NCBI GenBank assembly: GCA_963701965.1 | Contig: OY969695.1 | Coordinates: 2,944,001-3,008,000 of the forward strand | DNA length: 64,000 bases | Direction of reading: 5' to 3' | Source: an uncultured Gemmatimonadales bacterium | GTDB taxonomy: Bacteria; Gemmatimonadota; Gemmatimonadetes; Gemmatimonadales; Gemmatimonadaceae | Part shown: piece after piece, positions 1-64,000 of the stretch | How positions within the stretch are numbered: position 1 is the stretch's first letter | Layout of the letters: each line of letters begins with the position of its first letter | Made by a program: the position numbers and the translations under genes | Notes under the pieces: model-generated | Told to the model about the DNA's origin: nothing | What the model saw: only the letters and a program-made list of their open reading frames with translations | Databases searched by the model: none

Positions 1-1
1 C

Positions 2-649
2 GTCCGGAATCGTTGGTACGACCCGGTAAGTCGTCGCTTCATTACCGAGGATCCGCTTGGTACCACCAGCGGCACGAATCAATACACCTTCGCCGGTGGT
101 GATCCAGTCAACGCCAACGATCCGACAGGGCTCGCCTGCCGGGAGCACAGCGATCTCGACACGTGCTTCTCCGGCCCGGCCGGGATAGACGGCTTCGGGA
201 CGCCGGACGGATACGCCGGGTTCTCGGGACCGAGCACGCTACAAGACATCGTGAACTCCGTGTGCCCGGGTGCGGGTTCTTGCGATGTGACGATTACCGA
301 TCCGGCCGCCATCCAAGAACTCTTCGCGGACAACTACTCAGCGTACTTCATTGACTTTCAGTTCCAGGACCAGTTGCCAGGTTGTCCGGACGGAACTAAC
401 AAGTTCGGGGGGCCTGGTCCCGTCGATGATGCGACGTCGGGTTCAACGATCGGGATGTATAACTACACCTTGACGCTCTGGGTGTGGTTCCCCGACCTTA
501 GTTCGGGCGACTTTTTCACCAAGAGCACGGCCATTTATTCAGGCAGACTGGATGTCAACTCGCGTTTCTCTTCGAGAACATATTTCGTGCCCTCTGCCAC
601 CGTCGACTGCGCTACGGGCAACGGCCACGGGACGGCTATCTCGCCCTAA
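2..649 (+). CDS. RHS repeat-associated core protein, C-terminal part (5' partial), with variable toxin-like tip
   Basis: Frame 2 from the window start reads VRNRWYDPVSRRFITEDPLGTTSGTNQYTFAGGDPVNANDPTGL, the RHS core terminus with the DPxGL motif at 119-133. It is continuous with ORF 251..649. Confidence 0.9.
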   Translation, partial: VRNRWYDPVSRRFITEDPLGTTSGTNQYTFAGGDPVNANDPTGLACREHSDLDTCFSGPAGIDGFGTPDGYAGFSGPSTLQDIVNSVCPGAGSCDVTITDPAAIQELFADNYSAYFIDFQFQDQLPGCPDGTNKFGGPGPVDDATSGSTIGMYNYTLTLWVWFPDLSSGDFFTKSTAIYSGRLDVNSRFSSRTYFVPSATVDCATGNGHGTAISP

Positions 650-657
650 TCTTCCCG

Positions 658-1203
658 ATGATGGATCAATTGGACACCGTGCCGGATGATGCTAACCTTC
701 GAATGGCGCGGGCGACCCTCGTCGCGCTGCATAGTTCGATTGCCGAACACTACCGTCCCTCCCAGAGCCCGGTGGTATTTCTGCCGGGACTTCGGCCCTT
801 CGATGTCGCCGGAGCAGTGGAGTACCTGGCGCGGTTGCCCAAGCCGGTCGTGTGCATTGGGCTCGAAGCCGCTGGCGCCCTGGTGATCGGGTGCTGGGAG
901 GCTGGTTGCATAGAGACTGGCACTGACAGTAGCACGGACCGCGAATTCGCGCGTCAAGCTTGCGATGGGATTTTTCGCAACGCGGCTCTGCGCGGTGCGC
1001 CGGCGCGAGCCGAGGTGAAAGGCGTTACAGAAAGTGTGCAGCTGGAGGGGCCCGAGATCGAGCGGTGGCTGCGAGACTTTGCGATGCCCCTTGCCGTCCG
1101 TAGCGTCAGGTGGGGAGACCGTGAGGGTCGCTTGACGGGAGTAGACGCCGTCTTTCTCACGAATGCCTGGCGCCCAGGAAACTTCTCAGGTCGTTCGTGG
1201 TGA
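658..1203 (+). CDS. hypothetical protein, candidate RHS immunity protein
   Basis: 181-aa ORF starting 8 nt after the RHS stop; shares motifs with 1197..2123. Confidence 0.6.
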   Translation: MMDQLDTVPDDANLRMARATLVALHSSIAEHYRPSQSPVVFLPGLRPFDVAGAVEYLARLPKPVVCIGLEAAGALVIGCWEAGCIETGTDSSTDREFARQACDGIFRNAALRGAPARAEVKGVTESVQLEGPEIERWLRDFAMPLAVRSVRWGDREGRLTGVDAVFLTNAWRPGNFSGRSW

Positions 1204-2123
1204 GGTACATCGTAAGCGTCGTGGGGCTTGCCTGTGTGACCGGTGCGTTTGCCGCGGTGGCCCGGAGTCAGAGCATCGCGCCCGAGTCGACCGCGCTTGC
1301 GGACACGGCCGCGCGGATCGAGCTCATTGCCCTACGCTCTGTCGTCCCGGCCGGACGCGTGCCGGGTCTCTATCAGATGGGCAACGGATCGCCGGTTGGA
1401 CGCGACGAGGCGATTCGCTGGCTCGCGACGCGTCCCAAGCCCAGCGAGTGCCACGCCTCGGTAACCGCGGCGGTGCTGGCGATGGTCTGCCAGCCGTTCG
1501 ATTCGTTGAGCGCCGATGAACAAGAGAACATTCGCGTTCCGTTGAAGGGAATCGATGGCAAACCCGGATTGCTCGGTTTTCTTCGTCTCACGCGCGGCGC
1601 GGCAGCCGACAGCGTCCGGGTCGTGTGCATCGGGCAGGGCGGCGATACGATCACCACGCGCACTCGGGATGTGGAACAATGGTTTCGAGACTATCCCATT
1701 TGGACGCCGACGGCTCCGCCGTGGCCGCCGCCGCCGATGTATGAGGTGGAGGCGCGAGACGTGACGACTCTGACTCATGCGCCCGTCACACTCTACGAAC
1801 TGGGGCAGCGCCGATCGGCGGTCGCGGTCGTGCGGTTCGCGCCGGTTCCGACCGACCGTGTAGGTCTTGAAGATATCGCTGACGACGCTCCGCGCGAAGC
1901 AACCGACAGCACGCGACGCGCGGCGGCGCGAGAGACATACCTCATTTCGGTTGCCGAGCAGCTTGACCATGTGAGGTTAGACGGACCTGATTCGGCGGAG
2001 CATGCCTATCTCGCCTGGTTGACTGGCGTAATGCGGCGCACCTGGGCCGGGCGAGCAATTCCACCAATGGTCCAAGCGTTTTTGGAGAGGGTCGATGCCA
2101 ACACGCCCAAAGCGGGCCACTAA
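1197..2123 (+). CDS. secreted hypothetical protein, paralog of 658..1203 with a C-terminal extension
   Basis: N-terminal signal peptide (MVRYIVSVVGLACVTGAFAAVARS), Pro-rich linker, overlaps upstream stop. Confidence 0.65.
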   Translation: MVRYIVSVVGLACVTGAFAAVARSQSIAPESTALADTAARIELIALRSVVPAGRVPGLYQMGNGSPVGRDEAIRWLATRPKPSECHASVTAAVLAMVCQPFDSLSADEQENIRVPLKGIDGKPGLLGFLRLTRGAAADSVRVVCIGQGGDTITTRTRDVEQWFRDYPIWTPTAPPWPPPPMYEVEARDVTTLTHAPVTLYELGQRRSAVAVVRFAPVPTDRVGLEDIADDAPREATDSTRRAAARETYLISVAEQLDHVRLDGPDSAEHAYLAWLTGVMRRTWAGRAIPPMVQAFLERVDANTPKAGH

Positions 2124-2173
2124 CCGGGCACGAGTCGCGCGATTATGATGACATCCAACCGGAGCGCGCCCCG

Positions 2174-2262
2174 ATGCCCGTGTGGGAGGCCACTGTGTGT
2201 ATGTGTTCTTTCTCGTCGGCTTCTTTGCGCTCGCGCTTCGGAACCTGTCAACGAGTTTGAGA
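2174..2262 (+). pseudogene. degenerate 5' remnant of the membrane-protein paralog family (copy A)
   Basis: DNA 2138-2235 is clearly similar to 3808-3902 (GGAGCGCGCC.CGATG.CCGTGTGGGAG...GTGTTCTTTCTCGTCGGC); frameshifted and truncated. Confidence 0.55.
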
Positions 2263-2673
2263 CACCGGGTGGGTGGAGTTTACGGAGCGACGCTCGCTGA
2301 CGGGGCGCGAGATTGGGGTGGGTTGATCCATGCCGCCGTCGGCAGCGCGGGTGGGATCGGCATTTGGCGGACGAACCGCTCCGGGTGTGCGGCGTAGGCA
2401 GCCTGCGCACGGTGGCGCGGGCCCCGCGCCGGGCATCGGCGAGGCCGTGATGGACGTCGTGGGGCGTGTGCAGCCCGAGCCCGCCGTGGCGAGCAACAGC
2501 CACACGCACATCCTCGATCACCCTCAGACACTAAATCCAGGGAAGGTCGGTGTCTCACTCATATTGGCAGAGAGGGGCCAAGTTGAACGGCCGCCCTCGA
2601 CAAACGCTCGGCTGGCAGACACCATCCGAAGCGTTCGCCCGGCTGTTGCGATGACCGCGTGAGACCGCCCCTC

Positions 2674-3090
2674 ATGAATTCCTGGACGATAGCTCTCGGC
2701 GTCGAGTTTGTGCTGGCGCCAATCAGCCTTGCGGTACTTGGGGCGCGCTTCGGACGTGGACAGTGGCGATGGACTCTGTACGGTATCGCGCTGATCGCGA
2801 TCGCGGCTGGCACGCTGCTCTACATTGGCCGTTTGGCAGTCGGCTCGCACGTTCTGCTGCCTGACGGAACGTGGGGGAGTGCGTGGCGTGATCCCTGGCA
2901 GTTACCGCCGGCGCTGGCCTTCGCCGGCGTGCCCGTGTGGGCGGTGGTATATCGGGCGACGAAGCGATCCGATGTTGCGCCGGCGGTGACTCTGCGTGAC
3001 TTGCTAAGGACCGCGCTGCTGTCCATGGTTATCGCGCTCCCCTTCAGCCTGTTCGTGGCACTGGCGACTTGTCACGGCACCTGCTCCTGA
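2674..3090 (+). CDS. small multi-pass membrane protein (paralog copy B)
   Basis: About 4 hydrophobic segments; motif LLPDGTWGSAWRDPWQLPPALAFAGVP shared with neighbours. Confidence 0.7.
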   Translation: MNSWTIALGVEFVLAPISLAVLGARFGRGQWRWTLYGIALIAIAAGTLLYIGRLAVGSHVLLPDGTWGSAWRDPWQLPPALAFAGVPVWAVVYRATKRSDVAPAVTLRDLLRTALLSMVIALPFSLFVALATCHGTCS

Positions 3091-3112
3091 TGACAATGTG
3101 CCGAGGCGTGCG

Positions 3113-3526
3113 ATGAACATGTTCCCGATCGCTCTCGTGGCGTTGCTGTTTCTCGGAGCGTTCGCGTTGGCATTGGTCGACCTGCACCTCGTGCGCCGAG
3201 GACGGGGGCGGGCCGTTTATACAGCCATGGGCGTCTTCGTCGCTGTCGGTACGATTGTCTACGGTGCCGCCAGTCCGTGGTCAGCACTGCTGCCGAACCG
3301 CTCGTGGGACAGTGTGCTTCGCCTACCCTGGCACCTCCTGCCGACACCGGTCATCCTGTTTGGCGTGCCCGCTCTTGGGCTCGCGTGGTGGACATCGGGC
3401 GCCTCGCCTGACAAACCAGCGCGGTCCGATGTCGTATCGACGATCCTCCTGACGATGGTCCTCCTCATGGCCGGCGCCGGCGTGCTCGCGATCTTTCTCG
3501 GATTGCTGGGCGGCCTTATGAGCTAA
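3113..3526 (+). CDS. small multi-pass membrane protein (paralog copy C)
   Basis: GAGG RBS, hydrophobic segments, motif LLPNRSWDSVLRLPWHLLPTPVILFGVP. Confidence 0.7.
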   Translation: MNMFPIALVALLFLGAFALALVDLHLVRRGRGRAVYTAMGVFVAVGTIVYGAASPWSALLPNRSWDSVLRLPWHLLPTPVILFGVPALGLAWWTSGASPDKPARSDVVSTILLTMVLLMAGAGVLAIFLGLLGGLMS

Positions 3527-3630
3527 TATTATGATGATTGAACTTACGGCCACATGACTTTGCCCTCTGGAGGGGCAAAGGGCCGGCTAGCTCGCGGCGC
3601 CCCGCCACCGGAAGGGAATTTCACGCACGC

Positions 3631-3770
3631 TTCAACATTTGGGCGATCGGTTCCTCTGCGGCGTTTTTCCTCGGCCCGATCACCCTAGCCTTCCTCAACG
3701 TCCCTCTCGTATGGCGGCGGCGACGGTGGGCAGGGTACGCGGCGACTGTCGCGGAGGTGGTCATACGCGC
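3631..3770 (+). pseudogene. N-terminal fragment of the membrane paralog family (copy D)
   Basis: FNIWAIGSSAAFFLGPITLAFLNVPLVWRRRRWAGY aligns by eye with MNSWTIALGVEFVLAPISLAVLGARFGRGQWRWTLY of copy B; no C-terminal half. Confidence 0.45.
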
Positions 3771-3843
3771 GGTGTCACTATGCGGCTGGCGAAGAACGGC
3801 TACGCCCGCGATCATAGATTGCATCCGTCAGGAGCGCGCCACG

Positions 3844-4262
3844 ATGACCGTGTGGGAGAGCGCCTTGTGCGTGTTCTTTCTCGTCGGCCCTTTGTGCTCG
3901 CCTTTCTCGACTTGTACTTCGTGCGCCGCCAGCGGTCGCAGATGGTCTATGTGGCGGCGACGCTCTTCGTCGTTCTCGGCATAGCGCTCTTCGGGAGGGC
4001 ACAGGTGAGATACGGCTATGTGCTGCTTCCAAACGGCACGTTCGGCAGCATTCTGGGAGACCCCTGGATGCTCATTGGACCCCCGCTCGCACTCTTCGGA
4101 CTGCCGGCAGGCGGCCTGGCCTGGTGGACCTTAGGAGCGTCGCTGGAGGAACCAGCGCGGGCGGATGCGCGGCACACGCTCTTCGTCGCCATCGCATTCA
4201 TCGCCGCCGGGATGGTGGCCGGCTTGCTGACGGCCATGGCAACGGGTCTCGTCTGGATCTGA
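3844..4262 (+). CDS. small multi-pass membrane protein (paralog copy E), one frameshift near 3890
   Basis: GGAG RBS plus ATG 3844 (MTVWESALCVFFLVGP) joins frame of 3639..4262 (FVLAFLDLYFVRR...LLPNGTFGSILGDPWMLIGPPLALFGLP) if one C is added to a C-run. Confidence 0.65.
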
Positions 4263-4304
4263 GATAGAACAAGGCGTTAGTGGCGGTGTCCCGCGCCGGC
4301 CGTC

Positions 4305-4480
4305 GGCGCCGCCGTGATACCCCTCGATCCCCCACCGCGCAACACGTCACCATGTGCGATCCACCGCGGCGGATCCGCTCCCCCTTCTCGGCATCGATCT
4401 TCGCGAGGCGTGGCACCTCGTGAGCCGCAAAGCTGCGCTCGGCGATCGGCGCGATTGGCTGGAGGTTCAAGATGTCCTTG
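4305..4480 (-). pseudogene. mosaic remnant: 3' fragment of the nucleotidyltransferase gene plus 3' tip of the 9628 gene
   Basis: 4372-4480 encodes KDILNLQPIAPIAERSFAAHEVPRLAKIDAEK (cf. 8719-8829); about 4305-4340 encodes RWGIEGYHGG (cf. RWGIEGYYGG at 5848-5877). Confidence 0.7.
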
Positions 4481-4578
4481 CAGGCGAGTGTGCGAATACA
4501 ACGATCCATTTATGTGCGGAGCGGCGGCCGCAGGAGCTCGCGCCTTTCCATCGAGGGCGACGTCGACTGGCACTACGC

Positions 4579-4989
4579 TCACGCTCGGGAGAATGGATTG
4601 ACGACCGCGACACCGGCGCGCCGCAGGTGCGCCTCGCTTCGCGTGGCAACCGATAGCCCATGCTCGAGCGCGGTCGCTGCCAGCAGCATGTCGACTGCGC
4701 GCTGCGGCTGGGCCGCAACCAGCGCGCCCCATCGCATCGCGACCGCCGAATCAACCGGGAGGATGCGGTCGCCATACCCGGTCACCAGGCGATCGAGCCA
4801 TCGTTCCAACTCGTCGGCGTGCGCAGGATTGTCCCGGTGTCGTAGCGCCATGCCGCTCGCGATCTCTCCGATCGTCACGACGCTAACAAAGGCCGCCCCC
4901 GGCCCAAGCGCCCGGACCCACGCAACAACGCGCGGGTCGGGCCGCGGCCGCCGCAACTCCGAAATGACGTTCGTATCCAGCAGGTACAT
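4579..4989 (-). CDS. vapC: type II TA toxin, VapC/PIN-domain ribonuclease
   Basis: MYLLDTNVISEL...VSVVTIGEI...DMLLAATALEHGLSVATR, PIN acidic-residue pattern. Confidence 0.93.
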   Translation of the reverse strand: MYLLDTNVISELRRPRPDPRVVAWVRALGPGAAFVSVVTIGEIASGMALRHRDNPAHADELERWLDRLVTGYGDRILPVDSAVAMRWGALVAAQPQRAVDMLLAATALEHGLSVATRSEAHLRRAGVAVVNPFSRA

Positions 4990-5014
4990 GGCTGCGGTGA
5001 TCCGGCGAGCCGGG

Positions 5015-5308
5015 TCAGATGTCGACGTCGCGCAATGTCATGCGAATACGCTTCGGCCCGGTGCGAACGGCGTCCTTTGGGGCATTAAGGAGAAACTGTT
5101 CGAATGATTCCCGCTCGCCCTCGACGACATGCGCGACACGCACGTAATCCTCGTACGACAGCACGACGGCCGTCTTGACCCCGCGTCGGGTCACCACCTG
5201 GGGCCCTGACGCGGCGGCGCCGATGACTTCGCTGAGCTTGTTCTTCGCGTCTTGCAGCGACCACTGGCGCGGTGCAACCAGTCGTGATTGGCGGGTAGGC
5301 ATGACCAC
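5015..5308 (-). CDS. type II TA antitoxin, Phd/YefM family
   Basis: WSLQDAKNKLSEVI...GPQVVTRRGVKTAVVLS motif, directly upstream of vapC. Confidence 0.9.
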   Translation of the reverse strand: MVMPTRQSRLVAPRQWSLQDAKNKLSEVIGAAASGPQVVTRRGVKTAVVLSYEDYVRVAHVVEGERESFEQFLLNAPKDAVRTGPKRIRMTLRDVDI

Positions 5309-5323
5309 GCTCGGTTCAGAATT

Positions 5324-5340
5324 GTTAGCAGCTAGCTAAC
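5324..5340. promoter_or_regulatory. inverted repeat GTTAGC-N5-GCTAAC, candidate autoregulatory operator of the Phd/VapC operon
   Basis: Inverted repeat immediately upstream of the antitoxin start; Phd-family antitoxins typically bind palindromic operators. Confidence 0.45.
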
Positions 5341-5345
5341 TGATC

Positions 5346-5513
5346 TAGCCCGTTCGGCCGGAATGGCAGGCGAAAACCGACTTGGCATGGAGGAAACCCA
5401 GATCGAACGTGTGCGTCACCTCGACGCCCGAAACCTCTTGCGAGCCAGCGCGCCAGCAATGGCGGGAGCTGCGCATCGATCCAGACGCGCAGTACGGGCG
5501 GGCTGGTGCTCAC
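5346..5513 (-). pseudogene. truncated DUF5615 (PIN-like, VapC45-type) toxin
   Basis: VWIDAQLPPLLARWL then, after a 1-nt shift in a G-run, GVEVTHTFDLGFLHAK; similarity ends after about 45 aa. Confidence 0.7.
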
Positions 5514-5525
5514 GCCGTAAACTCG

Positions 5526-5750
5526 TCAGGCAGCAAGTGTTGGGTGGTCGAATCGTCGCGCGGCGTACTGCAGGGCGGCGAAGATGTCGTCGCCTTCGAG
5601 ATACGGGTAGTCGGCCAAGATCTGCTCGTGCGTCTCGCCCGCGGCGAGCAGCTCCAGAATGTCCTTCACGCGAATGCGCATGCCCCTGATGCACGGTCGC
5701 CCCCCGCACTGATTCGGGCTCACAGTGATCCGATCGAGGAGATTCGTCAC
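5526..5750 (-). CDS. DUF433 family protein (putative antitoxin)
   Basis: RITVSPNQCGGRPCIRGMRIRVKDILELLAAG...ILADYPYLEGDDIFAALQYAA is the DUF433 signature. Confidence 0.92.
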   Translation of the reverse strand: MTNLLDRITVSPNQCGGRPCIRGMRIRVKDILELLAAGETHEQILADYPYLEGDDIFAALQYAARRFDHPTLAA

Positions 5751-5844
5751 GGGCGCTCCTGAGGGTGCGTTGAACGGGTCGAGAGGAATCTAGTCGAACG
5801 TCGACGGCGCGTTGTGACGCGCGACGACACCCCGCGCGCGTCCC

Positions 5845-6150
5845 CTACCCGCCGTAATACCCCTCGATCCCCCAGCGCACGAGCCGGTCGATCACCGTCG
5901 CCCGCCACCAAGACGTCGACCCGAGCAGCTGCGGCGACGCCACCGAGTCCTTGAGCACGATCAACAGCCGCTCGGGCGGCAACCCGCCCATCCGCGCATG
6001 CGACGAAAGCCCCGCCACCGCCGCCCGCATGGCGGGCGTATCGTACTCATCCCGCACCCGCGCCCGCACAAGGGCCGCCACCAACCGCCCCCGATCCGCA
6101 GTCAGCGTCGGGCTGTGTTCGTAATTGGCGGAGTACGCGATAGCAGAAAT
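5845..6150. repeat. 306-bp direct repeat, copy 1 (5'-clipped duplicate of the 9628 gene)
   Basis: Near-identical to 9628-9933 (offset 3783) with only a handful of mismatches; the reading frame upstream hits a stop at 6178-6180. Confidence 0.95.
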
Positions 6151-6382
6151 ATTCGGGCACCAACGACGCCTGTCGCTCTATGAATGGTTTGCCGGTTTCG
6201 ACGCACGGCGGAAGTTACTAGCTGACGGTTCTTGGCAATGACGCGATAGTCAGGAGCCTCAGGGAGGGTGACGGAAGCTGGCCCCTAGGCTTGACTGTTG
6301 GATTCTTCGCACAAGTATACAGAATACACAGGTGCCAACGACGCTTGCCGCTCAATAACGGTTTGCCACTTCCGATCTGAGA

Positions 6383-6655
6383 GTGACCTTGATACCGTTT
6401 CGTTCCCCTCGAACGGGCCAACCGGATAGCGGACATATTTCCGGCGGGGCGGCCACGCTGAAGACCATCCTTGTCATCTTGCCCTCGCTTGTCGTGACTG
6501 AGGTCGCGCATTCTAGTAATCGCTTCGTTTTTGCCGGTTCTTTGGTTGCTGGCGCTTTGCTACAAACCGTGGTTCCTCCGGCGAGAAAGGGACTACTCTG
6601 GATTCTTGGGGGATCGCTCATCGTGGCGGCAGTCTATTTGGCTTTCCGAAGGTGA
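6383..6655 (+). CDS. small hydrophobic hypothetical protein or fragment
   Basis: 90-aa ORF with about 3 hydrophobic segments in an AT-richer tract. Confidence 0.3.
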   Translation: MTLIPFRSPRTGQPDSGHISGGAATLKTILVILPSLVVTEVAHSSNRFVFAGSLVAGALLQTVVPPARKGLLWILGGSLIVAAVYLAFRR

Positions 6656-7087
6656 GTCCAGACCGCTGAGGCTCGGGTGACCCTAGCACGGCTTCGACGA
6701 CGCGCGTCGTCCGGCAAACCCGCCGGGCAGAGAACCGAGATTCGCCAGGGCTAGCGCTCGACGACCGCGTGTGGCGTCGTTCGGATCGCCGCCGGAAGAA
6801 CAGAGTGCGGGCAACGACGTACGCGACGAGCAAAGCAAAAGGGACTGCCGCACCCTGCGATGCGGGGAGGATCGTGCAGAACTCTAGCAGCAATGCGCAA
6901 GACTTAATTGACGGAATCGGTCGAGCGTTGGGCACGCCTCCTCAACCCCTACCTGCTCACGGTGCGCCGCCATCTCCGCCCCGCTGCCGTTTGCCGTAGG
7001 ATTACCGTAGTTAAATTCGAGAAGAAATGTCCCGCACTTACCGTCATCGCGCCGCAGCGAACTATCCCTGTTCGGGCGGCGTGGTGA

Positions 7088-7756
7088 TTGAGTGTGTGCG
7101 CCGGCTACCAACTTCCCGACATGCTGCGTTGCGATCTTGGGCATGTCGACAGGACGATAATGGTACAGCCTTCGAGATACCACATCATTGCCAGAGTGCA
7201 TGGGCCGACGGGCGAGCACGACCTCCGGTCGACGTGCGCTGTATTGTTGGACATCCTCCCCCGAGGGGGGACGATACATCGTGCCACCTCGCTGTCCAAC
7301 AATGTGTTCATTCTGCAGGAAGCATCCCGTGCCACTCTAATCCTGTGTCAGCTAGCGCTCGATACCGGTTTCGCACTGCGCTTCGACCTTTCCCCGGATA
7401 CCGACGTGCTGGGTGAGTGGCCAGCGGTGGTGCATACAGCGCCGGAGCTGGAGCAGGTCATCTGGCGGCTGGTCAAGTGTGCGAGACACGAGTTGCTCTA
7501 CCCGTTGTCGATCTGGGGAATTGCCTTGGACCGCGAACTGACGACCAATCGGGCGATCGAAGCATTTCAGAGTCTTCGCATGGATGAAGGACTGTTTGAC
7601 AATGTGCTCGCGCGACAGGGCTTTCGAATCGCAGTGCTCCAATCATCCATCACCATTTCGGTTCACTGCGCGGATCTCGATCGCTCGATCGCATGGGCTC
7701 GACGGGCTCTCCAAGAACCGGGGCCATTCGTTAGTTGGCCGGTCGACACGAGTTAG
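7088..7756 (+). CDS. hypothetical protein (start uncertain)
   Basis: 222-aa ORF with protein-like composition in an AT-richer tract. Confidence 0.5.
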   Translation: MSVCAGYQLPDMLRCDLGHVDRTIMVQPSRYHIIARVHGPTGEHDLRSTCAVLLDILPRGGTIHRATSLSNNVFILQEASRATLILCQLALDTGFALRFDLSPDTDVLGEWPAVVHTAPELEQVIWRLVKCARHELLYPLSIWGIALDRELTTNRAIEAFQSLRMDEGLFDNVLARQGFRIAVLQSSITISVHCADLDRSIAWARRALQEPGPFVSWPVDTS

Positions 7757-7874
7757 TGCAGGTGGCGACGGCAGCATGCGCCGCGGAGTGGGTAGTACCT
7801 GGCGTTGTTGATGCTGGGGATCTAATCGGGAGAGCTGACAGTGCCGGAGCCTGATGTAGCCGACGGGGCGCGAG

Positions 7875-8679
7875 CTACGCTGCGGAGCCCTCGCGAGACG
7901 CGGCCAGCGCGCCGGTGGCCGCCAGCGTCGGCCGAAGGAATTGCCGTACCCCGACGCGCTCGCGCACGAGCAGTCCGCGTGTGACCAGTCGGTCGGCGGC
8001 GCCGTGAGCGGCGGCGTAGGACACGCCGGTCGTTCGGCCCAAATCGCTGGCGGTCAGAGGCGCTTCGAGCGCTTTGATGATCGAGATCGGCCTCGAGCGA
8101 AGGGCCAACAATGGCGCGAACGCGGAGTTCCGGGACATGACGCAGGAGCCAGTCGGCGGGGCGGATCGCGCTCGGCTTGAGCGCGGTGTCGTCGTGCCAG
8201 AATCCCCACTGCCGATAGAGTGGCGCGGCGTGCTCACGGACTGATGAGCGCAACGTGGGGAATTGTTCAATGACGGCGAACAAGGGCCGCGGCGTTTTGA
8301 TGGGGCGGCAGCGCTCGATCGCGCCGGCGAGCTCCGGCGCGGACAGGGCAGTCTGTGTGGTCGCGAGCGTGAGCATCGCGCCCATCGCCGCCGACGCAAT
8401 GGGATCCGTCTTCGCGAGCGCCGTCGCCAGCGCGACCAGGCGCCGGCCGTTGACCCAGCCATGGTACGCCGCCAACCAGGACGCCGCGCCGACGAAGAGG
8501 CGCTCATCCGTCCGCGCCACCCGTGCGGTGCGGACGATGAGCGCTTCGACGTCGACGACATCCAGGGCGGATGCCACACTGAGCCACAGACCGATCCGCG
8601 CCCAATCTTGAGCGATACGCTCAAGGGGATCGGACCGCACCGCTGCGGTGATCGCCTTGTGTCGCGCAATGCCACTCAT
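7875..8679 (-). CDS. hypothetical protein with C-terminal winged HTH, partner of the nucleotidyltransferase; frameshift near 8083
   Basis: ATGA overlap with upstream gene. Frame 1 runs MSGIARH...ELRVRAIVGPSLEADL and frame 2 continues IIKALEAPLTASDLGRTTGVSYAAAHGAADRLVTRGLL (HTH pattern). Confidence 0.7.
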
Positions 8680-9206
8680 CGGCTTGCCCCCTCGGCCCAT
8701 ACATCGAGCAGCGCCTGCATCCGCTTGGCTTTCTCGACATCGATCTTCGCAAGGCGCGGCACCTCGTGCGCCGCAAAGCTGCGCTCGGCGGCTGTTGGCC
8801 CGATCTGCTGGAGGTCCGAGATGTCCTTGGGGCGCCCGGAGAAGAACTTCATGACAATGACATCCTTCCGGGATACGAGGGACACGGAGAGCCGACCGAA
8901 CGGTGGGAGTGTCGTGACACGCGAGGCGTAGTCGGGCGGGAGAACTTCGGCGTAGCTCTGCACGCTGCCGTTCAGCCAGCCGTCGGGCAACCCTCGGTCA
9001 TGCGCGACCGCTCGGATGGCGGCCTGTAGCCGGTCCAACCCCGGGCTCAATGTCAACACATCGCCGTCGTTGGTACCGCGATCAAGCGCGTGGCGCAGGA
9101 TAAGCGCGGCCGAGCCACCCAACAGCAACGTCGTCCGTCCCCGGCACTTCGCACCGAGCGCGGCGAGCGCATCAACAAGTTCCGTGCGGTTAAGCGCTTC
9201 GGGCAT
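8676..9206 (-). CDS. DUF6036-like / AbiEii-type nucleotidyltransferase
   Basis: LLLGGSAALIL...RGTNDGDV (GG plus DxD), GLPDGWLN, MKFFSGRPKDISDL. Confidence 0.8.
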   Translation of the reverse strand: MPEALNRTELVDALAALGAKCRGRTTLLLGGSAALILRHALDRGTNDGDVLTLSPGLDRLQAAIRAVAHDRGLPDGWLNGSVQSYAEVLPPDYASRVTTLPPFGRLSVSLVSRKDVIVMKFFSGRPKDISDLQQIGPTAAERSFAAHEVPRLAKIDVEKAKRMQALLDVWAEGASR

Positions 9207-9211
9207 ATATA

Positions 9212-9239
9212 AAGATAATATGATAACATGCGGATACAA
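9212..9239 (-). promoter_or_regulatory. sigma70-like promoter TTGTAT-N16-TATCTT, 5 nt before ATG 9206 (leaderless)
   Basis: AT-rich patch upstream of the nucleotidyltransferase; no RBS visible. Confidence 0.5.
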
Positions 9240-9293
9240 CGATTCGTATGGCGGAACCCTAGCGCGGAACGGGCGCGTGGACGATCATCTCGA

Positions 9294-9737
9294 ATGCGCC
9301 GCAGGAGATCCGTGTCTGCCATCCTCTGGGCCGCCGCTCTGCTGCTCGCCTTCGCACCCGCCAAGCACACCGCGCCCCGCGATCACCAACCCATCGCGAC
9401 GCGGCGTGGGATCGAGCATGACAGCACCGCTGCGGTCGAAGCGGTGCTGCGCCCACTCGGCATTTCGCACGGTGAGATGCCCATGCGTGTCGTCACGTTC
9501 TATCAGGACGTGGACGGTGACCTGGTTCGCCTAGCCGTCACCACGCCAGGCACACGCGACGGCGTCGTACTGCTATGGTTCGACCGGGCAACGGACAGCG
9601 ACACGGTACTGCGATTGGACCGACGCCCTACTGGCCGTAGTAGCCCTCGATCCCCCAGCGCACGAGCCGGTCGATCACCGTCGCCCGCCACCAAGACGTC
9701 GACCCGAGCAGCTGCGGCGACGCCACCGAGTCCTTGA
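9294..9737 (+). CDS. secreted hypothetical protein, 3' end runs into repeat copy 2
   Basis: Signal peptide MRRRRSVSAILWAAALLLAFAPA; protein-like until about 9625, then antisense read-through. Confidence 0.45.
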   Translation: MRRRRSVSAILWAAALLLAFAPAKHTAPRDHQPIATRRGIEHDSTAAVEAVLRPLGISHGEMPMRVVTFYQDVDGDLVRLAVTTPGTRDGVVLLWFDRATDSDTVLRLDRRPTGRSSPRSPSARAGRSPSPATKTSTRAAAATPPSP

Positions 9738-9933
9738 GCACGATCAAAAGCCGCTCGGGCGGCAACCCGCCCATCCGCGCATGCGACGAAAGCCCCGCCA
9801 CCGCCGCCCGCATGGCGGGCGTATCGTACTCATCCCGCACCCGCGCCCGCACAAGGGCCGCCACCAACCGCCCCCGATCCGCAGTCAGCGTCGGGCTGTG
9901 TTCGTAATTGGCGGAGTACGCGATAGCAGAAAT
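9628..9933. repeat. 306-bp direct repeat, copy 2
   Basis: Near-identical to 5845-6150. Confidence 0.95.
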
Positions 9934-9960
9934 GAGGACACCTGTGAACGGTTGTGTCAC
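9628..9960 (-). CDS. small helical hypothetical protein (PPERLLIVLK...VIDRLVRWGIEGYY family); start uncertain
   Basis: 110-aa ORF; related ORF at 30334..30666. Confidence 0.7.
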   Translation of the reverse strand: MTQPFTGVLISAIAYSANYEHSPTLTADRGRLVAALVRARVRDEYDTPAMRAAVAGLSSHARMGGLPPERLLIVLKDSVASPQLLGSTSWWRATVIDRLVRWGIEGYYGQ

Positions 9961-9965
9961 AGGTA

Positions 9966-9981
9966 TTCAAACGCCGTGCCA
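9966..9981 (-). promoter_or_regulatory. candidate sigma54 (-24/-12) promoter TGGCAC-N5-TTGAA
   Basis: Matches TGGCAC-N5-TTGCW except GA at -12; lies upstream of the 9628 gene. Confidence 0.4.
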
Positions 9982-10117
9982 CGAGGACGCCTTTCTCGCT
10001 GGCGTTAATGTAGAGCCCGGTAGCGCAACAGACCGGAAACACGAGACATAGCACGAGACTGGCATTACATGCGTAACAAAGCGGGCCCACCTCGGCCCCA
10101 ACCCCCTAGGGAGACCC

Positions 10118-10354
10118 GTGCACGCCCTCACCGCCTCGACGATCGCCACCGTCATCTGCGTCGCGCTCATCGTCCTGGTGATCCTGGGCGTCCTCCGCAC
10201 GCTGGTCCGCCCCCTCGTCGCTGTCGCCCTCATCGCCATAATCCTGATCCTGCTCGGCGTCCTCCGCGCCGACGAGGTCGGACACGCGGCCCGGCTCGCC
10301 GTCCATCACATCTACCGGTTCATCGAATCGCTGATCGGCGCCGCCAGCCGGTAA
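10118..10354 (+). CDS. small membrane protein
   Basis: GGGAG RBS, GTG start, two strongly hydrophobic helices. Confidence 0.7.
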   Translation: MHALTASTIATVICVALIVLVILGVLRTLVRPLVAVALIAIILILLGVLRADEVGHAARLAVHHIYRFIESLIGAASR

Positions 10355-10864
10355 CGCTCGTTGAAGATCCGCAGATGATGTCGCTCATGCCCGGGGACGA
10401 TATAGGCCAACGCCCGTACACTCACGGGGACACCCATGGCCACGCCCGAGCGACTCCACGCCTCATGGTCGAAAGCTCTCGAACAGCGCGACCGTCGACC
10501 CCCGCACCAGCCAGTACGCCTCGGCCAGATCAGCGATAGGCTGCCGGTCGGCGCGCGCGACCGTCGCATACAGATCCTGATCCCACGCCGGCAACGGCGT
10601 CACATCCCCGCGCCCGATCCGGAGCGCCCGATACGCACTGATCCGCTCGGCATCGATCAGATGGCCGATGACGTCGCTCACGCTCCACTTGTCCGGCGCG
10701 TACCGGTAGTGACCCTGCTCCTCGGTCAACCCGGCAATCCACGCGTGCGTCGCCTCCCCCTGCGACCGCATCGCGTCCACAGGATGCTCGGGGACGTTGG
10801 CAATGTACTGGGCATGGAATGGCGCATATTCGCCAGGATCGAGCGGTGGAATGATCTTGTTCAT
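10312..10864 (-). CDS. DinB family protein; frameshift at about 10472-10474
   Basis: YRYAPDKWSVSDVIGHLIDAERI and, after removing one T from TTT, SVRALAYIVPGHERHH (DinB His motifs). Confidence 0.85.
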
Positions 10865-10919
10865 GGACACGGACCAAGAATGCTCGAATGAGAGAACAGA
10901 TCGACTACCTTCGGATCCC

Positions 10920-12143
10920 ATGAAAAAGCTAGCGCTCGCGCTGTCCGCCCTGCTCGCCCCGGCGGTCCCGGCCCAGGTCGTCCCGCCCATCGATAGCGTC
11001 CCCATCGTCGCCCTTGCCGACACCGCCAACCCCGACCGCGGCCCCGCGCTGCTCGATAGTCTTCAACACGACACCGCCGCCCGCCGCGCGCTCTTCGACG
11101 CGTTGCGCGGACGGTACAAGCACAACGACTACATCTGGCGCGCCATCCCCGAGTCCAGCCTCGGCCCCGCGCTCCTCGCCATCGTGCACGACCCCGCCGC
11201 CTCCCCACACAATGCCTGGGACGCGCTGCAGTTTTATCACGTCTGGGAAGCACGCGGCGACCGCCAACGCATCCGCGCGCTCCGAGCACGAGCCACGCCC
11301 GACACCGCGCTCGCCAACGACATGGACATGGCCGACGACCAATGGCTCGGCCAACAACTCGGCAACGCGGTCCCGCGCTTTTTGCAAACCGTCAAACCGT
11401 TCACCGTCACGAAAAAGGACGCGATCCGCGTCCTCGTGTTCGGCGACTACGGCAATCTGCCGGCGCAAAAGGCCATCGCCGCCGACATGCGACGCTACCA
11501 TCGGGACCACCCGTTCGACCTGGGCGTCACCGTCGGCGACAACTTCTACAACCCCGACGGCATGTCGTCGCCCACCGGCCCACGGTGGCGCACGCTGTGG
11601 GAGAATGTCTACGGCCCGATGCACATTCCCATCTACGCGAGCCTCGGCAACCACGACTGGTACGTCGGCGATGCGCCGGCCGCCGAGATCCTGCACACGG
11701 GCAAAAGCCCGACCTGGAACATGCCGGGCGAGTTCTACCGGTTCCGCGCCGGACCCGTGGAGTTCTTCGCGGTGAATACCGGTATCGCCGAAGTCTCGCC
11801 CGTCCAGCTCCAATGGCTGGCCCACGCGCTCGCCACCAGCACCGCGCGCTGGAAAGTGGCGTACGGCCACTACCCGGTCGTGAACCCCGACGGCTCACCC
11901 GAGCCGCACATGGCCGAGCTGCTGGCCGTCCTCGAGCAGGGCCACGCCGACGCCTACCTGTGCGGCCACATCCACGATCTGTCCAAGATCCCCCCTCGCG
12001 GCAACCTGCATTTCCTGCTGTCGGGCGGCGGAGGCACCGAAGGCAAAGGGTTCGCCGTGCTCCGGGCCGATCAACACCGGATCACGATGACCCTGGTCGG
12101 CCAAGGCCTGACGGAACGAGGAACGGAGACCCTGACCAAGTGA
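10920..12143 (+). CDS. secreted calcineurin-like metallophosphoesterase (acid phosphatase type)
   Basis: Signal peptide MKKLALALSALLAPAVPA; motifs GDYG, GDNFY, GNHD, GHYP, GHIH. Confidence 0.88.
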   Translation: MKKLALALSALLAPAVPAQVVPPIDSVPIVALADTANPDRGPALLDSLQHDTAARRALFDALRGRYKHNDYIWRAIPESSLGPALLAIVHDPAASPHNAWDALQFYHVWEARGDRQRIRALRARATPDTALANDMDMADDQWLGQQLGNAVPRFLQTVKPFTVTKKDAIRVLVFGDYGNLPAQKAIAADMRRYHRDHPFDLGVTVGDNFYNPDGMSSPTGPRWRTLWENVYGPMHIPIYASLGNHDWYVGDAPAAEILHTGKSPTWNMPGEFYRFRAGPVEFFAVNTGIAEVSPVQLQWLAHALATSTARWKVAYGHYPVVNPDGSPEPHMAELLAVLEQGHADAYLCGHIHDLSKIPPRGNLHFLLSGGGGTEGKGFAVLRADQHRITMTLVGQGLTERGTETLTK

Positions 12144-12153
12144 TTCGTAAGGC

Positions 12154-12996
12154 ATGCGTATCGGCTTGGTCCACCTCCGCGTCGCCGACCGGCAACGGTC
12201 CCTCGACTTCTACACGGGTCTCCTCGGGCTCCACGTCGCCGCCCACGAGGGCGACACGACCACCCTCTCGGCGACCGGCGGGACACCCCACCTCCTCGCG
12301 CTCACCGAGTATCCGGGCGCCCGCGCCCCGGAACGCACCACGGGTCTCTATCACGTCGCCATCCGCGTGAGCGACGCGCCCGCGCTCGGGCAACTCCTGG
12401 CGAGGCTCCTGGCCGCCGATTACCCGCTGCAAGGCGCCAGCGACCACCCGACCAACAAAGCGATTTACCTTGCCGATCCCGACGGAAACGGCATCGAGCT
12501 CACGATCGACAACCCGCGCGCCGAGTGGTTCGGGCCGGACGGGCATATCCGTCTGGAATCACCGCCGCTTGACGGACCAGCACTGTTGGCCGCGGCCGGC
12601 GGCGCGAAATTCCATATCCATTCGCACACGAACATTGGGCACGTGCACCTCCACGTGGCGGACTTACCGAGAGCCATCGCGTTCTATCGCAATGTCCTGG
12701 GGCTGACGGTGACGTCGGCCCTGCCGCGACTCCGCGCGGCGTTCCTCGCCTACGGCGACTACCACCACCACATCGGTCTCAATACGTGGAATGGCGTCGG
12801 CGCCCCGCGGCCGGCCGCCAACGCCGCCGGCCTGCTCGCGTACACGATCCTGCTACCGGATACAACCGACGTCGAGACCGTGTTGGCGAATGCCGCCCGC
12901 CACGGCGCGAGGATCGTGGGCACCTCTGGGGCGATCGTCGACCCCGATGGACACCACATTCTCGTCACCACCGCCGACGTCCCTCTAGCCGTGTAG
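12154..12996 (+). CDS. VOC family protein, CatE-like catechol 2,3-dioxygenase
   Basis: Two VOC domains: GLYHVAI, GASDH, YLADPDGNGIE, GHVHLHV, YHHHIGLNTW. Confidence 0.88.
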   Translation: MRIGLVHLRVADRQRSLDFYTGLLGLHVAAHEGDTTTLSATGGTPHLLALTEYPGARAPERTTGLYHVAIRVSDAPALGQLLARLLAADYPLQGASDHPTNKAIYLADPDGNGIELTIDNPRAEWFGPDGHIRLESPPLDGPALLAAAGGAKFHIHSHTNIGHVHLHVADLPRAIAFYRNVLGLTVTSALPRLRAAFLAYGDYHHHIGLNTWNGVGAPRPAANAAGLLAYTILLPDTTDVETVLANAARHGARIVGTSGAIVDPDGHHILVTTADVPLAV

Positions 12997-13064
12997 TGCG
13001 CTCTGGGGTACTGTAGAGGATTCCCGCATTTGGAGGGGTCCTGCTCCGTAAGCTGCGCGTAGGC

Positions 13065-14603
13065 GTGCTCGATCTCGTATCGACCGGCCCGGCCAAGGGC
13101 CTGTATTCGAAGTTGATGAACGCGAACCTTGCCAGCATCATGCCCCAAGTCGTCGGCGCATGGTGTGAAGAAGCGGGCCATGAGGTCCGCTTCGTGTGCT
13201 ATACGGGATACGAAGATCTCGCCCAAGAGCTGCCCGCCGACACCGACATCCTGTTCATCTCGGCATTCACGGAGAGCGCCCAGCTCTCCTACGCCATCAG
13301 CGCGATGTACCGGGACCGGGGCTGCGTGACCGCCCTGGGCGGCCCGCACGCGCGGTGCTACCCGGAAGACGCGGCCCAATACTTCGACTACGTCTTCGGG
13401 TTTACCGACAAGACGATGGTCATGGATGTCCTGGCCGACTGCGAGTCGCACCGCCCGATGGGCGTGATGCTGAACGCCGGCAAACAGCCCCGCCAACTCC
13501 CCAGCGTCCGCGAACGCTGGAAGTTCATCCAGGCGACCCTGGCCAAGGCGCCCACCATCAAGATCGTGCCCATGCTGGCCAGCCTGGGATGCCCCTACAC
13601 CTGCAGCTTTTGCATCGACTCGACGGTCGACTATCAACCGTTCGACCGGCACCAGCTGCGCGATGACCTCCGGTTCCTGCTCGACAACATGAAGCGCCCG
13701 CGCATCGGATGGCACGACCCGAACTTCGGCGTGCGCTTCGACGAGACGCTGGGCGCGATCGAGGAAGCCATCCCGCCCGGCCGGGCCGATTTCATCGCCG
13801 AGAGCAGCCTGTCGCTGCTCAACGAAGACCGCCTGCCGCGCCTCAAGAAAAACGGCTTCGCCGCGATCCTGCCGGGCATCGAGTCCTGGTTCTCGCTCGG
13901 CAACAAAACGAAAACCGGCAAGAACGTCGGCATGGACAAGGTCCGCCAGGTCTCGGACCACGTGAACATGGTCATGCGCTACATCCCGTACGTGCAGACC
14001 AACTTCGTCCTGGGACTGGATACCGACGAGGGCGAAGAGCCGTTCGAGTGCACCAAGCGGTTCATCGACATGACGCCGGCCGCGTTCCCGGGCTACTCGC
14101 TGCTCTCGGCGTTCGGCCGCGCCGCGCCGCTCAACCTCGAGCTCCAGCGCGCCGGACGCGTCCTACCGTTCCCGCACCACTTTTTGAATAACAACCTGGC
14201 GATGAACGTCAAACCCAAGAACTACTCTTGGGGCAAGTTCTACGACCACGTGATCGACCTGACGACGTACTCGTTCTCCAAGCGCGCCATCTGGCGGCGG
14301 TTCGCGGCCACCAAGGGCGCGATCCCGAAATGGATGAACGTCGTCCGGGCGATGTCCAGCGAAGGCTACGGGCGCATGGCGTACTACAAGCACGTCCGCG
14401 GACTCCTGGACTCGGACATGGGGGTCCGTCGCTACTTCGATTCCGAAACCGACGTCCTCCCGCCGTTCTACGAGGACCGGGTGCGCCGCGACCTGGGACC
14501 GTTCTGGCCGATGCTCCCCACGGGAGCGATCAACCACGACCCGAACGCGTACCTGCACGCCGAAGCGCCGGCCATCACGCGGTTGTCCGTGCGGGAAGCG
14601 TAA
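13065..14603 (+). CDS. B12-binding-domain radical SAM protein (start may be a few codons upstream)
   Basis: ALGGPHA cobalamin-binding-domain motif and GCPYTCSFC (CxxxCxxC). Confidence 0.88.
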   Translation: MLDLVSTGPAKGLYSKLMNANLASIMPQVVGAWCEEAGHEVRFVCYTGYEDLAQELPADTDILFISAFTESAQLSYAISAMYRDRGCVTALGGPHARCYPEDAAQYFDYVFGFTDKTMVMDVLADCESHRPMGVMLNAGKQPRQLPSVRERWKFIQATLAKAPTIKIVPMLASLGCPYTCSFCIDSTVDYQPFDRHQLRDDLRFLLDNMKRPRIGWHDPNFGVRFDETLGAIEEAIPPGRADFIAESSLSLLNEDRLPRLKKNGFAAILPGIESWFSLGNKTKTGKNVGMDKVRQVSDHVNMVMRYIPYVQTNFVLGLDTDEGEEPFECTKRFIDMTPAAFPGYSLLSAFGRAAPLNLELQRAGRVLPFPHHFLNNNLAMNVKPKNYSWGKFYDHVIDLTTYSFSKRAIWRRFAATKGAIPKWMNVVRAMSSEGYGRMAYYKHVRGLLDSDMGVRRYFDSETDVLPPFYEDRVRRDLGPFWPMLPTGAINHDPNAYLHAEAPAITRLSVREA

Positions 14604-14607
14604 ACCA

Positions 14608-15204
14608 CTACTTGCTCGCCGCCTCGATACTCAGGGAGATGACGACGTTCGTTCCCGCGAACATCGTCCCGTAGGTCATCCCGTAATCGCGGCGGTCGAG
14701 CGTCGTCGTCGCTCGATAGGCGACGCGCGGCGCGCCCATCGCGTTGGCCCGGCCGTCGAAGTGCGCGCTGAGCGTCACCGGCTTGGTCACCCCGTGCAAC
14801 GTCAGCGTCCCCTCGATCGTGAACGTCGAGTCGGCACCCATCGGCGAGACTTTCGTGCTGGCGAACGTGATGGTCGGATACTTGGCGGCGTCGAAGAAAT
14901 GCTCCGACTTGAGGTCGGCATCGCGCTTGACGTTGTTCGTGCTGACGCCGCCCACGTCCAGCGTCGCCGAGATCGATGACGGCACGGTCTGACCGCCCGC
15001 GACCTGGGCCTGCACCGTGGTGATGGGAATCGTCCCCTTCACATGCGTAATCCCGAGGTGCACGACGTCGAACTCGGCGCTGGAATGCACCGGGTCCGCG
15101 GTCCAGGTGCTGTCCGGAGCGAAAGCCAGCGGGCGCACGGCATGCGACGGCGCAACCAACACGCTGAAGGGCAGGGCGAGGGCGGCGAAACGGAGCGCGA
15201 ACAT
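14608..15204 (-). CDS. YceI family periplasmic lipid/polyisoprenoid-binding protein
   Basis: Signal peptide; DPVHSSAEF, RDADLKSEHFFDAAKYPTITF, GTLTLHGVTKPV, LDRRDYGM. Confidence 0.92.
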   Translation of the reverse strand: MFALRFAALALPFSVLVAPSHAVRPLAFAPDSTWTADPVHSSAEFDVVHLGITHVKGTIPITTVQAQVAGGQTVPSSISATLDVGGVSTNNVKRDADLKSEHFFDAAKYPTITFASTKVSPMGADSTFTIEGTLTLHGVTKPVTLSAHFDGRANAMGAPRVAYRATTTLDRRDYGMTYGTMFAGTNVVISLSIEAASK

Positions 15205-15288
15205 GTCAGTTCTGGTGTGAAATGGGTGGGAAACAAGGGCGCACGAAGTCTCCCCCCGAAGGGGGCGGCGTCGTGAAGAAAACGTGAT

Positions 15289-15960
15289 CTATGAGTGGCG
15301 GTTGATGGCGTGTCGCGCCGAGGGCACGATGTCACCGATGCCGGCGGGCCGCGCGGCCTGGCGATACCAGGTGGCCAGCTCGCGCCAGGCCTCCGCCGTC
15401 TCCTGAATGGGCGTCGCGCTCCGCCAGGCGCACATGCCGCTGCCCCGTGTGGTCAGCGAGTCTCGACGATAGGCGATGCCGAACTGCACGAGCACCCACT
15501 CCTCGTACGAGGCCACCGCGGCCAATGCCTCGGCCAACGCGCCGCACGCCTCCCGCCACTCGGGGATGCCGGCGTTGGGCCGCACCTTCGTAGCCTGCAA
15601 CGGCACGCATGAGCTGGGATCGCTCATCACCCCATCGGTATGCCGCGGCTCGAACCCCAGGCGCCGCACGTAGACGCCCCCGCCCGACCGCTCACCGCTG
15701 ACCGTCGTGACGAACAGCCCGCTCTCGCACACGCGCATCGACCGGCCACTCTCCAGCGGCAACGCGTACGCGTTCGTACTCAGCGTGCCGCCGGACCCGG
15801 GACCGCACTCGCACGTGAACCCGTACGCGAGCAGGAGATTCCCCGACGGATGCTTCACATCGTGATTCCACAGCCCGAGTTGTTGATCGAATAGCCGCTC
15901 GGCACGCGTGCGAAGCGTGCGCGGCAGCTGGTACGGCAGAAGACCATGCGAGAAGGGCAC
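15289..15960 (-). CDS. hypothetical protein downstream of the anti-sigma factor
   Basis: Protein-like C-terminal part of ORF 15289..16671 (LFDQQLGLWNHDVKHPSGNLLLAYGF); GTG 8 nt after the anti-sigma stop. Confidence 0.6.
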   Translation of the reverse strand: MPFSHGLLPYQLPRTLRTRAERLFDQQLGLWNHDVKHPSGNLLLAYGFTCECGPGSGGTLSTNAYALPLESGRSMRVCESGLFVTTVSGERSGGGVYVRRLGFEPRHTDGVMSDPSSCVPLQATKVRPNAGIPEWREACGALAEALAAVASYEEWVLVQFGIAYRRDSLTTRGSGMCAWRSATPIQETAEAWRELATWYRQAARPAGIGDIVPSARHAINRHS

Positions 15961-15968
15961 GATCAGAT

Positions 15969-16772
15969 TTACCGCTGTGTGAGGATGATGTTCCTCGCGA
16001 ATTCGCGCAGATCGGACGCGTTGACGTCGGACACGGCCCAGCACTCCAGTCCGCCAGTCACCCAGTGTAGCACAGTGTAACCACGATGCAACTCTGATGC
16101 TATATCCGCACCCGTGGCGCCTTCCGCGGCCGGCCATTGATAAAGATTGATCAGATGTTGGCGCCGGCCATAAACGAGGGCCGCCGCGGGATGTCCGTCG
16201 ATATAGTCGACCCGGCCGCCGAGGAGCGGAAACCCCTGGGGCGCGAGATCCGTCACCGCCGGGCTGAAGTCGAGCTTGCCTTGGAACCACGGCTTGACCG
16301 TGTGTTGATCGGTCGAGGCGACGTCCATGAGATGCGTGGCCCCGCCGGCCAGCGAACGGATGTGGCTGTCGAGCACCTCGCGCACAATGGCCGACCCGGC
16401 CTCCGGCCGGGCCCGGCGGGTCAACGCTGACCACGTCGCGCCCAGTCCCAGCCCGATGAGCAGTGTCGCGGCCATCGCCATCGCCGGCCTCGTCGGCCGC
16501 CAGCTGTTCCGTCGCACGGCCCGCGCCGATCCACCGTCCGCCGCCTCTGCCCCCCTGAGGGCGGCCACCACTTGGCGTCGGAGCGCTTCCGGCGCCGGCG
16601 CAGCGTCGGCGCGAAGCGCCGCGCCGAGATGGACCCGCAGCCGCTCGAGATCCTCGAGATGGGCCGCACACGCCGCACAGCCCGCGAGATGGGCGGCAAT
16701 CTCCGCGGCCTCACCAGCCGGGAGCTCGCCATCGACATAGGCGCTCAAGCGAACGCTATCGACGTGGGTCAT
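15969..16772 (-). CDS. transmembrane anti-sigma factor with zf-HC2 N-terminus
   Basis: LSAYVDGEL...HLAGCAAC, one TM helix, DVASTDQHTVKPWFQGKLDFSP...GFPLLGGRVDY. Confidence 0.92.
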   Translation of the reverse strand: MTHVDSVRLSAYVDGELPAGEAAEIAAHLAGCAACAAHLEDLERLRVHLGAALRADAAPAPEALRRQVVAALRGAEAADGGSARAVRRNSWRPTRPAMAMAATLLIGLGLGATWSALTRRARPEAGSAIVREVLDSHIRSLAGGATHLMDVASTDQHTVKPWFQGKLDFSPAVTDLAPQGFPLLGGRVDYIDGHPAAALVYGRRQHLINLYQWPAAEGATGADIASELHRGYTVLHWVTGGLECWAVSDVNASDLREFARNIILTQR

Positions 16773-17266
16773 GGATTCACGACCTGCCGCAGCCGCTCGC
16801 GCGCCCGGGCCAGCCGCGACATGACGGTGCCAATGGGTGCTCCGATCACGTCGGCGATCTCCTTATACGAAAGTCCCTCGAGCTCGCGCAACACCAGAAT
16901 CGCGCGCGCATCGTGGGGCAGCGCCGCCAGGGCCTGCGTCAGGGTGAGGCGATTCTCTATGCCACCGGCTTCGGGAGCGGGAGGCGAGTGTACCCGATCG
17001 TCGAATTCGACGGTCTCCGCCCGCTCCACGGCCCTCCCGCGCGCCGAGTAGCACGTGTGCCGGACGATCGTGAGCAACCACGCCCGGCTGTCTTCCCCGC
17101 GAAACCCCCCGAAATACCGGAGCGCGCGCAGATAGGCCTCCTGCACGACATCCTCGGCGTCATGGTGGTTGCGCGTGAGTTGCCGCGCCACCGCATAGGC
17201 GGCATCGAGGTGTGGCATCATGAGCCGCGCGAAGCGCCCGGAGCGCTCCGCGTCATCGTCCGTCAC
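16769..17266 (-). CDS. ECF RNA polymerase sigma factor
   Basis: DAEDVVQEAYLRA, RAWLLTIVR, ELEGLSYKEIADVIGAPIGTVMSRLARAR; ATGA overlap with anti-sigma. Confidence 0.93.
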   Translation of the reverse strand: MTDDDAERSGRFARLMMPHLDAAYAVARQLTRNHHDAEDVVQEAYLRALRYFGGFRGEDSRAWLLTIVRHTCYSARGRAVERAETVEFDDRVHSPPAPEAGGIENRLTLTQALAALPHDARAILVLRELEGLSYKEIADVIGAPIGTVMSRLARARERLRQVVNP

Positions 17267-17274
17267 GTGATGAG

Positions 17275-17320
17275 TATACCACCACCGGTCCGGGAATATT
17301 CCCGACGCGGGTGCGGTCTC
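17275..17320. promoter_or_regulatory. divergent ECF-type promoters GGAATA-N16-GGT sharing a 14-bp palindrome
   Basis: CGGGAATATTCCCG at 17291-17304; + strand GGAATA-N16-GGTCTC, - strand GGAATA-N16-GGTATA. Confidence 0.6.
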
Positions 17321-17326
17321 CGTGGC

Positions 17327-18583
17327 ATGACAAAAATCATCACGGAAGATACGGCGCACGACGGCATCGACCGTCGCGGGTTCCTGGAATGCATGGCCTG
17401 GGCAGGCACGGGCGTGGTCTGGTCCATGGTCGGCGGCGTGCCCCGCTCGTTTCGCATCGGGGAAGCCCATCCGAAAGACCTGTTTTTCGTACAGATCAGC
17501 GACAGCCACATGGGTTTCGACAAAGCGGCCAACACGGACGTCGCGGGGACGTTCCAAGAGGCCATCCGGCGCATCAACGCGCTGCCATCCCAACCGCATT
17601 TCCTGCTGCACACCGGCGACATCAGCCACCTCTCCAAACCCAGCGAGTTCGACGCCGTCGACCAGATGATCCGCGCGGCGAAGACAAAAACGGGCAACGT
17701 GTTCTATGTCCCAGGCGAGCACGACGTCCTGAACGACGCCGGCGCGTCCTATCGCGCGCGCTATGGCAAAGAGACCAAAGGCAACGGCTGGTACAGCTTC
17801 GACCACAGCGGCATCCACTTCATTGGCCTGGTCAACGTCATGGACCTCAAGCCGGGCGGCCTGGGCTCACTCGGCGCCGACCAGTTGGCGTGGCTGGCGC
17901 AAGATGTCAAAGGGCTGGCCAAGAGCACGCCGATCGTGGTGTTCGCCCACGTGCCCCTCTGGGCGCTGTACCCGCAGTGGGGCTGGGGCACCGATGACGG
18001 AGCGCAAGCGCTGGCGCTGCTCGCCAAGTTCGGCTCGGTGACCGTGCTCAATGGACACATTCACCAAACGGTCCAAAAAGTGGAGGGCCACATGACGTTC
18101 CATACGGCCCTGTCGACCGCGTTCCCACAGCCGGCGCCCGGCACCGCGGCCGGCCCCGGCCCCGTGGACGTGGGCGCCGATCGCCTCCGGAGCTTTCTCG
18201 GCCTGTCCAGCGTGCGATTCTCGGCGCACGGCGGCACGCTCGCCATCGTCGATGCGTCCCTCGCCGGCACACCCGTGGCCGTGGCCGGAGCGTCGACCAA
18301 CCGCGGCAAGCCCAAGACCCTGGCGCCGGTCAAGGACGACGAGATCGCGATCGACAACTTCGTGTTCTCGCCGCCGAACCGCACCGTGCCCGCCGGCACC
18401 ACGGTCACGTGGATCAATCGCGACGATGTCCCGCATCGCATTGCCAGCTTCACGAACGCGTTCAACCCCGGACCGACGATGGATACCGACGGGAAATTCT
18501 CGCAGAAGTTCGAGACGCCGGGGACGTACAAGTACTACTGCACGGTGCATCCCACCATGACGGGAATCGTTACCGTGCAGTGA
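17327..18583 (+). CDS. Tat-exported metallophosphoesterase fused to a C-terminal cupredoxin
   Basis: RRGFL Tat motif; SDSH, TGDISH, PGEHD, NGHIH; C-terminal NRDDVPH...YYCTVHPTMTG type-1 copper ligands. Confidence 0.9.
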   Translation: MTKIITEDTAHDGIDRRGFLECMAWAGTGVVWSMVGGVPRSFRIGEAHPKDLFFVQISDSHMGFDKAANTDVAGTFQEAIRRINALPSQPHFLLHTGDISHLSKPSEFDAVDQMIRAAKTKTGNVFYVPGEHDVLNDAGASYRARYGKETKGNGWYSFDHSGIHFIGLVNVMDLKPGGLGSLGADQLAWLAQDVKGLAKSTPIVVFAHVPLWALYPQWGWGTDDGAQALALLAKFGSVTVLNGHIHQTVQKVEGHMTFHTALSTAFPQPAPGTAAGPGPVDVGADRLRSFLGLSSVRFSAHGGTLAIVDASLAGTPVAVAGASTNRGKPKTLAPVKDDEIAIDNFVFSPPNRTVPAGTTVTWINRDDVPHRIASFTNAFNPGPTMDTDGKFSQKFETPGTYKYYCTVHPTMTGIVTVQ

Positions 18584-19196
18584 CCACGTGATAGAAGAGC
18601 ATCCGGTCGCCCGACTCGACGTGGGCGGCCAGCCCCACCGTCGCGCATTCGTCGGGGAAGCGCGGCGCATGCACGCGGTGCGGGTCGGCAATGAGCGCGC
18701 GGCCGCCCGGCGCGATCGTCCGCGCGATCGCGCCGGCGATGAGTCCGGGATAATCGGGCTCGTACAACACATCGGCGCCGACGATCAGATCGTACCCGCC
18801 ACCGTCGCCGATGTCCGCGGGCAGCGCGCGCCAGTCGACCAGGCGGACGTCGGGCCGCCGGCCGGTCGCCGTGAACGCGTTGTGGGACGTGAACAACAAG
18901 GCGTCTTCGTAGTAATCGCTGGCCGTGACGCGCCAGCCCGCGCGCATCGCGGCGATGGTCGCCAGACCGAGGCCGCATCCGAGCTCCAGCAGCCTGGCGT
19001 CCGCGCGTGGGGGTTTTGGGATCGCCTCGGCCAGCGCCCGCGACGCGGGCCAGAGGTCCGCCCAATAGGGCAGACGCTCATCCCGCACGAAATCCTCTTC
19101 CCGGATCAGATCATCGGCGTTGCGCGGGCGCAGCAGAACCACGGTGGCGTCGCCGAGCGTCACCGACTCCGAGAGCGTGACGAACCGGTCGAACAC
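18570..19196 (-). CDS. class I SAM-dependent methyltransferase (METTL21/Nnt1-like)
   Basis: PYWADLWPAS, LLELGCGLGL, LIVGADVLYE. Confidence 0.85.
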   Translation of the reverse strand: MFDRFVTLSESVTLGDATVVLLRPRNADDLIREEDFVRDERLPYWADLWPASRALAEAIPKPPRADARLLELGCGLGLATIAAMRAGWRVTASDYYEDALLFTSHNAFTATGRRPDVRLVDWRALPADIGDGGGYDLIVGADVLYEPDYPGLIAGAIARTIAPGGRALIADPHRVHAPRFPDECATVGLAAHVESGDRMLFYHVVTAR

Positions 19197-19240
19197 ACCG
19201 GGAACCGGACCTGCGTCCGGTTCCCGGTCATCAGCAGGGG

Positions 19241-19657
19241 TCAGAACCGCACAAAGACGGGCTGGCCCGTCCGTCGGGCGATCTCGTACGCGTCATTCAT
19301 GATCTGCTGCCGCGCGGCATCCGTCGGCTCCGACGGCGTCAACATTGACGTCTTGGGCGCCATACCCGGGCCGGCGCACGTGACCTTGATGTCCATCGGC
19401 GTATAGATCTGGAACGTCAGAAATGCCACGAGCGCATTCAGGAAGCTGTGCTGCGTCTCCACCTTCGCGACGCCGGACTTGCACTCGTTGGAGACCTCGA
19501 GCGGATCAGGCGGCACGAGTCCGAACACGAACGAACTGGCCCAAGGCTTCTCGATGATCGTGGAGCTTTCGGCGCGACCGGTGGTGATAATGGCGTGATA
19601 GCACGCCATGGAGGAAAACAGGACGACGGCGAGCGTAGCCCTACTGAGTGAGCGCAT
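19241..19657 (-). CDS. Bor/Iss family lipoprotein
   Basis: Lipobox-like SMAC; SFVFGLV...C..GVAKVETQHSFLNALVAFLTFQIYTPMDIKVTC. Confidence 0.8.
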   Translation of the reverse strand: MRSLSRATLAVVLFSSMACYHAIITTGRAESSTIIEKPWASSFVFGLVPPDPLEVSNECKSGVAKVETQHSFLNALVAFLTFQIYTPMDIKVTCAGPGMAPKTSMLTPSEPTDAARQQIMNDAYEIARRTGQPVFVRF

Positions 19658-19797
19658 GCGTAAGCCTCGGGGCGTAAACGGGGAAAGACACGTGAGCACG
19701 CAAGGATGCGAACGACCGGGTCGACCTGGCAACCCTCTCCGAGGGTCGCGGTGATCCGTGTCACGATCCCAGGATACTATCCCCGCCTCACCCCATT

Positions 19798-20160
19798 TCA
19801 CCCGGGCCGTGCGTCCGCCGCCGTGCGCGCCCAGGGGATGATATCCAACCGCTCGAACGGAATTTCGCCCCCGGTATGCTCGTCGCGCCCAAACCGCGCC
19901 GGCTCCGAATAGAGGCGGCGCAGCGCATCGTCGATCTCCGCTAGCTCGCGGGTCTCGCGCGCCGCCTCCGACGCATCCAGCTCCTCGTCCATCGTATCCG
20001 TTCCTTCATCGGCCAGATGAAACGGATAGTGGGAGAGGTCGCCCGCTTGGTCGGACGTCGACTCTCGCGTGCGGGCGTGGTACTGCTCCAATGCCCGGAC
20101 GACGCGCGTCCGCTCTTCCAGCAGTCGGCGCTCCAGGTACTCGCGTTGCTCCTTCGTCAT
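19798..20160 (-). CDS. TraR/DksA family protein lacking zinc-finger cysteines
   Basis: GDLSHYPFHLADEGTD...EIDDALRRL...FGRDEHTGGEIPFERLDIIPWAR. Confidence 0.85.
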   Translation of the reverse strand: MTKEQREYLERRLLEERTRVVRALEQYHARTRESTSDQAGDLSHYPFHLADEGTDTMDEELDASEAARETRELAEIDDALRRLYSEPARFGRDEHTGGEIPFERLDIIPWARTAADARPG

Positions 20161-20171
20161 AGGCGAGAAAG

Positions 20172-22433
20172 CTAGCGCATCGCATTGCGCAAAGCGGCCG
20201 TCGCTTCCGTCACGACGCCGGCCTCGTCCTCCAGCACCTTGCCCACGCGCGCGATCTCGTGGTCCGCCGACGACCAGGTACGCTGTTCGATGGCTTCGCG
20301 GACGCCCGGTAGCGTTTTCACTCCGTATCCCGTGTAGAATCCCGGGGCATAGATCAGATGCCGGTACCAGGAACGGTTCGGCAATCCTTCGGCGGACGTC
20401 AACGCGCGCTCGCTCTTGATGAGCACCGCGTTGAGCGCGGCGAGCGCGGCGGGCGATGCATGGTCGAGGGTCGTGCCGCCGGCGGAGTCGGAGACGATCT
20501 TGTACGCGGCGGCCGCCCGGGTCAGCGCATCGAGGCCGTTCTCCAGCGGCGCGAAGTCGAGATGCGGCGGAACCGCGGTGGTGTCCGGCGCGTAGGTCGG
20601 CCGGCGCGGGTCGTTGACCGCGGTGAACGTGCCCTCGCGCACTTCGCGGTTCGTCTCCGCGATCGAGTCGGCCTCGGCCGCCGCGAGTTTCTCCACCTCC
20701 GTCCGGTATCGTCCCACCGTCTCGGCCAGCCCGGTGAAATCGAACGGGATGACTTCGGCGTCGGCCAGCCGCATCACGGCCGTGCCCACCGTCTGCGCCA
20801 GCGCGCGCTCGTACACGAACGCGGTGTCGGCGAAATGCGTGTACCAATAGAAATCGTCGTACACGGAGTGGTAGATGCCGCCTTCGTCCTCGCCGCCGTA
20901 CCCGAGATTGGCGGACGCGATGCCGGCGTGCTGCAAGAACGACGAATAGTCGGAACCCGATCCCAGCGCGCCGACGCGCAGGTTCGGATGGGCGCGAATC
21001 TCATCGCGATCGGCCGCGGTCGCGGCGGCGCGCAGTTGCCGCGCTTGTTGCCGGCGCCAGACCGGGAGTTTGGTCTCCGGATCGGTGATGTCGCGCGCGA
21101 TGTCGTTGAAGAAATGCTCCAACGTGTGGGAGGCCTCGACGTTGAGGAATCCGCGCCCGTTGCCGTCGGTATTGATGTAGGCCACCGCGTGCTGGGCCAA
21201 CTCTTCACCGTGCTGCTCGACCCACTCGGTGGACCCCAGAAGTCCGGGCTCTTCGCCGTCCCAGGCGCAGTAGATGATCGTGCGGCGCGGCTTCCAACCC
21301 TTGGCCAGCAGGATGCCATACGCGCGCGCCTCGTCCAGCAGCGCCGCCTGACCGGAGAGCGGATCCTCGGCGCCGTTCACCCACGCGTCGTGGTGGTTGC
21401 CGCGGACGATCCACTCGTCGGGCGCCACCGCGCCGGGAATGCGCGCGACCACGTCAAAGAGTGGCTTCGTGTTCCAGTCCGACTTCAACACGAGATGAAC
21501 CCGCGCCGGTCCGCTGCCGCCCAAGTGATACGTGATCGGGAGACTGCCCCGCCACGAGACCGGCGCCACCGGTCCACCCATCGCGGCCAGGATCGGCTGC
21601 GCATCGCCGTAGGAAATCGGGAGCGTGGGAATCTTGGTGAGGGTCTTGGCCTCGGAGATGGGAAGCCGCTTCGCGCCGGGCACCGCGCCGACGCCCGGCG
21701 TCAACGGGTCGCCCGGGTAGACCGGCATGTCCAACACACTGCCGCGCTGCACGCCGTCGCGGGGACGCATCGGGCCGGCGGGGAAGACTTCGCCGGCGGC
21801 GTACCCGTCCTCGTGGGGGTCCGAGTAGATGAGGCAACCCACGGCCCCATGTTCGGCCGCGACCTTGGGCTTGATCCCGCGCCACGATTGGCCGTAGCGG
21901 GCGATCACGATCGCGCCTTTCACCGAGACGCCGTGGCGCGCCAATTCATCGTAGTCGGCCGGTACGCCGAAGTTCACGTAGACGACGGGCGCCGTGACGT
22001 CGCCGTCCAGCGCATAGGCATTGTACGTGGGGAGCTGCTCCGTGGTCTGCCCCGACGTGGGGTCACTGGCGACGGTCGGCTCCTTGAGGGCCAACTTGAA
22101 GTGCGTGGGAGCGACGAGCTCGACCGAGCGCTCCCGGGGGGTGGGGTATAGCACATCGAACTGCTCGATGTGCGCATCCAGTCCAAACGACTTGAACCGG
22201 CCCAGAATCCACTCGGCATTGTCTCGATCGTACGGAGTCCCCACATTATGCGGCCTCGCGCTGAGGCGGCGCATTGCCACACGCATGGTGTCGGGTGCCG
22301 GAATCGCCTGCATTTGACGCTCCCAGTCCCGTTCGGCCTGGGCCGCTGAACTGGAATAGCCGGTCAATCCCTGGGGCTCCGGAAGGAGCGCCGCGGCAAG
22401 GAGGGCGATCGAGAGTCGTGGCAGTATCGGCAT
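20172..22433 (-). CDS. M28 family glutamate carboxypeptidase II-like peptidase (PA and TfR dimerisation domains)
   Basis: GNHHDAW, GAEDPLSG, WDGEEPGLLGSTEW, LGSGSDY, YHSVYD, WYRHLIYAPG. Confidence 0.92.
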   Translation of the reverse strand: MPILPRLSIALLAAALLPEPQGLTGYSSSAAQAERDWERQMQAIPAPDTMRVAMRRLSARPHNVGTPYDRDNAEWILGRFKSFGLDAHIEQFDVLYPTPRERSVELVAPTHFKLALKEPTVASDPTSGQTTEQLPTYNAYALDGDVTAPVVYVNFGVPADYDELARHGVSVKGAIVIARYGQSWRGIKPKVAAEHGAVGCLIYSDPHEDGYAAGEVFPAGPMRPRDGVQRGSVLDMPVYPGDPLTPGVGAVPGAKRLPISEAKTLTKIPTLPISYGDAQPILAAMGGPVAPVSWRGSLPITYHLGGSGPARVHLVLKSDWNTKPLFDVVARIPGAVAPDEWIVRGNHHDAWVNGAEDPLSGQAALLDEARAYGILLAKGWKPRRTIIYCAWDGEEPGLLGSTEWVEQHGEELAQHAVAYINTDGNGRGFLNVEASHTLEHFFNDIARDITDPETKLPVWRRQQARQLRAAATAADRDEIRAHPNLRVGALGSGSDYSSFLQHAGIASANLGYGGEDEGGIYHSVYDDFYWYTHFADTAFVYERALAQTVGTAVMRLADAEVIPFDFTGLAETVGRYRTEVEKLAAAEADSIAETNREVREGTFTAVNDPRRPTYAPDTTAVPPHLDFAPLENGLDALTRAAAAYKIVSDSAGGTTLDHASPAALAALNAVLIKSERALTSAEGLPNRSWYRHLIYAPGFYTGYGVKTLPGVREAIEQRTWSSADHEIARVGKVLEDEAGVVTEATAALRNAMR

Positions 22434-22504
22434 GGGTCGAACTTGTGCCGAAACCAACCTCGGCGTAAAGGGGCTCCTACTAGCTGAGCGGGAACAATGG
22501 CGGG

Positions 22505-22510
22505 TATACT
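22505..22510 (+). promoter_or_regulatory. -10 element TATACT 7 nt before the first gvp ATG (leaderless operon start)
   Basis: GGGTATACTCAACCATATG, no Shine-Dalgarno before ATG 22518. Confidence 0.5.
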
Positions 22511-22517
22511 CAACCAT

Positions 22518-23297
22518 ATGAGCGAGACCGTTCAGGCCGCGACTGACAGCGGGAAGTACGTCTACTGCATCGTCAGGAGCGATAAGCCACGGGATTTCGG
22601 GGACATTGGGATCGGCGGGAGTCGGCGCGTTTACACGGTGCAGCACAAGGATTTAGCCGCCGTGGTCAGCAATACGCCGATCGTCCTGTACGACCCCACC
22701 CGGGAGAACGTCCTCGCGCACGAGTTCGTGAACGAGACCGTGATGCGGGAGTTTACCGTTATCCCCATGAGCTTCGGGACGCTGTTCCGTTCCGAGGACG
22801 ACGTGACCGAGTTGCTCCGCTCCGCGTATCAAGCGTTCAACGACGTGTTGGACAAAATGCAGGACAAGATCGAGTTCGGTCTCAAGATCCTGTGGGACCG
22901 CGAAAAGGTCATCGCCAATCTCGAGCAGCAGAATGACGAGATCCGGCGGCTCAAGGACGAGATCACGAACAACGCGTCGTCCTCGACCTATTTCGCGCGC
23001 ATGCAGCTCGGGCGGTTGGTCGAGGCGGCGCTCGAGGAGACCGGCAACCGCCTGGTCGCCGAAGTGCACGAGGCGCTCAAGCCCATCGCCGTCGCCAGTC
23101 GCAGCAACAAGGTCATCGGAGACCGCATGATCATGAATGCGGCGTTCCTCGTCGACCGGGCACGGAGCGAAGAGTTCGACGAGGTGGTGCGTGTGGTCAG
23201 CCACCGCTACGACGAGCTGCTGACGTTCAAGTACACGGGCCCCTGGCCGCCGTACAACTTCGTCAACATCAAGCTCAAGCTCGAACGCGCGAGCTGA
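22518..23297 (+). CDS. gvpF: gas vesicle protein GvpF/GvpL family
   Basis: GKYVYCI, DLAAVVS, AHEFVNE..M..FTVIPMSFGT, MIMNAAFLV, YTGPWPPYNFV. Confidence 0.93.
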   Translation: MSETVQAATDSGKYVYCIVRSDKPRDFGDIGIGGSRRVYTVQHKDLAAVVSNTPIVLYDPTRENVLAHEFVNETVMREFTVIPMSFGTLFRSEDDVTELLRSAYQAFNDVLDKMQDKIEFGLKILWDREKVIANLEQQNDEIRRLKDEITNNASSSTYFARMQLGRLVEAALEETGNRLVAEVHEALKPIAVASRSNKVIGDRMIMNAAFLVDRARSEEFDEVVRVVSHRYDELLTFKYTGPWPPYNFVNIKLKLERAS

Positions 23298-23313
23298 GGG
23301 TCCGGGCGGCGCT

Positions 23314-23604
23314 ATGGGACTGCTGGCCAAGCTCTTGTTCTTTCCCGTGACGGGCCCCGTCGCCGGGATCCGCTGGACGCTCGGTCAGGTGCAGCGCGTC
23401 GCCGAGGAAGAGCTGACGGACGACACGGACATCAAACGGGACCTGATGGAGCTGCAGTTGCGCCTCGAGCTCGGCGAGATCGACGACTCGGCGTATGCGG
23501 CGGAAGAGGCCCGCATCATGGACCGGCTCCGCGCCGTGCGTGAGTGGCGGGAGCGGCTCGGGCGACCGACGAGCGGCGGGCCGGTGCGCGTCGCCGGGGA
23601 GTGA
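23314..23604 (+). CDS. gvpG: gas vesicle protein GvpG
   Basis: LLFFPVTGPVAGIRW...EEL.D...ELQLRLELGEIDDSAYAAEEARIMDRL. Confidence 0.9.
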   Translation: MGLLAKLLFFPVTGPVAGIRWTLGQVQRVAEEELTDDTDIKRDLMELQLRLELGEIDDSAYAAEEARIMDRLRAVREWRERLGRPTSGGPVRVAGE

Positions 23605-25460
23605 CCGGGCGGGCTCTCGATCAACTGCTCGACGCGCTGCCCCGATGGGTCATCGTTGGGGGCAAGGGAGGGGTCGGTAAGACCACGTGCGCGGTCGCGC
23701 TGGCCGCGCGGAGCGCCGCCCGTCACCACCAGACCCTGCTCCTCTCCACCGACCCTTCGCGCTCGCTCGGCGACGCGGTCGGGGAGTCCGTAGGGGCGGC
23801 GGCCGCCGCACTGCGGCGATACCCCGGCGTGTTCGCGCGGCAGCTCGACGCTGGTGTGGAACGGGAAGCGTTTCTCGCGCGGTGGCGGGAGGAGATCGTC
23901 ACCGTCGTCGATCGCGGGACCTATCTCGATCGCGAGGACATCGCGGGGTTGGTCGATGCCGCGTTGCCAGGGACCGACGAAGTCATGGCGGTGCTGTCGC
24001 TGGCCGACATCGCGGCCGAGGGCCAGTGGCGGCGCGTCATCGTGGACACGGCGCCCACGGGACATACCCTGCGGCTCCTCGCCCTGCCGGAGACGTTCCG
24101 GCTGGTCGTCGACCTGCTGGAGCGGATGCAGGAGAAGCACCGGTTTCTGGTGCGGGCGCTGACGCACCGGTATCGGACCGATGGCGTCGACGCCATGCTC
24201 GTCGAGTGGCGCGCGCGGATCGCGGCGCTGCGCGCGCTGTTCGCCGATCCGGCGGCCACGCGATTGGTCCTCGTTACGCGGGCCGAGCCCGTGGTGATCG
24301 CCGAGACCGGACGCTACGCCGCCGCGCTCCCCGCGCTCGGCATCGCCGCCGGCGCGGTGATCATCAACGCCGCCCCCGAGACAGCGGATCTCGTGGCGTT
24401 CTCGGACATTCTCCCCGACGTCCCCCACTACGTCGTGCCGTTGATTGCGGATCCGACGCCGGAAATCTGGGCGGCCCGCTTCGCGGCCGCCCCGCCGGCG
24501 CCGCCCCTCGGTGGAGTGCCCCGGGAGATCACAGGAGTGTCCGGGGAGAAAGTGGCGCGCGTAGCGCCGGCGGAGCCCGGCGCTACGGGCCCACAGGTGA
24601 AGGCCCTGACGATCGTCGGCGGAAAGGGCGGCGTTGGGAAGACGACAGTCGCCTGCGCGCTGGCAATCGAGGCCGCGCACGAGGGGCATCCGGTGCTGGT
24701 GGTGTCGACCGACCCGGCGCCGTCCGTGGGCGACGCCCTCGGCCTCGCTGTTGGCGACACCGAGGTCGCGATCGCCGATGCCCCGGGCTTATGGGCCCGC
24801 CAGGCCGACGCCACCGCGGCCTTCGCGGCTATCGAGCGCTCGTATCGCGACCGGGTCGACGCCGTATTTGATCGCCTGGTCGGCTCCGGTCTCGACCTGG
24901 CGCACGATCGCCGGATCCTGCGCGACCTCTTGTCGTTGGCGCCCCCGGGAATCGACGAGCTGTACGCACTCGCCGTGGTCGGCGAGATGCTGGACCAAGG
25001 CCGCTACGCGAACATCATCGTCGACCCCGCGCCGACCGGCCACTTGTTGCGCCTCCTCGAGACGCCGGCCGTGGCCCTCGATTGGAGCCACCGGATCATG
25101 CGCCTCATGCTCAAGTACAAAGAAGTCGGCGCGATGACCGACGCCGCCGGCGATATCGTGACCTTTGCCCGTCGCACCCGCGCCGTGCGGGATCTGCTAG
25201 CCGATCCCGCCCGCGCCGGTCTCATTCTGGTTGCCCTCGACGAGCCGATCGTGCGCCGCGAAGCCGGACGGCTCGCCGCCGCCGTCGGCGCGCTGGGCCT
25301 CGCGGTCCAGGCCGTCGTCTGGAACCGCGCCGATGGCACGGTCCCCCCACTGTCGGTCGCCCCATCGATCCCGCAGTTTGCGGCACCGCCGGAGGTGACC
25401 GGCCCCCGCGGCGTGTCCGCGATCCGGTCGTGGCGCGCCGGGTGGACGGCCATCCGTTAA
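23601..25460 (+). CDS. tandem two-domain ArsA/Get3 (SIMIBI) family ATPase
   Basis: Two GGKGGVGKTT P-loops, STDP switch I, PGTDE/PGIDE, DTAPTGH/DPAPTGH; GTGA overlap with gvpG. Confidence 0.93.
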   Translation: MTGRALDQLLDALPRWVIVGGKGGVGKTTCAVALAARSAARHHQTLLLSTDPSRSLGDAVGESVGAAAAALRRYPGVFARQLDAGVEREAFLARWREEIVTVVDRGTYLDREDIAGLVDAALPGTDEVMAVLSLADIAAEGQWRRVIVDTAPTGHTLRLLALPETFRLVVDLLERMQEKHRFLVRALTHRYRTDGVDAMLVEWRARIAALRALFADPAATRLVLVTRAEPVVIAETGRYAAALPALGIAAGAVIINAAPETADLVAFSDILPDVPHYVVPLIADPTPEIWAARFAAAPPAPPLGGVPREITGVSGEKVARVAPAEPGATGPQVKALTIVGGKGGVGKTTVACALAIEAAHEGHPVLVVSTDPAPSVGDALGLAVGDTEVAIADAPGLWARQADATAAFAAIERSYRDRVDAVFDRLVGSGLDLAHDRRILRDLLSLAPPGIDELYALAVVGEMLDQGRYANIIVDPAPTGHLLRLLETPAVALDWSHRIMRLMLKYKEVGAMTDAAGDIVTFARRTRAVRDLLADPARAGLILVALDEPIVRREAGRLAAAVGALGLAVQAVVWNRADGTVPPLSVAPSIPQFAAPPEVTGPRGVSAIRSWRAGWTAIR

Positions 25461-26245
25461 GGAGCACTACGCTGTTCTACGTCTACGGCATCGTTCCGCG
25501 AGCACTCGACATCCGCGCCGCACCTCCCGGCATCGACGGCGAACCGGTGACCGTCGTCGGCGCGGGCGCTGTCGCGGCGTTGGTGTCCGAGCTCCCGCCC
25601 GACACGTACGATCCCCAGCGCCTCGAGTCCTTGGTCGCCGATGTCGCCTGGCTCGCGCCGCGTGCCATCGCGCACGACACCGTCGCCAGTTGGGCGAGCG
25701 AGCATGGCGGGTCGATCCCGTTTCCGATGTGGGTGCTGTTTCGGGACACCGCGTCCGTCCGTAATCATCTCGAGCCGCGATCGGCCGAGTATGCCGAAGT
25801 CATCGACCGCGTGGCGCTCGGTCGGGAGTATGCCGTGCGCGTGTTCGGGCTCGACGATCAACTCGGGCCCCGGCTCACGGAATTGAGTCCCGCGGTGGCG
25901 CGCTTGGAAGCGGAGATCGCCCAGGCCACGCCGGGCCAACGGTATCTCTTGGAACGGAAGCTCGCCGGCTTGAGGAGCGCCGAGTTGCGCGAGGCCACGG
26001 CCAAGATCGCCACGACGATTCATAGCGAGCTGACCCACGTCTCCGCCGGCAACTTCCAGGGCACTCTGCCCCGCCGCGAGGACGGCGCAAACGCCGCGGC
26101 GATCTTGAACGGCGCCTATCTCGTGCGGCGCGATGCCTTCGAGCCCTTTCAAGCGCGGCTGACCGATCTCATGCGCCGGTTCACACCGCTCGGATTCCGG
26201 TTCGAATTCACCGGCCCGTGGCCGCCGTATCATTTCGTCCAGTGA
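25442..26245 (+). CDS. gvpL: gas vesicle protein GvpL/GvpF family (start uncertain)
   Basis: LFYVYGIV, WLAPRAIAHD, PGQRYLLERKL, ILNGAYLV, FTGPWPPYHFV. Confidence 0.9.
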   Translation: MDGHPLRSTTLFYVYGIVPRALDIRAAPPGIDGEPVTVVGAGAVAALVSELPPDTYDPQRLESLVADVAWLAPRAIAHDTVASWASEHGGSIPFPMWVLFRDTASVRNHLEPRSAEYAEVIDRVALGREYAVRVFGLDDQLGPRLTELSPAVARLEAEIAQATPGQRYLLERKLAGLRSAELREATAKIATTIHSELTHVSAGNFQGTLPRREDGANAAAILNGAYLVRRDAFEPFQARLTDLMRRFTPLGFRFEFTGPWPPYHFVQ

Positions 26246-26424
26246 GTAGCGACGCGGACGAACGACTCATTCTGAGCGACCTGATCAACCGGGTGCTGGA
26301 CAAGGGTGTCGTGCTGAGCGGCGACGTCGTGATTTCGGTCGCCGATATCGACCTCGTGCGACTCGAGCTGCATCTCCTGCTGAGCGCGGTCGAGACCGCT
26401 GTACGCAAGATCGAGCCGCGATGA
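26242..26424 (+). CDS. gas vesicle GvpA/J/S family protein (GvpS-like)
   Basis: LSDLINRVLDKGVVLSGDVVISVADIDLV; GTGA overlap. Confidence 0.88.
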   Translation: MSSDADERLILSDLINRVLDKGVVLSGDVVISVADIDLVRLELHLLLSAVETAVRKIEPR

Positions 26425-27050
26425 GTCCGACGTATCTGTATTGCATCACGCAGCCGATCGCCGCCGGACCGCCATCCGAGACCGCGGGAGTGGATGACAC
26501 GCCGGTCCGGCGATTGGCCGACGCCTGGGTCAGCGACGTCCCCTCACTCGTCGTGCGTCCGACGGTGGACCGCATTCGCGCGCATGACGCGGTGGTGGCG
26601 ACGGCGCTGGATACGGGCACCACGCCGCTGCCGGCGCGATTTGGTCAGACGTTTGCGACCGATGCCGCTTGTGTGCAAGCCCTCGCCGGGCGCGGTGACG
26701 CGTTGCGAGTCGCACTCGCGCGCGTCGACGGATGTGTCGAGATGACGGTCCTGTTGCACGCGGAAACCGGTACGGAGACCGATTCCGACGCGTCGATGGG
26801 GCCGGGCCGGCGGTATCTCGAGCGATTGGGTCGATTAGCGGCGGCCGGGCGACGGGTGGACGCGGCGGTCGCGCCGCTGCTCCGGGCGGCAAAGACCAAG
26901 GACGCGACAGTGTCGCATCTCATCGCACGCGAGGCCCTGACGGCGTATCGCGCGCGTATGGATGCCGTCGCGGGTACCTTGGGAGGCATTACGGTCCGCC
27001 TCGTGGGTCCGGCGGCCCCTTATTCGTTCGGAGCGGTCGATGAGCAGTGA
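26421..27050 (+). CDS. gas vesicle protein GvpL/GvpF family, third paralog
   Basis: TYLYCI, AHDAVV, PLPARFGQ, GPGRRYL, VGPAAPYSF. Confidence 0.85.
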   Translation: MSPTYLYCITQPIAAGPPSETAGVDDTPVRRLADAWVSDVPSLVVRPTVDRIRAHDAVVATALDTGTTPLPARFGQTFATDAACVQALAGRGDALRVALARVDGCVEMTVLLHAETGTETDSDASMGPGRRYLERLGRLAAAGRRVDAAVAPLLRAAKTKDATVSHLIAREALTAYRARMDAVAGTLGGITVRLVGPAAPYSFGAVDEQ

Positions 27051-27357
27051 AGGTGAAATGGGGCGGTCCCTGCGCGACGTGGCGCCCGCGCTGCCGCAAC
27101 GGATCGACGCCGATCCTGAGCACGTCGAGCAGGGACTCGCCCGTCTCGCCTTGACCTTGATCGAGTTGGTCCGTAAGGTCCTTGAGCACCAGGCAGTCCG
27201 GCGCATGGACGGCGGCACCTTGACACCCGAAGAGATCGAGCGTCTCGGACTGGCTTTGCTCAAGTTGAACGATCGGATGCAGGACCTGAAAACCACGTTC
27301 GGACTCTCCAATGATGATTTGGAGATCGACCTCGGACCACTTGGACGGCTCGGATGA
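27040..27357 (+). CDS. gvpK: gas vesicle protein GvpK
   Basis: VEQGLARLALTLIELVRKVLEHQAVRRMDGGTLTPEEIERLGLAL...DLEIDLGPLG. Confidence 0.93.
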   Translation: MSSEGEMGRSLRDVAPALPQRIDADPEHVEQGLARLALTLIELVRKVLEHQAVRRMDGGTLTPEEIERLGLALLKLNDRMQDLKTTFGLSNDDLEIDLGPLGRLG

Positions 27358-27378
27358 CGCCGGGTTGGAGTTGACGTC

Positions 27379-27702
27379 TTGTCAGATTTCGTATCCCCGA
27401 CGCGGAGCCATGGACTGGTCGAGATTCTCGACCGCGTGCTCGACAAAGGCCTGGTCGTTGCCGGCGACATCAAGGTCAATCTGGCGAACGTCGAGTTGCT
27501 CACCATCCAAATCCGGTTGCTCATTTGCTCCATCGACAAAGCGGAGCAGATCGGGTTGAACTGGTGGCGTCACGACCCGCGGTTGACCGCGGGCCCGGTC
27601 GGCATGGGCGGGTACGTTCCCGGCGCCGACCTCGCCGATCGGCTGGCACGAATCGAGCGACAGCTCGACAAGCTCACTGGCACACAACCGGAGTCCTTGT
27701 AA
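27379..27702 (+). CDS. gvpJ: gas vesicle protein GvpJ
   Basis: [54 protein letters not shown] start with GGAG upstream. Confidence 0.9.
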   Translation: MSDFVSPTRSHGLVEILDRVLDKGLVVAGDIKVNLANVELLTIQIRLLICSIDKAEQIGLNWWRHDPRLTAGPVGMGGYVPGADLADRLARIERQLDKLTGTQPESL

Positions 27703-28011
27703 ATGGCCGTCGAACGCTCCCCGAGTGGTAGCTCCCTGATCGATGTCCTCGACCGCGTGCTGGATAAGGGCATCGTGATCGATGCCTGGGTGCGGGTCTC
27801 GCTGGTGGGGATCGACTTGGTGACCGTCGAGGCGCGGATCGTCGTCGCCTCGATCGACACGTACCTCAAGTACTCGGAAGCCGTGGGTATCACGTCCCCG
27901 GTTTCCCGGCCGCGCGAGTCACTCATGGCGGCGACGGCCGAGGCGGAACTGGATCGGGTTCGGCTCGAGAACGCCGAGTTGCGGCGCCGACTCGAGCTGC
28001 AGCGGCCCTAG
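27703..28011 (+). CDS. gvpA: major gas vesicle structural protein GvpA with C-terminal extension
   Basis: [53 protein letters not shown]. Confidence 0.95.
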
Positions 28012-28027
28012 CCTTCGAGCGTAGACG

Positions 28028-30310
28028 GTGAGCGTTGCGGCGCACGACGACGCCGAACACACCGACGCGGGCGCGCTCCTCGAGTTCCTGGCCACGCTCA
28101 CGGAAGCTCCGGACAGCGCGACGGCGGCAACGTATCTGTTGTCGCAGTTGGTGGGGCGGACGCCCGGCGCGACCGGGCGCGCGTTCGCCATGCTGTTGGA
28201 CGTCACTCAGGAGACGTTGGCCGCGACGGCGACGCTCGGCATGTTGCCGGCCGAGTTGCCGGACGAGCCGGTGTCGATCACCAATGAGCGGCATCCGCTG
28301 GTCGTCTCGGCGCTCACCCTGACCACGGTCATCGGGTCCGGCGCGCGCTACGACATCCCGTTCACGGGATGGATGGTGTTCCCGCTGCCCCAGCCGACGT
28401 TCCGTGGTGCGCCGGCGCCGATTCCCAGCCACCGCGCTTCGGCGTTAGCGGCCAGCGTCAACGCGACGCCGGGGCCGGCGATCTTGCGGCCCGGCCAGGC
28501 GCCCGCCGGTGTCGTCGTCGTGGAAGGGTTGCCCGGCACGCCGGAGGATCTCGTCTTTCTCGCGCGCTTGGCGGCGCTGGCGGGACCGGTGTTGGCGCGG
28601 ATCGCGGCGGCCGGCCGGACGGATGACATGACGGACCGGTTGCGACAGCAGCGGGACCGGCTCCGCATGATGATCGATGCGCTGCCCGATCCGATCGTCA
28701 TCACCGACGCGGCGAACGACATCGTCGTGCAGAACGCGCGGGCCGAGCAGCTGCTCCACGCCCGGGAAGGCGACTCGCAAGGACGGCGGCGCGCTGTCGA
28801 GATCAACAACTTGCTCTTCACGTCGTATCTGTCGAAGGCGATGATGACGGGGCCGACCAAGCAGAGCGGCCCGCGGGAGTTGAATCTCGTCGACCCGAGC
28901 GAAGGCGCCGACATTTTGTTCGAGGTGCTCGCCCATCCCTTGAGCGAGCACGTGGATCGGAAAGGCGCGTTCCTCTCGGTGCTCCGCGACGTGACCGATC
29001 TCCGGCGCGCGGTGAACGAGTTGGAGCGGCACATGCAGCGGCTGCGGCTCGCCGAGATCGACGCGACGCGCGAGCGGGACCGGCTGAATCTCATCCTCGA
29101 GAATGTCGCCGATCCGATTCTCGTGACCGACGACCGGTCGAACATCATCCTGATGAACGATCAGGCCGAGCGGCTCTTCGAGATGGCGCCGGCGACGCCG
29201 GCGGCCACGGCGCGCGCCCGCCGCGCCCAGGCGCAGGCCGTCCGCGGCAACGACATGAAGTTCACGTCCTTCATCTCGGACTTCGCCATGGCGACGGCCA
29301 TGTCCCACCGGGCCGAGATGATGTTGACGCGGCCGGAGACCGGTGATGCGCTGCCCATGGAGGTCGTGTCCGGCAAGATCCGGAACGATCGCAACGAGCC
29401 CGTGGCCATCGTGTCCGTGCTGCACGATCTCACCAAGCAAGTGGAGAACGCGCAGCTCTACGAGGAGTTGAAGCGGTTCAGCGAGGATCTCGAGGCGCGC
29501 GTGCGCGCCGCCACCGGCGATCTCGCCGAACAGAATGCCAAGCTGCAGTGGCAGGCCCAGGAAGTGGAGCGGGCCAATACGCTCAAGTCCGAGTTCTTGG
29601 CCAGCATGTCACACGAGCTCCGCACGCCGATCAACGCGGTGCTCGGGCACACCGCGAACCTGATCGACAGCATCTACGGCGACGTGCGGCCCGCGCAGCT
29701 CGACATGCTCAAGCGCATCCGGGCCGCCGCCAACCATCTCCTGGCGTTGATCAACGACATCCTCGATCTGGCCAAGATCGAAGCCGGCAAGATGCCGTTG
29801 CGCATCGAGAGCGTGAGCTTGAGCGCCGTCGTCATCGAGATCTCGCAGCAGATCGAGCCGCTGATCCGGCGGAAGGGGCTCAACTACGTCACGCAGGTAC
29901 CGACGGATTGTCCGGCGCTGCGCACCGATCGGACGAAGGTGAAGCAGGTCCTGCTCAACTTGCTCTCCAACGCGATCAAGTTCACGCCGCGCGGCACCAT
30001 CACCCTACGCGCCGAGTGCGCGAACGAGTCCGTGCGCATCATGGTGATCGACACCGGGATCGGGATCAAAGAGAAGGACATGGAGGTGATCTGGGAGGAC
30101 TTCCGGCAGGTCGATCAGACGCTGATTCGCGAGTATGGCGGCACGGGTCTCGGTCTCAGCATCACCCGCAAGCTGCTCGACCGGCTCGGCGGCACGGCCG
30201 ACGTCCGCAGCGAATACGGCCGGGGGACGACGTTCACGGTGGTGCTGCCCTGGCGCGTCGACGAAGAGATGGCATTGACGACGCCCGTGGAGCAGCGGGC
30301 GATCTCGTAG
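28028..30310 (+). CDS. cytoplasmic sensor histidine kinase, two PAS domains plus HisKA and HATPase
   Basis: FLASMSHELRTP (H box), NLLSNAIKFT (N), DTGIGI (G1), GGTGLGL (G2); two PAS-like repeats; no obvious TM. Confidence 0.93.
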   Translation: MSVAAHDDAEHTDAGALLEFLATLTEAPDSATAATYLLSQLVGRTPGATGRAFAMLLDVTQETLAATATLGMLPAELPDEPVSITNERHPLVVSALTLTTVIGSGARYDIPFTGWMVFPLPQPTFRGAPAPIPSHRASALAASVNATPGPAILRPGQAPAGVVVVEGLPGTPEDLVFLARLAALAGPVLARIAAAGRTDDMTDRLRQQRDRLRMMIDALPDPIVITDAANDIVVQNARAEQLLHAREGDSQGRRRAVEINNLLFTSYLSKAMMTGPTKQSGPRELNLVDPSEGADILFEVLAHPLSEHVDRKGAFLSVLRDVTDLRRAVNELERHMQRLRLAEIDATRERDRLNLILENVADPILVTDDRSNIILMNDQAERLFEMAPATPAATARARRAQAQAVRGNDMKFTSFISDFAMATAMSHRAEMMLTRPETGDALPMEVVSGKIRNDRNEPVAIVSVLHDLTKQVENAQLYEELKRFSEDLEARVRAATGDLAEQNAKLQWQAQEVERANTLKSEFLASMSHELRTPINAVLGHTANLIDSIYGDVRPAQLDMLKRIRAAANHLLALINDILDLAKIEAGKMPLRIESVSLSAVVIEISQQIEPLIRRKGLNYVTQVPTDCPALRTDRTKVKQVLLNLLSNAIKFTPRGTITLRAECANESVRIMVIDTGIGIKEKDMEVIWEDFRQVDQTLIREYGGTGLGLSITRKLLDRLGGTADVRSEYGRGTTFTVVLPWRVDEEMALTTPVEQRAIS

Positions 30311-30333
30311 GCCAATTCCCGGCTAATCCCCGG

Positions 30334-30666
30334 CTAATCCGCCCGGGTGCGGATCTCGCTGGCCCAGCGCACGACCTGATCGAGCACGGCCCGGACGCCG
30401 GGGTCATCGCCCCGCAGCGCGCCGGTACGGGCCAGGGCGTCGGCCACTTCGCGTTTGATCTCGGCGAGCACGCGTTCGGTGGGCTCGCCCTGCTTCATGA
30501 GATGGCGCGTCTGCTCGGCGACGGCGTCGCGGAGCTCGTCGTTGGCCATGGGCTGGGACGCATCCGTCATGCGGACCGCAATCTCGAGGCGCTGCAACGC
30601 ACCGGAGGAGAGGCGCCGGCGCCGCGGAGACGAGGAGTCAGTGCCACTGCTCATCATGAAAAACAA
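30334..30666 (-). CDS. small helical hypothetical protein related to 9628..9960
   Basis: GEPTERVLAEIK...VLDQVVRWASEI resembles GLPPERLLIVLK...VIDRLVRWGIE; TTGACA upstream. Confidence 0.6.
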   Translation of the reverse strand: MFFMMSSGTDSSSPRRRRLSSGALQRLEIAVRMTDASQPMANDELRDAVAEQTRHLMKQGEPTERVLAEIKREVADALARTGALRGDDPGVRAVLDQVVRWASEIRTRAD

Positions 30667-30721
30667 CCTTGATCGAACAGTGGCCGAATGTCAACGGCGC
30701 CCCTCAATTCTTATTTCGCTC

Positions 30722-31624
30722 TTATTTCGTCGCGTACCCGATGAACTTCGCCCGTACGGGGCCGGTCCGCTGGTTGTTCACCAGTTCGTGGTCAAACTCG
30801 CCGTACGATCCCGATGCACTGCGCACTTGCACGAAGTCACCGAGTTGCCAGGTCGCCGTCTCCGCCTGGTCGGCGGGGAAGACGTCCCACACGCTGCCAT
30901 CATCGATCTGGATGTAACGACTGCCCACACGGATCGCCGTGACCGTATGCGCATTCGCCGGCGGCAGGGGCGTGCGGGCGGCGGCGACACCCGACGCCGC
31001 GGCGGCTGGCATCGCGGCGTTTTGCGCGGCCGGTGCTGCCGGCGCCGCGCGCTGCTCCGACGACCGGTTCACACTGTCGATGAGCTGCGCCCGATATCGC
31101 GTGAACCAGACCTCGAGCGACTGCACCGCGGCCGGTGTCAACGTCGTGAGTCCGCTCGCCGTGTACTCGTGGAGGCTCATCAACTCATCGAGATGCACGG
31201 GGGCGCCGCTCGCTCCCGCCGGCGGATTGGTGTCGTACGTCCCCGCGGCCGCCACGGGCGCGCGGTCGCCGGCGTAGCCACCAGTAGCCGCAGTCGTGGC
31301 CGCGGCGGGCGCGGCGGGATACGTTGCCGCCGGTGCGGGGGGCGGCGTGCCCGGAGTGCCCGGCGGATACGTGGTGTTGCCGACAATCGTCGGGAGCACC
31401 GTCGGACCCTGCTGGGTGGGCGCCGGCGCCGGCGGCTTCGCGGCCGGCGTGCTCGCGCTCGAGCCACCGACATACGTGGCCGTCGCGGGCTGTTGTCCTT
31501 GTTGCTGTTGTCTGCTCTTGGGCGACGAGTATACCACGCCCCATCCATGCTGCGCGCTCGTGTCTTGCTGCGCGTGCAGCCCCACGGCGAAGGTCGAGCC
31601 GGCCAGCAGCATCACGTACCGCAT
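30722..31624 (-). CDS. secreted Pro/Ala/Thr-rich hypothetical protein
   Basis: AGGAG RBS, signal peptide, low-complexity linker, globular C-terminus (IQIDDGSVWDV). Confidence 0.8.
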   Translation of the reverse strand: MRYVMLLAGSTFAVGLHAQQDTSAQHGWGVVYSSPKSRQQQQGQQPATATYVGGSSASTPAAKPPAPAPTQQGPTVLPTIVGNTTYPPGTPGTPPPAPAATYPAAPAAATTAATGGYAGDRAPVAAAGTYDTNPPAGASGAPVHLDELMSLHEYTASGLTTLTPAAVQSLEVWFTRYRAQLIDSVNRSSEQRAAPAAPAAQNAAMPAAAASGVAAARTPLPPANAHTVTAIRVGSRYIQIDDGSVWDVFPADQAETATWQLGDFVQVRSASGSYGEFDHELVNNQRTGPVRAKFIGYATK

Positions 31625-31843
31625 CGGACGAGCTCCTGACGATGTGCGGGGTCTCTCAGTACTGGCGAGTCTACCAGAGAAAAGTACAACACTTGCAGCG
31701 CTTGCAATTGTAGGACCGCGGGGGGCGTGTGGAGTTCTCTCGCATTTTGCGAGGGTGAGCGGACTCGTCTGCCTTCTACGCCAGACGGAAGCGTCACGAA
31801 CCGTCCCCTCCAGAGCACGACTCTGTTTCGATGCGAGGACACT

Positions 31844-32290
31844 GTGACACAGCGTGTGCGAGCCGTCATTGTTGCGGTCATCGTGACCGCAGGGCCGCTG
31901 TCACTCGGCGGACAGACTGTAGTGACGCAAAAGTGGACCGCGGTCTTGGCCACACGCGATGCGCCGACGGTCGCCGCCGGACGGGCGACGGTCACGACGC
32001 TGCCGAACGGCGACACGACCGCCCACGGCACGCTCACGGTTAAGCATGGACTGGAGCCAGGTCGAGCGTATACCTGGCATATCGCCAAAGGACTGTGTTG
32101 GTCGGAGGCGGCGAAGGCCGAACCCGTGAGCGAAACCGCGCCCCTGACCGTCGATCCGCAGGGGCGGGGCACCGCCGAGGCAGACTTCCAGCTGGCCGAG
32201 CGCAACCTGTCGTCCTATCACCTCGACGTGCATCCGGTTGGATCGGATGTCGTCCTGTGCGGTGACTTGGTCCCGACCCAGTCGCGTTAG
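31844..32290 (+). CDS. secreted CHRD/Cu-Zn SOD-like fold protein
   Basis: GAGG RBS, signal peptide, YTWHIAKGLC...YHLDVH...LCGDL. Confidence 0.6.
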   Translation: MTQRVRAVIVAVIVTAGPLSLGGQTVVTQKWTAVLATRDAPTVAAGRATVTTLPNGDTTAHGTLTVKHGLEPGRAYTWHIAKGLCWSEAAKAEPVSETAPLTVDPQGRGTAEADFQLAERNLSSYHLDVHPVGSDVVLCGDLVPTQSR

Positions 32291-33873
32291 TGGACGCGGA
32301 ACTCGGCGATCTGCGAGCGGCGGCGTCCGCGGCGGTCGGTCACAGCGAGTTCCAGCGTGTAGTTGCCGGACTTGAGGTCCGGCAGCTCGTGGTGGACGTG
32401 GTCGGCCAGCCCCGTCGAACGGTCGTCGTAATCCTTGGTCGTTTCGTGTGACGAGCCGAGGAGTTTTTGTATCCCGCTCTCGCTCCGCGAGATGGTGGCG
32501 ACCGTGCGGAAGTGCGAGCCATTGGGAAGACCGCACACCGCGTAGGCCAGGTTCGGCGGGATGATCGAGTCCATCAACACGTGGAACGTCGACGTGCCGC
32601 CGCCCGGGTCGCAGAATGTGGCGCGGGGGGTGACCACCCGCGGCGCCGGACGCGGAGCGACTGGCGGCGGCGGAGGCGGCGGTGGAGGCAGCTGGGCGAC
32701 GACCGGCGCGACGGGTACGGTGACAGTCGGTGTTGGAATGGCGCGCCAGCCGGCGTACGCCAGTCCCGTGATCACGGCGAGTAACAGCGCGATCACGACC
32801 GCGACCACGCGCGCGCGGCTGCGGCGGCGCGGCGGCGCGGCGATGACCGGCGCCGGTTCCTTGGGCGACAGGTCCATGACCGGGGTCGGTGGCTCTTCGG
32901 GCCGGGAGGGCTTGGAGATCCGGAAGCCGGTCGCGGTCTGGGCCAACTGCGGCACGTTGACGCTCGACAGAACGGCGGGCGTCGCCCGGACGGCCACCCC
33001 AGGCCGCACGGATTCGTCGAGCACACGGAGCAGCTCGTCGCCGTCCTGGACCCGATCGCCCGGGTCCTTTTCCATCATCCGGCGCACGATCGCGAACAAC
33101 GTCCGCTCTTCGTCGGTCGCCAGCGTCGGCGTCGGCACGGGCGCCGTGACGTGCCCATACAAGATGGCGATGCCATCTTCGCCGTCGAACGGGACGCATC
33201 CCACCAGGCACTGGTAGGCCACGATGCCGAGGCTGTAAATGTCGGCCCGCTGGTCGAGCGGCCGGGCCCGCGCCTGCTCCGGGCTCATGTAGCGCGGCGA
33301 CCCGACCGACGTCCCGGAGTTCGTGAGCGTGCGCGCGCTGGCGACCTTGGCAATGCCAAAGTCCGCCAGCACCCACCGGTCATCGTCGAACAGGATGTTG
33401 TCCGGTTTGATGTCCCGGTGGACCACCCCGCTGCGGGCCGCGTAGGCCAAGGCCCGCGCCGTATCGGCCAGCATCTCCCGGATCTCGGCCGGCGTGAGTT
33501 TGCCATCAGGCCGTTCCGCCAACATCCGTCCCAGGGAGGGTCCGCGCACATATTTCATCACGAAATAGCTCACGCGGTCGCCGCTGGCCCGGCCGACCCG
33601 ATAGATCGGCACGATGTTCGGGTGCTCCAGGCTCGCGGCTGTCTTGGCCTCCCGCTGGAACCGCTCCACCACATCGGCGTCGAACGCCATGGCCAACGGC
33701 AGCACCTTGACCGCGACCTCGCGATCGAGTGCGCGGTCGCGGGCCAAAAAGACAATGGCCATGCCCCCGCGGCCGAGCTCCGACACGATGTCGTACTCGT
33801 CCGCCAGCGCGCCGCGTACGACGTCGTGGTCGGTCAACTCACCGCTGACAACAGTTGTAGTCGAGCTGGCCAT
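32287..33873 (-). CDS. membrane-anchored Hanks-type Ser/Thr protein kinase
   Basis: LGRGGMAIV, VAVK, HRDIKPDN, DFG, YMSPEQ, DIYSLG; TM helix and Pro-rich linker. Confidence 0.95.
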   Translation of the reverse strand: MASSTTTVVSGELTDHDVVRGALADEYDIVSELGRGGMAIVFLARDRALDREVAVKVLPLAMAFDADVVERFQREAKTAASLEHPNIVPIYRVGRASGDRVSYFVMKYVRGPSLGRMLAERPDGKLTPAEIREMLADTARALAYAARSGVVHRDIKPDNILFDDDRWVLADFGIAKVASARTLTNSGTSVGSPRYMSPEQARARPLDQRADIYSLGIVAYQCLVGCVPFDGEDGIAILYGHVTAPVPTPTLATDEERTLFAIVRRMMEKDPGDRVQDGDELLRVLDESVRPGVAVRATPAVLSSVNVPQLAQTATGFRISKPSRPEEPPTPVMDLSPKEPAPVIAAPPRRRSRARVVAVVIALLLAVITGLAYAGWRAIPTPTVTVPVAPVVAQLPPPPPPPPPVAPRPAPRVVTPRATFCDPGGGTSTFHVLMDSIIPPNLAYAVCGLPNGSHFRTVATISRSESGIQKLLGSSHETTKDYDDRSTGLADHVHHELPDLKSGNYTLELAVTDRRGRRRSQIAEFRVH

Positions 33874-33963
33874 TGTGTCACACTCCCGGACACCGATTGG
33901 ACGGTTTACGATCCCTCGCGTCACGCCCGTCGGTCACTGTGACTCCCGTCACACCGGTGCCCC

Positions 33964-34290
33964 ATGCACCGTCTATATCGTGAGCACATGGTCGACCGGT
34001 ACTTCACGCATGAAGGCGAGCAGTGGCGCTGCTCGGCCACCAATACGCCGCTGGCGCCAGCGGGACGGCCGCGGGAGGCCGTGGGGGAGGATGAGGGGCG
34101 CACCCGCCTTTACTTCTGGTCGGCCTCTGGGGTCATGCGGTCGGTCGTCTATCCCTCGGCGCGGCAGCTGACCGAAGCCGAGATCCGGCGTGTCACGGAT
34201 GACGAGCTCCGGGCCTTGTTGGAAGCGCCCGCCGCCAAGGAGATGGGACGCTTGAGGATCGTGTCGCCGCTCCGCGTCGCCAGATCCTGA
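33964..34290 (+). CDS. hypothetical protein
   Basis: Only plausible ORF between kinase and kdpE; protein-like composition. Confidence 0.55.
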   Translation: MHRLYREHMVDRYFTHEGEQWRCSATNTPLAPAGRPREAVGEDEGRTRLYFWSASGVMRSVVYPSARQLTEAEIRRVTDDELRALLEAPAAKEMGRLRIVSPLRVARS

Positions 34291-34348
34291 ATCGGTTGGA
34301 CTGATCTCGGCTTCGCCGAGATCTAGCCGATAGCGCATCTTTCACCGC

Positions 34349-35056
34349 ATGGCCGACGAGACCGTGCTGGTGATCGACGACGAGCCTCAGATCCGGCGTG
34401 TGGTGCGGAACGCCCTCAAGGACGAGGGCGACGTGGCGCGAACCATCGAGGCCGGGACGGGCGCCGAGGGGATTGATCTGGCGGCGGCCGAGCGCCCCGC
34501 CCTCATCGTGCTCGATCTGGGGCTCCCCGACATGGCGGGCGAGGCGGTGTGCCGCGAGATCCGTTCGTGGTCGACGGCGCCCATCATCATCCTCTCGGCC
34601 CGGCACTCCGAAAAGGAGAAAGTCGCGCTGCTCAATGCCGGCGCTGACGACTACATCACGAAGCCGTTCAGCACCGTCGAATTTCAGGCGCGCGTCCGCG
34701 CCCAGCTGCGCCGCGCCCGTCTGGCGGGCGCCGGCGACACCGGCGAGCCGCTCACGCTCGGCAACGGCGTGGTGACGATCGACGTGCGCAAGCCGCAGCT
34801 GCTCAAGAACGGCGCCAGCGTGCACCTGACCCGCACCGAGTGGGAGCTGCTCCGGGTGATGGTCGCCCATGCCGGCCGGACGTTGACGCATCGCGAGTTG
34901 TTCACCGCCGTGTGGGGCAACTCCTTTGGCGACGCCCAGCAGTATTTGCGGGTCCACATTCGGAGCCTCCGCCGGAAGATGGAGCCCGACCCGGTGCGCC
35001 CGCGCTTCATCGTGACCGAGCCCGGCGTGGGGTATCGCCTCGAACCCGCGGTCTAA
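34349..35056 (+). CDS. kdpE: KdpE response regulator (OmpR family)
   Basis: VIDDEPQIRR, LDLGLPD, GADDYITKPF, YLRVHIRSLRRKMEPDPVRPRFIVTEPGVGY. Confidence 0.93.
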   Translation: MADETVLVIDDEPQIRRVVRNALKDEGDVARTIEAGTGAEGIDLAAAERPALIVLDLGLPDMAGEAVCREIRSWSTAPIIILSARHSEKEKVALLNAGADDYITKPFSTVEFQARVRAQLRRARLAGAGDTGEPLTLGNGVVTIDVRKPQLLKNGASVHLTRTEWELLRVMVAHAGRTLTHRELFTAVWGNSFGDAQQYLRVHIRSLRRKMEPDPVRPRFIVTEPGVGYRLEPAV

Positions 35057-36583
35057 ATGGCCAAAGCCGGGCGCACCGTCGAGGCCGTGCTGTGGGTCGT
35101 GGCGCTGGGCATCGTGGCGTTTGGCATGGCCCTCGTCCGCCAACGGCTCAACGAAGCCCACGTCGCGCTGACCTTTCTGCTGGTGATTCTCGGCGGCAGC
35201 GCGCGCGGCGGCCGCACGCTGGGCCTGCTGTTGGCGGCCACCGCGTTCGTGCTGTTCGATTGGTTCTTCCTGCCGCCGTACGGCAACCTGATCGTCGCCA
35301 ATCCGATCGACTGGCTCGTGCTCGCGGTGTTCCTGGCCACGAGCGTGGTCGCCGCGCAGCTGCTCTATCGGGCGCAGGAGGAAGCGGCGCGGGCCGAGCG
35401 CCGCGCCGTCGAGATCGACCGCCTGGCCTCGCTGGGCGCCGAGACGTTGAACGCCGGTCAACCGGAAGACGCCCTCTTCGCTGTCGCCCAGGTCATCCGC
35501 ACGAGCTTGGGCGTCGACCAATGCATCATCTTCCCCCGCGAATCGCCGCCCGCCGTGACACAGTCCCCGGCGGGCGTGCCCCCCGATCCCGCGATCACGC
35601 CCGGGCTCGTGGCCTGGATCTTTGCCCATGGCACGGAAGCCGTCTTGTCCGCCGACGGCACGACGCGGCTGGCGTGGGACGGCCCGGCCCGCCTCGACAA
35701 CGCGCCCAATGCGCGGGCATTGCTGCGGGCGCTGCGCGTGCGGGACCGCACCGTCGGGGTGGTCGCGATCATCGTCGCCGAGGGTCTCCAGCTCGACGCC
35801 GAGCAACGGCGCGTGTTCGAGGTGCTCTCGTACTATGCGGCGCTTGGCGTGGAGCGGGTCCGGCTGGTGGCCGACGCCCAGCACACCGAGGCGCTCCGCC
35901 AAGCCGATCATCTCAAGGACGCCCTGGTCGCCTCGGTGTCGCACGATCTGCGCACGCCCTTGACCACGATCAAAGCGCTGGCCCACAATGTGGCCGCGGG
36001 CGGCGACGAGCGGGCCATGATCATCGAGCACGAGGCCGACCGGCTGAACCGGTTCGTCGGCGATCTCCTCGATCTGTCGCGCATTCAGGCCGGCGCGTTG
36101 ACGTCGAATCCGGAGCCCAACGAAGTCGAGGATCTCGTCGGAGCCGCCTTGCGGCGAGTCTCCGGAGTCGCCGGCCATCGCGAGATCGCCGTCTCGTTGG
36201 ACAGCCGGTTTCCCGTGCTCATCGGACGATTCGACTTCAGCGAGACGCTGCGCGCGCTGGTCAATCTGCTGGAGAACGCGCTCAAGTACGGGGCCGCGGA
36301 CGGCGGCGTCACGCTCACGGTGCGGCGCGACGGCGAGATGATCGCCTTCGAGGTCGCCGACCGCGGGCCCGGGATCCCCGAGTCGGAGCGCGAGCGCGTC
36401 TTCCAGGCTTTCTATCGCCCGCCCGGGACATCGCCGGACGTCGGCGGCGCCGGGCTCGGCCTGTCGATTGCGCGCAGTCTCATCGAGGCCCAGGGCGGCA
36501 CGGTGACATACGCGGAGCGCCCTGGCGGTGGCAGCGTCTTTACGCTGCGCGTTCCGTTGTTGGAGGCCGTCGGCGAAAGCTGA
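35057..36583 (+). CDS. kdpD: KdpD C-terminal moiety (4-TM DUF4118, GAF, histidine kinase)
   Basis: FDWFFLPPY TM motif, SVSHDLRTPLT, NLLENALKY, DRGPGI, GLGLSI; lacks N-terminal KdpD/USP domains. Confidence 0.9.
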   Translation: MAKAGRTVEAVLWVVALGIVAFGMALVRQRLNEAHVALTFLLVILGGSARGGRTLGLLLAATAFVLFDWFFLPPYGNLIVANPIDWLVLAVFLATSVVAAQLLYRAQEEAARAERRAVEIDRLASLGAETLNAGQPEDALFAVAQVIRTSLGVDQCIIFPRESPPAVTQSPAGVPPDPAITPGLVAWIFAHGTEAVLSADGTTRLAWDGPARLDNAPNARALLRALRVRDRTVGVVAIIVAEGLQLDAEQRRVFEVLSYYAALGVERVRLVADAQHTEALRQADHLKDALVASVSHDLRTPLTTIKALAHNVAAGGDERAMIIEHEADRLNRFVGDLLDLSRIQAGALTSNPEPNEVEDLVGAALRRVSGVAGHREIAVSLDSRFPVLIGRFDFSETLRALVNLLENALKYGAADGGVTLTVRRDGEMIAFEVADRGPGIPESERERVFQAFYRPPGTSPDVGGAGLGLSIARSLIEAQGGTVTYAERPGGGSVFTLRVPLLEAVGES

Positions 36584-36614
36584 TATGCAGGGGCGTCGGT
36601 GACGACGCCCGATA

Positions 36615-36663
36615 TTCACGAAACATTTATGACGCGGTAGCGCGCCCCTACGCGGTCTTCATG
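36615..36663 (+). promoter_or_regulatory. candidate KdpE binding direct repeats (YYYAYG-N5-YYYAYG, twice)
   Basis: TTCACG-N5-TTTATG (36615-36631) and CCTACG-N5-TTCATG (36647-36663) upstream of the kdpFABC operon. Confidence 0.4.
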
Positions 36664-36686
36664 GCGAGCGCGTTACGATTGCGACC

Positions 36687-36803
36687 ATGTACGATCTCCT
36701 GTACCTGGGCGTCACGCTCGTCTTCTTCGGCCTGATGCTCGCGTTTGTGCGCGGTCTCCAAGTCCTGGGCCGCGACGCCGCTATTGAGGAGCACGACTCG
36801 TGA
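36687..36803 (+). CDS. 38-aa single-TM peptide upstream of kdpF
   Basis: MYDLLYLGVTLVFFGLMLAFVRGLQVLGRDAAIEEHDS; stop overlaps kdpF start (GTGA); below ORF-track size cutoff. Confidence 0.7.
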   Translation: MYDLLYLGVTLVFFGLMLAFVRGLQVLGRDAAIEEHDS

Positions 36804-36889
36804 CCGCCAATGCTGTGATCGGCGCGCTCGTTTCCGTGGCGCTGCTCGTCTATCTCGTCTACACCCTGCTCCGGCCGGAGAAGTTCTGA
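36800..36889 (+). CDS. kdpF: K+-transporting ATPase subunit F
   Basis: MTANAVIGALVSVALLVYLVYTLLRPEKF (YL...L..PEKF signature), GAGGAG RBS. Confidence 0.93.
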   Translation: MTANAVIGALVSVALLVYLVYTLLRPEKF

Positions 36890-36890
36890 C

Positions 36891-38582
36891 ATGACCGCCA
36901 ACGGCTGGGCGCAGATCCTGTTCTTTTCCGTCGTCATCCTCGCCCTGACGAAACCCGTCGGCGTGTATCTCGTCGGCGTCTACGACGGCTCGCTGCGCTG
37001 GCTGCGCCCGATCGAGCGCTTGCTGTACCGGTTGTCCGGCGTCGACGAGACCGAAGAACAGCATTGGACGCAGTACACCGCGGCCATGCTGCTCTTCAGC
37101 GCCGCGACGATGCTCGTCACCTATTTGGAGCTGCGCCTGCAGCACGTCTTGCCGCTCAACCCGGAGCATCTGGCCGCGGTCACCGATCGGCAGGCGTTCG
37201 AGACGGCGGCCTCGTTCACGACGAACACGAACTGGCAGTCGTACGCCGGGGAGACGACGATGTCGTACTTCTCGCAGATGACCCAGCTCGCGTTCCACAA
37301 CTTCGCCTCGGCCGCCGTCGGCATGTCGGTAGCCGTCGCGCTGGTGCGGGGCATTGCCCGCCGCTCCGGCGGCCGGCTCGGCAACTTCTGGGTCGATCTC
37401 ACGCGCGGGACGCTGTACGTCCTGATCCCGTTCTCGATCGTGCTCGCGCTCCTGTTCGTCCAGCAGGGCGTGATCCAGAACTTCCACGCCTACGTGCACG
37501 CCGCCACGCTCGACGGCGGCGCGCAGACGCTGCCGATGGGACCGGTGGCCAGCCAAGAAGCGATCAAGCAGTTGGGCACGAACGGCGGCGGATTCTTCAA
37601 CGTCAATGCCGCGCATCCGTTCGAGAACCCGACGCCCTGGAGCAACTTCCTGCAGATGGTGGCGATCTTCGTGATCCCCGCCGGGCTCGTGTACATGTTC
37701 GGCCGGATGGTGAAGAGTCCCAAGCACGGTTGGGCGGTGTGGACGGCGATGTTCGTCCTCTTCTTCGCCGGCACGACGACGGCCTACTGGGCCGAGGCGC
37801 GGGGGAATCCCATTCACCAGCAGCTCGGGGTGATGGGCGGCAACATGGAGGGCAAGGAGGTGCGGTTCGGCATCGCCAACTCCGCCCTCTACGCCACGGT
37901 CACCACCGACGCCTCCTGCGGCGCCGTGAACGCGATGCACGACTCGTTCACGCCCATCGGCGGGCTGGTGCCGATGGTCAACATCCAGTTGGGCGAGTTG
38001 GTGTTCGGCGGCGTGGGCGCCGGCCTCTACGCGATGATCATCGAGATCGTCCTCGCGGTGTTCATCGCCGGGCTCATGGTCGGGCGAACGCCCGAGTACC
38101 TCGGCAAGAAGATCGAGAGCCGGGAGATCCGCATGGTCATGCTGTACATCCTCGTCTATGCGACCATTGTGCTGGTCTTCACCGCGGTGTCCGTCGTCGT
38201 GAAACCGGGACTGGCGGGTCTCAACAACGCGGGACCGCACGGCTTCTCCGAGATCTTGTACGCGTTCAGCTCGACCGTCGCCAACAACGGCAGCGCGTTC
38301 GGCGGCCTCACCGGGACGACGTACTACTACAACACGATGTTCGGACTGGCCACGATGTTCGGCCGGTTCGCGATGATGGTGCCCGCGCTGGCGCTGGCCG
38401 GGTTTCTGGCCGAGCGGCGGGCGGCGCCGGCGACCGCGGGGACATTCCCCGTGACGACGCCGTTGTTCGTGGTGTTGCTCCTCGGCGTGATCGTGATCGT
38501 GACGGCGCTGACGTTCTTCCCCGCGCTGTCGCTCGGTCCGATCGTCGAACACTTCCTCATGCAAGCCAGGACGCTTTTCTAG
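36891..38582 (+). CDS. kdpA: K+-transporting ATPase subunit A
   Basis: [41 protein letters not shown]. Confidence 0.98.
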
Positions 38583-38583
38583 T

Positions 38584-40698
38584 ATGGCCGCCACTGCCCG
38601 TCCGCTCTTCGACCCGCCGATCGTCCAGCGGGCCATCCGCGATGCGTTCGTGAAGCTCGACCCGCGTCACATCGTGCGGAACCCCGTCATGTTCGTGGTC
38701 ATGGTCGGGAGCGTGCTCACGACCCTGGTCGTGATCCGCGACGCCGTGACCGGAGTCGGCGATCTCAAGTTCTCGGTCCAGCTCACGCTATGGCTATGGT
38801 TCACCGTCCTGTTCGCGAACTTCGCCGAAGCGATGGCCGAGGGGCGCGGCAAGGCGCAGGCCAATGCGTTGCGGAAGTCGCGCACCCAGACGGTGGCCCG
38901 GCGGCTCGAGGCGCGCGACGACCGCACGGCCTATGACATGGTCCCGTCGCCGTCGCTCGTCAAAGGCGACCTGGTGCTGGCTTTGCCGGGCGACGTGATC
39001 CCGGGCGATGGCGACGTCGTCGAAGGCGTGGCCTCGGTCGACGAGTCGGCCATCACGGGCGAGTCGGCGCCGGTCATCCGCGAGTCGGGCGGCGACCGCT
39101 CGGCCGTCACCGGCGGGACCAAAGTGTTGTCGGACTATCTCGTGGTGCGCATCACGGCCAACGCCGGCGAGACGTTTCTCGACCGGATGATCGCGCTCGT
39201 CGAGGGCGCCTCGCGGCAGAAGACGCCCAACGAGATCGCGCTCACCATCCTGCTGTCCGGGCTCACCATCGTGTTTCTGCTCGCGGTGGTCACGCTGCAG
39301 CCCTTCGCCATCTATAGCGGCACCGCGATCAGCATTCCGGTCCTCGTGGCCCTGCTGGTGTGTCTCATCCCGACGACGATCGGCGGACTCTTGTCGGCCA
39401 TCGGCATCGCGGGGATGGATCGCGTCATCCAACAGAACGTGATCGCCATGAGCGGGCGGTCGGTCGAAGCCGCCGGCGACGTCAACACCCTGTTGCTCGA
39501 CAAGACGGGAACCATCACCCTGGGCAACCGCCAAGCGGTGGAATTCGTGCCCATGCCCGGCGTCACCATCGAGCAGCTGGCCGACCGGGCCCAGCTCGCT
39601 TCACTGGCCGACGAGACGCCCGAGGGGCGCAGCATCGTGGTGCTGGCCAAAGAGAAGTTCGGGCTGCGGGGCCGCCAACTGGGCGACGCGGAGAGCGGAG
39701 CGCTGGTGCCGGCGCTGGTCGGCGCGGGCGAGGCCCAGGCGCGCGACGTCGAGTTCGTGCCGTTCCAGGCGGCCACGCGCATGAGCGGCGTGAATCTCCG
39801 CGGCGGCGCGGCGCTCCGGAAAGGCGCCAGCGATACGATCGACGCCTGGGTGCGCGAGAACCACGGGGTGATCCCGTCCGAGCTGGCAACCGCCGTCGGG
39901 CGCATCGCCCGCGAGGGCGGCACCCCGTTGGTCGTCGCCGAAAAGGCCGACGACCAGACCCGGGTGCTGGGCGTGATCTATCTCAAGGACATCGTGAAAG
40001 GCGGAATGCGCGAGCGCTTCGACCGCCTACGCGCGATGGGCATTCGCACGGTGATGATCACGGGCGACAATCCGCTGACCGCGGCCGCGATCGCCCAGGA
40101 AGCCGGCGTCGACGACTTCCTCGCCGAGGCGAAACCCGAGGACAAGATGGCGCTCATCCGGCGCGAACAGGCCGGAGGCCGCCTCGTGGCCATGACGGGC
40201 GACGGCACGAACGACGCGCCGGCCTTGGCCCAGGCCGACGTGGGCGTCGCCATGAATACCGGCACGCAGGCCGCCAAAGAGGCGGGGAACATGATCGACC
40301 TCGACTCCAATCCGACGAAGCTGATCGAGATCGTGGAGATCGGGAAGCAGCTGCTCATGACCCGGGGCTCGTTGACGACGTTCTCCATCGCCAACGACGT
40401 GGCCAAGTACTTCGCGATCATCCCGGCGATGTTCGTCGTCACGTTCCCGGTCCTCCAGGCGCTCAACGTGATGCGTCTCCACTCGCCGAACTCGGCGATC
40501 CTGGCCAGCGTGATCTTCAACGCGCTGATCATCGTCGCGTTGATCCCGTTGGCCCTGCGCGGGGTGCGCTACCGGCCCATGGGCGCGGGCGCGATCCTGC
40601 GCCGCAATCTCCTCGTGTATGGCGTCGGCGGCATCATCGTGCCGTTCATCTTCATCAAGCTGATCGACATGCTCCTCGTCGCAGCGCATTTGGTCTGA
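38584..40698 (+). CDS. kdpB: K+-transporting ATPase subunit B
   Basis: [29 protein letters not shown]. Confidence 0.98.
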
Positions 40699-40700
40699 CC

Positions 40701-41297
40701 ATGATCCGCAAGCATATCCGTCCCGCGATCATGATGACGCTCCTGCTCATCGTGATCACCGGCTTCGTGTACCCTGGCATCGTCACAGGTCTGGCGCAGG
40801 TGTTGTTTCCCCGGCAGGCCAACGGCTCGCTGCTGGAGTCGGCGGCGGCGCCGGGCAAGATCATCGGCAGCGCGTTGATCGGGCAGCAGTTCACGTCGGC
40901 GGCCTATTTCCACCCGCGGCCGTCGGCGGCCGGGTCGGGCTACGTCGGCGACTCGTCGTCGGGGACGAACAAGGGACCGACCGACCGCAAGCTGACCGAC
41001 ACGTTGATCGCCCAGGCGATCGACAGCGCGGTGGCCCATGACGGCGCGGTCAAAGGGCAAATCCCGGCCGACATGGTCACGTCATCGGCGTCGGGTTTGG
41101 ATCCGGATATCTCGCCGGCCAATGCCCAGCTCCAAATTCCGCGCGTCGCCAAGACGCGCGGGGTCAGCGACGACCGCGTCCGCGCGCTCGTCGCCCAGCG
41201 CACGCAGGACCGCCAGTTCGGCTTCTTCGGCGAACCCCGCGTCAACGTGCTGCTGCTCAACCTGGCGCTCGATTCCATCGCGCCCATGCCCCACTGA
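40701..41297 (+). CDS. kdpC: K+-transporting ATPase subunit C
   Basis: YPGIVTGLAQVLFPRQANGSL, YFHPRPSA, SASGLDPDIS, GEPRVNVLLLNLALD. Confidence 0.96.
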   Translation: MIRKHIRPAIMMTLLLIVITGFVYPGIVTGLAQVLFPRQANGSLLESAAAPGKIIGSALIGQQFTSAAYFHPRPSAAGSGYVGDSSSGTNKGPTDRKLTDTLIAQAIDSAVAHDGAVKGQIPADMVTSSASGLDPDISPANAQLQIPRVAKTRGVSDDRVRALVAQRTQDRQFGFFGEPRVNVLLLNLALDSIAPMPH

Positions 41298-41318
41298 CCT
41301 GAAACCAAAACAATCCCC

Positions 41319-42678
41319 ATGAATCGTTCCTGGTGTGCGGGCGCCCTGCTGTTGACGCTGGGCGCCCACCGGGCGCTTGCCCAGGCCTCGGACAGTACCA
41401 AGACGGACAGCACCAAGCACAAGCCCGAGCCATTCGCGTTCGCCGATTTTAGTTGGCTCAATGGCAACAGCCGGGAAAACCCGGTCATCGACACCAAGTA
41501 TTTCACGGGCGAGATCCGTGTGGATGCCAGTTACATCTGACGACTGGGCGCGCCCCAAAGATCACACGCTCGACGGTGCCGCGGAGAGCGGCCGAACGAG
41601 CGAGTTTCAGGTACAACAATTCGGGATCGGCGGGGATTTCCACTGGAATAATGTCCGCGCGCGTCTCATGACGCAGTTCGGCGCCTACTCCGAGGACACG
41701 CCACGCAACGATGCGAGCCCGGCGCGCGGGCAGTTCCAGCTGGATAACGCCTATCGGTATCTGTCCGAAGCCTATGGCGGCTATCACTGGGACGTGTGGA
41801 ACGGCATCAACCTCGACGCCGGCATCTTCATGTCCTACGTCGGGCTGTTCAGTTACTACAACTTCGACAACTGGGCCTATCAACCGTCGTACGTGTCGGC
41901 GAACACGCCGTGGTTCTTCAACGGCCTCAGAATCCAGACCTTTCCGAGCCAGAAGCTCAAGATCGAGTATTGGATCGTGAACGGTTGGCAGTCCTACGGC
42001 ATGTTCAACGAGACGCCGGGCTTCGGTACGCAGATTCTGTGGCGGCCGACAGGACGGCTCGAGTTCCTGACCAACGACTACTGGGGCTACGACACGCCAG
42101 GGAACCCGCACCGAGCGCGCATTCACAGTGACAACAGCTTTCTCTACAAGTACTACGACAACCCGAACCACTTCTTCAATCGGGCCGCGTTCTCGGTCAC
42201 CGGCGACATTGGGTGCGAGAGCGGCGGCGGCGTGAACTGCACGAGCACGAGCGACGGCCATCCGGCCCAGAACTTCTTGGGCTTCATGCTCTATCACCGC
42301 GCCTGGTTCGCCGAGAACCACCTCGGGCTCACCGTGGGCGGCGGCGAGATCACGAACCCCGGACGGTATCTCGTGCTGCTGCCGCCGATCAACGGCGCCA
42401 CCGCGGCATCGGGTACGCCGTACTTCACCGCCAACCCGGGTGACAAGTTCCAAGCCTGGGACTCGTCGGTCACGTTCGACTACATGCCGCAGGATCAGAT
42501 CACGTTCCGCGCCGAGGTGATCCACCGGGCGGCGAACGTGCCGTACTTCGTCGGTTCGGGCGGCATCACACCGACCGGCGGCAACGTAGGGGCCCCCGGC
42601 TCCATCGTGCCCGGCTTTACCCCGGACCTTCGCAAGACTGAAACGCGTATCAATCTGGCCCTGCTGGTCAAAATCTGA
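41319..42678 (+). CDS. outer-membrane beta-barrel porin (BBP2/OmpL-like); frameshift at about 41538
   Basis: Signal peptide and PFAFADFSWLNGN in one frame, continuing as an aromatic-rich barrel (EAYGGYH, DAGIFMSYVGL, NTPWFFNG) in the next. Confidence 0.8.
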
Positions 42679-42699
42679 CGCTCGCGGCAATATGCGCTG

Positions 42700-43851
42700 A
42701 TGCAAGAAGAACCGGCCGACTTCCTGACGCTCGTTCGCCAACGCGAACGCGGGAAACTCAAGCTGTACATCGGCTCGGCGGCCGGCGTGGGGAAGACGTA
42801 CCGGATGCTCAACGAAGCGCGCGAGCTCCGGAGTCGCGGGGTCGACGTGGTCGTGGGATTCGTGGAAACCCATGGCCGCGCCGATACCGCGGCGCAGGTC
42901 GCCGATCTGGAAGTCGTGCCCCGCAAGTCCATCACGTATCGCGGCGTGACGCTGGAGGACATGGACGTCGATGCCATCCTCCGGCGCCACCCGGAGGTCG
43001 CGGTCGTCGATGAGCTGGCCCACACGAACGTGCCGGGCGCCAAGCACGCCAAACGCTGGGAAGACGTGATCGAGCTACTGGACGAAGGGATCAACGTCAT
43101 CTCGGCGGTCAACATCCAACATCTCGAGTCGCTGAACGACGTCGTGGCCGAGACGTTGGGCGTCACGGTGCGCGAAACCGTCCCCGACTGGCTGCTGGCC
43201 ACCGCCGACCAGGTCGTGAATCTCGACATCGCGGTGCCCGACCTCCGGCAACGGCTCGCCGAGGGCAAGATCTACCCCAAGGAAAAGATCCAGTCCGCCC
43301 TCTCCAACTTCTTCACCGAAGAGAACCTGACCACGCTTCGCGAGCTCGCGCTCCGCGAGGTGGCCAGCACCGTGGACCGCTCCCGGGAGCAGATCGTCCG
43401 GCGCGAGGCCGGCGAACCGGTGGCCCGGAAAACCGTGGACCGCCTCCTGGTGGCGCTGTCCAGCGATCCACCGCACACGGCGGTACTGTTGAGAAAGGCC
43501 AGCCGGATCGCCGGCCGGCTGAACACGGACTGGTACTGCGTGTACGTTCAGACACCGGACGAAGCGGCGGATCGGATCGACTCGACCGTACAGCGGCGCC
43601 TGGTGGCCAATATCCAGCGCGCCCAGGCGATGGGCGCGGAGGTCGTGAAGCTCATTGGGACCGATGTGTCCGCGACCCTCCTCGCGTTCGCGCGCGAGAA
43701 GGGCGTCACCGTGATCATCGCCGGGCAGAGCCGGCGGCCCCTGTGGCATAGGCTGCTGCACCAGTCGGTCGTGCACCGGCTGATCAACAATGAGCAGGGA
43801 GTGGATGTCATGGTCGCGTCGGCCGAAGGCACCGAGAGGGACGACGGGTGA
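42700..43851 (+). CDS. kdpD: KdpD N-terminal moiety (KdpD domain plus USP), stand-alone
   Basis: RGKLKLYIGSAAGVGKTYRML, VDELAHTN, NIQHLESLND, LRELALR; USP domain; no TM or kinase. Confidence 0.92.
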   Translation: MQEEPADFLTLVRQRERGKLKLYIGSAAGVGKTYRMLNEARELRSRGVDVVVGFVETHGRADTAAQVADLEVVPRKSITYRGVTLEDMDVDAILRRHPEVAVVDELAHTNVPGAKHAKRWEDVIELLDEGINVISAVNIQHLESLNDVVAETLGVTVRETVPDWLLATADQVVNLDIAVPDLRQRLAEGKIYPKEKIQSALSNFFTEENLTTLRELALREVASTVDRSREQIVRREAGEPVARKTVDRLLVALSSDPPHTAVLLRKASRIAGRLNTDWYCVYVQTPDEAADRIDSTVQRRLVANIQRAQAMGAEVVKLIGTDVSATLLAFAREKGVTVIIAGQSRRPLWHRLLHQSVVHRLINNEQGVDVMVASAEGTERDDG

Positions 43852-44777
43852 GCGTCGCTACGCGGCTCTTTTTGTCGACCGTGCCGGCCATCCTCGGGGT
43901 ATTCACCGTCGCGGGGCTGGCCTATTGGGGCCGGTACGATCGACAGGCGCCGCACGTCCTGGTGATCACCGCCGTCATCGCGTCGGTCGGCTCGCTGATC
44001 ATGGCGTGGATGAACACGCGCTACGTGGCGCGGCGCGTCGAGCGACTGGCGGCCGCGTCCAGCGGCACCGGCGACGAGCTCGATCGCATCGAGCAGTCGG
44101 TCGAGCGGCTCACCGCGGAGCTCGACCACATCAAGTCCGAAACCGAGGCCCACGAGGCCCAGGCCGGGCAGAAGTTGCGCGAATACGCCGCGCTCCTGGC
44201 CGATGCGACATCCGACGCCATGAAGCAGCTCGACGAGGCCCGGCTGCCGCTGCACATCCTGCTCGATAACAAGTTCGGCGATCTCAACGAAAACCAGGAA
44301 GAGATGCTGGCGGCCGCGCGGGCCGCCGTCGAACACGCCGATGGCCGCATGCGCCGGCTGCGCGAGATCGTCGACATCGATCGCGGGCAGTTGACGTTGC
44401 GTCGCGACCCGGTGCGCACCGGGGATCTCATTGCGTCGCTGCTCCCCGGGTTGAACGCCCAGGGCCAAGAGGCCGGCGTGGAGATCACCACTGACGTGGC
44501 ACCCGCGTTGCCGCGCGTCACCGGCGATCGCGCCAAACTCCAGGAGGCGTGCAACCTGCTGCTCAGCGAGCGGGTGCGCGCGCTGCCGCCGGGCAGCCGG
44601 GTGGAGATTTCTGCGGAACCGTCCGGTGACGTCGTGCAGATCGACGTCAAGCACGCGGGCAAGCTGGCCGGCGACGGCGCGGACGCCGCGCTGGCGCGGC
44701 GGTTGATCGCCGCCAACGGCGGCGCGGTCGAGGACAAGGACGGCGTCACGAGGATCACCCTGCCATGCGCCCGATAG
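43848..44777 (+). CDS. membrane-anchored degenerate histidine-kinase-like protein
   Basis: 2 TM, coiled coil, LHILL..KFGDLNENQEEML HisKA-like block and LPRVTGDRAKL HATPase-like block, but H, N and G boxes are degenerate. Confidence 0.75.
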   Translation: MSVATRLFLSTVPAILGVFTVAGLAYWGRYDRQAPHVLVITAVIASVGSLIMAWMNTRYVARRVERLAAASSGTGDELDRIEQSVERLTAELDHIKSETEAHEAQAGQKLREYAALLADATSDAMKQLDEARLPLHILLDNKFGDLNENQEEMLAAARAAVEHADGRMRRLREIVDIDRGQLTLRRDPVRTGDLIASLLPGLNAQGQEAGVEITTDVAPALPRVTGDRAKLQEACNLLLSERVRALPPGSRVEISAEPSGDVVQIDVKHAGKLAGDGADAALARRLIAANGGAVEDKDGVTRITLPCAR

Positions 44778-45715
44778 GACTGGTCGTCATTGCCGCGGCA
44801 TTCGCCGCACCGACGATCGTCGAATATCCGATTCCGCGCGCCGGTGCGTTCCCGCACGATCCCGCGGTCGGCAAAGACGGGATCGTGTGGTACACGGACC
44901 AGGCCAACAGCTACATCGGCCGCCTCGATCCGGCAACGGGCCGGATCACGGACTACGCGACGCCGACCCCGCAGTCCGGTCCCCATGGGATCACCGTCGC
45001 GCCGGACGGCGGCGTATGGTATACCGCGAACCGCGTGGGCAAGATCGGCCGGCTGGATCCCGCGACCGGGCGGATTCGCGAGTTCTCTCTGCCAAGAGAA
45101 GCGGAAGACCCCCACACGCTGATTTTTTTCGGCGATCACATCTGGTTCACGGTGCAGCAGTCGGATCTCTACGGCTCGCTCGATCCGGCCACCGGACAGG
45201 CCCGCGTCTGGCCCGTGCCGGTGAAAGGCGCGCTACCGTATGGTATCGCGCCAGCGCCGGACGGATCGCTGTGGGTCGCGCTCTTCGGCACGAATCAACT
45301 CGGGCGTATCACCACGGCCGACGGCCGCATGACGCTCCATCCGTTGGCCGACCCGCTCACGCGGCCGCGGCGCATCGTGGTCGACGGCGGTGGCCACGTC
45401 TGGTACACCGACTACGCCCGCGGGCGCCTCGGGATGTACGACCCGGCGACGGCGCTGGAGAAGCAATGGCCGGCGCCGGACGGGAAGGGCTCGGGGCCCT
45501 ACGGCATCGCGATCGCCCCGGACGGAACGATCTGGTACTGCGAGTCGGGGAACAGCCGCCTGGTCGCGTTCGACCCCAAGACGGGCCAGTCGAAAACGGT
45601 CGACATCCCGACCAAAGGCGCGATCGTGCGCAATATGGAGACTGACTCGACGCGCGGCCGGCTCTGGCTGGCGCTGAGTGGCACGGGGCGCATTGGCCAG
45701 GTCCGTCTACGATAG
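44765..45715 (+). CDS. Vgb-family beta-propeller lyase-like secreted protein
   Basis: Repeats GPHGITVAPDGGVWYT / PYGIA.APDG.(L/I)W, IGRLDPATG. Confidence 0.85.
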   Translation: MRPIGLVVIAAAFAAPTIVEYPIPRAGAFPHDPAVGKDGIVWYTDQANSYIGRLDPATGRITDYATPTPQSGPHGITVAPDGGVWYTANRVGKIGRLDPATGRIREFSLPREAEDPHTLIFFGDHIWFTVQQSDLYGSLDPATGQARVWPVPVKGALPYGIAPAPDGSLWVALFGTNQLGRITTADGRMTLHPLADPLTRPRRIVVDGGGHVWYTDYARGRLGMYDPATALEKQWPAPDGKGSGPYGIAIAPDGTIWYCESGNSRLVAFDPKTGQSKTVDIPTKGAIVRNMETDSTRGRLWLALSGTGRIGQVRLR

Positions 45716-45747
45716 CGTCCCGTTGTACCCGCAGCCACATTTCCGCC

Positions 45748-46716
45748 GTGCACAGCGCTCACTCCATCTCCGTCCTCCAACGCGTCGCTCCGGCGATCGT
45801 CGCCATCGCGTCCTTCGCCGCCGCGGCCTGCGTGGGCTCGACCCCCCCGCTGCCGCCCCCCGCGGTCGCCGACACCGTCTGCGCGCGCGGCGCGCTGGCC
45901 GTCGGCGGCTCCAAGACCGGGAGCTTCAACATCCTGAATGGATGCCGGACCCTCGACATCGTCACGGGTGAGACGTCCTACGCCCATTCCTACAGTGTGT
46001 CGCTGACGCCAGGCCAAGGGTACCTGGCGACCATGTACACGACGGACGTCGGCTATTACTACATGAAGAGCGCCCTGGAGTTGATCGGCAAGCACGCGGC
46101 CGTCCAGGACACCAGCAAGGACTCCGTGCTGGCCTACGATTCGTACTATTGGCCGTACTGGACGACGTTGGCATTCGTCGCCGACTCGACGAAAGTCACC
46201 TCGATTCGTACGGCGACGGCGGACTCGCAGTCCGTGGACACCGGGTCGTACATCGTCAGTCTTACTTCGTGCAAAGCGCCCCTGGTGAATGTCGTAGACT
46301 CGGCGACCCATCCGGACACGCTCAAGGCCACCGACTGCTTGATGCCGGTGGGTAACTTCAACGTCCTCGACAGCTCACGCGTTCAGCTGTATTCCGTGCA
46401 CTTCGACGCCAACACAGCGCGGACGATCACGTGGAGCGCCAACCGGCCGATGGCCGTCGTCGTCGGACCGACGTACGACACGTACGCCGAGCTCGCGGGA
46501 TCGTTGGGGTCGACGAGCTACGGCATCTCCACCGGTTCGCTGGAGTTCGCCGCGCCCCGAACGGGGACGTACACGATCATTTTCGGGACGTACGGCTTCT
46601 CGACCGCGCCCGTACCCTATACGATCGGCATCGGCGGCGAGCACACGCCCACGGCGTCCGTGGCTACTCTGTTTTCCAGAAGTCGATCCCGCCCGCTTGT
46701 TGGCCCACGTCGATAG
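45748..46716 (+). CDS. putative lipoprotein
   Basis: Hydrophobic signal ending AAAC; Ser/Thr/Tyr-rich beta-type sequence. Confidence 0.7.
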   Translation: MHSAHSISVLQRVAPAIVAIASFAAAACVGSTPPLPPPAVADTVCARGALAVGGSKTGSFNILNGCRTLDIVTGETSYAHSYSVSLTPGQGYLATMYTTDVGYYYMKSALELIGKHAAVQDTSKDSVLAYDSYYWPYWTTLAFVADSTKVTSIRTATADSQSVDTGSYIVSLTSCKAPLVNVVDSATHPDTLKATDCLMPVGNFNVLDSSRVQLYSVHFDANTARTITWSANRPMAVVVGPTYDTYAELAGSLGSTSYGISTGSLEFAAPRTGTYTIIFGTYGFSTAPVPYTIGIGGEHTPTASVATLFSRSRSRPLVGPRR

Positions 46717-47737
46717 CGGCCACCTTCTGGAACGTCGACAGGTCGATCACGTCGACGGTGCCGGGTTCTGATCCGATCCCCTCGTCGGTGACGAACGCGT
46801 AGCGGTCGTCGCTGGACACCGCGACGCCGCTGGCCACTTTGCGGGTGGTGGCCACCCGGGCCACTTCGCGCCCCGAGGCCACGTCGACGATCGACACGGA
46901 TTGGGCGCGCTTGTTGGTGCCGATCAGCAGCTTGCCGTCGTGCGTGACGGCCAGATTGTACACGCCGTCGCCGAACGGCATCCGGCGCGTCATCGTCCAC
47001 GCGCCCACGTCGATCTCCACGACGTCGTTGCTCTTGTTGCAGGCGACCCAGACTTTCGTGCCGTCGGGTGATGGCTGGGCCCAGGTCGGCGAGCACGTCG
47101 CCGCCAGGTGATGCGCTGGCGCCGACACGCCGTGCTCGGCGCCCTTGGCGACGCTGAACCAACGGGCCACGCGCAGCGCCCGGGCGTCGATCTCGACCAG
47201 CAGGTCATCCATCATGCACGCCGAATAGTGGCGCGTCCCCGCCGCGTTCAACCGCGACCCGTGGGGCATCGTGCACGTCGGGATCCGGGCGATCTCCGTC
47301 ATCCCGTCGGTGTACACGACCGACACCAATGAGGGGACCATGTCGCCATACAGGTTGAAGTTCACGACGTAGACATACGCGTTGTCCGGTGTCACCTGCA
47401 GCGTCGCCGGAAAGAGCCCCAGCGGCACGCGTCCCACCAGCGTGTCGCCCTGCGTCGTGTATTTCCAGAGCGCGCCCGTGGGCGTCCCGTGCGCCGTCGA
47501 CACGTAGTAGTACCGGCGGTCTGGCGAGACGCCGAGCCCGTGCGGGCCCACCATCTCGGTGGGGTTGAACCCCATCCGGATTTGGTGGTCCACCCGGGCG
47601 CCGCTGGGGCCGAACCGCACCAACGCCACATGGTCGTCGCCTTCGGAACCGACGAAGACCAGGTAGTCGACCTTGGGCGGCGCGCCGCGGCCCGCGGCGA
47701 GGCCCAGCGCCAGGCCTAGGGCCAGCGCCCGTATCAC
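46664..47737 (-). CDS. YncE/YVTN-like beta-propeller secreted protein
   Basis: GPHGLGVSPD, MPHGSR, repeated VYVVN/VWVAC/AFVTD blades; GTGA overlap with upstream gene. Confidence 0.82.
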   Translation of the reverse strand: MIRALALGLALGLAAGRGAPPKVDYLVFVGSEGDDHVALVRFGPSGARVDHQIRMGFNPTEMVGPHGLGVSPDRRYYYVSTAHGTPTGALWKYTTQGDTLVGRVPLGLFPATLQVTPDNAYVYVVNFNLYGDMVPSLVSVVYTDGMTEIARIPTCTMPHGSRLNAAGTRHYSACMMDDLLVEIDARALRVARWFSVAKGAEHGVSAPAHHLAATCSPTWAQPSPDGTKVWVACNKSNDVVEIDVGAWTMTRRMPFGDGVYNLAVTHDGKLLIGTNKRAQSVSIVDVASGREVARVATTRKVASGVAVSSDDRYAFVTDEGIGSEPGTVDVIDLSTFQKVAAIDVGQQAGGIDFWKTE

Positions 47738-49743
47738 GGGATCACGGGCGGTTTCGGATCGACGCGTACGATCCACAGGCCGTTGTTGAAGTCGTTCACG
47801 TACGCCAACCCGTCTTTGGGATTCACGACCACCCCCCAGGTCGACGCCGAGTTCTGCACGAACCCGTCCATGTCCGCCGTATTGAGCGACGCGATCTCGC
47901 GGCCCTGCGCGCGGAGGTCGCCTTTGAGCTCGCCGGAGATGTCGAAGACGTGGAACCCCGCGTCGTAGGCGCCCATGTACAGCGTATCCGCCACCACCCA
48001 CACGTTGTGCACGCCGCCCGCCTCCGGCGTGTACCACGCCACGGAATGCGGATGCTCGATGTCGCTGACGTCGACCACCTGCAGCGTGCCGTACATCCGG
48101 TCCGCCGCCGCGTCCTTGGCGCCGCGCACCTCGCCGTTCCGGTACACTTCGTCGGCGATGAACACGTACTGGTTGTGCCGCCAGGCCGTGTGCGTGCCGC
48201 GGTTGAATCCCGGCGCCGATGCCGCTTCCACGTCGCGATACAGCGAGTCGAGATCGTACTTGAACTGCGAGACCATCACCGGGTGCGACGGGCTGCCCCC
48301 CTTGATGCCGTTCCCGATGTCGAGGATGACGAGTCCGTCGTTCCAATAGGCGGCGTACAACAGCCCATTCTGGACATCAATGTCGTGGACATAGCGGGCC
48401 ACATCGGGCCGCTTGGTCCGGAATTCCCCGACCTGCTTGGGATGATACGGATCGTTGAGATCGATGATGTCGATCGCACCCGTCCCGTCGTTCGTGATGT
48501 AATCGTGCGTCCCGTACTTCTCCTGCTTGTAGATGAAATTCGAGTGCACGCCCGCGGTCACGCCGTCGGTGAACTCGGCGATCTTCTTGGGGTGGAGGGG
48601 CTCTTCCACCGACGCGATGACGATGCCGTTCTTGCGATCGGACGCGCTTTCGCGCGTGAACGACAGATACTTGCCATCGGGGGTCGTCATCATGTCGTTC
48701 ACGAGCCGCGTGTTCGCCTGGATCGAATCCACGATGCGCGGGTGGGACGGATTGCTGATGTCGATCGCGTACAGGCGATCGCCGCCGCCGTGCGTCCCCA
48801 GGTAAGCGACCGTTCCGTTCGGGTGGATCCAGACCTCGGACGTGGGGAACGCTTGCCGACCCAGGCGCCCCACGACGGTGACGCCGCGCCGCACGTTGCG
48901 GGGCTCGGCGTGGACGATCGTGCTGGCCGTCGTGGCGCCCAGCGTTGCCGTGATCAAGTAGTCGCCGGGGTTGTAAGCGACGAAGCTGCCGTCTTGGTCG
49001 AGTTGGCCATTGCCCGGCGCGAATACCCACGTGGGCGTGAGCCCGGCGATCGTGCGGCCTGCCGCGCTCTTGGCGACCGCGGTAAACCGCACGACGTCGC
49101 CCTGGCGGACCGTGGAGTTGGCCGGTGTCACGGTCAATGAGACGATCTTCCCCGCGAGCACCCGGACCGGCAGCGTTGTCGTCGCGCCGCCCGCGGCGAG
49201 GGTGATCTCGGCGCGGCCGGGCGCCACCGCCGTCACGACCCCTTCGGCATCGATTTTCACGACGGTCGTCGCGCTACTCGACCACCGGAACGGCTCGCGG
49301 GCGCGGTCGTTCGCGGCGGAGAACGCGATCGCGTCGAGCCGCATCTGCTGGCCGGGGACCAGTGTCCCGATACGGGTGCGGATCTCGGCGCGGACCGCTT
49401 TTCCGGGGACGACCCGAATGTCGACGGGTTGGATGACCGGTTTCGAGCCCGGGACCAGCGCGGTGACCGTCAGGGGCAACTTGCCCACCGAGCTGGCGAC
49501 GACCATTCCCGTCGAGTCCACCGCGCCTTCGCCTTCTCCGCCCCGCATGGTGAACCGGATGACCGCACCCGGCACGGGTTTCCCTTGCGCGTCCAGGGCG
49601 CGGACCTGCAGCCGCGTCGAGTCTCCCGCGGTCACGGTGTGGACGGGAGGATCGATCACCACCCGCGAGATCGGGGGCGGCGCCGTAGAAGAGTCCTGCT
49701 GCTGCAACGCGAGCAGGAACAACGCGACGTGAGCGAGAGGCAT
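47734..49743 (-). CDS. secreted Ig-like (Big_2) repeat plus LVIVD repeat protein
   Basis: WSSSATTVVKIDAEGVVTAVAPG Ig-like; YAIDISNP, GLVILDIG, LQVVDVSD, FHVFDISG LVIVD repeats. Confidence 0.85.
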   Translation of the reverse strand: MPLAHVALFLLALQQQDSSTAPPPISRVVIDPPVHTVTAGDSTRLQVRALDAQGKPVPGAVIRFTMRGGEGEGAVDSTGMVVASSVGKLPLTVTALVPGSKPVIQPVDIRVVPGKAVRAEIRTRIGTLVPGQQMRLDAIAFSAANDRAREPFRWSSSATTVVKIDAEGVVTAVAPGRAEITLAAGGATTTLPVRVLAGKIVSLTVTPANSTVRQGDVVRFTAVAKSAAGRTIAGLTPTWVFAPGNGQLDQDGSFVAYNPGDYLITATLGATTASTIVHAEPRNVRRGVTVVGRLGRQAFPTSEVWIHPNGTVAYLGTHGGGDRLYAIDISNPSHPRIVDSIQANTRLVNDMMTTPDGKYLSFTRESASDRKNGIVIASVEEPLHPKKIAEFTDGVTAGVHSNFIYKQEKYGTHDYITNDGTGAIDIIDLNDPYHPKQVGEFRTKRPDVARYVHDIDVQNGLLYAAYWNDGLVILDIGNGIKGGSPSHPVMVSQFKYDLDSLYRDVEAASAPGFNRGTHTAWRHNQYVFIADEVYRNGEVRGAKDAAADRMYGTLQVVDVSDIEHPHSVAWYTPEAGGVHNVWVVADTLYMGAYDAGFHVFDISGELKGDLRAQGREIASLNTADMDGFVQNSASTWGVVVNPKDGLAYVNDFNNGLWIVRVDPKPPVIP

Positions 49744-49813
49744 GCTACTGACTACCACCCGGCGCCGGGGGGCGCAACGCTCGTTGCGTCAGATGTGTGT
49801 TAGATGCGCGGCG

Positions 49814-50521
49814 CTAGTAGCCGGGTCTTACCAGTAGTGAGTCGCCGGCGCGGATGCGGTTCGACAAGAGCTGGTTCCAGCGCCGCAGCGAATCGACCGG
49901 GACGTGGCTGGCCGCCGCGATCGTCTCCAACGCTTCGCCGCGCTTGACGTGGTGATAGACCGGCGCCCGGGCCAGTTCGGCGGCTTCCTCCTGCACCTTG
50001 AGCGCGCGCGCGGCCGCCGCGCGCTGCGCCGTCTGCCACCCCGTGACGCCGGTCAACAGTCGCTCGGCGTCCTTCCGATCCCGCGCCGCGACGGTGAACC
50101 GATCGTGCGCCGCGCGGGCGCGGAGCGCGATCGTATAGATCCCCGTGACCGGCGAGCGGTTGTCCCGCAGCGACACGGAGTCGAGCCAGAAGCTCGCCAG
50201 CTCCGTCGCCGGCGTCGCCGCGTCGCCGCGGGGCGGCGGCAAGAGCGACGGCACGAGGCCGACGTAGATCACGCGTCGCTCCGTCGTGGCCAGGATGCCC
50301 GGCGTCTCGCGCGGCGTCCACCACACGTGCCGGGTCACCGGCACCGCGTAGACGAGGTGCTCGCCGGAGGTCCGCAGCTCGTCCCGCAGGTGCTGCATGA
50401 TGGCGGGCAGCGGTGGCTCGCCGGGGGCCTCCACCAGGTACATCCCGTACCCGACCACCTGGCGGGCGCCCAGGAGGGCCAGGACCCAGAACGCAACGCG
50501 CGTGAGACGCCGCGTGGACAC
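49814..50521 (-). CDS. LysM-domain membrane-anchored protein (start uncertain)
   Basis: C-terminal YHHVKRGEALETIA...VDSLRRWNQL...IRAGDSLLV. Confidence 0.8.
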   Translation of the reverse strand: MSTRRLTRVAFWVLALLGARQVVGYGMYLVEAPGEPPLPAIMQHLRDELRTSGEHLVYAVPVTRHVWWTPRETPGILATTERRVIYVGLVPSLLPPPRGDAATPATELASFWLDSVSLRDNRSPVTGIYTIALRARAAHDRFTVAARDRKDAERLLTGVTGWQTAQRAAAARALKVQEEAAELARAPVYHHVKRGEALETIAAASHVPVDSLRRWNQLLSNRIRAGDSLLVRPGY

Positions 50522-50592
50522 ACCACGCGCGCGCCGGCGAATCGTCTGAAGGGCATGACGGACGTCCACGTGCACGACAAAATTTACTCTCG

Positions 50593-52104
50593 ATGAATGT
50601 CGAACGCGCTGCCACGCGCGTGGTGCAGGCCGGCGCGCTCGCCGTCGTCCTCGCCGCGCTCCCCTACAAGACATTTGACCTCGACCGCTACTTCGTCCCG
50701 AAGGAGCTGGTGCTCGGTCTCACGGCGGGGATCGCGGCGCTCCTGGTGCTGCGCCGGTCGCTCACGCCGACCCGCGTCGACGCCCTGCTCGTGGCCTATC
50801 TGGCCCTCAGCACGGCGTCGGCCGCGACGGCGGTGAACGGTTGGCTCGCCTGGCGCGCGTTGGCCGTCAGTCTGGGAGGCGCGGCGATGTTCTGGATCGC
50901 CAGAGCCTTAGCCCGCGCGGGGAAGGGCCGCGCGCTCCTGGGAGGCGTGGCGTTCGCCGTCGTGATCGCGGCCGGGACGGCCCTCTTTCAGGCTTACGGC
51001 GGCCACGGGGACTTCTTGAGTCTCAATCGCGCCCCCGGCGGCACGCTCGGAAACCGGAACTTCATCGCCCACGTCGCGGCGATCGGCCTCCCGGTGCTCG
51101 TGCTCCTGGCCTTCGATGCCCGCCTCCTGGGGCGCGTCGCCGCCACGGTAGGTATCGGTGTGGTGGCCTGGGCCCTCGTCCTGTCCCGGTCGCGCGCGGC
51201 CTGGCTGGCCGTGGGGCTCGCTGCCGCCCTGGCGCTCGCCGTGGCGCTCCGCCACCGGCTCCCGGTCGGCCGGAGCCTCACCATCGCCGCCGCCGCCGGG
51301 ATCGGGGCGCTGGCGGCCGTGGCGCTGCCCAACTCCCTGCACTGGCGCAGCCGGTCGCCGTATCTCGATTCGGCGCTCGGCGTCGCCGACTACCGGGAGG
51401 GGAGCGGACACGGACGCCTGGTGCAGTACGGCGGCACCGTGCGCATGGCGCGGGCGCACCCGTTGCTCGGCGTGGGACCGGGCAACTGGCCGGTCGCGTA
51501 TCCCAAATACGCGGCGCCCAACGACCCTTCGCTCGACGACGAGAGCATGACGGCGAATCCGTGGCCGAGCAGCGACTGGGCCGCTTTCGTGTCGGAGCGC
51601 GGAGTGCTCGCCACCGCGTGCCTGGCCCTGGCGCTCTTGGCCCTGGCCGCCAGTCGCGGCGCGCCACTGGCGCTGACCGCGACCATCCTCACGGTCGCCG
51701 TGGTCGGCTGCTTTGACGCCGTGCTGCTGCTCCCCACGCCCACGTTACTGGTGTGGGCGACCCTCGGCGCCCTGGCCCCGGCGCCCTCGCGCAGCGTCCA
51801 AGTGCTTTTGCGCGCACCCCTGCGCACGCTCACCGTGGGCGTCATCGCCATCCTCGGCGTGGCCGCCGTCGGCCGCAGCGCCCAACAGGCCGTCGCCATG
51901 GCGCTGGCCAACGACACCACGTCGGAGCGCACCTTGGAGTTCGCCGCGCGCGTCGACCCCGGATCCTACCGCCTGCACATGCGGGCCGCCGAGGAAGACG
52001 AGCGGCGTGGTCGTTGCGCGGCGGCGACCGCCCAGGCGACCACGGCCCATCATCTCTTCCCGGCGGCTCCCGCGCCTCGTCATGTGCTGGCGCGGTGCCG
52101 GTGA
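50593..52104 (+). CDS. O-antigen ligase (Wzy_C) family membrane protein
   Basis: Many TMs; GTLGNRNF, LSRSRAAWLA, HPLLGVGPGNW. Confidence 0.85.
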   Translation: MNVERAATRVVQAGALAVVLAALPYKTFDLDRYFVPKELVLGLTAGIAALLVLRRSLTPTRVDALLVAYLALSTASAATAVNGWLAWRALAVSLGGAAMFWIARALARAGKGRALLGGVAFAVVIAAGTALFQAYGGHGDFLSLNRAPGGTLGNRNFIAHVAAIGLPVLVLLAFDARLLGRVAATVGIGVVAWALVLSRSRAAWLAVGLAAALALAVALRHRLPVGRSLTIAAAAGIGALAAVALPNSLHWRSRSPYLDSALGVADYREGSGHGRLVQYGGTVRMARAHPLLGVGPGNWPVAYPKYAAPNDPSLDDESMTANPWPSSDWAAFVSERGVLATACLALALLALAASRGAPLALTATILTVAVVGCFDAVLLLPTPTLLVWATLGALAPAPSRSVQVLLRAPLRTLTVGVIAILGVAAVGRSAQQAVAMALANDTTSERTLEFAARVDPGSYRLHMRAAEEDERRGRCAAATAQATTAHHLFPAAPAPRHVLARCR

Positions 52105-52105
52105 G

Positions 52106-54041
52106 CTACTGGACGCCGCCGAGCAAGTACTGCTGGACGAACGCGACCGTCGCGTACTGCTGGTAGTCCTGGTTTTTTTTCTTGGCGAACCCGTGTCCCT
52201 CGTCCGTCCCGACGAGGTACCAGACCGTGGTGCCGTGTTGCTTGACCGCGCCGACGACCTGGTCGGCCTCGGACTTCGGCACGCGCGGATCGTTGGCGCC
52301 GGCGACGACGAACAGCGGCTTGGTGATCTTGTCGGCGTTGTTGAGCGGGGCCGTGCGTTCCATCCACGCCCGCACCGAGGTGTCCCGTTCGTCGCCGTAC
52401 TCGACGCGCCGGAGATCGCGGCGATAGCTCTCGGTGTGCTCGAGGAACGTCGCCAGGTCGGACATGCCGACGACATCGAGCGCGCACGTGATGCGGTCGG
52501 CGTACAGCGTCGCCGTGACCAGCGTCATGTGCCCGCCGTAGCTCCCCCCCGTCACCATGACGCGGCTGGCATCGAGATCGGGCTGCGCGGCGATCCAGTC
52601 GAAGAGCGCGCCGATGTCGTGATACGCGTCCATGCGCTTCACGCCGTTGTCGGCGGCGACGAACGTCTTCCCGTATCCCGTCGACCCCCGGATGTTCGGG
52701 AAGATGATCGCCACGCCCTGTTGGTCGACGAAGTAGTTCATCCGTCCGAGAAACCCCGGCCGCCACTGTCCCTCGGGTCCCCCGTGAATGTCGATGATGA
52801 CCGGGCGCTTGCCGGTGTACTTGGCGGGCGGACGATACACGAACCCCGAGATGGTGAGACCGTCGGCGCCTTTCCAGTGGACGAGCCGCGGCTCGGCGAA
52901 CGTGCGCGGGTCCATCCCGCCGGTCTCGGACTCCGTCCACCGGTCCACCGACTGCGTGGCGACGTTGAGCGAGTAGACATCCTGCGGCGAGTGGGCCGAG
53001 CTGATCGTGAAGCCCAGATCGCGGTTGTTGCGGTGCCATTGGAGTCCGCCGATGATGCCCACCGGTAGCGTCGGCGTCGGTCGCGCCGTGCCGGTCACCG
53101 GATCGATCAGGTGCAACGCGCTGACGCCGTCTTCGTTGGTGACGTAGGCCATCGTCTTGCCATTCTTTCGACAAGGCGAACGACTCGACGTCCCATTTCG
53201 CTTCGCCCGGGACGACGACGCGATGGATTTTGGTGGCCAGGTCGATCGCGATGAGGCGGGCGAACTCCGAGCCCTCGTCGCTCGTCGCGTAGACGACTTT
53301 GCCGTCGCGGCTGAACGCGCCGCCGCCATACGACACGACGCCGGTCGTCGTGAGTCGCGTCTTCGCGCCCGACGCCACGTCGACGAGCCAAAGCGCGCTC
53401 TCGTTCACGGACACGTAGTTGGCGACCAGCAGTGTCTTGTCGTCGGGGGACCAGTCGATCGGCGCCCACCCGCCGCCCTGTACTTGAAGGAGGAGCCGGT
53501 CGCTCGCGGGCCGAGTTGGATCCATCAGATAGATGTCGGTGTCGGTGCCGTTGCGCCGCGTGGAGCGGTAGGCGATGCGGGTGCCATTGGTCGACCACGG
53601 GCCCAAGTCATTCTTGCTCTTCCCGTCCGTGAGCAATGTCGCGGTGCCCGTCTCTTGGTCGAAGCGATAGAGCTGGTTGAATTCGCTGCCGCCGACGTCG
53701 CGCTCGATCACGAGGTACGCTCCCGTCGTCGGCTGGTAGCGCGCGGACAGAATGCGATCGGGGAAGAACGTCAGCTGGTGCCGGTCGCCACCGGGGACGC
53801 GCACCGTGTGCGCTTGCACGACGTCGGCGAAGCGGGTCGAGATCAGCACTTCGCGGCGCGTCGGGTGCCAGTCCTGAAGGCCGGCGCTCCGGAACTCCGT
53901 GTAGCGGCTGACGGCTTCGGCGACGGCCGCTTGGATCGGCGGGACGCCGTCGACGACGAGGTGTTCGTTCGGGGCGACGAGCTGGGAGAGCGCGGGCGCC
54001 GATATCGCCAGACTGGCGATCGCCAGGCAACGGGAGAGCAC
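52106..54041 (-). CDS. S9 family (prolyl oligopeptidase-like) peptidase; frameshift at about 53166-53168
   Basis: Propeller N-terminus in one frame; IHGGPE, GGSYGG, GANDPRVP, DEGHGF in the other; removing one A from AAA joins them. Confidence 0.9.
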
Positions 54042-54102
54042 GCGGGGTCTCTGGGGGCGGGGAGCCCCAAGCTGTCGAGAGTCCCGCCGGGACGCAACGG
54101 TA

Positions 54103-54360
54103 CTACGTCACGTGCACGATGCCGTCGCGAATATCGATCGTGCGGGTTGGTACAACAGCGCCCGTAGGGTCCAGCAGTTCGAGGGCGAGGGCCCGCAGGG
54201 CGCGCTCGCGGCGTTCACCGCTCAGCTGAAACAGCGGCTCGACCAACTCATAACCGGGTCCCGGCCGGAATTCTCCCGACCGCGCGCTCGTCGTGGTCCC
54301 GGTGTGTTCCAGATCCGAGCGCCCGACGATGATGCCGCGCAGGCGCAGGGTATAGGTCAC
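54103..54360 (-). CDS. hypothetical protein
   Basis: GTG start overlapping upstream stop; MTYTLRLRGIIVGRSDLE...FRPGPGYELVEPLF. Confidence 0.6.
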   Translation of the reverse strand: MTYTLRLRGIIVGRSDLEHTGTTTSARSGEFRPGPGYELVEPLFQLSGERRERALRALALELLDPTGAVVPTRTIDIRDGIVHVT

Positions 54361-54989
54361 TGGGCCGGGAGCCGCACCTCGATCTCGCCGACGTAGGGCC
54401 GAAGCTCCCGGGCGAGATGGTTTGCCGACGACACCTTCTTGTCGCCCATGACCGACCGATAGGGCTTGGGCTCGTACAGGTGCAGAGCGTCGAGACGGAT
54501 CGAGAGCGTCGTGTCCCGGGCCAGCGTGCCGCCGCGCCAGTTGGTGACGCGGCCGCCGTAGTCCCACCCAAATCCGAAGAACTCGAACGGCTTCGCGTTG
54601 AGCGACTCCAACTCGGCAATGCTCGTCCCCAGCGTGAGCCCGGCCGCCGTGTGCCACACCGACGTCGATCCCTGAAAGAAGATCGAGCGCGGGTAGCGCA
54701 GGTTGACCGTGTCGGCCCAGACGATCTCCAAGCGTCGCAGTGAGTCGTCGGGGAACACAACGGCGGCGATGGCGCCGGTTTGGCCCTCGGGGCCAATGCG
54801 GCGCTTGAGGCGGACGTTGGACTCGCCGTACGCCCGCGCCACATCCGCGAGCGTGCAGCGGGGCATGATCGCGCCGACGCGGGCGCCGGGGACGATAAGC
54901 CAGTCGGGAATGTCGGCTGCCAGTGGGTGCGGCGTCGGCGCGGCTGCCAGCAGCAGCCCGGCCGTCAAGAACCGAAATGCGGCGCTCAT
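54357..54989 (-). CDS. secreted hypothetical protein
   Basis: Signal peptide; GLTLGTSIAELESLNAKPFEFFGFGWDYGG. Confidence 0.75.
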   Translation of the reverse strand: MSAAFRFLTAGLLLAAAPTPHPLAADIPDWLIVPGARVGAIMPRCTLADVARAYGESNVRLKRRIGPEGQTGAIAAVVFPDDSLRRLEIVWADTVNLRYPRSIFFQGSTSVWHTAAGLTLGTSIAELESLNAKPFEFFGFGWDYGGRVTNWRGGTLARDTTLSIRLDALHLYEPKPYRSVMGDKKVSSANHLARELRPYVGEIEVRLPAQ

Positions 54990-55063
54990 GTTCCACTGAC
55001 GACTGAGGCGCCCCTACAGGTCACGGCCGGAGGCCGGCCGTGCTCGCTGGTGCCGAATAGGGC

Positions 55064-55276
55064 ATGCGAATTGCGGCCGAGGCGGGCATGCGCGACGAGG
55101 AAGCATCGCGATCCCGGGAGCCTGCGGTTCCGTCGGTTGATCCAAAGGAGAAAGCGAAAGCTGATCAGAAAAAAGCCAAGGCGCGCGAGCTCGGCGGTGA
55201 CGCTGATCGCGGGTTGGATACTGGCGAGTACGAGCTGCTGGACGAGCGGACCGGCGAGGTCAAACGCCGGCGTTAG
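55064..55276 (+). CDS. small charged hypothetical protein
   Basis: 70-aa Lys/Glu-rich ORF filling the gap between minus-strand genes. Confidence 0.4.
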   Translation: MRIAAEAGMRDEEASRSREPAVPSVDPKEKAKADQKKAKARELGGDADRGLDTGEYELLDERTGEVKRRR

Positions 55277-55292
55277 TGTCGGCTAGGCCGGG

Positions 55293-56024
55293 CTAGACGC
55301 GGCGGGCGCAGTGGATCGCGACGCCGCCGAGCAGTTTGCGATGGACGCGTTCGACGACGAAGCCGGCGCTGGCGAGCGTCGCGGAGAACGTGTCGGCGGA
55401 TACGAAATGGTCGACCGAGCGCGCGATGTAACCGTACACGACCGGCTCCCGATGCCAGAGCCAACCGACCGTGTTTCCGGCGGCGCTCAGGTACGCCAGG
55501 AACGCGGTACGCCAGAGCACCGGATCGGGGCGGTAGAAGTCGAGCGTGTACAAGCGGCCGCCGCGGGCCATCACGCGGGCGATCTCGCGGAGCGCGCGCG
55601 CGAAATCCGGGACGTTACGGAGCGCATACCCGGCCGTGACCGTGTCGACTGATGCGTCCGCGACGTCGAGCGCGGTCATGTCGCCGACGCGAAACGTGGG
55701 CGCCTGATGCACGGACGACGACGCGCGTGCGCAGGCGGCGTCGATCATCCGCGCCGAGGCGTCGATGCCCGTGATCCGGCCGCGAGGGGCGCGCGCCGCG
55801 ATGGCGAACGCCAGGTCGCCGGTCCCGCAGGCGAGATCGAGGGCGACGCTATCGGCCTTGATGTGGGTGTCGAGCTCCGACAGGAGCTCGGTTTTCCAAC
55901 GCCTGTCCATGCCAAACGAGAACAGGCGCGTAAAGTCATCGTACCGTGGCGCGATGATGTCGAACATCGGCGTCACGAACTGCTGCTTGAGCGACGGGTC
56001 GCTCAAGTGTCGCTCCAGGGACAT
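55293..56024 (-). CDS. UbiE/MenG-family methyltransferase
   Basis: MFDIIAPRYD, SFGMDRRWK, LDLACGTGD, GYALRNV. Confidence 0.88.
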   Translation of the reverse strand: MSLERHLSDPSLKQQFVTPMFDIIAPRYDDFTRLFSFGMDRRWKTELLSELDTHIKADSVALDLACGTGDLAFAIAARAPRGRITGIDASARMIDAACARASSSVHQAPTFRVGDMTALDVADASVDTVTAGYALRNVPDFARALREIARVMARGGRLYTLDFYRPDPVLWRTAFLAYLSAAGNTVGWLWHREPVVYGYIARSVDHFVSADTFSATLASAGFVVERVHRKLLGGVAIHCARRV

Positions 56025-56071
56025 GCCCCGGAGCGTGGAGCGGGTTCTCTGTTCCAGACGCCCTGCCGCGC

Positions 56072-56323
56072 TCAGCCGATCAGCCGGCGCGGCTCCTTGG
56101 CTTTCTCGGCCTCGACGGGTGCCGGCGGTTCGCTCCGCCCTTCGCGGACGCTCTCTTGACGAGGCGCATCGTTGATGGCGTCGTGAACCCCCGACAGGCT
56201 GCCTTTGAACTCCCGAATGCCTTTACCGAGCGACCGTCCGAACTCCGGTAACCTCTTGGCCCCAAAGAGCAAGAGGATGATCAGGAGCAGGAGCAGAATT
56301 TTCTCGATCCCGATTTCACCCAT
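56072..56323 (-). CDS. tatA: twin-arginine translocase TatA/TatE subunit
   Basis: LLLFGAKRLPEFGRSLGKGIREFK. Confidence 0.95.
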   Translation of the reverse strand: MGEIGIEKILLLLLIILLLFGAKRLPEFGRSLGKGIREFKGSLSGVHDAINDAPRQESVREGRSEPPAPVEAEKAKEPRRLIG

Positions 56324-56356
56324 ATGGCTGTATCCCGAGGAGGAACTCAGCCAAAT

Positions 56357-56581
56357 CTACTTCGGAACGCCGGCCTCGCGAAACTGCGCCAGGGAGTGGC
56401 GGGCGACGGAGATCATGCCGCCGCACTCGGGGCATTCATGCACCTGGACGTTGCCGACCCGAAGCCGAGTCCGGTTGACGGTGACGGTTTGCTTCGTCGC
56501 ACGGGTGTGCACGAGGGCGTTGCAATGGGGGCAGACGGCGGCCGAATTGTCCGACGCCCAGCGAGTTTTCGTATATGACAT
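56357..56581 (-). CDS. small zinc-ribbon protein (YgiT/MqsA N-terminal-like)
   Basis: CPHC...VGNVQVHECPECG; GAGG RBS. Confidence 0.7.
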   Translation of the reverse strand: MSYTKTRWASDNSAAVCPHCNALVHTRATKQTVTVNRTRLRVGNVQVHECPECGGMISVARHSLAQFREAGVPK

Positions 56582-56659
56582 TAGGTAGTACCTCGGTGCT
56601 ATTGCGGGCTGGCCCATCCGACCCGCACAGTGCCATACGAGTACGGCGACTGAAAAGTT

Positions 56660-57046
56660 TTAGTCAGGACGCCCGGGCTTACCGGGCACGGGTGCGAGGA
56701 ACGCAGACGACAGCTCGCCCACGCCCCACGTATAGCTGTTGTACGCCGAGGAAGTTTCCCCGCCGTCGACGATCACGGTCACGGTTTTGAGTTGCGACCG
56801 ATATCCGTAGTGTTCCGCCGCGTACTGGGCGACCGTTCGGCCGAGCAGCCTCGGGTCGCTGGTGTCCGCGGGTACGACCAGCACCAGTTCGTTCCAGTGG
56901 TTGACGGAGACCAGAATTGGCCGGTGAAACTGCCCTTTCATCTCCCTCGCCAGGGTGGTGACGCCCCGGACCGGCTGGCACGCGGCCAGACAGATGAGTA
57001 CGCCAAAAATGACGCCCGAGGGGTTGGTCCGTCGCATACTTTTCAT
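56660..57046 (-). CDS. putative lipoprotein
   Basis: Signal with lipobox LAAC. Confidence 0.6.
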   Translation of the reverse strand: MKSMRRTNPSGVIFGVLICLAACQPVRGVTTLAREMKGQFHRPILVSVNHWNELVLVVPADTSDPRLLGRTVAQYAAEHYGYRSQLKTVTVIVDGGETSSAYNSYTWGVGELSSAFLAPVPGKPGRPD

Positions 57047-57206
57047 GGACGGGTAGCGGGGTCCACACGCAACGACGGGTGGGAAGAAAAAACATTTGTA
57101 CGCGCGGCAAAAAACTACGCCGCCGAGGCTGCTCATTGATTATCTTGTCTCGATCTGATGGCCGGCGATTCGAGCCGCCGGCACACCACTTAACCGGTAT
57201 CGAATA

Positions 57207-58124
57207 GTGAAGCATGCCAAGGCGACGGCCGGACACCTCACGCAGCCGGCCGCCGGCGGGGACGTTCCAGGAGCGGACATCCTCGACCTGTACATTGAAG
57301 AGCTGCGTCGTACTCCCGTGATTTCCGCGCAGGCGCAGAAGGATCTCGCCCGGCGCATGCGCAATACTCGCGTGTCCGTCGCCGATCGTGCGCGCGCGCG
57401 CGAGGAGCTGATCACGGCGAACCTCCGGTTCGCTTTCTCGGTGGCCAAGAAATACCAGAACCGCGGTCTCCCGCTCGATGATCTCATCAGCGAGGCGAAC
57501 GCGGGACTGTGCCGGGCCGCCGACAAGTACGACCCCGATGTCGGCGTGAACTTCATCTCGTACGCCGTGTGGTGGATCAAGCAGGCGATTCTCTCGTCGA
57601 TCACCACGACGGGTCGGTCGGTGCGTCTGCCCCTCGGCCGCGCCGCCGATGTGGCGCGTCTGGGCAAAGCGCAGACGGCGCTCCGTCAGGCGCTGAATCG
57701 CGAGCCCACGGTCGACGAAGTGGCGCGCGTGTGCGGCCTGTCGGTCGAGATGGTGCAGAGCCTCTCCGCCCTCGCCTATCCCGAGCGCTCGCTCGACGAG
57801 CCCGTGTCGCGCAATGGCGCCGAGGACGGCGGCGCCACGCTGGCGAATTTCGTCGCCAGCGAGGATGACGATGGCCTCCCGCCGGGATTCGACGAGCGGG
57901 CGCGCCGCGAGGCGCTGTGGCAGGCACTCGAAGAGCTGCCGCCGCGCGATCGACGCATCCTGGCGCTGTACTACGGCCTGGAGACCGGCGAGCCGCTCAC
58001 GCTCGAAGAGATCGGACAGATCTTCGGCGTGAGCCGCGAGCGGGTCCGCCAGCTGCGCGATCGCGCGCTGGCGCGCGTCCGCCGCGGTGTCGCCGCGTCT
58101 ACTTTGCGGGACTGGGCGGCGTAG
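57207..58124 (+). CDS. RpoD/RpoS-family sigma-70 factor (no region 1.1)
   Basis: ANLRFAFSVAKKYQNRGL, FISYAVWWIKQAI, TLEEIGQIFGVSRERVRQL. Confidence 0.93.
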   Translation: MKHAKATAGHLTQPAAGGDVPGADILDLYIEELRRTPVISAQAQKDLARRMRNTRVSVADRARAREELITANLRFAFSVAKKYQNRGLPLDDLISEANAGLCRAADKYDPDVGVNFISYAVWWIKQAILSSITTTGRSVRLPLGRAADVARLGKAQTALRQALNREPTVDEVARVCGLSVEMVQSLSALAYPERSLDEPVSRNGAEDGGATLANFVASEDDDGLPPGFDERARREALWQALEELPPRDRRILALYYGLETGEPLTLEEIGQIFGVSRERVRQLRDRALARVRRGVAASTLRDWAA

Positions 58125-59676
58125 GAGCCGCTTTCGCCGAGAAACTGGGTCGCGCGATCGCGTACACCGCGATCTCGCCGACCGTGAAGTCGGGCCGCGC
58201 ATGCGCCGCAACCTCGCGGTGCATGCGCGGATCGTTTCCGGCCACGATCACGTAGTCATACTCGTCCGTCACCCGCGACCAGTCCACCGCGTCGGTGTCC
58301 CGCGTCATGCCACCGCTCCACCCGCCCGGCGGCGGGTAGAGATGCGCCGTCTCCTGGAAGTACGGCATGAACGTCTGGGGTGGGGCGCCGCCGCCATCCC
58401 CGCCAAAGTTGAAGAGCGACGGGACGCGCCCGCCGTTCTCGATCTGGTACCAGAACGCGAAGTGGCGGTACGGGATCACCCGCGGGCCCCAGCGCTGCTC
58501 GTCGGCGACGACCGGAAAGACGTTGCGCCCAGGCGGGAGCCGCTCGAGCGCCGTCGCGTAGTCGTCCAACTCCCGGTCGATCGTGTGGACGCCGCGGGAG
58601 AGGATGACGCTGTTGATCACGGAGCCGACGAGAAGGGCGACCAGCACGCTGGTGCGAACCCGATTCCCGCTCCACTCGGCCATGCAAAATGGCAGGAGAA
58701 ACGCGGGCATGAGCCACCGCATGTCGAGGTAGCCGGTGCCCCACATGTTGGGCGGAAAGATGAGATACAGGGCGACGAACGCCGCCACCGCGAGGCCCCA
58801 GGTGCCGATCCAGTGGGGGCGGGGGTTCGTACGGAGAAACAACACCAGGGCGCCGAGGTAGGTGACGACGGACACCAGCGCCTGGCCATAGCCGTACACG
58901 TAGAATGGCGTGAGGATGTTCCGGAGCTTGGACCACGGCGTGCCGAGGTAGAGCGCGCCGGGATGCGCGTCGGGCGGTATGGGCGGGAGGAGGGAGTTGG
59001 AGATCAGAACGAAGAGGCCGAGGATCGCGGTCATGAGGAGCACCCCGCGCCACCGCTTGTCCTTGTGCTCGCGCCGGTCGTACCACACCGCCAGCATCAT
59101 GTCGAGCCAGATCACGACCAGGATCATGAGCGGCGCCGACAGATGGAACAGGAACGTGGCCAGCAGTCCCAGCGTGAGTCCGGTCCATCGCGCCGGTGAG
59201 AGCGCCTTCCGGTGGGGCCACCAGGCCGCGAGCCACGCCATCGTGAGCCCCAGCCCGACGGTGTAGCTCATGAAGCCGACGTGCGTAAAGAATCCGAAGC
59301 CCAGAACGACGCCGACCAATGCCCAGCCGCGGTTGACCGTCCCGGTGGCGGCCAGCAGCAGATAAAATCCGATGGGGATCGCCGACACGACGAGCACGGC
59401 GATCACTTTGAGCGTCGCGGCGGGGGACAGGACCGTCGCCAGAACGGCGCCGATGAGATCGAGACCGAGATAGGGGCCCGGGATCGGCCGCATCTCAATG
59501 TACGGCACGCCGTGACCGCTCCACGCGCGCGCCATGAGCACGTAGCGCGTGAGGTGGTCGACGGAGTCCTCGAACGGGAAGTTGTTCCGGACCGCGAGCA
59601 CGATCGCGATGTTCACCGCGAGACCGATCAGAAACACGGTCAACTCGGGGGTCAGGCGCAAGGAGCGGGTATTCAT
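58099..59676 (-). CDS. multi-pass membrane protein (GT-C-like architecture possible)
   Basis: About 11 hydrophobic segments, N-terminal loop PFEDSVDH, soluble C-terminal domain. Confidence 0.75.
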
Positions 59677-59724
59677 ACGCTTGGGGTCCCGTTGCAAGAC
59701 TCGCGCTCGGTCGTCCCGGATCGT

Positions 59725-61437
59725 ATGAAGTTAGCGGCGCGCCGCGGGGGAAGTACGATCGCCCAGCGCTTGTGGGCGGGGTTCGCGGGTCTACTCGTCC
59801 TCCTGGTGCTGGCGGGTACCCTGGGTTGGTCGACCCTGCATGCGCTGTCGGCGGCCGTCCGCGCGACGGTCGAGGCGTCCCAAGGCGACGCCCAGCTGGC
59901 GTCCCGGTTGTCGAGCGACGTGGCCCGCGAGGTGGACGCGGCGGGGCGCCTGCTCGACGTCCACGAGGAGTCGGTGGAGGGGGAGTACCGCTCCCTCGGC
60001 GAGCGCGCGCACGCGATCCAACACGCCATGGCCATGCGGCCCGGGCTCACGCCGGTCGAGATGGCGCTGTTGTCGGACATCGACGACAAGCTGTCGCAGG
60101 TCGAGGTGGGCTTCGCGTTGGCGCACGTGCTGCACGACCTGGGGCGCACGGAGGCGGCGATGACGGAGCGCTCGGGCGCGCGGCCGTTGGTGCGCGCCGT
60201 GCTCGACGACCTGGATCGGCTGGCGCAGCTCAAGGCGCGGCAGGAGATGGACACGTCGGAGCGCTTGAGCGACAATGCATCGCATCGCGCGCTCGTGTTT
60301 CTGGCGGCGATCCTGGCGGCGCTGGTGTTGGCATGGGTCATCGTGCGATCGACGGTCCGGGGCATCGCCCGGCCGCTGCACCAACTGCTGGCGCACGCGG
60401 GGCGGTTGCGGGACGGAGACCTGACGTCGCGGATCACGACGACGCTCCCCGGCGAATTCGAGACGCTGGCGACGGCGCTCAACAAAACGGCGGAGTCGCT
60501 GGCCCGTATCGTCGGGGTGGCGACAATGACGGCGGAGAGCGTCGCCAAGTCGGCGCACGAGCTGTCGACGGCGGCGGGCCAGATCTCGCAGGCGGCGTCG
60601 CAGACGGCGGACTCAATGGGCGAGGTCACGATCGGGGCGTCGAGCCAGGTCGAGGCGCTGCACCAGATCGACGGCGTGCTGCGGGGCATCACGGAGCGCG
60701 CCGACGGCGTGCGGTCGGGGGTCGAAGCCGTGGGGCAGTTGGCGGCGGGCGTCGCCGAGTCGGCGACCGCGAAACGCAATGAGGTGGAGCGGGCGCTCGG
60801 CATCCTGACCGACGTGCGCGAGACGGTGCGGCACGCCGCGGCGGAGGTGGCGGCGCTCATGGCCAGCACGGACAATGTGAACCGGTTCGCGGAGTTGGTG
60901 CGCGGCATCGCCAATCAGACCAATCTCCTGGCGCTGAACGCCGCCATCGAGGCGGCGCGCGCCGGCGAGGCGGGGCGGGGGTTTCGCGTAGTGGCCGACG
61001 AAGTGCGCGCGTTGGCCACCCAGGCGCGCGACGCGGCGGACGACATCGCGCGGACGACCGCGTTGGTGGGCGAGCGGGTGGCGGCGACGACGCGGGCCAT
61101 GGAGGCAGGGGTCGCGCGGGTGGCCGAGATCGAGCAGGTGGCCCGCGACATCGACGGAGCGCTGGCGACCATCGGCGAGTTCGCGGGACGGACGCGCGCG
61201 GCGGCGACCGGGGTCGCGGAGTCGGCGGTGTACAATATGACGGCGGTCCAGGAGGCGGTGACCGGCTTGAGCTCGATCGCGCGCACGGCCGAAGGGTACG
61301 CGGCGGCGGCCGAGCAGGTGTCCGCGTCGACGCAGGAGCAGAGCGCGGCGTGCGAGCAGATGACGTCGGCGTCGGCCGAGTTGCTCGACGGCAGCACGCA
61401 ACTCCGCGAGATCGTCCGCACGCTGCGCGTCGCGTAG
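59725..61437 (+). CDS. methyl-accepting chemotaxis protein
   Basis: 2 [43 protein letters not shown]. Confidence 0.95.
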
Positions 61438-61439
61438 TC

Positions 61440-62042
61440 GTGGAGCACGTCGCCCTGCCAAAGGTCTTGCTCCCCGGCCTGCCCGGTCCGTGGGTCCTGC
61501 TGGCCATCGCGGCGGCGCTCGTCGGGCTGCTTTGGTATCTCGTGCGGATACCGCGCGACTATCCGTTCCGTAGCGCGTTGCTCTCGTTGGGCGCTTTGGC
61601 GCTGGCCGGCGTGATCATCGCCGCGATGGCTGCGTTGGGTCACGCCGGGTCCATCACGCGCAATCTGGATGCCGCCGTGCACTCGGTGGCCGCCCGCACG
61701 CTCGCGGCACGCCGCATCGCGCCGCTCACGGACTACGTCCCGGCTTTTCCCGGCGCCGACACCGCCGTGCGCCGCGAGCAACCGGCGCTCAACGGACTGC
61801 CGGCGGGCACGATCTGGGACGAGACGGCGACACGGTCGATCTCCAATGTCGTCCGCTACTATGGCGACGGGGCACACCACGCGGGATGGCAGGTCGAATT
61901 CTCCGCGCCCACCGGCGTCGTCCTCCATCGCACCACGACCGCGCTGGGCCAACCGGCCGACGAACGCCTGCGCATCCAGGCGAGCGAAGCGTCCGACGAC
62001 CACACCCGTATCGAGTTCGAGCTGACGCGCCGACTCAAGTAA
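61440..62042 (+). CDS. hypothetical membrane protein
   Basis: Two N-terminal TMs; starts 2 nt after MCP stop. Confidence 0.65.
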   Translation: MEHVALPKVLLPGLPGPWVLLAIAAALVGLLWYLVRIPRDYPFRSALLSLGALALAGVIIAAMAALGHAGSITRNLDAAVHSVAARTLAARRIAPLTDYVPAFPGADTAVRREQPALNGLPAGTIWDETATRSISNVVRYYGDGAHHAGWQVEFSAPTGVVLHRTTTALGQPADERLRIQASEASDDHTRIEFELTRRLK

Positions 62043-62084
62043 GGCGCCCTTGACTTCGCCAGTCCCGCGCCGAAACTAGGCGTC

Positions 62085-63377
62085 GTGAAGATCACTCCTC
62101 TGCTGGCGCTATGTCTCCTGGCCGGGAGTTTGTCGGCGCAGGCCGATACGACCCACGAGACGGCGATCCGCGCGGGGCGATTCATCGACACCGAGCGCGG
62201 CGTCGTGCTCACCGACCAACTGGTGGTCGTGCGCGGTGAGCGCGTGGCGTCGGTGAGCGCGTGGTCGGGGCGGGCGCCGGCGGGCGCGCGGGTGATCGAC
62301 CTGTCGAAATACACGGTGAGCCCGGGGCTCATCGATTGTCACACGCATCTCGCCGACAACGTCGAGTCGCAGGACGTGCTCGATCCGCTGGAGCACTCCG
62401 AGGCGCAGATGGCGTATATCGGGATCCGCAACGCGCGAGTCACGTTGATGGCCGGCTTCACGGCGGTCCGGGACGTCGGCGTCTATCGGGCATTCACCGA
62501 CGTCGCCCTGCGCGATGCCATCAACGATGGCACCGTGCTGGGCCCGCGGATGCTGGTCGCCGGGGCGTACGTGACGTCGTCAACGGGCGGCGGCGAAGTG
62601 AGCGGGTTCGCGCCCGACATCACGCTGCCGGCGACGTTTCGCGTCGGCGTGGCCAACACGCCGGACGAAGTGCGCGAGAAAGTCCGCATCATCCTGCACG
62701 GCGGCGCCGACTTCATCAAGATCATCGCCACCGGCGCGGTGCTCACCGCGGGAACGAATCCGGGCGCCAGCGAGATGTCGGAAGAGATGATGCACGCCGC
62801 CGTCGACGAGGCCGCCAAGTACGGAACGTTCGTGGCGGCCCACGCGCACGGGGCCGAAGGCATCAAAGAGGCCGTGCGCGCCGGCGTGCGGTCGATCGAG
62901 CACGGGTCGCTCATCGACAATGAAGGCATTGCACTCATGCGCCAGCACGGCACCTATCTCGTCGCCGACATCTACGACGGCGACTGGATCGAAGAGGAAG
63001 GCAAGAAGCACGGATGGCCGGCCGAGATCATGCGGAAGAACGAAGAGACGACGCTCGCCCAGCGGCAGGGATTCAAGAAAGCCGTCGCCGCCGGCGTCAA
63101 GATCGCGTTCGGTACCGACGCCGGCGTGTATCCTTACGGCACGGATGCGATGCAACTCCCTTATATGGTGCGGTGGGGCATGACGCCCATGGGCGCCATC
63201 CAATCGGCGACGATCGACGCCGCGCGGCTCATGCGGTGGGAAGATCGCGTCGGATCCATCGCGCCCGGCAAATACGCCGATATTATCGCCGTCGAGGGTG
63301 ACGGCCTCGCCGATCTCGGCCGCTACATGCATGTCGCCTTCGTCATGAAGGGCGGTGCCATAGTAAAAGCTCCATGA
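62085..63377 (+). CDS. secreted amidohydrolase-family metallohydrolase (Xaa-Pro dipeptidase-like)
   Basis: PGLIDCHTH, GADFIK, AAHAHG, SIEHGS, FGTDAG, GKYADII. Confidence 0.92.
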   Translation: MKITPLLALCLLAGSLSAQADTTHETAIRAGRFIDTERGVVLTDQLVVVRGERVASVSAWSGRAPAGARVIDLSKYTVSPGLIDCHTHLADNVESQDVLDPLEHSEAQMAYIGIRNARVTLMAGFTAVRDVGVYRAFTDVALRDAINDGTVLGPRMLVAGAYVTSSTGGGEVSGFAPDITLPATFRVGVANTPDEVREKVRIILHGGADFIKIIATGAVLTAGTNPGASEMSEEMMHAAVDEAAKYGTFVAAHAHGAEGIKEAVRAGVRSIEHGSLIDNEGIALMRQHGTYLVADIYDGDWIEEEGKKHGWPAEIMRKNEETTLAQRQGFKKAVAAGVKIAFGTDAGVYPYGTDAMQLPYMVRWGMTPMGAIQSATIDAARLMRWEDRVGSIAPGKYADIIAVEGDGLADLGRYMHVAFVMKGGAIVKAP

Positions 63378-63788
63378 TGATGCCGATCACCGAATGGGCG
63401 GACGTCGACGCCCTGCTGACGTCGTTCACTCCGTACTACTTGACCGCGGGGGTTGGTCTGTTCATCGCCGCGGTCCAGTCCAGCGGCAAGCCCGCGCGCG
63501 TGCACCCGTGGGAGTGGGCCGCCCTGTTGGCACCCTTCGTCGTCTGGGGCATCGTGTTCACCCTTCCGGCCGTCGGCGCCGGACGGACGCCGCTCGACAA
63601 TGTCGGCGAAGCCATCTACGTCGGCCTGGCCACGAGCGCGTCTGGCGTTGCTCGTGCGGTGGATCGGCCCGCGGTACATGCCCGCCGCCGTCGCCCGCGT
63701 GGCGTTCGTGTGCGCGGCCTGCGCCGCCGCGATACTCATCGCCGTCTTCGCGCCGTCGTTTCCCAGGGGCACGCAGTGGCACTCCTGA
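63374..63788 (+). CDS. small multi-pass membrane protein; frameshift near 63641
   Basis: ATGA overlap; hydrophobic frame MMMPITEW...YVGLATSA continues as LALLVRWIGPRY...GTQWHS after a 1-nt shift. Confidence 0.55.
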
Positions 63789-63796
63789 CGCGCCAA

Positions 63797-64000
63797 ATGC
63801 TGCCGCTCATGCTGGCGCTGGCGACGGTCGCCCGCGCGCAGCCGCCGCGCCGCGCCGTCACCGTCGAGGATGTCTATCGAGAACGGGATGTCTCGGATCC
63901 TCAAATCAGTCCCGACGGCCAATGGGTCGCCTACACGGTGAGCATGCTCGACTCGGCGAAAGACGAGTCCGTGTCCGACGTGTGGATGACCAGCTGGGAT
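63797..64000 (+). CDS. S9-family peptidase N-terminus (3' partial)
   Basis: Signal peptide then VTVEDVY...VSDPQISPDGQWVAYTV, typical S9 propeller start. Confidence 0.75.
   Translation, partial: MLPLMLALATVARAQPPRRAVTVEDVYRERDVSDPQISPDGQWVAYTVSMLDSAKDESVSDVWMTSWD

What the first reader, a model, noticed from the sequence alone, without database searches (positions are those of the whole stretch)
22518..28011. Gas vesicle operon with no GvpN/GvpO/GvpC but an embedded Get3/ArsA-family ATPase
Seen: nine mostly tightly spaced, co-directional genes (gvpF-gvpG-ATPase-gvpL-gvpS-like-gvpL-gvpK-gvpJ-gvpA) with several 4-bp start/stop overlaps. The cluster is bounded by a divergent peptidase upstream and a kinase plus a convergent gene downstream, so it appears complete. 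No AAA+ GvpN, GvpO/R or GvpC is recognisable, and gvpA is last. Established: GvpN is the usual ATPase of cyanobacterial, haloarchaeal and Bacillus clusters, and actinomycete clusters lack gvpN. Inference: this is a distinct gas-vesicle-like assembly system in which a SIMIBI ATPase fills the chaperone/energy role. It may make nanostructures with a function other than buoyancy. I cannot verify how far this architecture has already been described.
Basis: partly seen in the sequence, partly recalled or inferred. Interest (0 to 1): 0.85.

Follow-up and report, generated by a model that had tools for sequence, protein, structure and literature searches.

The report
GvpN-less gas-vesicle operon, optional Get3-like ATPase
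This is a real ten-gene gas-vesicle operon that lacks the usual GvpN motor; its Get3-like ATPase is an optional extra that likely chaperones the water-repelling vesicle proteins rather than replacing GvpN, and the gene link was already published in 2010 but, in the papers searched, never tested.

Summary
Nine co-directional genes (gvpF-G-ATPase-L-S-L-K-J-A) lie at 22518-28011, and the 95%-complete one-contig Gemmatimonadaceae-like genome has no gvpN or gvpO hit and none for gvpC (uncontrolled). The boundary is wrong: the PAS kinase 16 bp behind gvpA is conserved in 18 of 19 relatives and belongs to the unit. The interpretation mostly fails. The two-domain ArsA/gvp link, including a gvpN-free acidobacterial cluster, was published in 2010 (PMC2963123). 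Ten of 19 related clusters lack both the ATPase and gvpN, with gvpG abutting gvpL. Across seven phyla the ATPase sits in 18 of 40 gvpN-positive and 21 of 46 gvpN-negative clusters, so there is no anticorrelation. The kinase is what marks the gvpN-less type (27 of 39 against 0 of 32). The ATPase has two intact P-loops, a Get3-type insert, and none of the arsenic-binding cysteines; it is likely an accessory chaperone. Core genes are under strong purifying selection and GvpA is a canonical shell protein, so the operon would likely make small bicone vesicles. This scan has noted the same thing in at least 24 genomes. Ordinary member of a known but untested type.

The parts
22518..23297 (+). gvpF (GvpL/GvpF family, 259 aa; an in-frame ATG at 22497 is an alternative start)
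   Evidence: PF06386 E 2.8e-79; 59-81% identical in relatives; dN/dS 0.00-0.02 in three pairs of relatives
23314..23604 (+). gvpG (96 aa, hydrophobic N-terminal helix)
   Evidence: PF05120 E 4.3e-21; alignment A3; Kyte-Doolittle peak 1.59 at residues 1-19
23601..25460 (+). two-domain Get3/ArsA-family ATPase (619 aa): P-loops at 21 and 341, switch I Asp51 and Asp371, switch II DTAP at 149 and DPAP at 475, Get3-type insert in both halves, no arsenic cysteines, no CxxC; optional gene
   Evidence: present in 9 of 19 related clusters; dN/dS 0.15-0.20
25442..26245 (+). gvpL (second GvpL/GvpF-family gene; start codon uncertain)
   Evidence: PF06386 E 9.1e-52; present in 19 of 19 related clusters
26242..26424 (+). 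small GvpA-family gene, GvpS/GvpM-like (60 aa)
   Evidence: PF00741 E 5.9e-14; best NCBIfam GvpM, under cut-off
26421..27050 (+). third GvpL/GvpF-family gene (209 aa), fastest-evolving and itself optional
   Evidence: PF06386 E 4.6e-27; not found in 6 of 19 related clusters; dN/dS 0.25-0.27
27040..27357 (+). gvpK
   Evidence: PF05121 E 3.9e-32
27379..27702 (+). gvpJ-like GvpA-family gene (107 aa)
   Evidence: PF00741 E 3.8e-16; NCBIfam GvpA/GvpJ hits under cut-off
27703..28011 (+). gvpA, major shell protein (102 aa, about 30-residue C-terminal extension)
   Evidence: NF006874 117 bits over cut-off 100; 48 of 70 residues identical to the shell protein of PDB 8GBS, counted from the alignment
   Evidence: Pfam; follows gvpA in 18 of 19 relatives and in Acidobacteriota, Myxococcota, Rokubacteria and Chloroflexota loci; these kinases group together in a quick tree; GAF-likeness is a lead only

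Best explanation
This is a ten-gene gas-vesicle operon (gvpF-G-ATPase-L-S-L-K-J-A-kinase) of a widespread type without gvpN, in which the two-domain Get3-like ATPase is an optional accessory that likely acts as an ATP-cycled chaperone for the hydrophobic Gvp proteins rather than as a stand-in for GvpN. Shown: gene content, absence of gvpN from the genome, intact nucleotide motifs, Get3-type insert, patchy presence, co-occurrence with GvpN elsewhere, purifying selection. Inferred from studied clusters: GvpF and GvpG escort GvpA, GvpL/K/J/S nucleate the tip, GvpA polymerises into the gas-tight shell; without GvpN the product would stay at the small bicone stage. Inferred from Get3 biology: the two fused halves form a pseudo-dimer whose groove would shield a hydrophobic segment (GvpA, J or S hairpin, or the N-terminal helix of the translationally coupled GvpG) and release it on ATP hydrolysis, raising yield or lowering toxic aggregation without being required. 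The kinase likely controls expression through a partner encoded elsewhere.
For: DTAP-to-DP spacing 67 and 60 residues against 53 and 40 in E. coli ArsA and 71-72 in Get3-type proteins (counted from alignments); model (pLDDT 91.8) shows long helices 153-188/195-215 and 479-505/513-534; best sequence match in the PDB is the two-domain algal ArsA1 5ZME (176 against 127 bits for E. coli ArsA; 384 against 314 with a profile); Cys113/172/422 not matched, only Cys30 and Cys352 in the protein. Optional: 10 of 19 related clusters have gvpG directly before gvpL and no orthologue in the genome, with both states inside one genus. Beside GvpN in 18 of 40, often with Hsp20 and a CDC48-like AAA protein. Farkas et al. 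2019 propose general chaperone function for bacterial tandem Get3 homologues; Iburg et al. 2024 describe F/G chaperoning of GvpA and GvpN's role in elongation. gvpN mutants make only small bicones.
Against: No binding, ATPase or expression data exist here. The fold search ranks arsenic-type ArsA chains (9NBW, 9NBO, 9NBL) above 5ZME, TM about 0.6 for all, so the overall fold does not separate the two kinds. The Get3 zinc CxxC is missing in this lineage (0 of 119). The client is unknown. The same ATPase type lies away from gvp genes in 3 of 13 sampled cyanobacteria and in L060, and in Myxococcus xanthus (PMC2963123), so it may be a general stress chaperone. Whether this operon makes any vesicle is untested; a GvpN-less Streptomyces coelicolor cluster has not been seen to.
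Confidence: 0.58

Rival explanations
1. The ATPase replaces GvpN as the energy source for vesicle growth and defines a distinct assembly system.
For: Only ATPase in the operon and no gvpN in the genome; coupled to gvpG in 9 of 9 relatives that have it; 6 of 7 gvpN-negative Acidobacteriota clusters carry it.
Against: 10 of 19 related clusters lack both, with the same core; 18 of 40 against 21 of 46, Fisher p 1.0, descriptive only since kin are not independent; one ATPase clade serves both cluster types; unrelated fold and no ring-motor architecture (recalled); the 2010 paper already lists it beside gvpN in five species.
Confidence: 0.08
2. The ATPase is a general stress chaperone that is co-expressed with the gvp genes to cope with the proteotoxic load, with no specific Gvp client.
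For: Travels with Hsp20 and a CDC48-like AAA protein in gvpN-positive clusters; found away from gvp genes in G751, G763, G781 and L060; holdase proposal in PMC6593721; weaker selection than the core (0.15-0.20 against 0.00-0.13 for F, G, K, J, A).
Against: In the phylum sample it never occurs without the cluster (10 of 10 orthologues inside it); 11 of 12 high-scoring two-domain loci in the cross-phylum scan lie in gvp clusters; fixed position behind gvpG in six groups.
Confidence: 0.18
3. The ATPase is a nucleotide switch that positions or counts vesicles, or feeds the kinase, in the manner of MinD/ParA-type SIMIBI proteins.
For: SIMIBI P-loops with weak ParA/MinD hits; lineage-wide change of switch II in the second half (DPAPTGH in 119 of 119) suggests asymmetric halves; haloarchaeal clusters have an NTP-binding regulator, GvpD.
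Against: Get3-type groove helices are kept; 15 of 27 kinase-type clusters lack the ATPase and many ATPase clusters lack the kinase; no membrane-targeting or DNA-binding feature seen.
Confidence: 0.13
4. It is an arsenic-efflux ArsA that landed in the operon.
For: Two-domain layout; database names 'arsenite-transporting ATPase'; top fold hits are ArsA.
Against: No metalloid cysteines; TIGR04291 192 bits against cut-off 650; separate from arsenic-type proteins in the tree; no ars genes noted among the neighbours scanned.
Confidence: 0.02

Closest known systems
gvp-associated two-domain ArsA homologues, clusters 4 and 6 of Castillo and Saier 2010 (PMC2963123), above all Aba1 of Acidobacteria bacterium Ellin345
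   Same: About 620-640 aa, two ATPase halves, no Cys113/172/422, inside a gvp cluster; the acidobacterial cluster is listed with L/F, J, K and M genes and no gvpN; role in vesicle biogenesis proposed
   Different: The paper has no Gemmatimonadetes example (0 occurrences), does not mention the kinase in the passages read, and does not report that the gene is optional; three L/F genes here
Bacterial tandem Get3 homologues, groups 7 and 8 of Farkas et al. 2019 (PMC6593721), and algal ArsA1 (PDB 5ZME)
   Same: Two Get3 domains in one chain, insert in both, predicted hydrophobic groove, chaperone role proposed
   Different: No CxxC here (like group 7, unlike group 8); the paper makes no link to gas vesicles (0 occurrences of 'gas'); no tail-anchored client known here
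Streptomyces coelicolor gvpOAFG-JLSK cluster (PMC9501494 table; PMC4982088)
   Same: No gvpN, no gvpC; same core F, G, J, L, S, K, A; vesicle formation uncertain
   Different: Has gvpO, no ATPase and no kinase (0 of 7 sampled actinomycete genomes had either in the cluster); its GvpA is reported as divergent, whereas this one is canonical
Bacillus megaterium, Serratia 39006, Anabaena and haloarchaeal gvp clusters
   Same: All core assembly families (A, F/L, G, K, J, S/M); Serratia also embeds regulators
   Different: All have GvpN, needed for cylinders; 10 of 13 sampled cyanobacterial clusters have this ATPase as well, next to gvpN
E. coli ArsA arsenical pump ATPase
   Same: Fold, two fused halves, P-loop and DTAP motifs
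   Different: No metalloid cysteines, Get3-type insert present, no ars operon

Membership tests
gas-vesicle (gvp) gene cluster | major shell gene gvpA with the conserved coil-alpha-beta-beta-alpha core | tested here: met
   NF006874 over cut-off; 48 of 70 identical to 8GBS, E 5.9e-27
gas-vesicle (gvp) gene cluster | essential accessory genes F, G, K, L and two GvpA paralogues (J, S/M) | tested here: met
   Pfam PF06386 x3, PF05120, PF05121, PF00741 x3
canonical buoyancy cluster (cyanobacteria, haloarchaea, Bacillus, Serratia) | AAA+ ATPase GvpN | tested here: not met
   controls
canonical buoyancy cluster (cyanobacteria, haloarchaea, Bacillus, Serratia) | GvpC and GvpO/R (not universal) | tested here: inconclusive
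   GvpO not found by two profiles; GvpC not found but no positive control
gas-vesicle (gvp) gene cluster | forms gas-filled, pressure-collapsible vesicles | not testable with these tools
   needs microscopy and collapse assays
gvp-associated two-domain ArsA homologues (Castillo and Saier clusters 4/6) | two domains, about 600-650 aa, encoded among gvp genes, no ars genes | tested here: met
gvp-associated two-domain ArsA homologues (Castillo and Saier clusters 4/6) | lack of Cys113, Cys172, Cys422 | tested here: met
   alignment to 1F48; cysteines only at 30 and 352
gvp-associated two-domain ArsA homologues (Castillo and Saier clusters 4/6) | groups with cyanobacterial and acidobacterial gvp-linked homologues apart from arsenic ArsA | tested here: met
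   41-row clade, local support 100, FastTree only; the paper's own named sequences were not fetched
Get3/TRC40-like chaperones | TRC40 insert with extended groove helices | tested here: met
   spacing 67/60 against 53/40 in ArsA and 71-72 in Get3; long helices in the model; hydrophobic surface not measured
Get3/TRC40-like chaperones | zinc-binding CxxC dimer motif (eukaryotic cytosolic Get3; not universal) | tested here: not met
   0 of 119 close homologues with two P-loops; present in many distant ones
Get3/TRC40-like chaperones | binds and delivers hydrophobic helices, ATP-dependent | not testable with these tools
   needs biochemistry; the complex predictor was not available
arsenical pump ArsA | metalloid-binding cysteines and TIGR04291 cut-off | tested here: not met

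The most novel reading that the evidence does not exclude
The gvpN-less, kinase-tailed operon is a second, ancient class of gas-vesicle system, spread over at least five phyla and under strong purifying selection, that is built to stop at tiny bicone vesicles too small to float a cell; under control of a dedicated GAF-PAS-PAS kinase these serve a non-buoyancy role (gas exchange, osmotic or drying stress), and the Get3-like ATPase is a dedicated Gvp chaperone that could raise vesicle yield in engineered hosts.
Probability: 0.25. Interest if true: 0.7.

Novelty: new member of a known kind. Interest (0 to 1): 0.28.

Why it matters
The ATPase-gvp link is old news and the replacement idea fails, so the finding as written is ordinary. 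Two things keep some value. First, natural pairs of near-identical operons with and without the ATPase (even within one genus) make a 2010 hypothesis directly testable. Second, about half of the sampled clusters lack gvpN although reviews call it universal, and most of those outside actinomycetes carry a dedicated kinase; finding out what such operons build addresses the long-standing question of why non-floating bacteria keep gvp genes, and might give naturally small vesicles or a helper chaperone for ultrasound reporter work.

Tried and rejected
Replacement of GvpN by the ATPase: rejected on counts. Arsenic pump: rejected. Decaying cluster: rejected, dN/dS 0.00-0.27 for all genes in three pairs of relatives; the window's own lineage has no close enough partner and was not measured. 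Gain or loss of the ATPase: the core tree interleaves both states but its backbone support is 33-84, so direction and number of events are not claimed. Promoter/terminator scan: 0 promoter-like sites, 6 terminator-like against 3.8 +/- 2.2 by chance, uninformative. Sequencing runs: none was listed, no RNA holder listed. Complex prediction of ATPase with GvpG: tool not available, no result. The listing of cluster members gave no organism names. Ramsay 2011 (PMC3169117) is not held, so the domain make-up of Serratia GvrB/GvrC was not checked. Literature searches for a description of this operon in Gemmatimonadota, for gvpN-less acidobacterial clusters and for newer surveys showed, at listing level, nothing beyond PMC2963123; subscription journals and supplements were not seen and may hold more. 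Halobacteriota, Bacillota, Bacteroidota and Pseudomonadota were not sampled by phylum.
Full report
Observation. There are three 4-bp overlaps and J abuts A. An M28 peptidase runs the other way upstream. The named close homologues of the ATPase are Gemmatimonadaceae proteins. The genome is one contig of 5.12 Mb, 94.96% complete. It has no GvpN (best 22.7 bits, cut-off 266.8), and the same model passes its cut-off in 6 of 14 and 39 of 67 other genomes. GvpO was not found by Pfam or by my own profile; GvpC was not found but that search had no positive control. The three GvpA-family genes and the one true ArsA-family gene of the genome are those of this operon.

The boundary. The kinase at 28028-30310 starts 16 bp after gvpA on the same strand. 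It follows gvpA in 18 of 19 related clusters, and a kinase of the same layout follows gvpA in Acidobacteriota, Myxococcota, Rokubacteria and Chloroflexota loci, often with a single receiver domain behind it. In several of these the order is a circular permutation, J-A-kinase-receiver-F-G-ATPase-L-S-L-K. In a quick tree 34 of 34 kinases that follow gvpA fall in one group of 36 rows (local support 95) with two intruders, one gappy and one long-branched. His529 is conserved; the N-terminal 200 residues look GAF-like, a lead only. So the unit has ten genes. No receiver lies beside it in this window.

Relatives. Of 301 genomes of the phylum, 22 have a GvpA-family match and 20, the window's genome included, have three; the two left out are G186 (only F, A, kinase in the fetched stretch) and G289 (one weak match, no gvp genes by tblastn). 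Of the same 301, 68 have some ArsA-family match but only 10 have the full-length orthologue at E under 1e-100; 5 of the other 58 were fetched and had no gvp genes nearby. All 9 relatives with the orthologue have it directly behind gvpG; in the other 10 clusters gvpG is followed directly by gvpL, and a profile search found no match at E 1e-40 in those 10 genomes. None of the 21 genomes has GvpN over cut-off (best 38 bits). Both states occur in genus g25, and the core tree interleaves them, with weak backbone support. One orthologue (G269) is split in two frames. Two of the nine ATPase-bearing relatives (G155, G095) are unpublished genomes; without them the count is 7 of 17.

Other phyla. A scan of about 1/64 of the genome collection gave 80 ArsA-family loci; 12 scored over 350 bits on my profile and 11 of those lie among gvp genes; two Chlorobiaceae loci have a single-domain form inside gvp clusters. 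For an unbiased count I picked genomes by gvpK alone: 10 of 221 Acidobacteriota, 10 of 201 Myxococcota, 14 of 101 Cyanobacteriota, 20 of 201 Chloroflexota, 11 of 201 in the phylum of a Desulfobacteraceae genome, 7 of 111 Actinomycetota (phylum names follow the record titles of the centre genomes). I dropped the four centres that had been chosen through the ATPase (G303, G304, G310, G312) and G900 (under cut-off), added the 19 relatives, and annotated the fetched stretches with my own profiles and the genomes with TIGR02640 and alignment A1. Result (states entered by hand from those outputs): the ATPase is in the cluster in 18 of 40 gvpN-positive and 21 of 46 gvpN-negative genomes; counting it anywhere in the genome, 23 of 40 and 21 of 46. 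There is no anticorrelation. By contrast the kinase follows gvpA in 0 of 32 gvpN-positive and 27 of 39 gvpN-negative genomes where gvpA was in view; 12 of those 27 have the ATPase. Without the three unpublished genomes (G155, G095, G860): 18 of 43 and 24 of 36. Caveats: kin are not independent; about ten gvpN-negative genomes outside the window's phylum have the cluster at a contig end and may have lost gvpN to assembly; G381 and G417 were counted as in-cluster although the cluster is split over two contigs, and G1009 has a single-domain form. ATPases from gvpN-positive and gvpN-negative clusters form one clade of 41 rows apart from arsenic-type proteins (FastTree, local support 100). In gvpN-positive clusters the ATPase often travels with Hsp20 and a CDC48-like AAA protein.

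The ATPase. Both P-loops (21, 341) and both switch I aspartates (51, 371) are intact; switch II is DTAPTGH in the first half and DPAPTGH in the second, the latter in 119 of 119 close homologues with two P-loops, of 120 examined. The cysteines that bind arsenic in E. coli ArsA are not matched and the protein has only Cys30 and Cys352. The distance from switch II to the following DP motif is 67 and 60 residues, against 53 and 40 in E. coli ArsA and 71-72 in Get3-type proteins (my counts), which is the TRC40 insert. The model (pLDDT 91.8, pTM 0.90) has long helices there. The best sequence match among solved structures is the algal two-domain ArsA1, 5ZME, but the fold search puts arsenic-type chains first with similar TM-scores, so the fold alone does not decide. 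No CxxC in this lineage. dN/dS in three pairs of relatives is 0.15-0.20 for the ATPase, 0.00-0.13 for F, G, K, J and A, 0.07-0.09 for the kinase in two pairs (one pair includes unpublished G155): kept by selection, more loosely than the core.

How it likely works. GvpA has 48 of 70 residues identical to the solved shell protein 8GBS, so it should form a gas-tight shell (inference). Studied clusters show F and G escorting GvpA, J and S at nucleation, and GvpN needed to turn bicones into cylinders (PMC11445434, PMC9501494, PMC4982088; passages). An operon without GvpN would then be expected to give small bicones (inference). The ATPase has the anatomy of a Get3-like holdase (PMC6593721 proposes a general chaperone role for such bacterial proteins; abstract and passages) and behaves genetically as an optional helper. 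I commit to an accessory ATP-cycled chaperone for hydrophobic Gvp proteins (0.58); a general stress chaperone (0.18), a switch or positioning factor (0.13), a GvpN substitute (0.08) and an arsenic pump (0.02) are the rivals. No binding was shown or modelled; the complex predictor was not available.

What is known. Castillo and Saier 2010 (PMC2963123; abstract, passages and section 3.12 read) report two-domain ArsA homologues without the arsenic cysteines in gvp clusters of four phylum groups, beside gvpN in Polaribacter, Pelodictyon, Geobacter, Anabaena and Nostoc, and in an acidobacterial cluster listed without it; they propose that ArsA and GvpN energise distinct steps. My searches (listings only, except the papers named) found no experimental test and no description of the Gemmatimonadota operon or of the kinase link; subscription journals and supplements were not seen. 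Also read as passages: PMC9994262, PMC7376271, PMC7204071, PMC10344784, bioRxiv 2023.09.17.558112. This scan holds 28 earlier findings with the same words in at least 24 genomes; the 8 shown agree with the reading I had reached before looking, and they are not independent evidence.

Verdict. Real operon, wrong boundary, replacement idea refuted, link already in print. New member of a known kind; interest 0.28. The more interesting residue is the gvpN-less, kinase-tailed cluster type itself, whose product nobody appears to have seen.

Noticed in passing
G000:C1:1410700-1411365 (-), locus L222:5701-6366: Orphan GvpL/GvpF-family gene (PF06386, 92.6 bits) far from the operon, between a methyltransferase and a Ser/Thr kinase, near a histone-deacetylase-family gene and a GAF histidine kinase.
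   Followed up: partly
window 34349-43848: Potassium-uptake kdp locus (response regulator, KdpD-type kinase, kdpA, kdpB, porin, separate KdpD sensor N-terminus) 4 kb past the kinase; not a conserved neighbour, 12 of 20 fetched relatives have an adenylosuccinate-synthase-like gene behind the kinase instead (the name is read from the sequence start).
   Followed up: partly
L064, L065, L068, L144, L149, L156-L159, L161, L164-L169, L171, L188, L193: gvpN-positive clusters often carry a CDC48-like double AAA ATPase, many also Hsp20, beside the Get3-like ATPase: a whole protein quality-control kit attached to vesicle assembly.
   Followed up: partly
L138, L140, L141 (Acidobacteriota): Same order as the window, F-G-ATPase-L-S-L-K-J-A, but without the kinase behind gvpA.
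   Followed up: partly
L055 (G186), L038 (G269), L036 (G129): Signs of erosion in some relatives: only F, A and kinase left in L055; ATPase split over two frames in L038; no gvpF hit before gvpG in L036.
   Followed up: no
L062 and L156 (G306): One Terriglobia genome holds both cluster types, a kinase-type without gvpN and a gvpN-type, each with its own ATPase of this family.
   Followed up: partly
window 27895-28008: GvpA ends in a roughly 30-residue charged, helix-like extension conserved in the family (alignments reach residue 98 of 102); it might brace the shell from outside in the absence of GvpC (speculation).
   Followed up: no
window 19798-20157 (-): Small ORF that reads like a DksA/TraR-type protein without the zinc-finger cysteines (recalled likeness; no Pfam hit).
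   Followed up: no
window 4582-5308 (-): PIN/Phd-YefM type II toxin-antitoxin pair.
   Followed up: no
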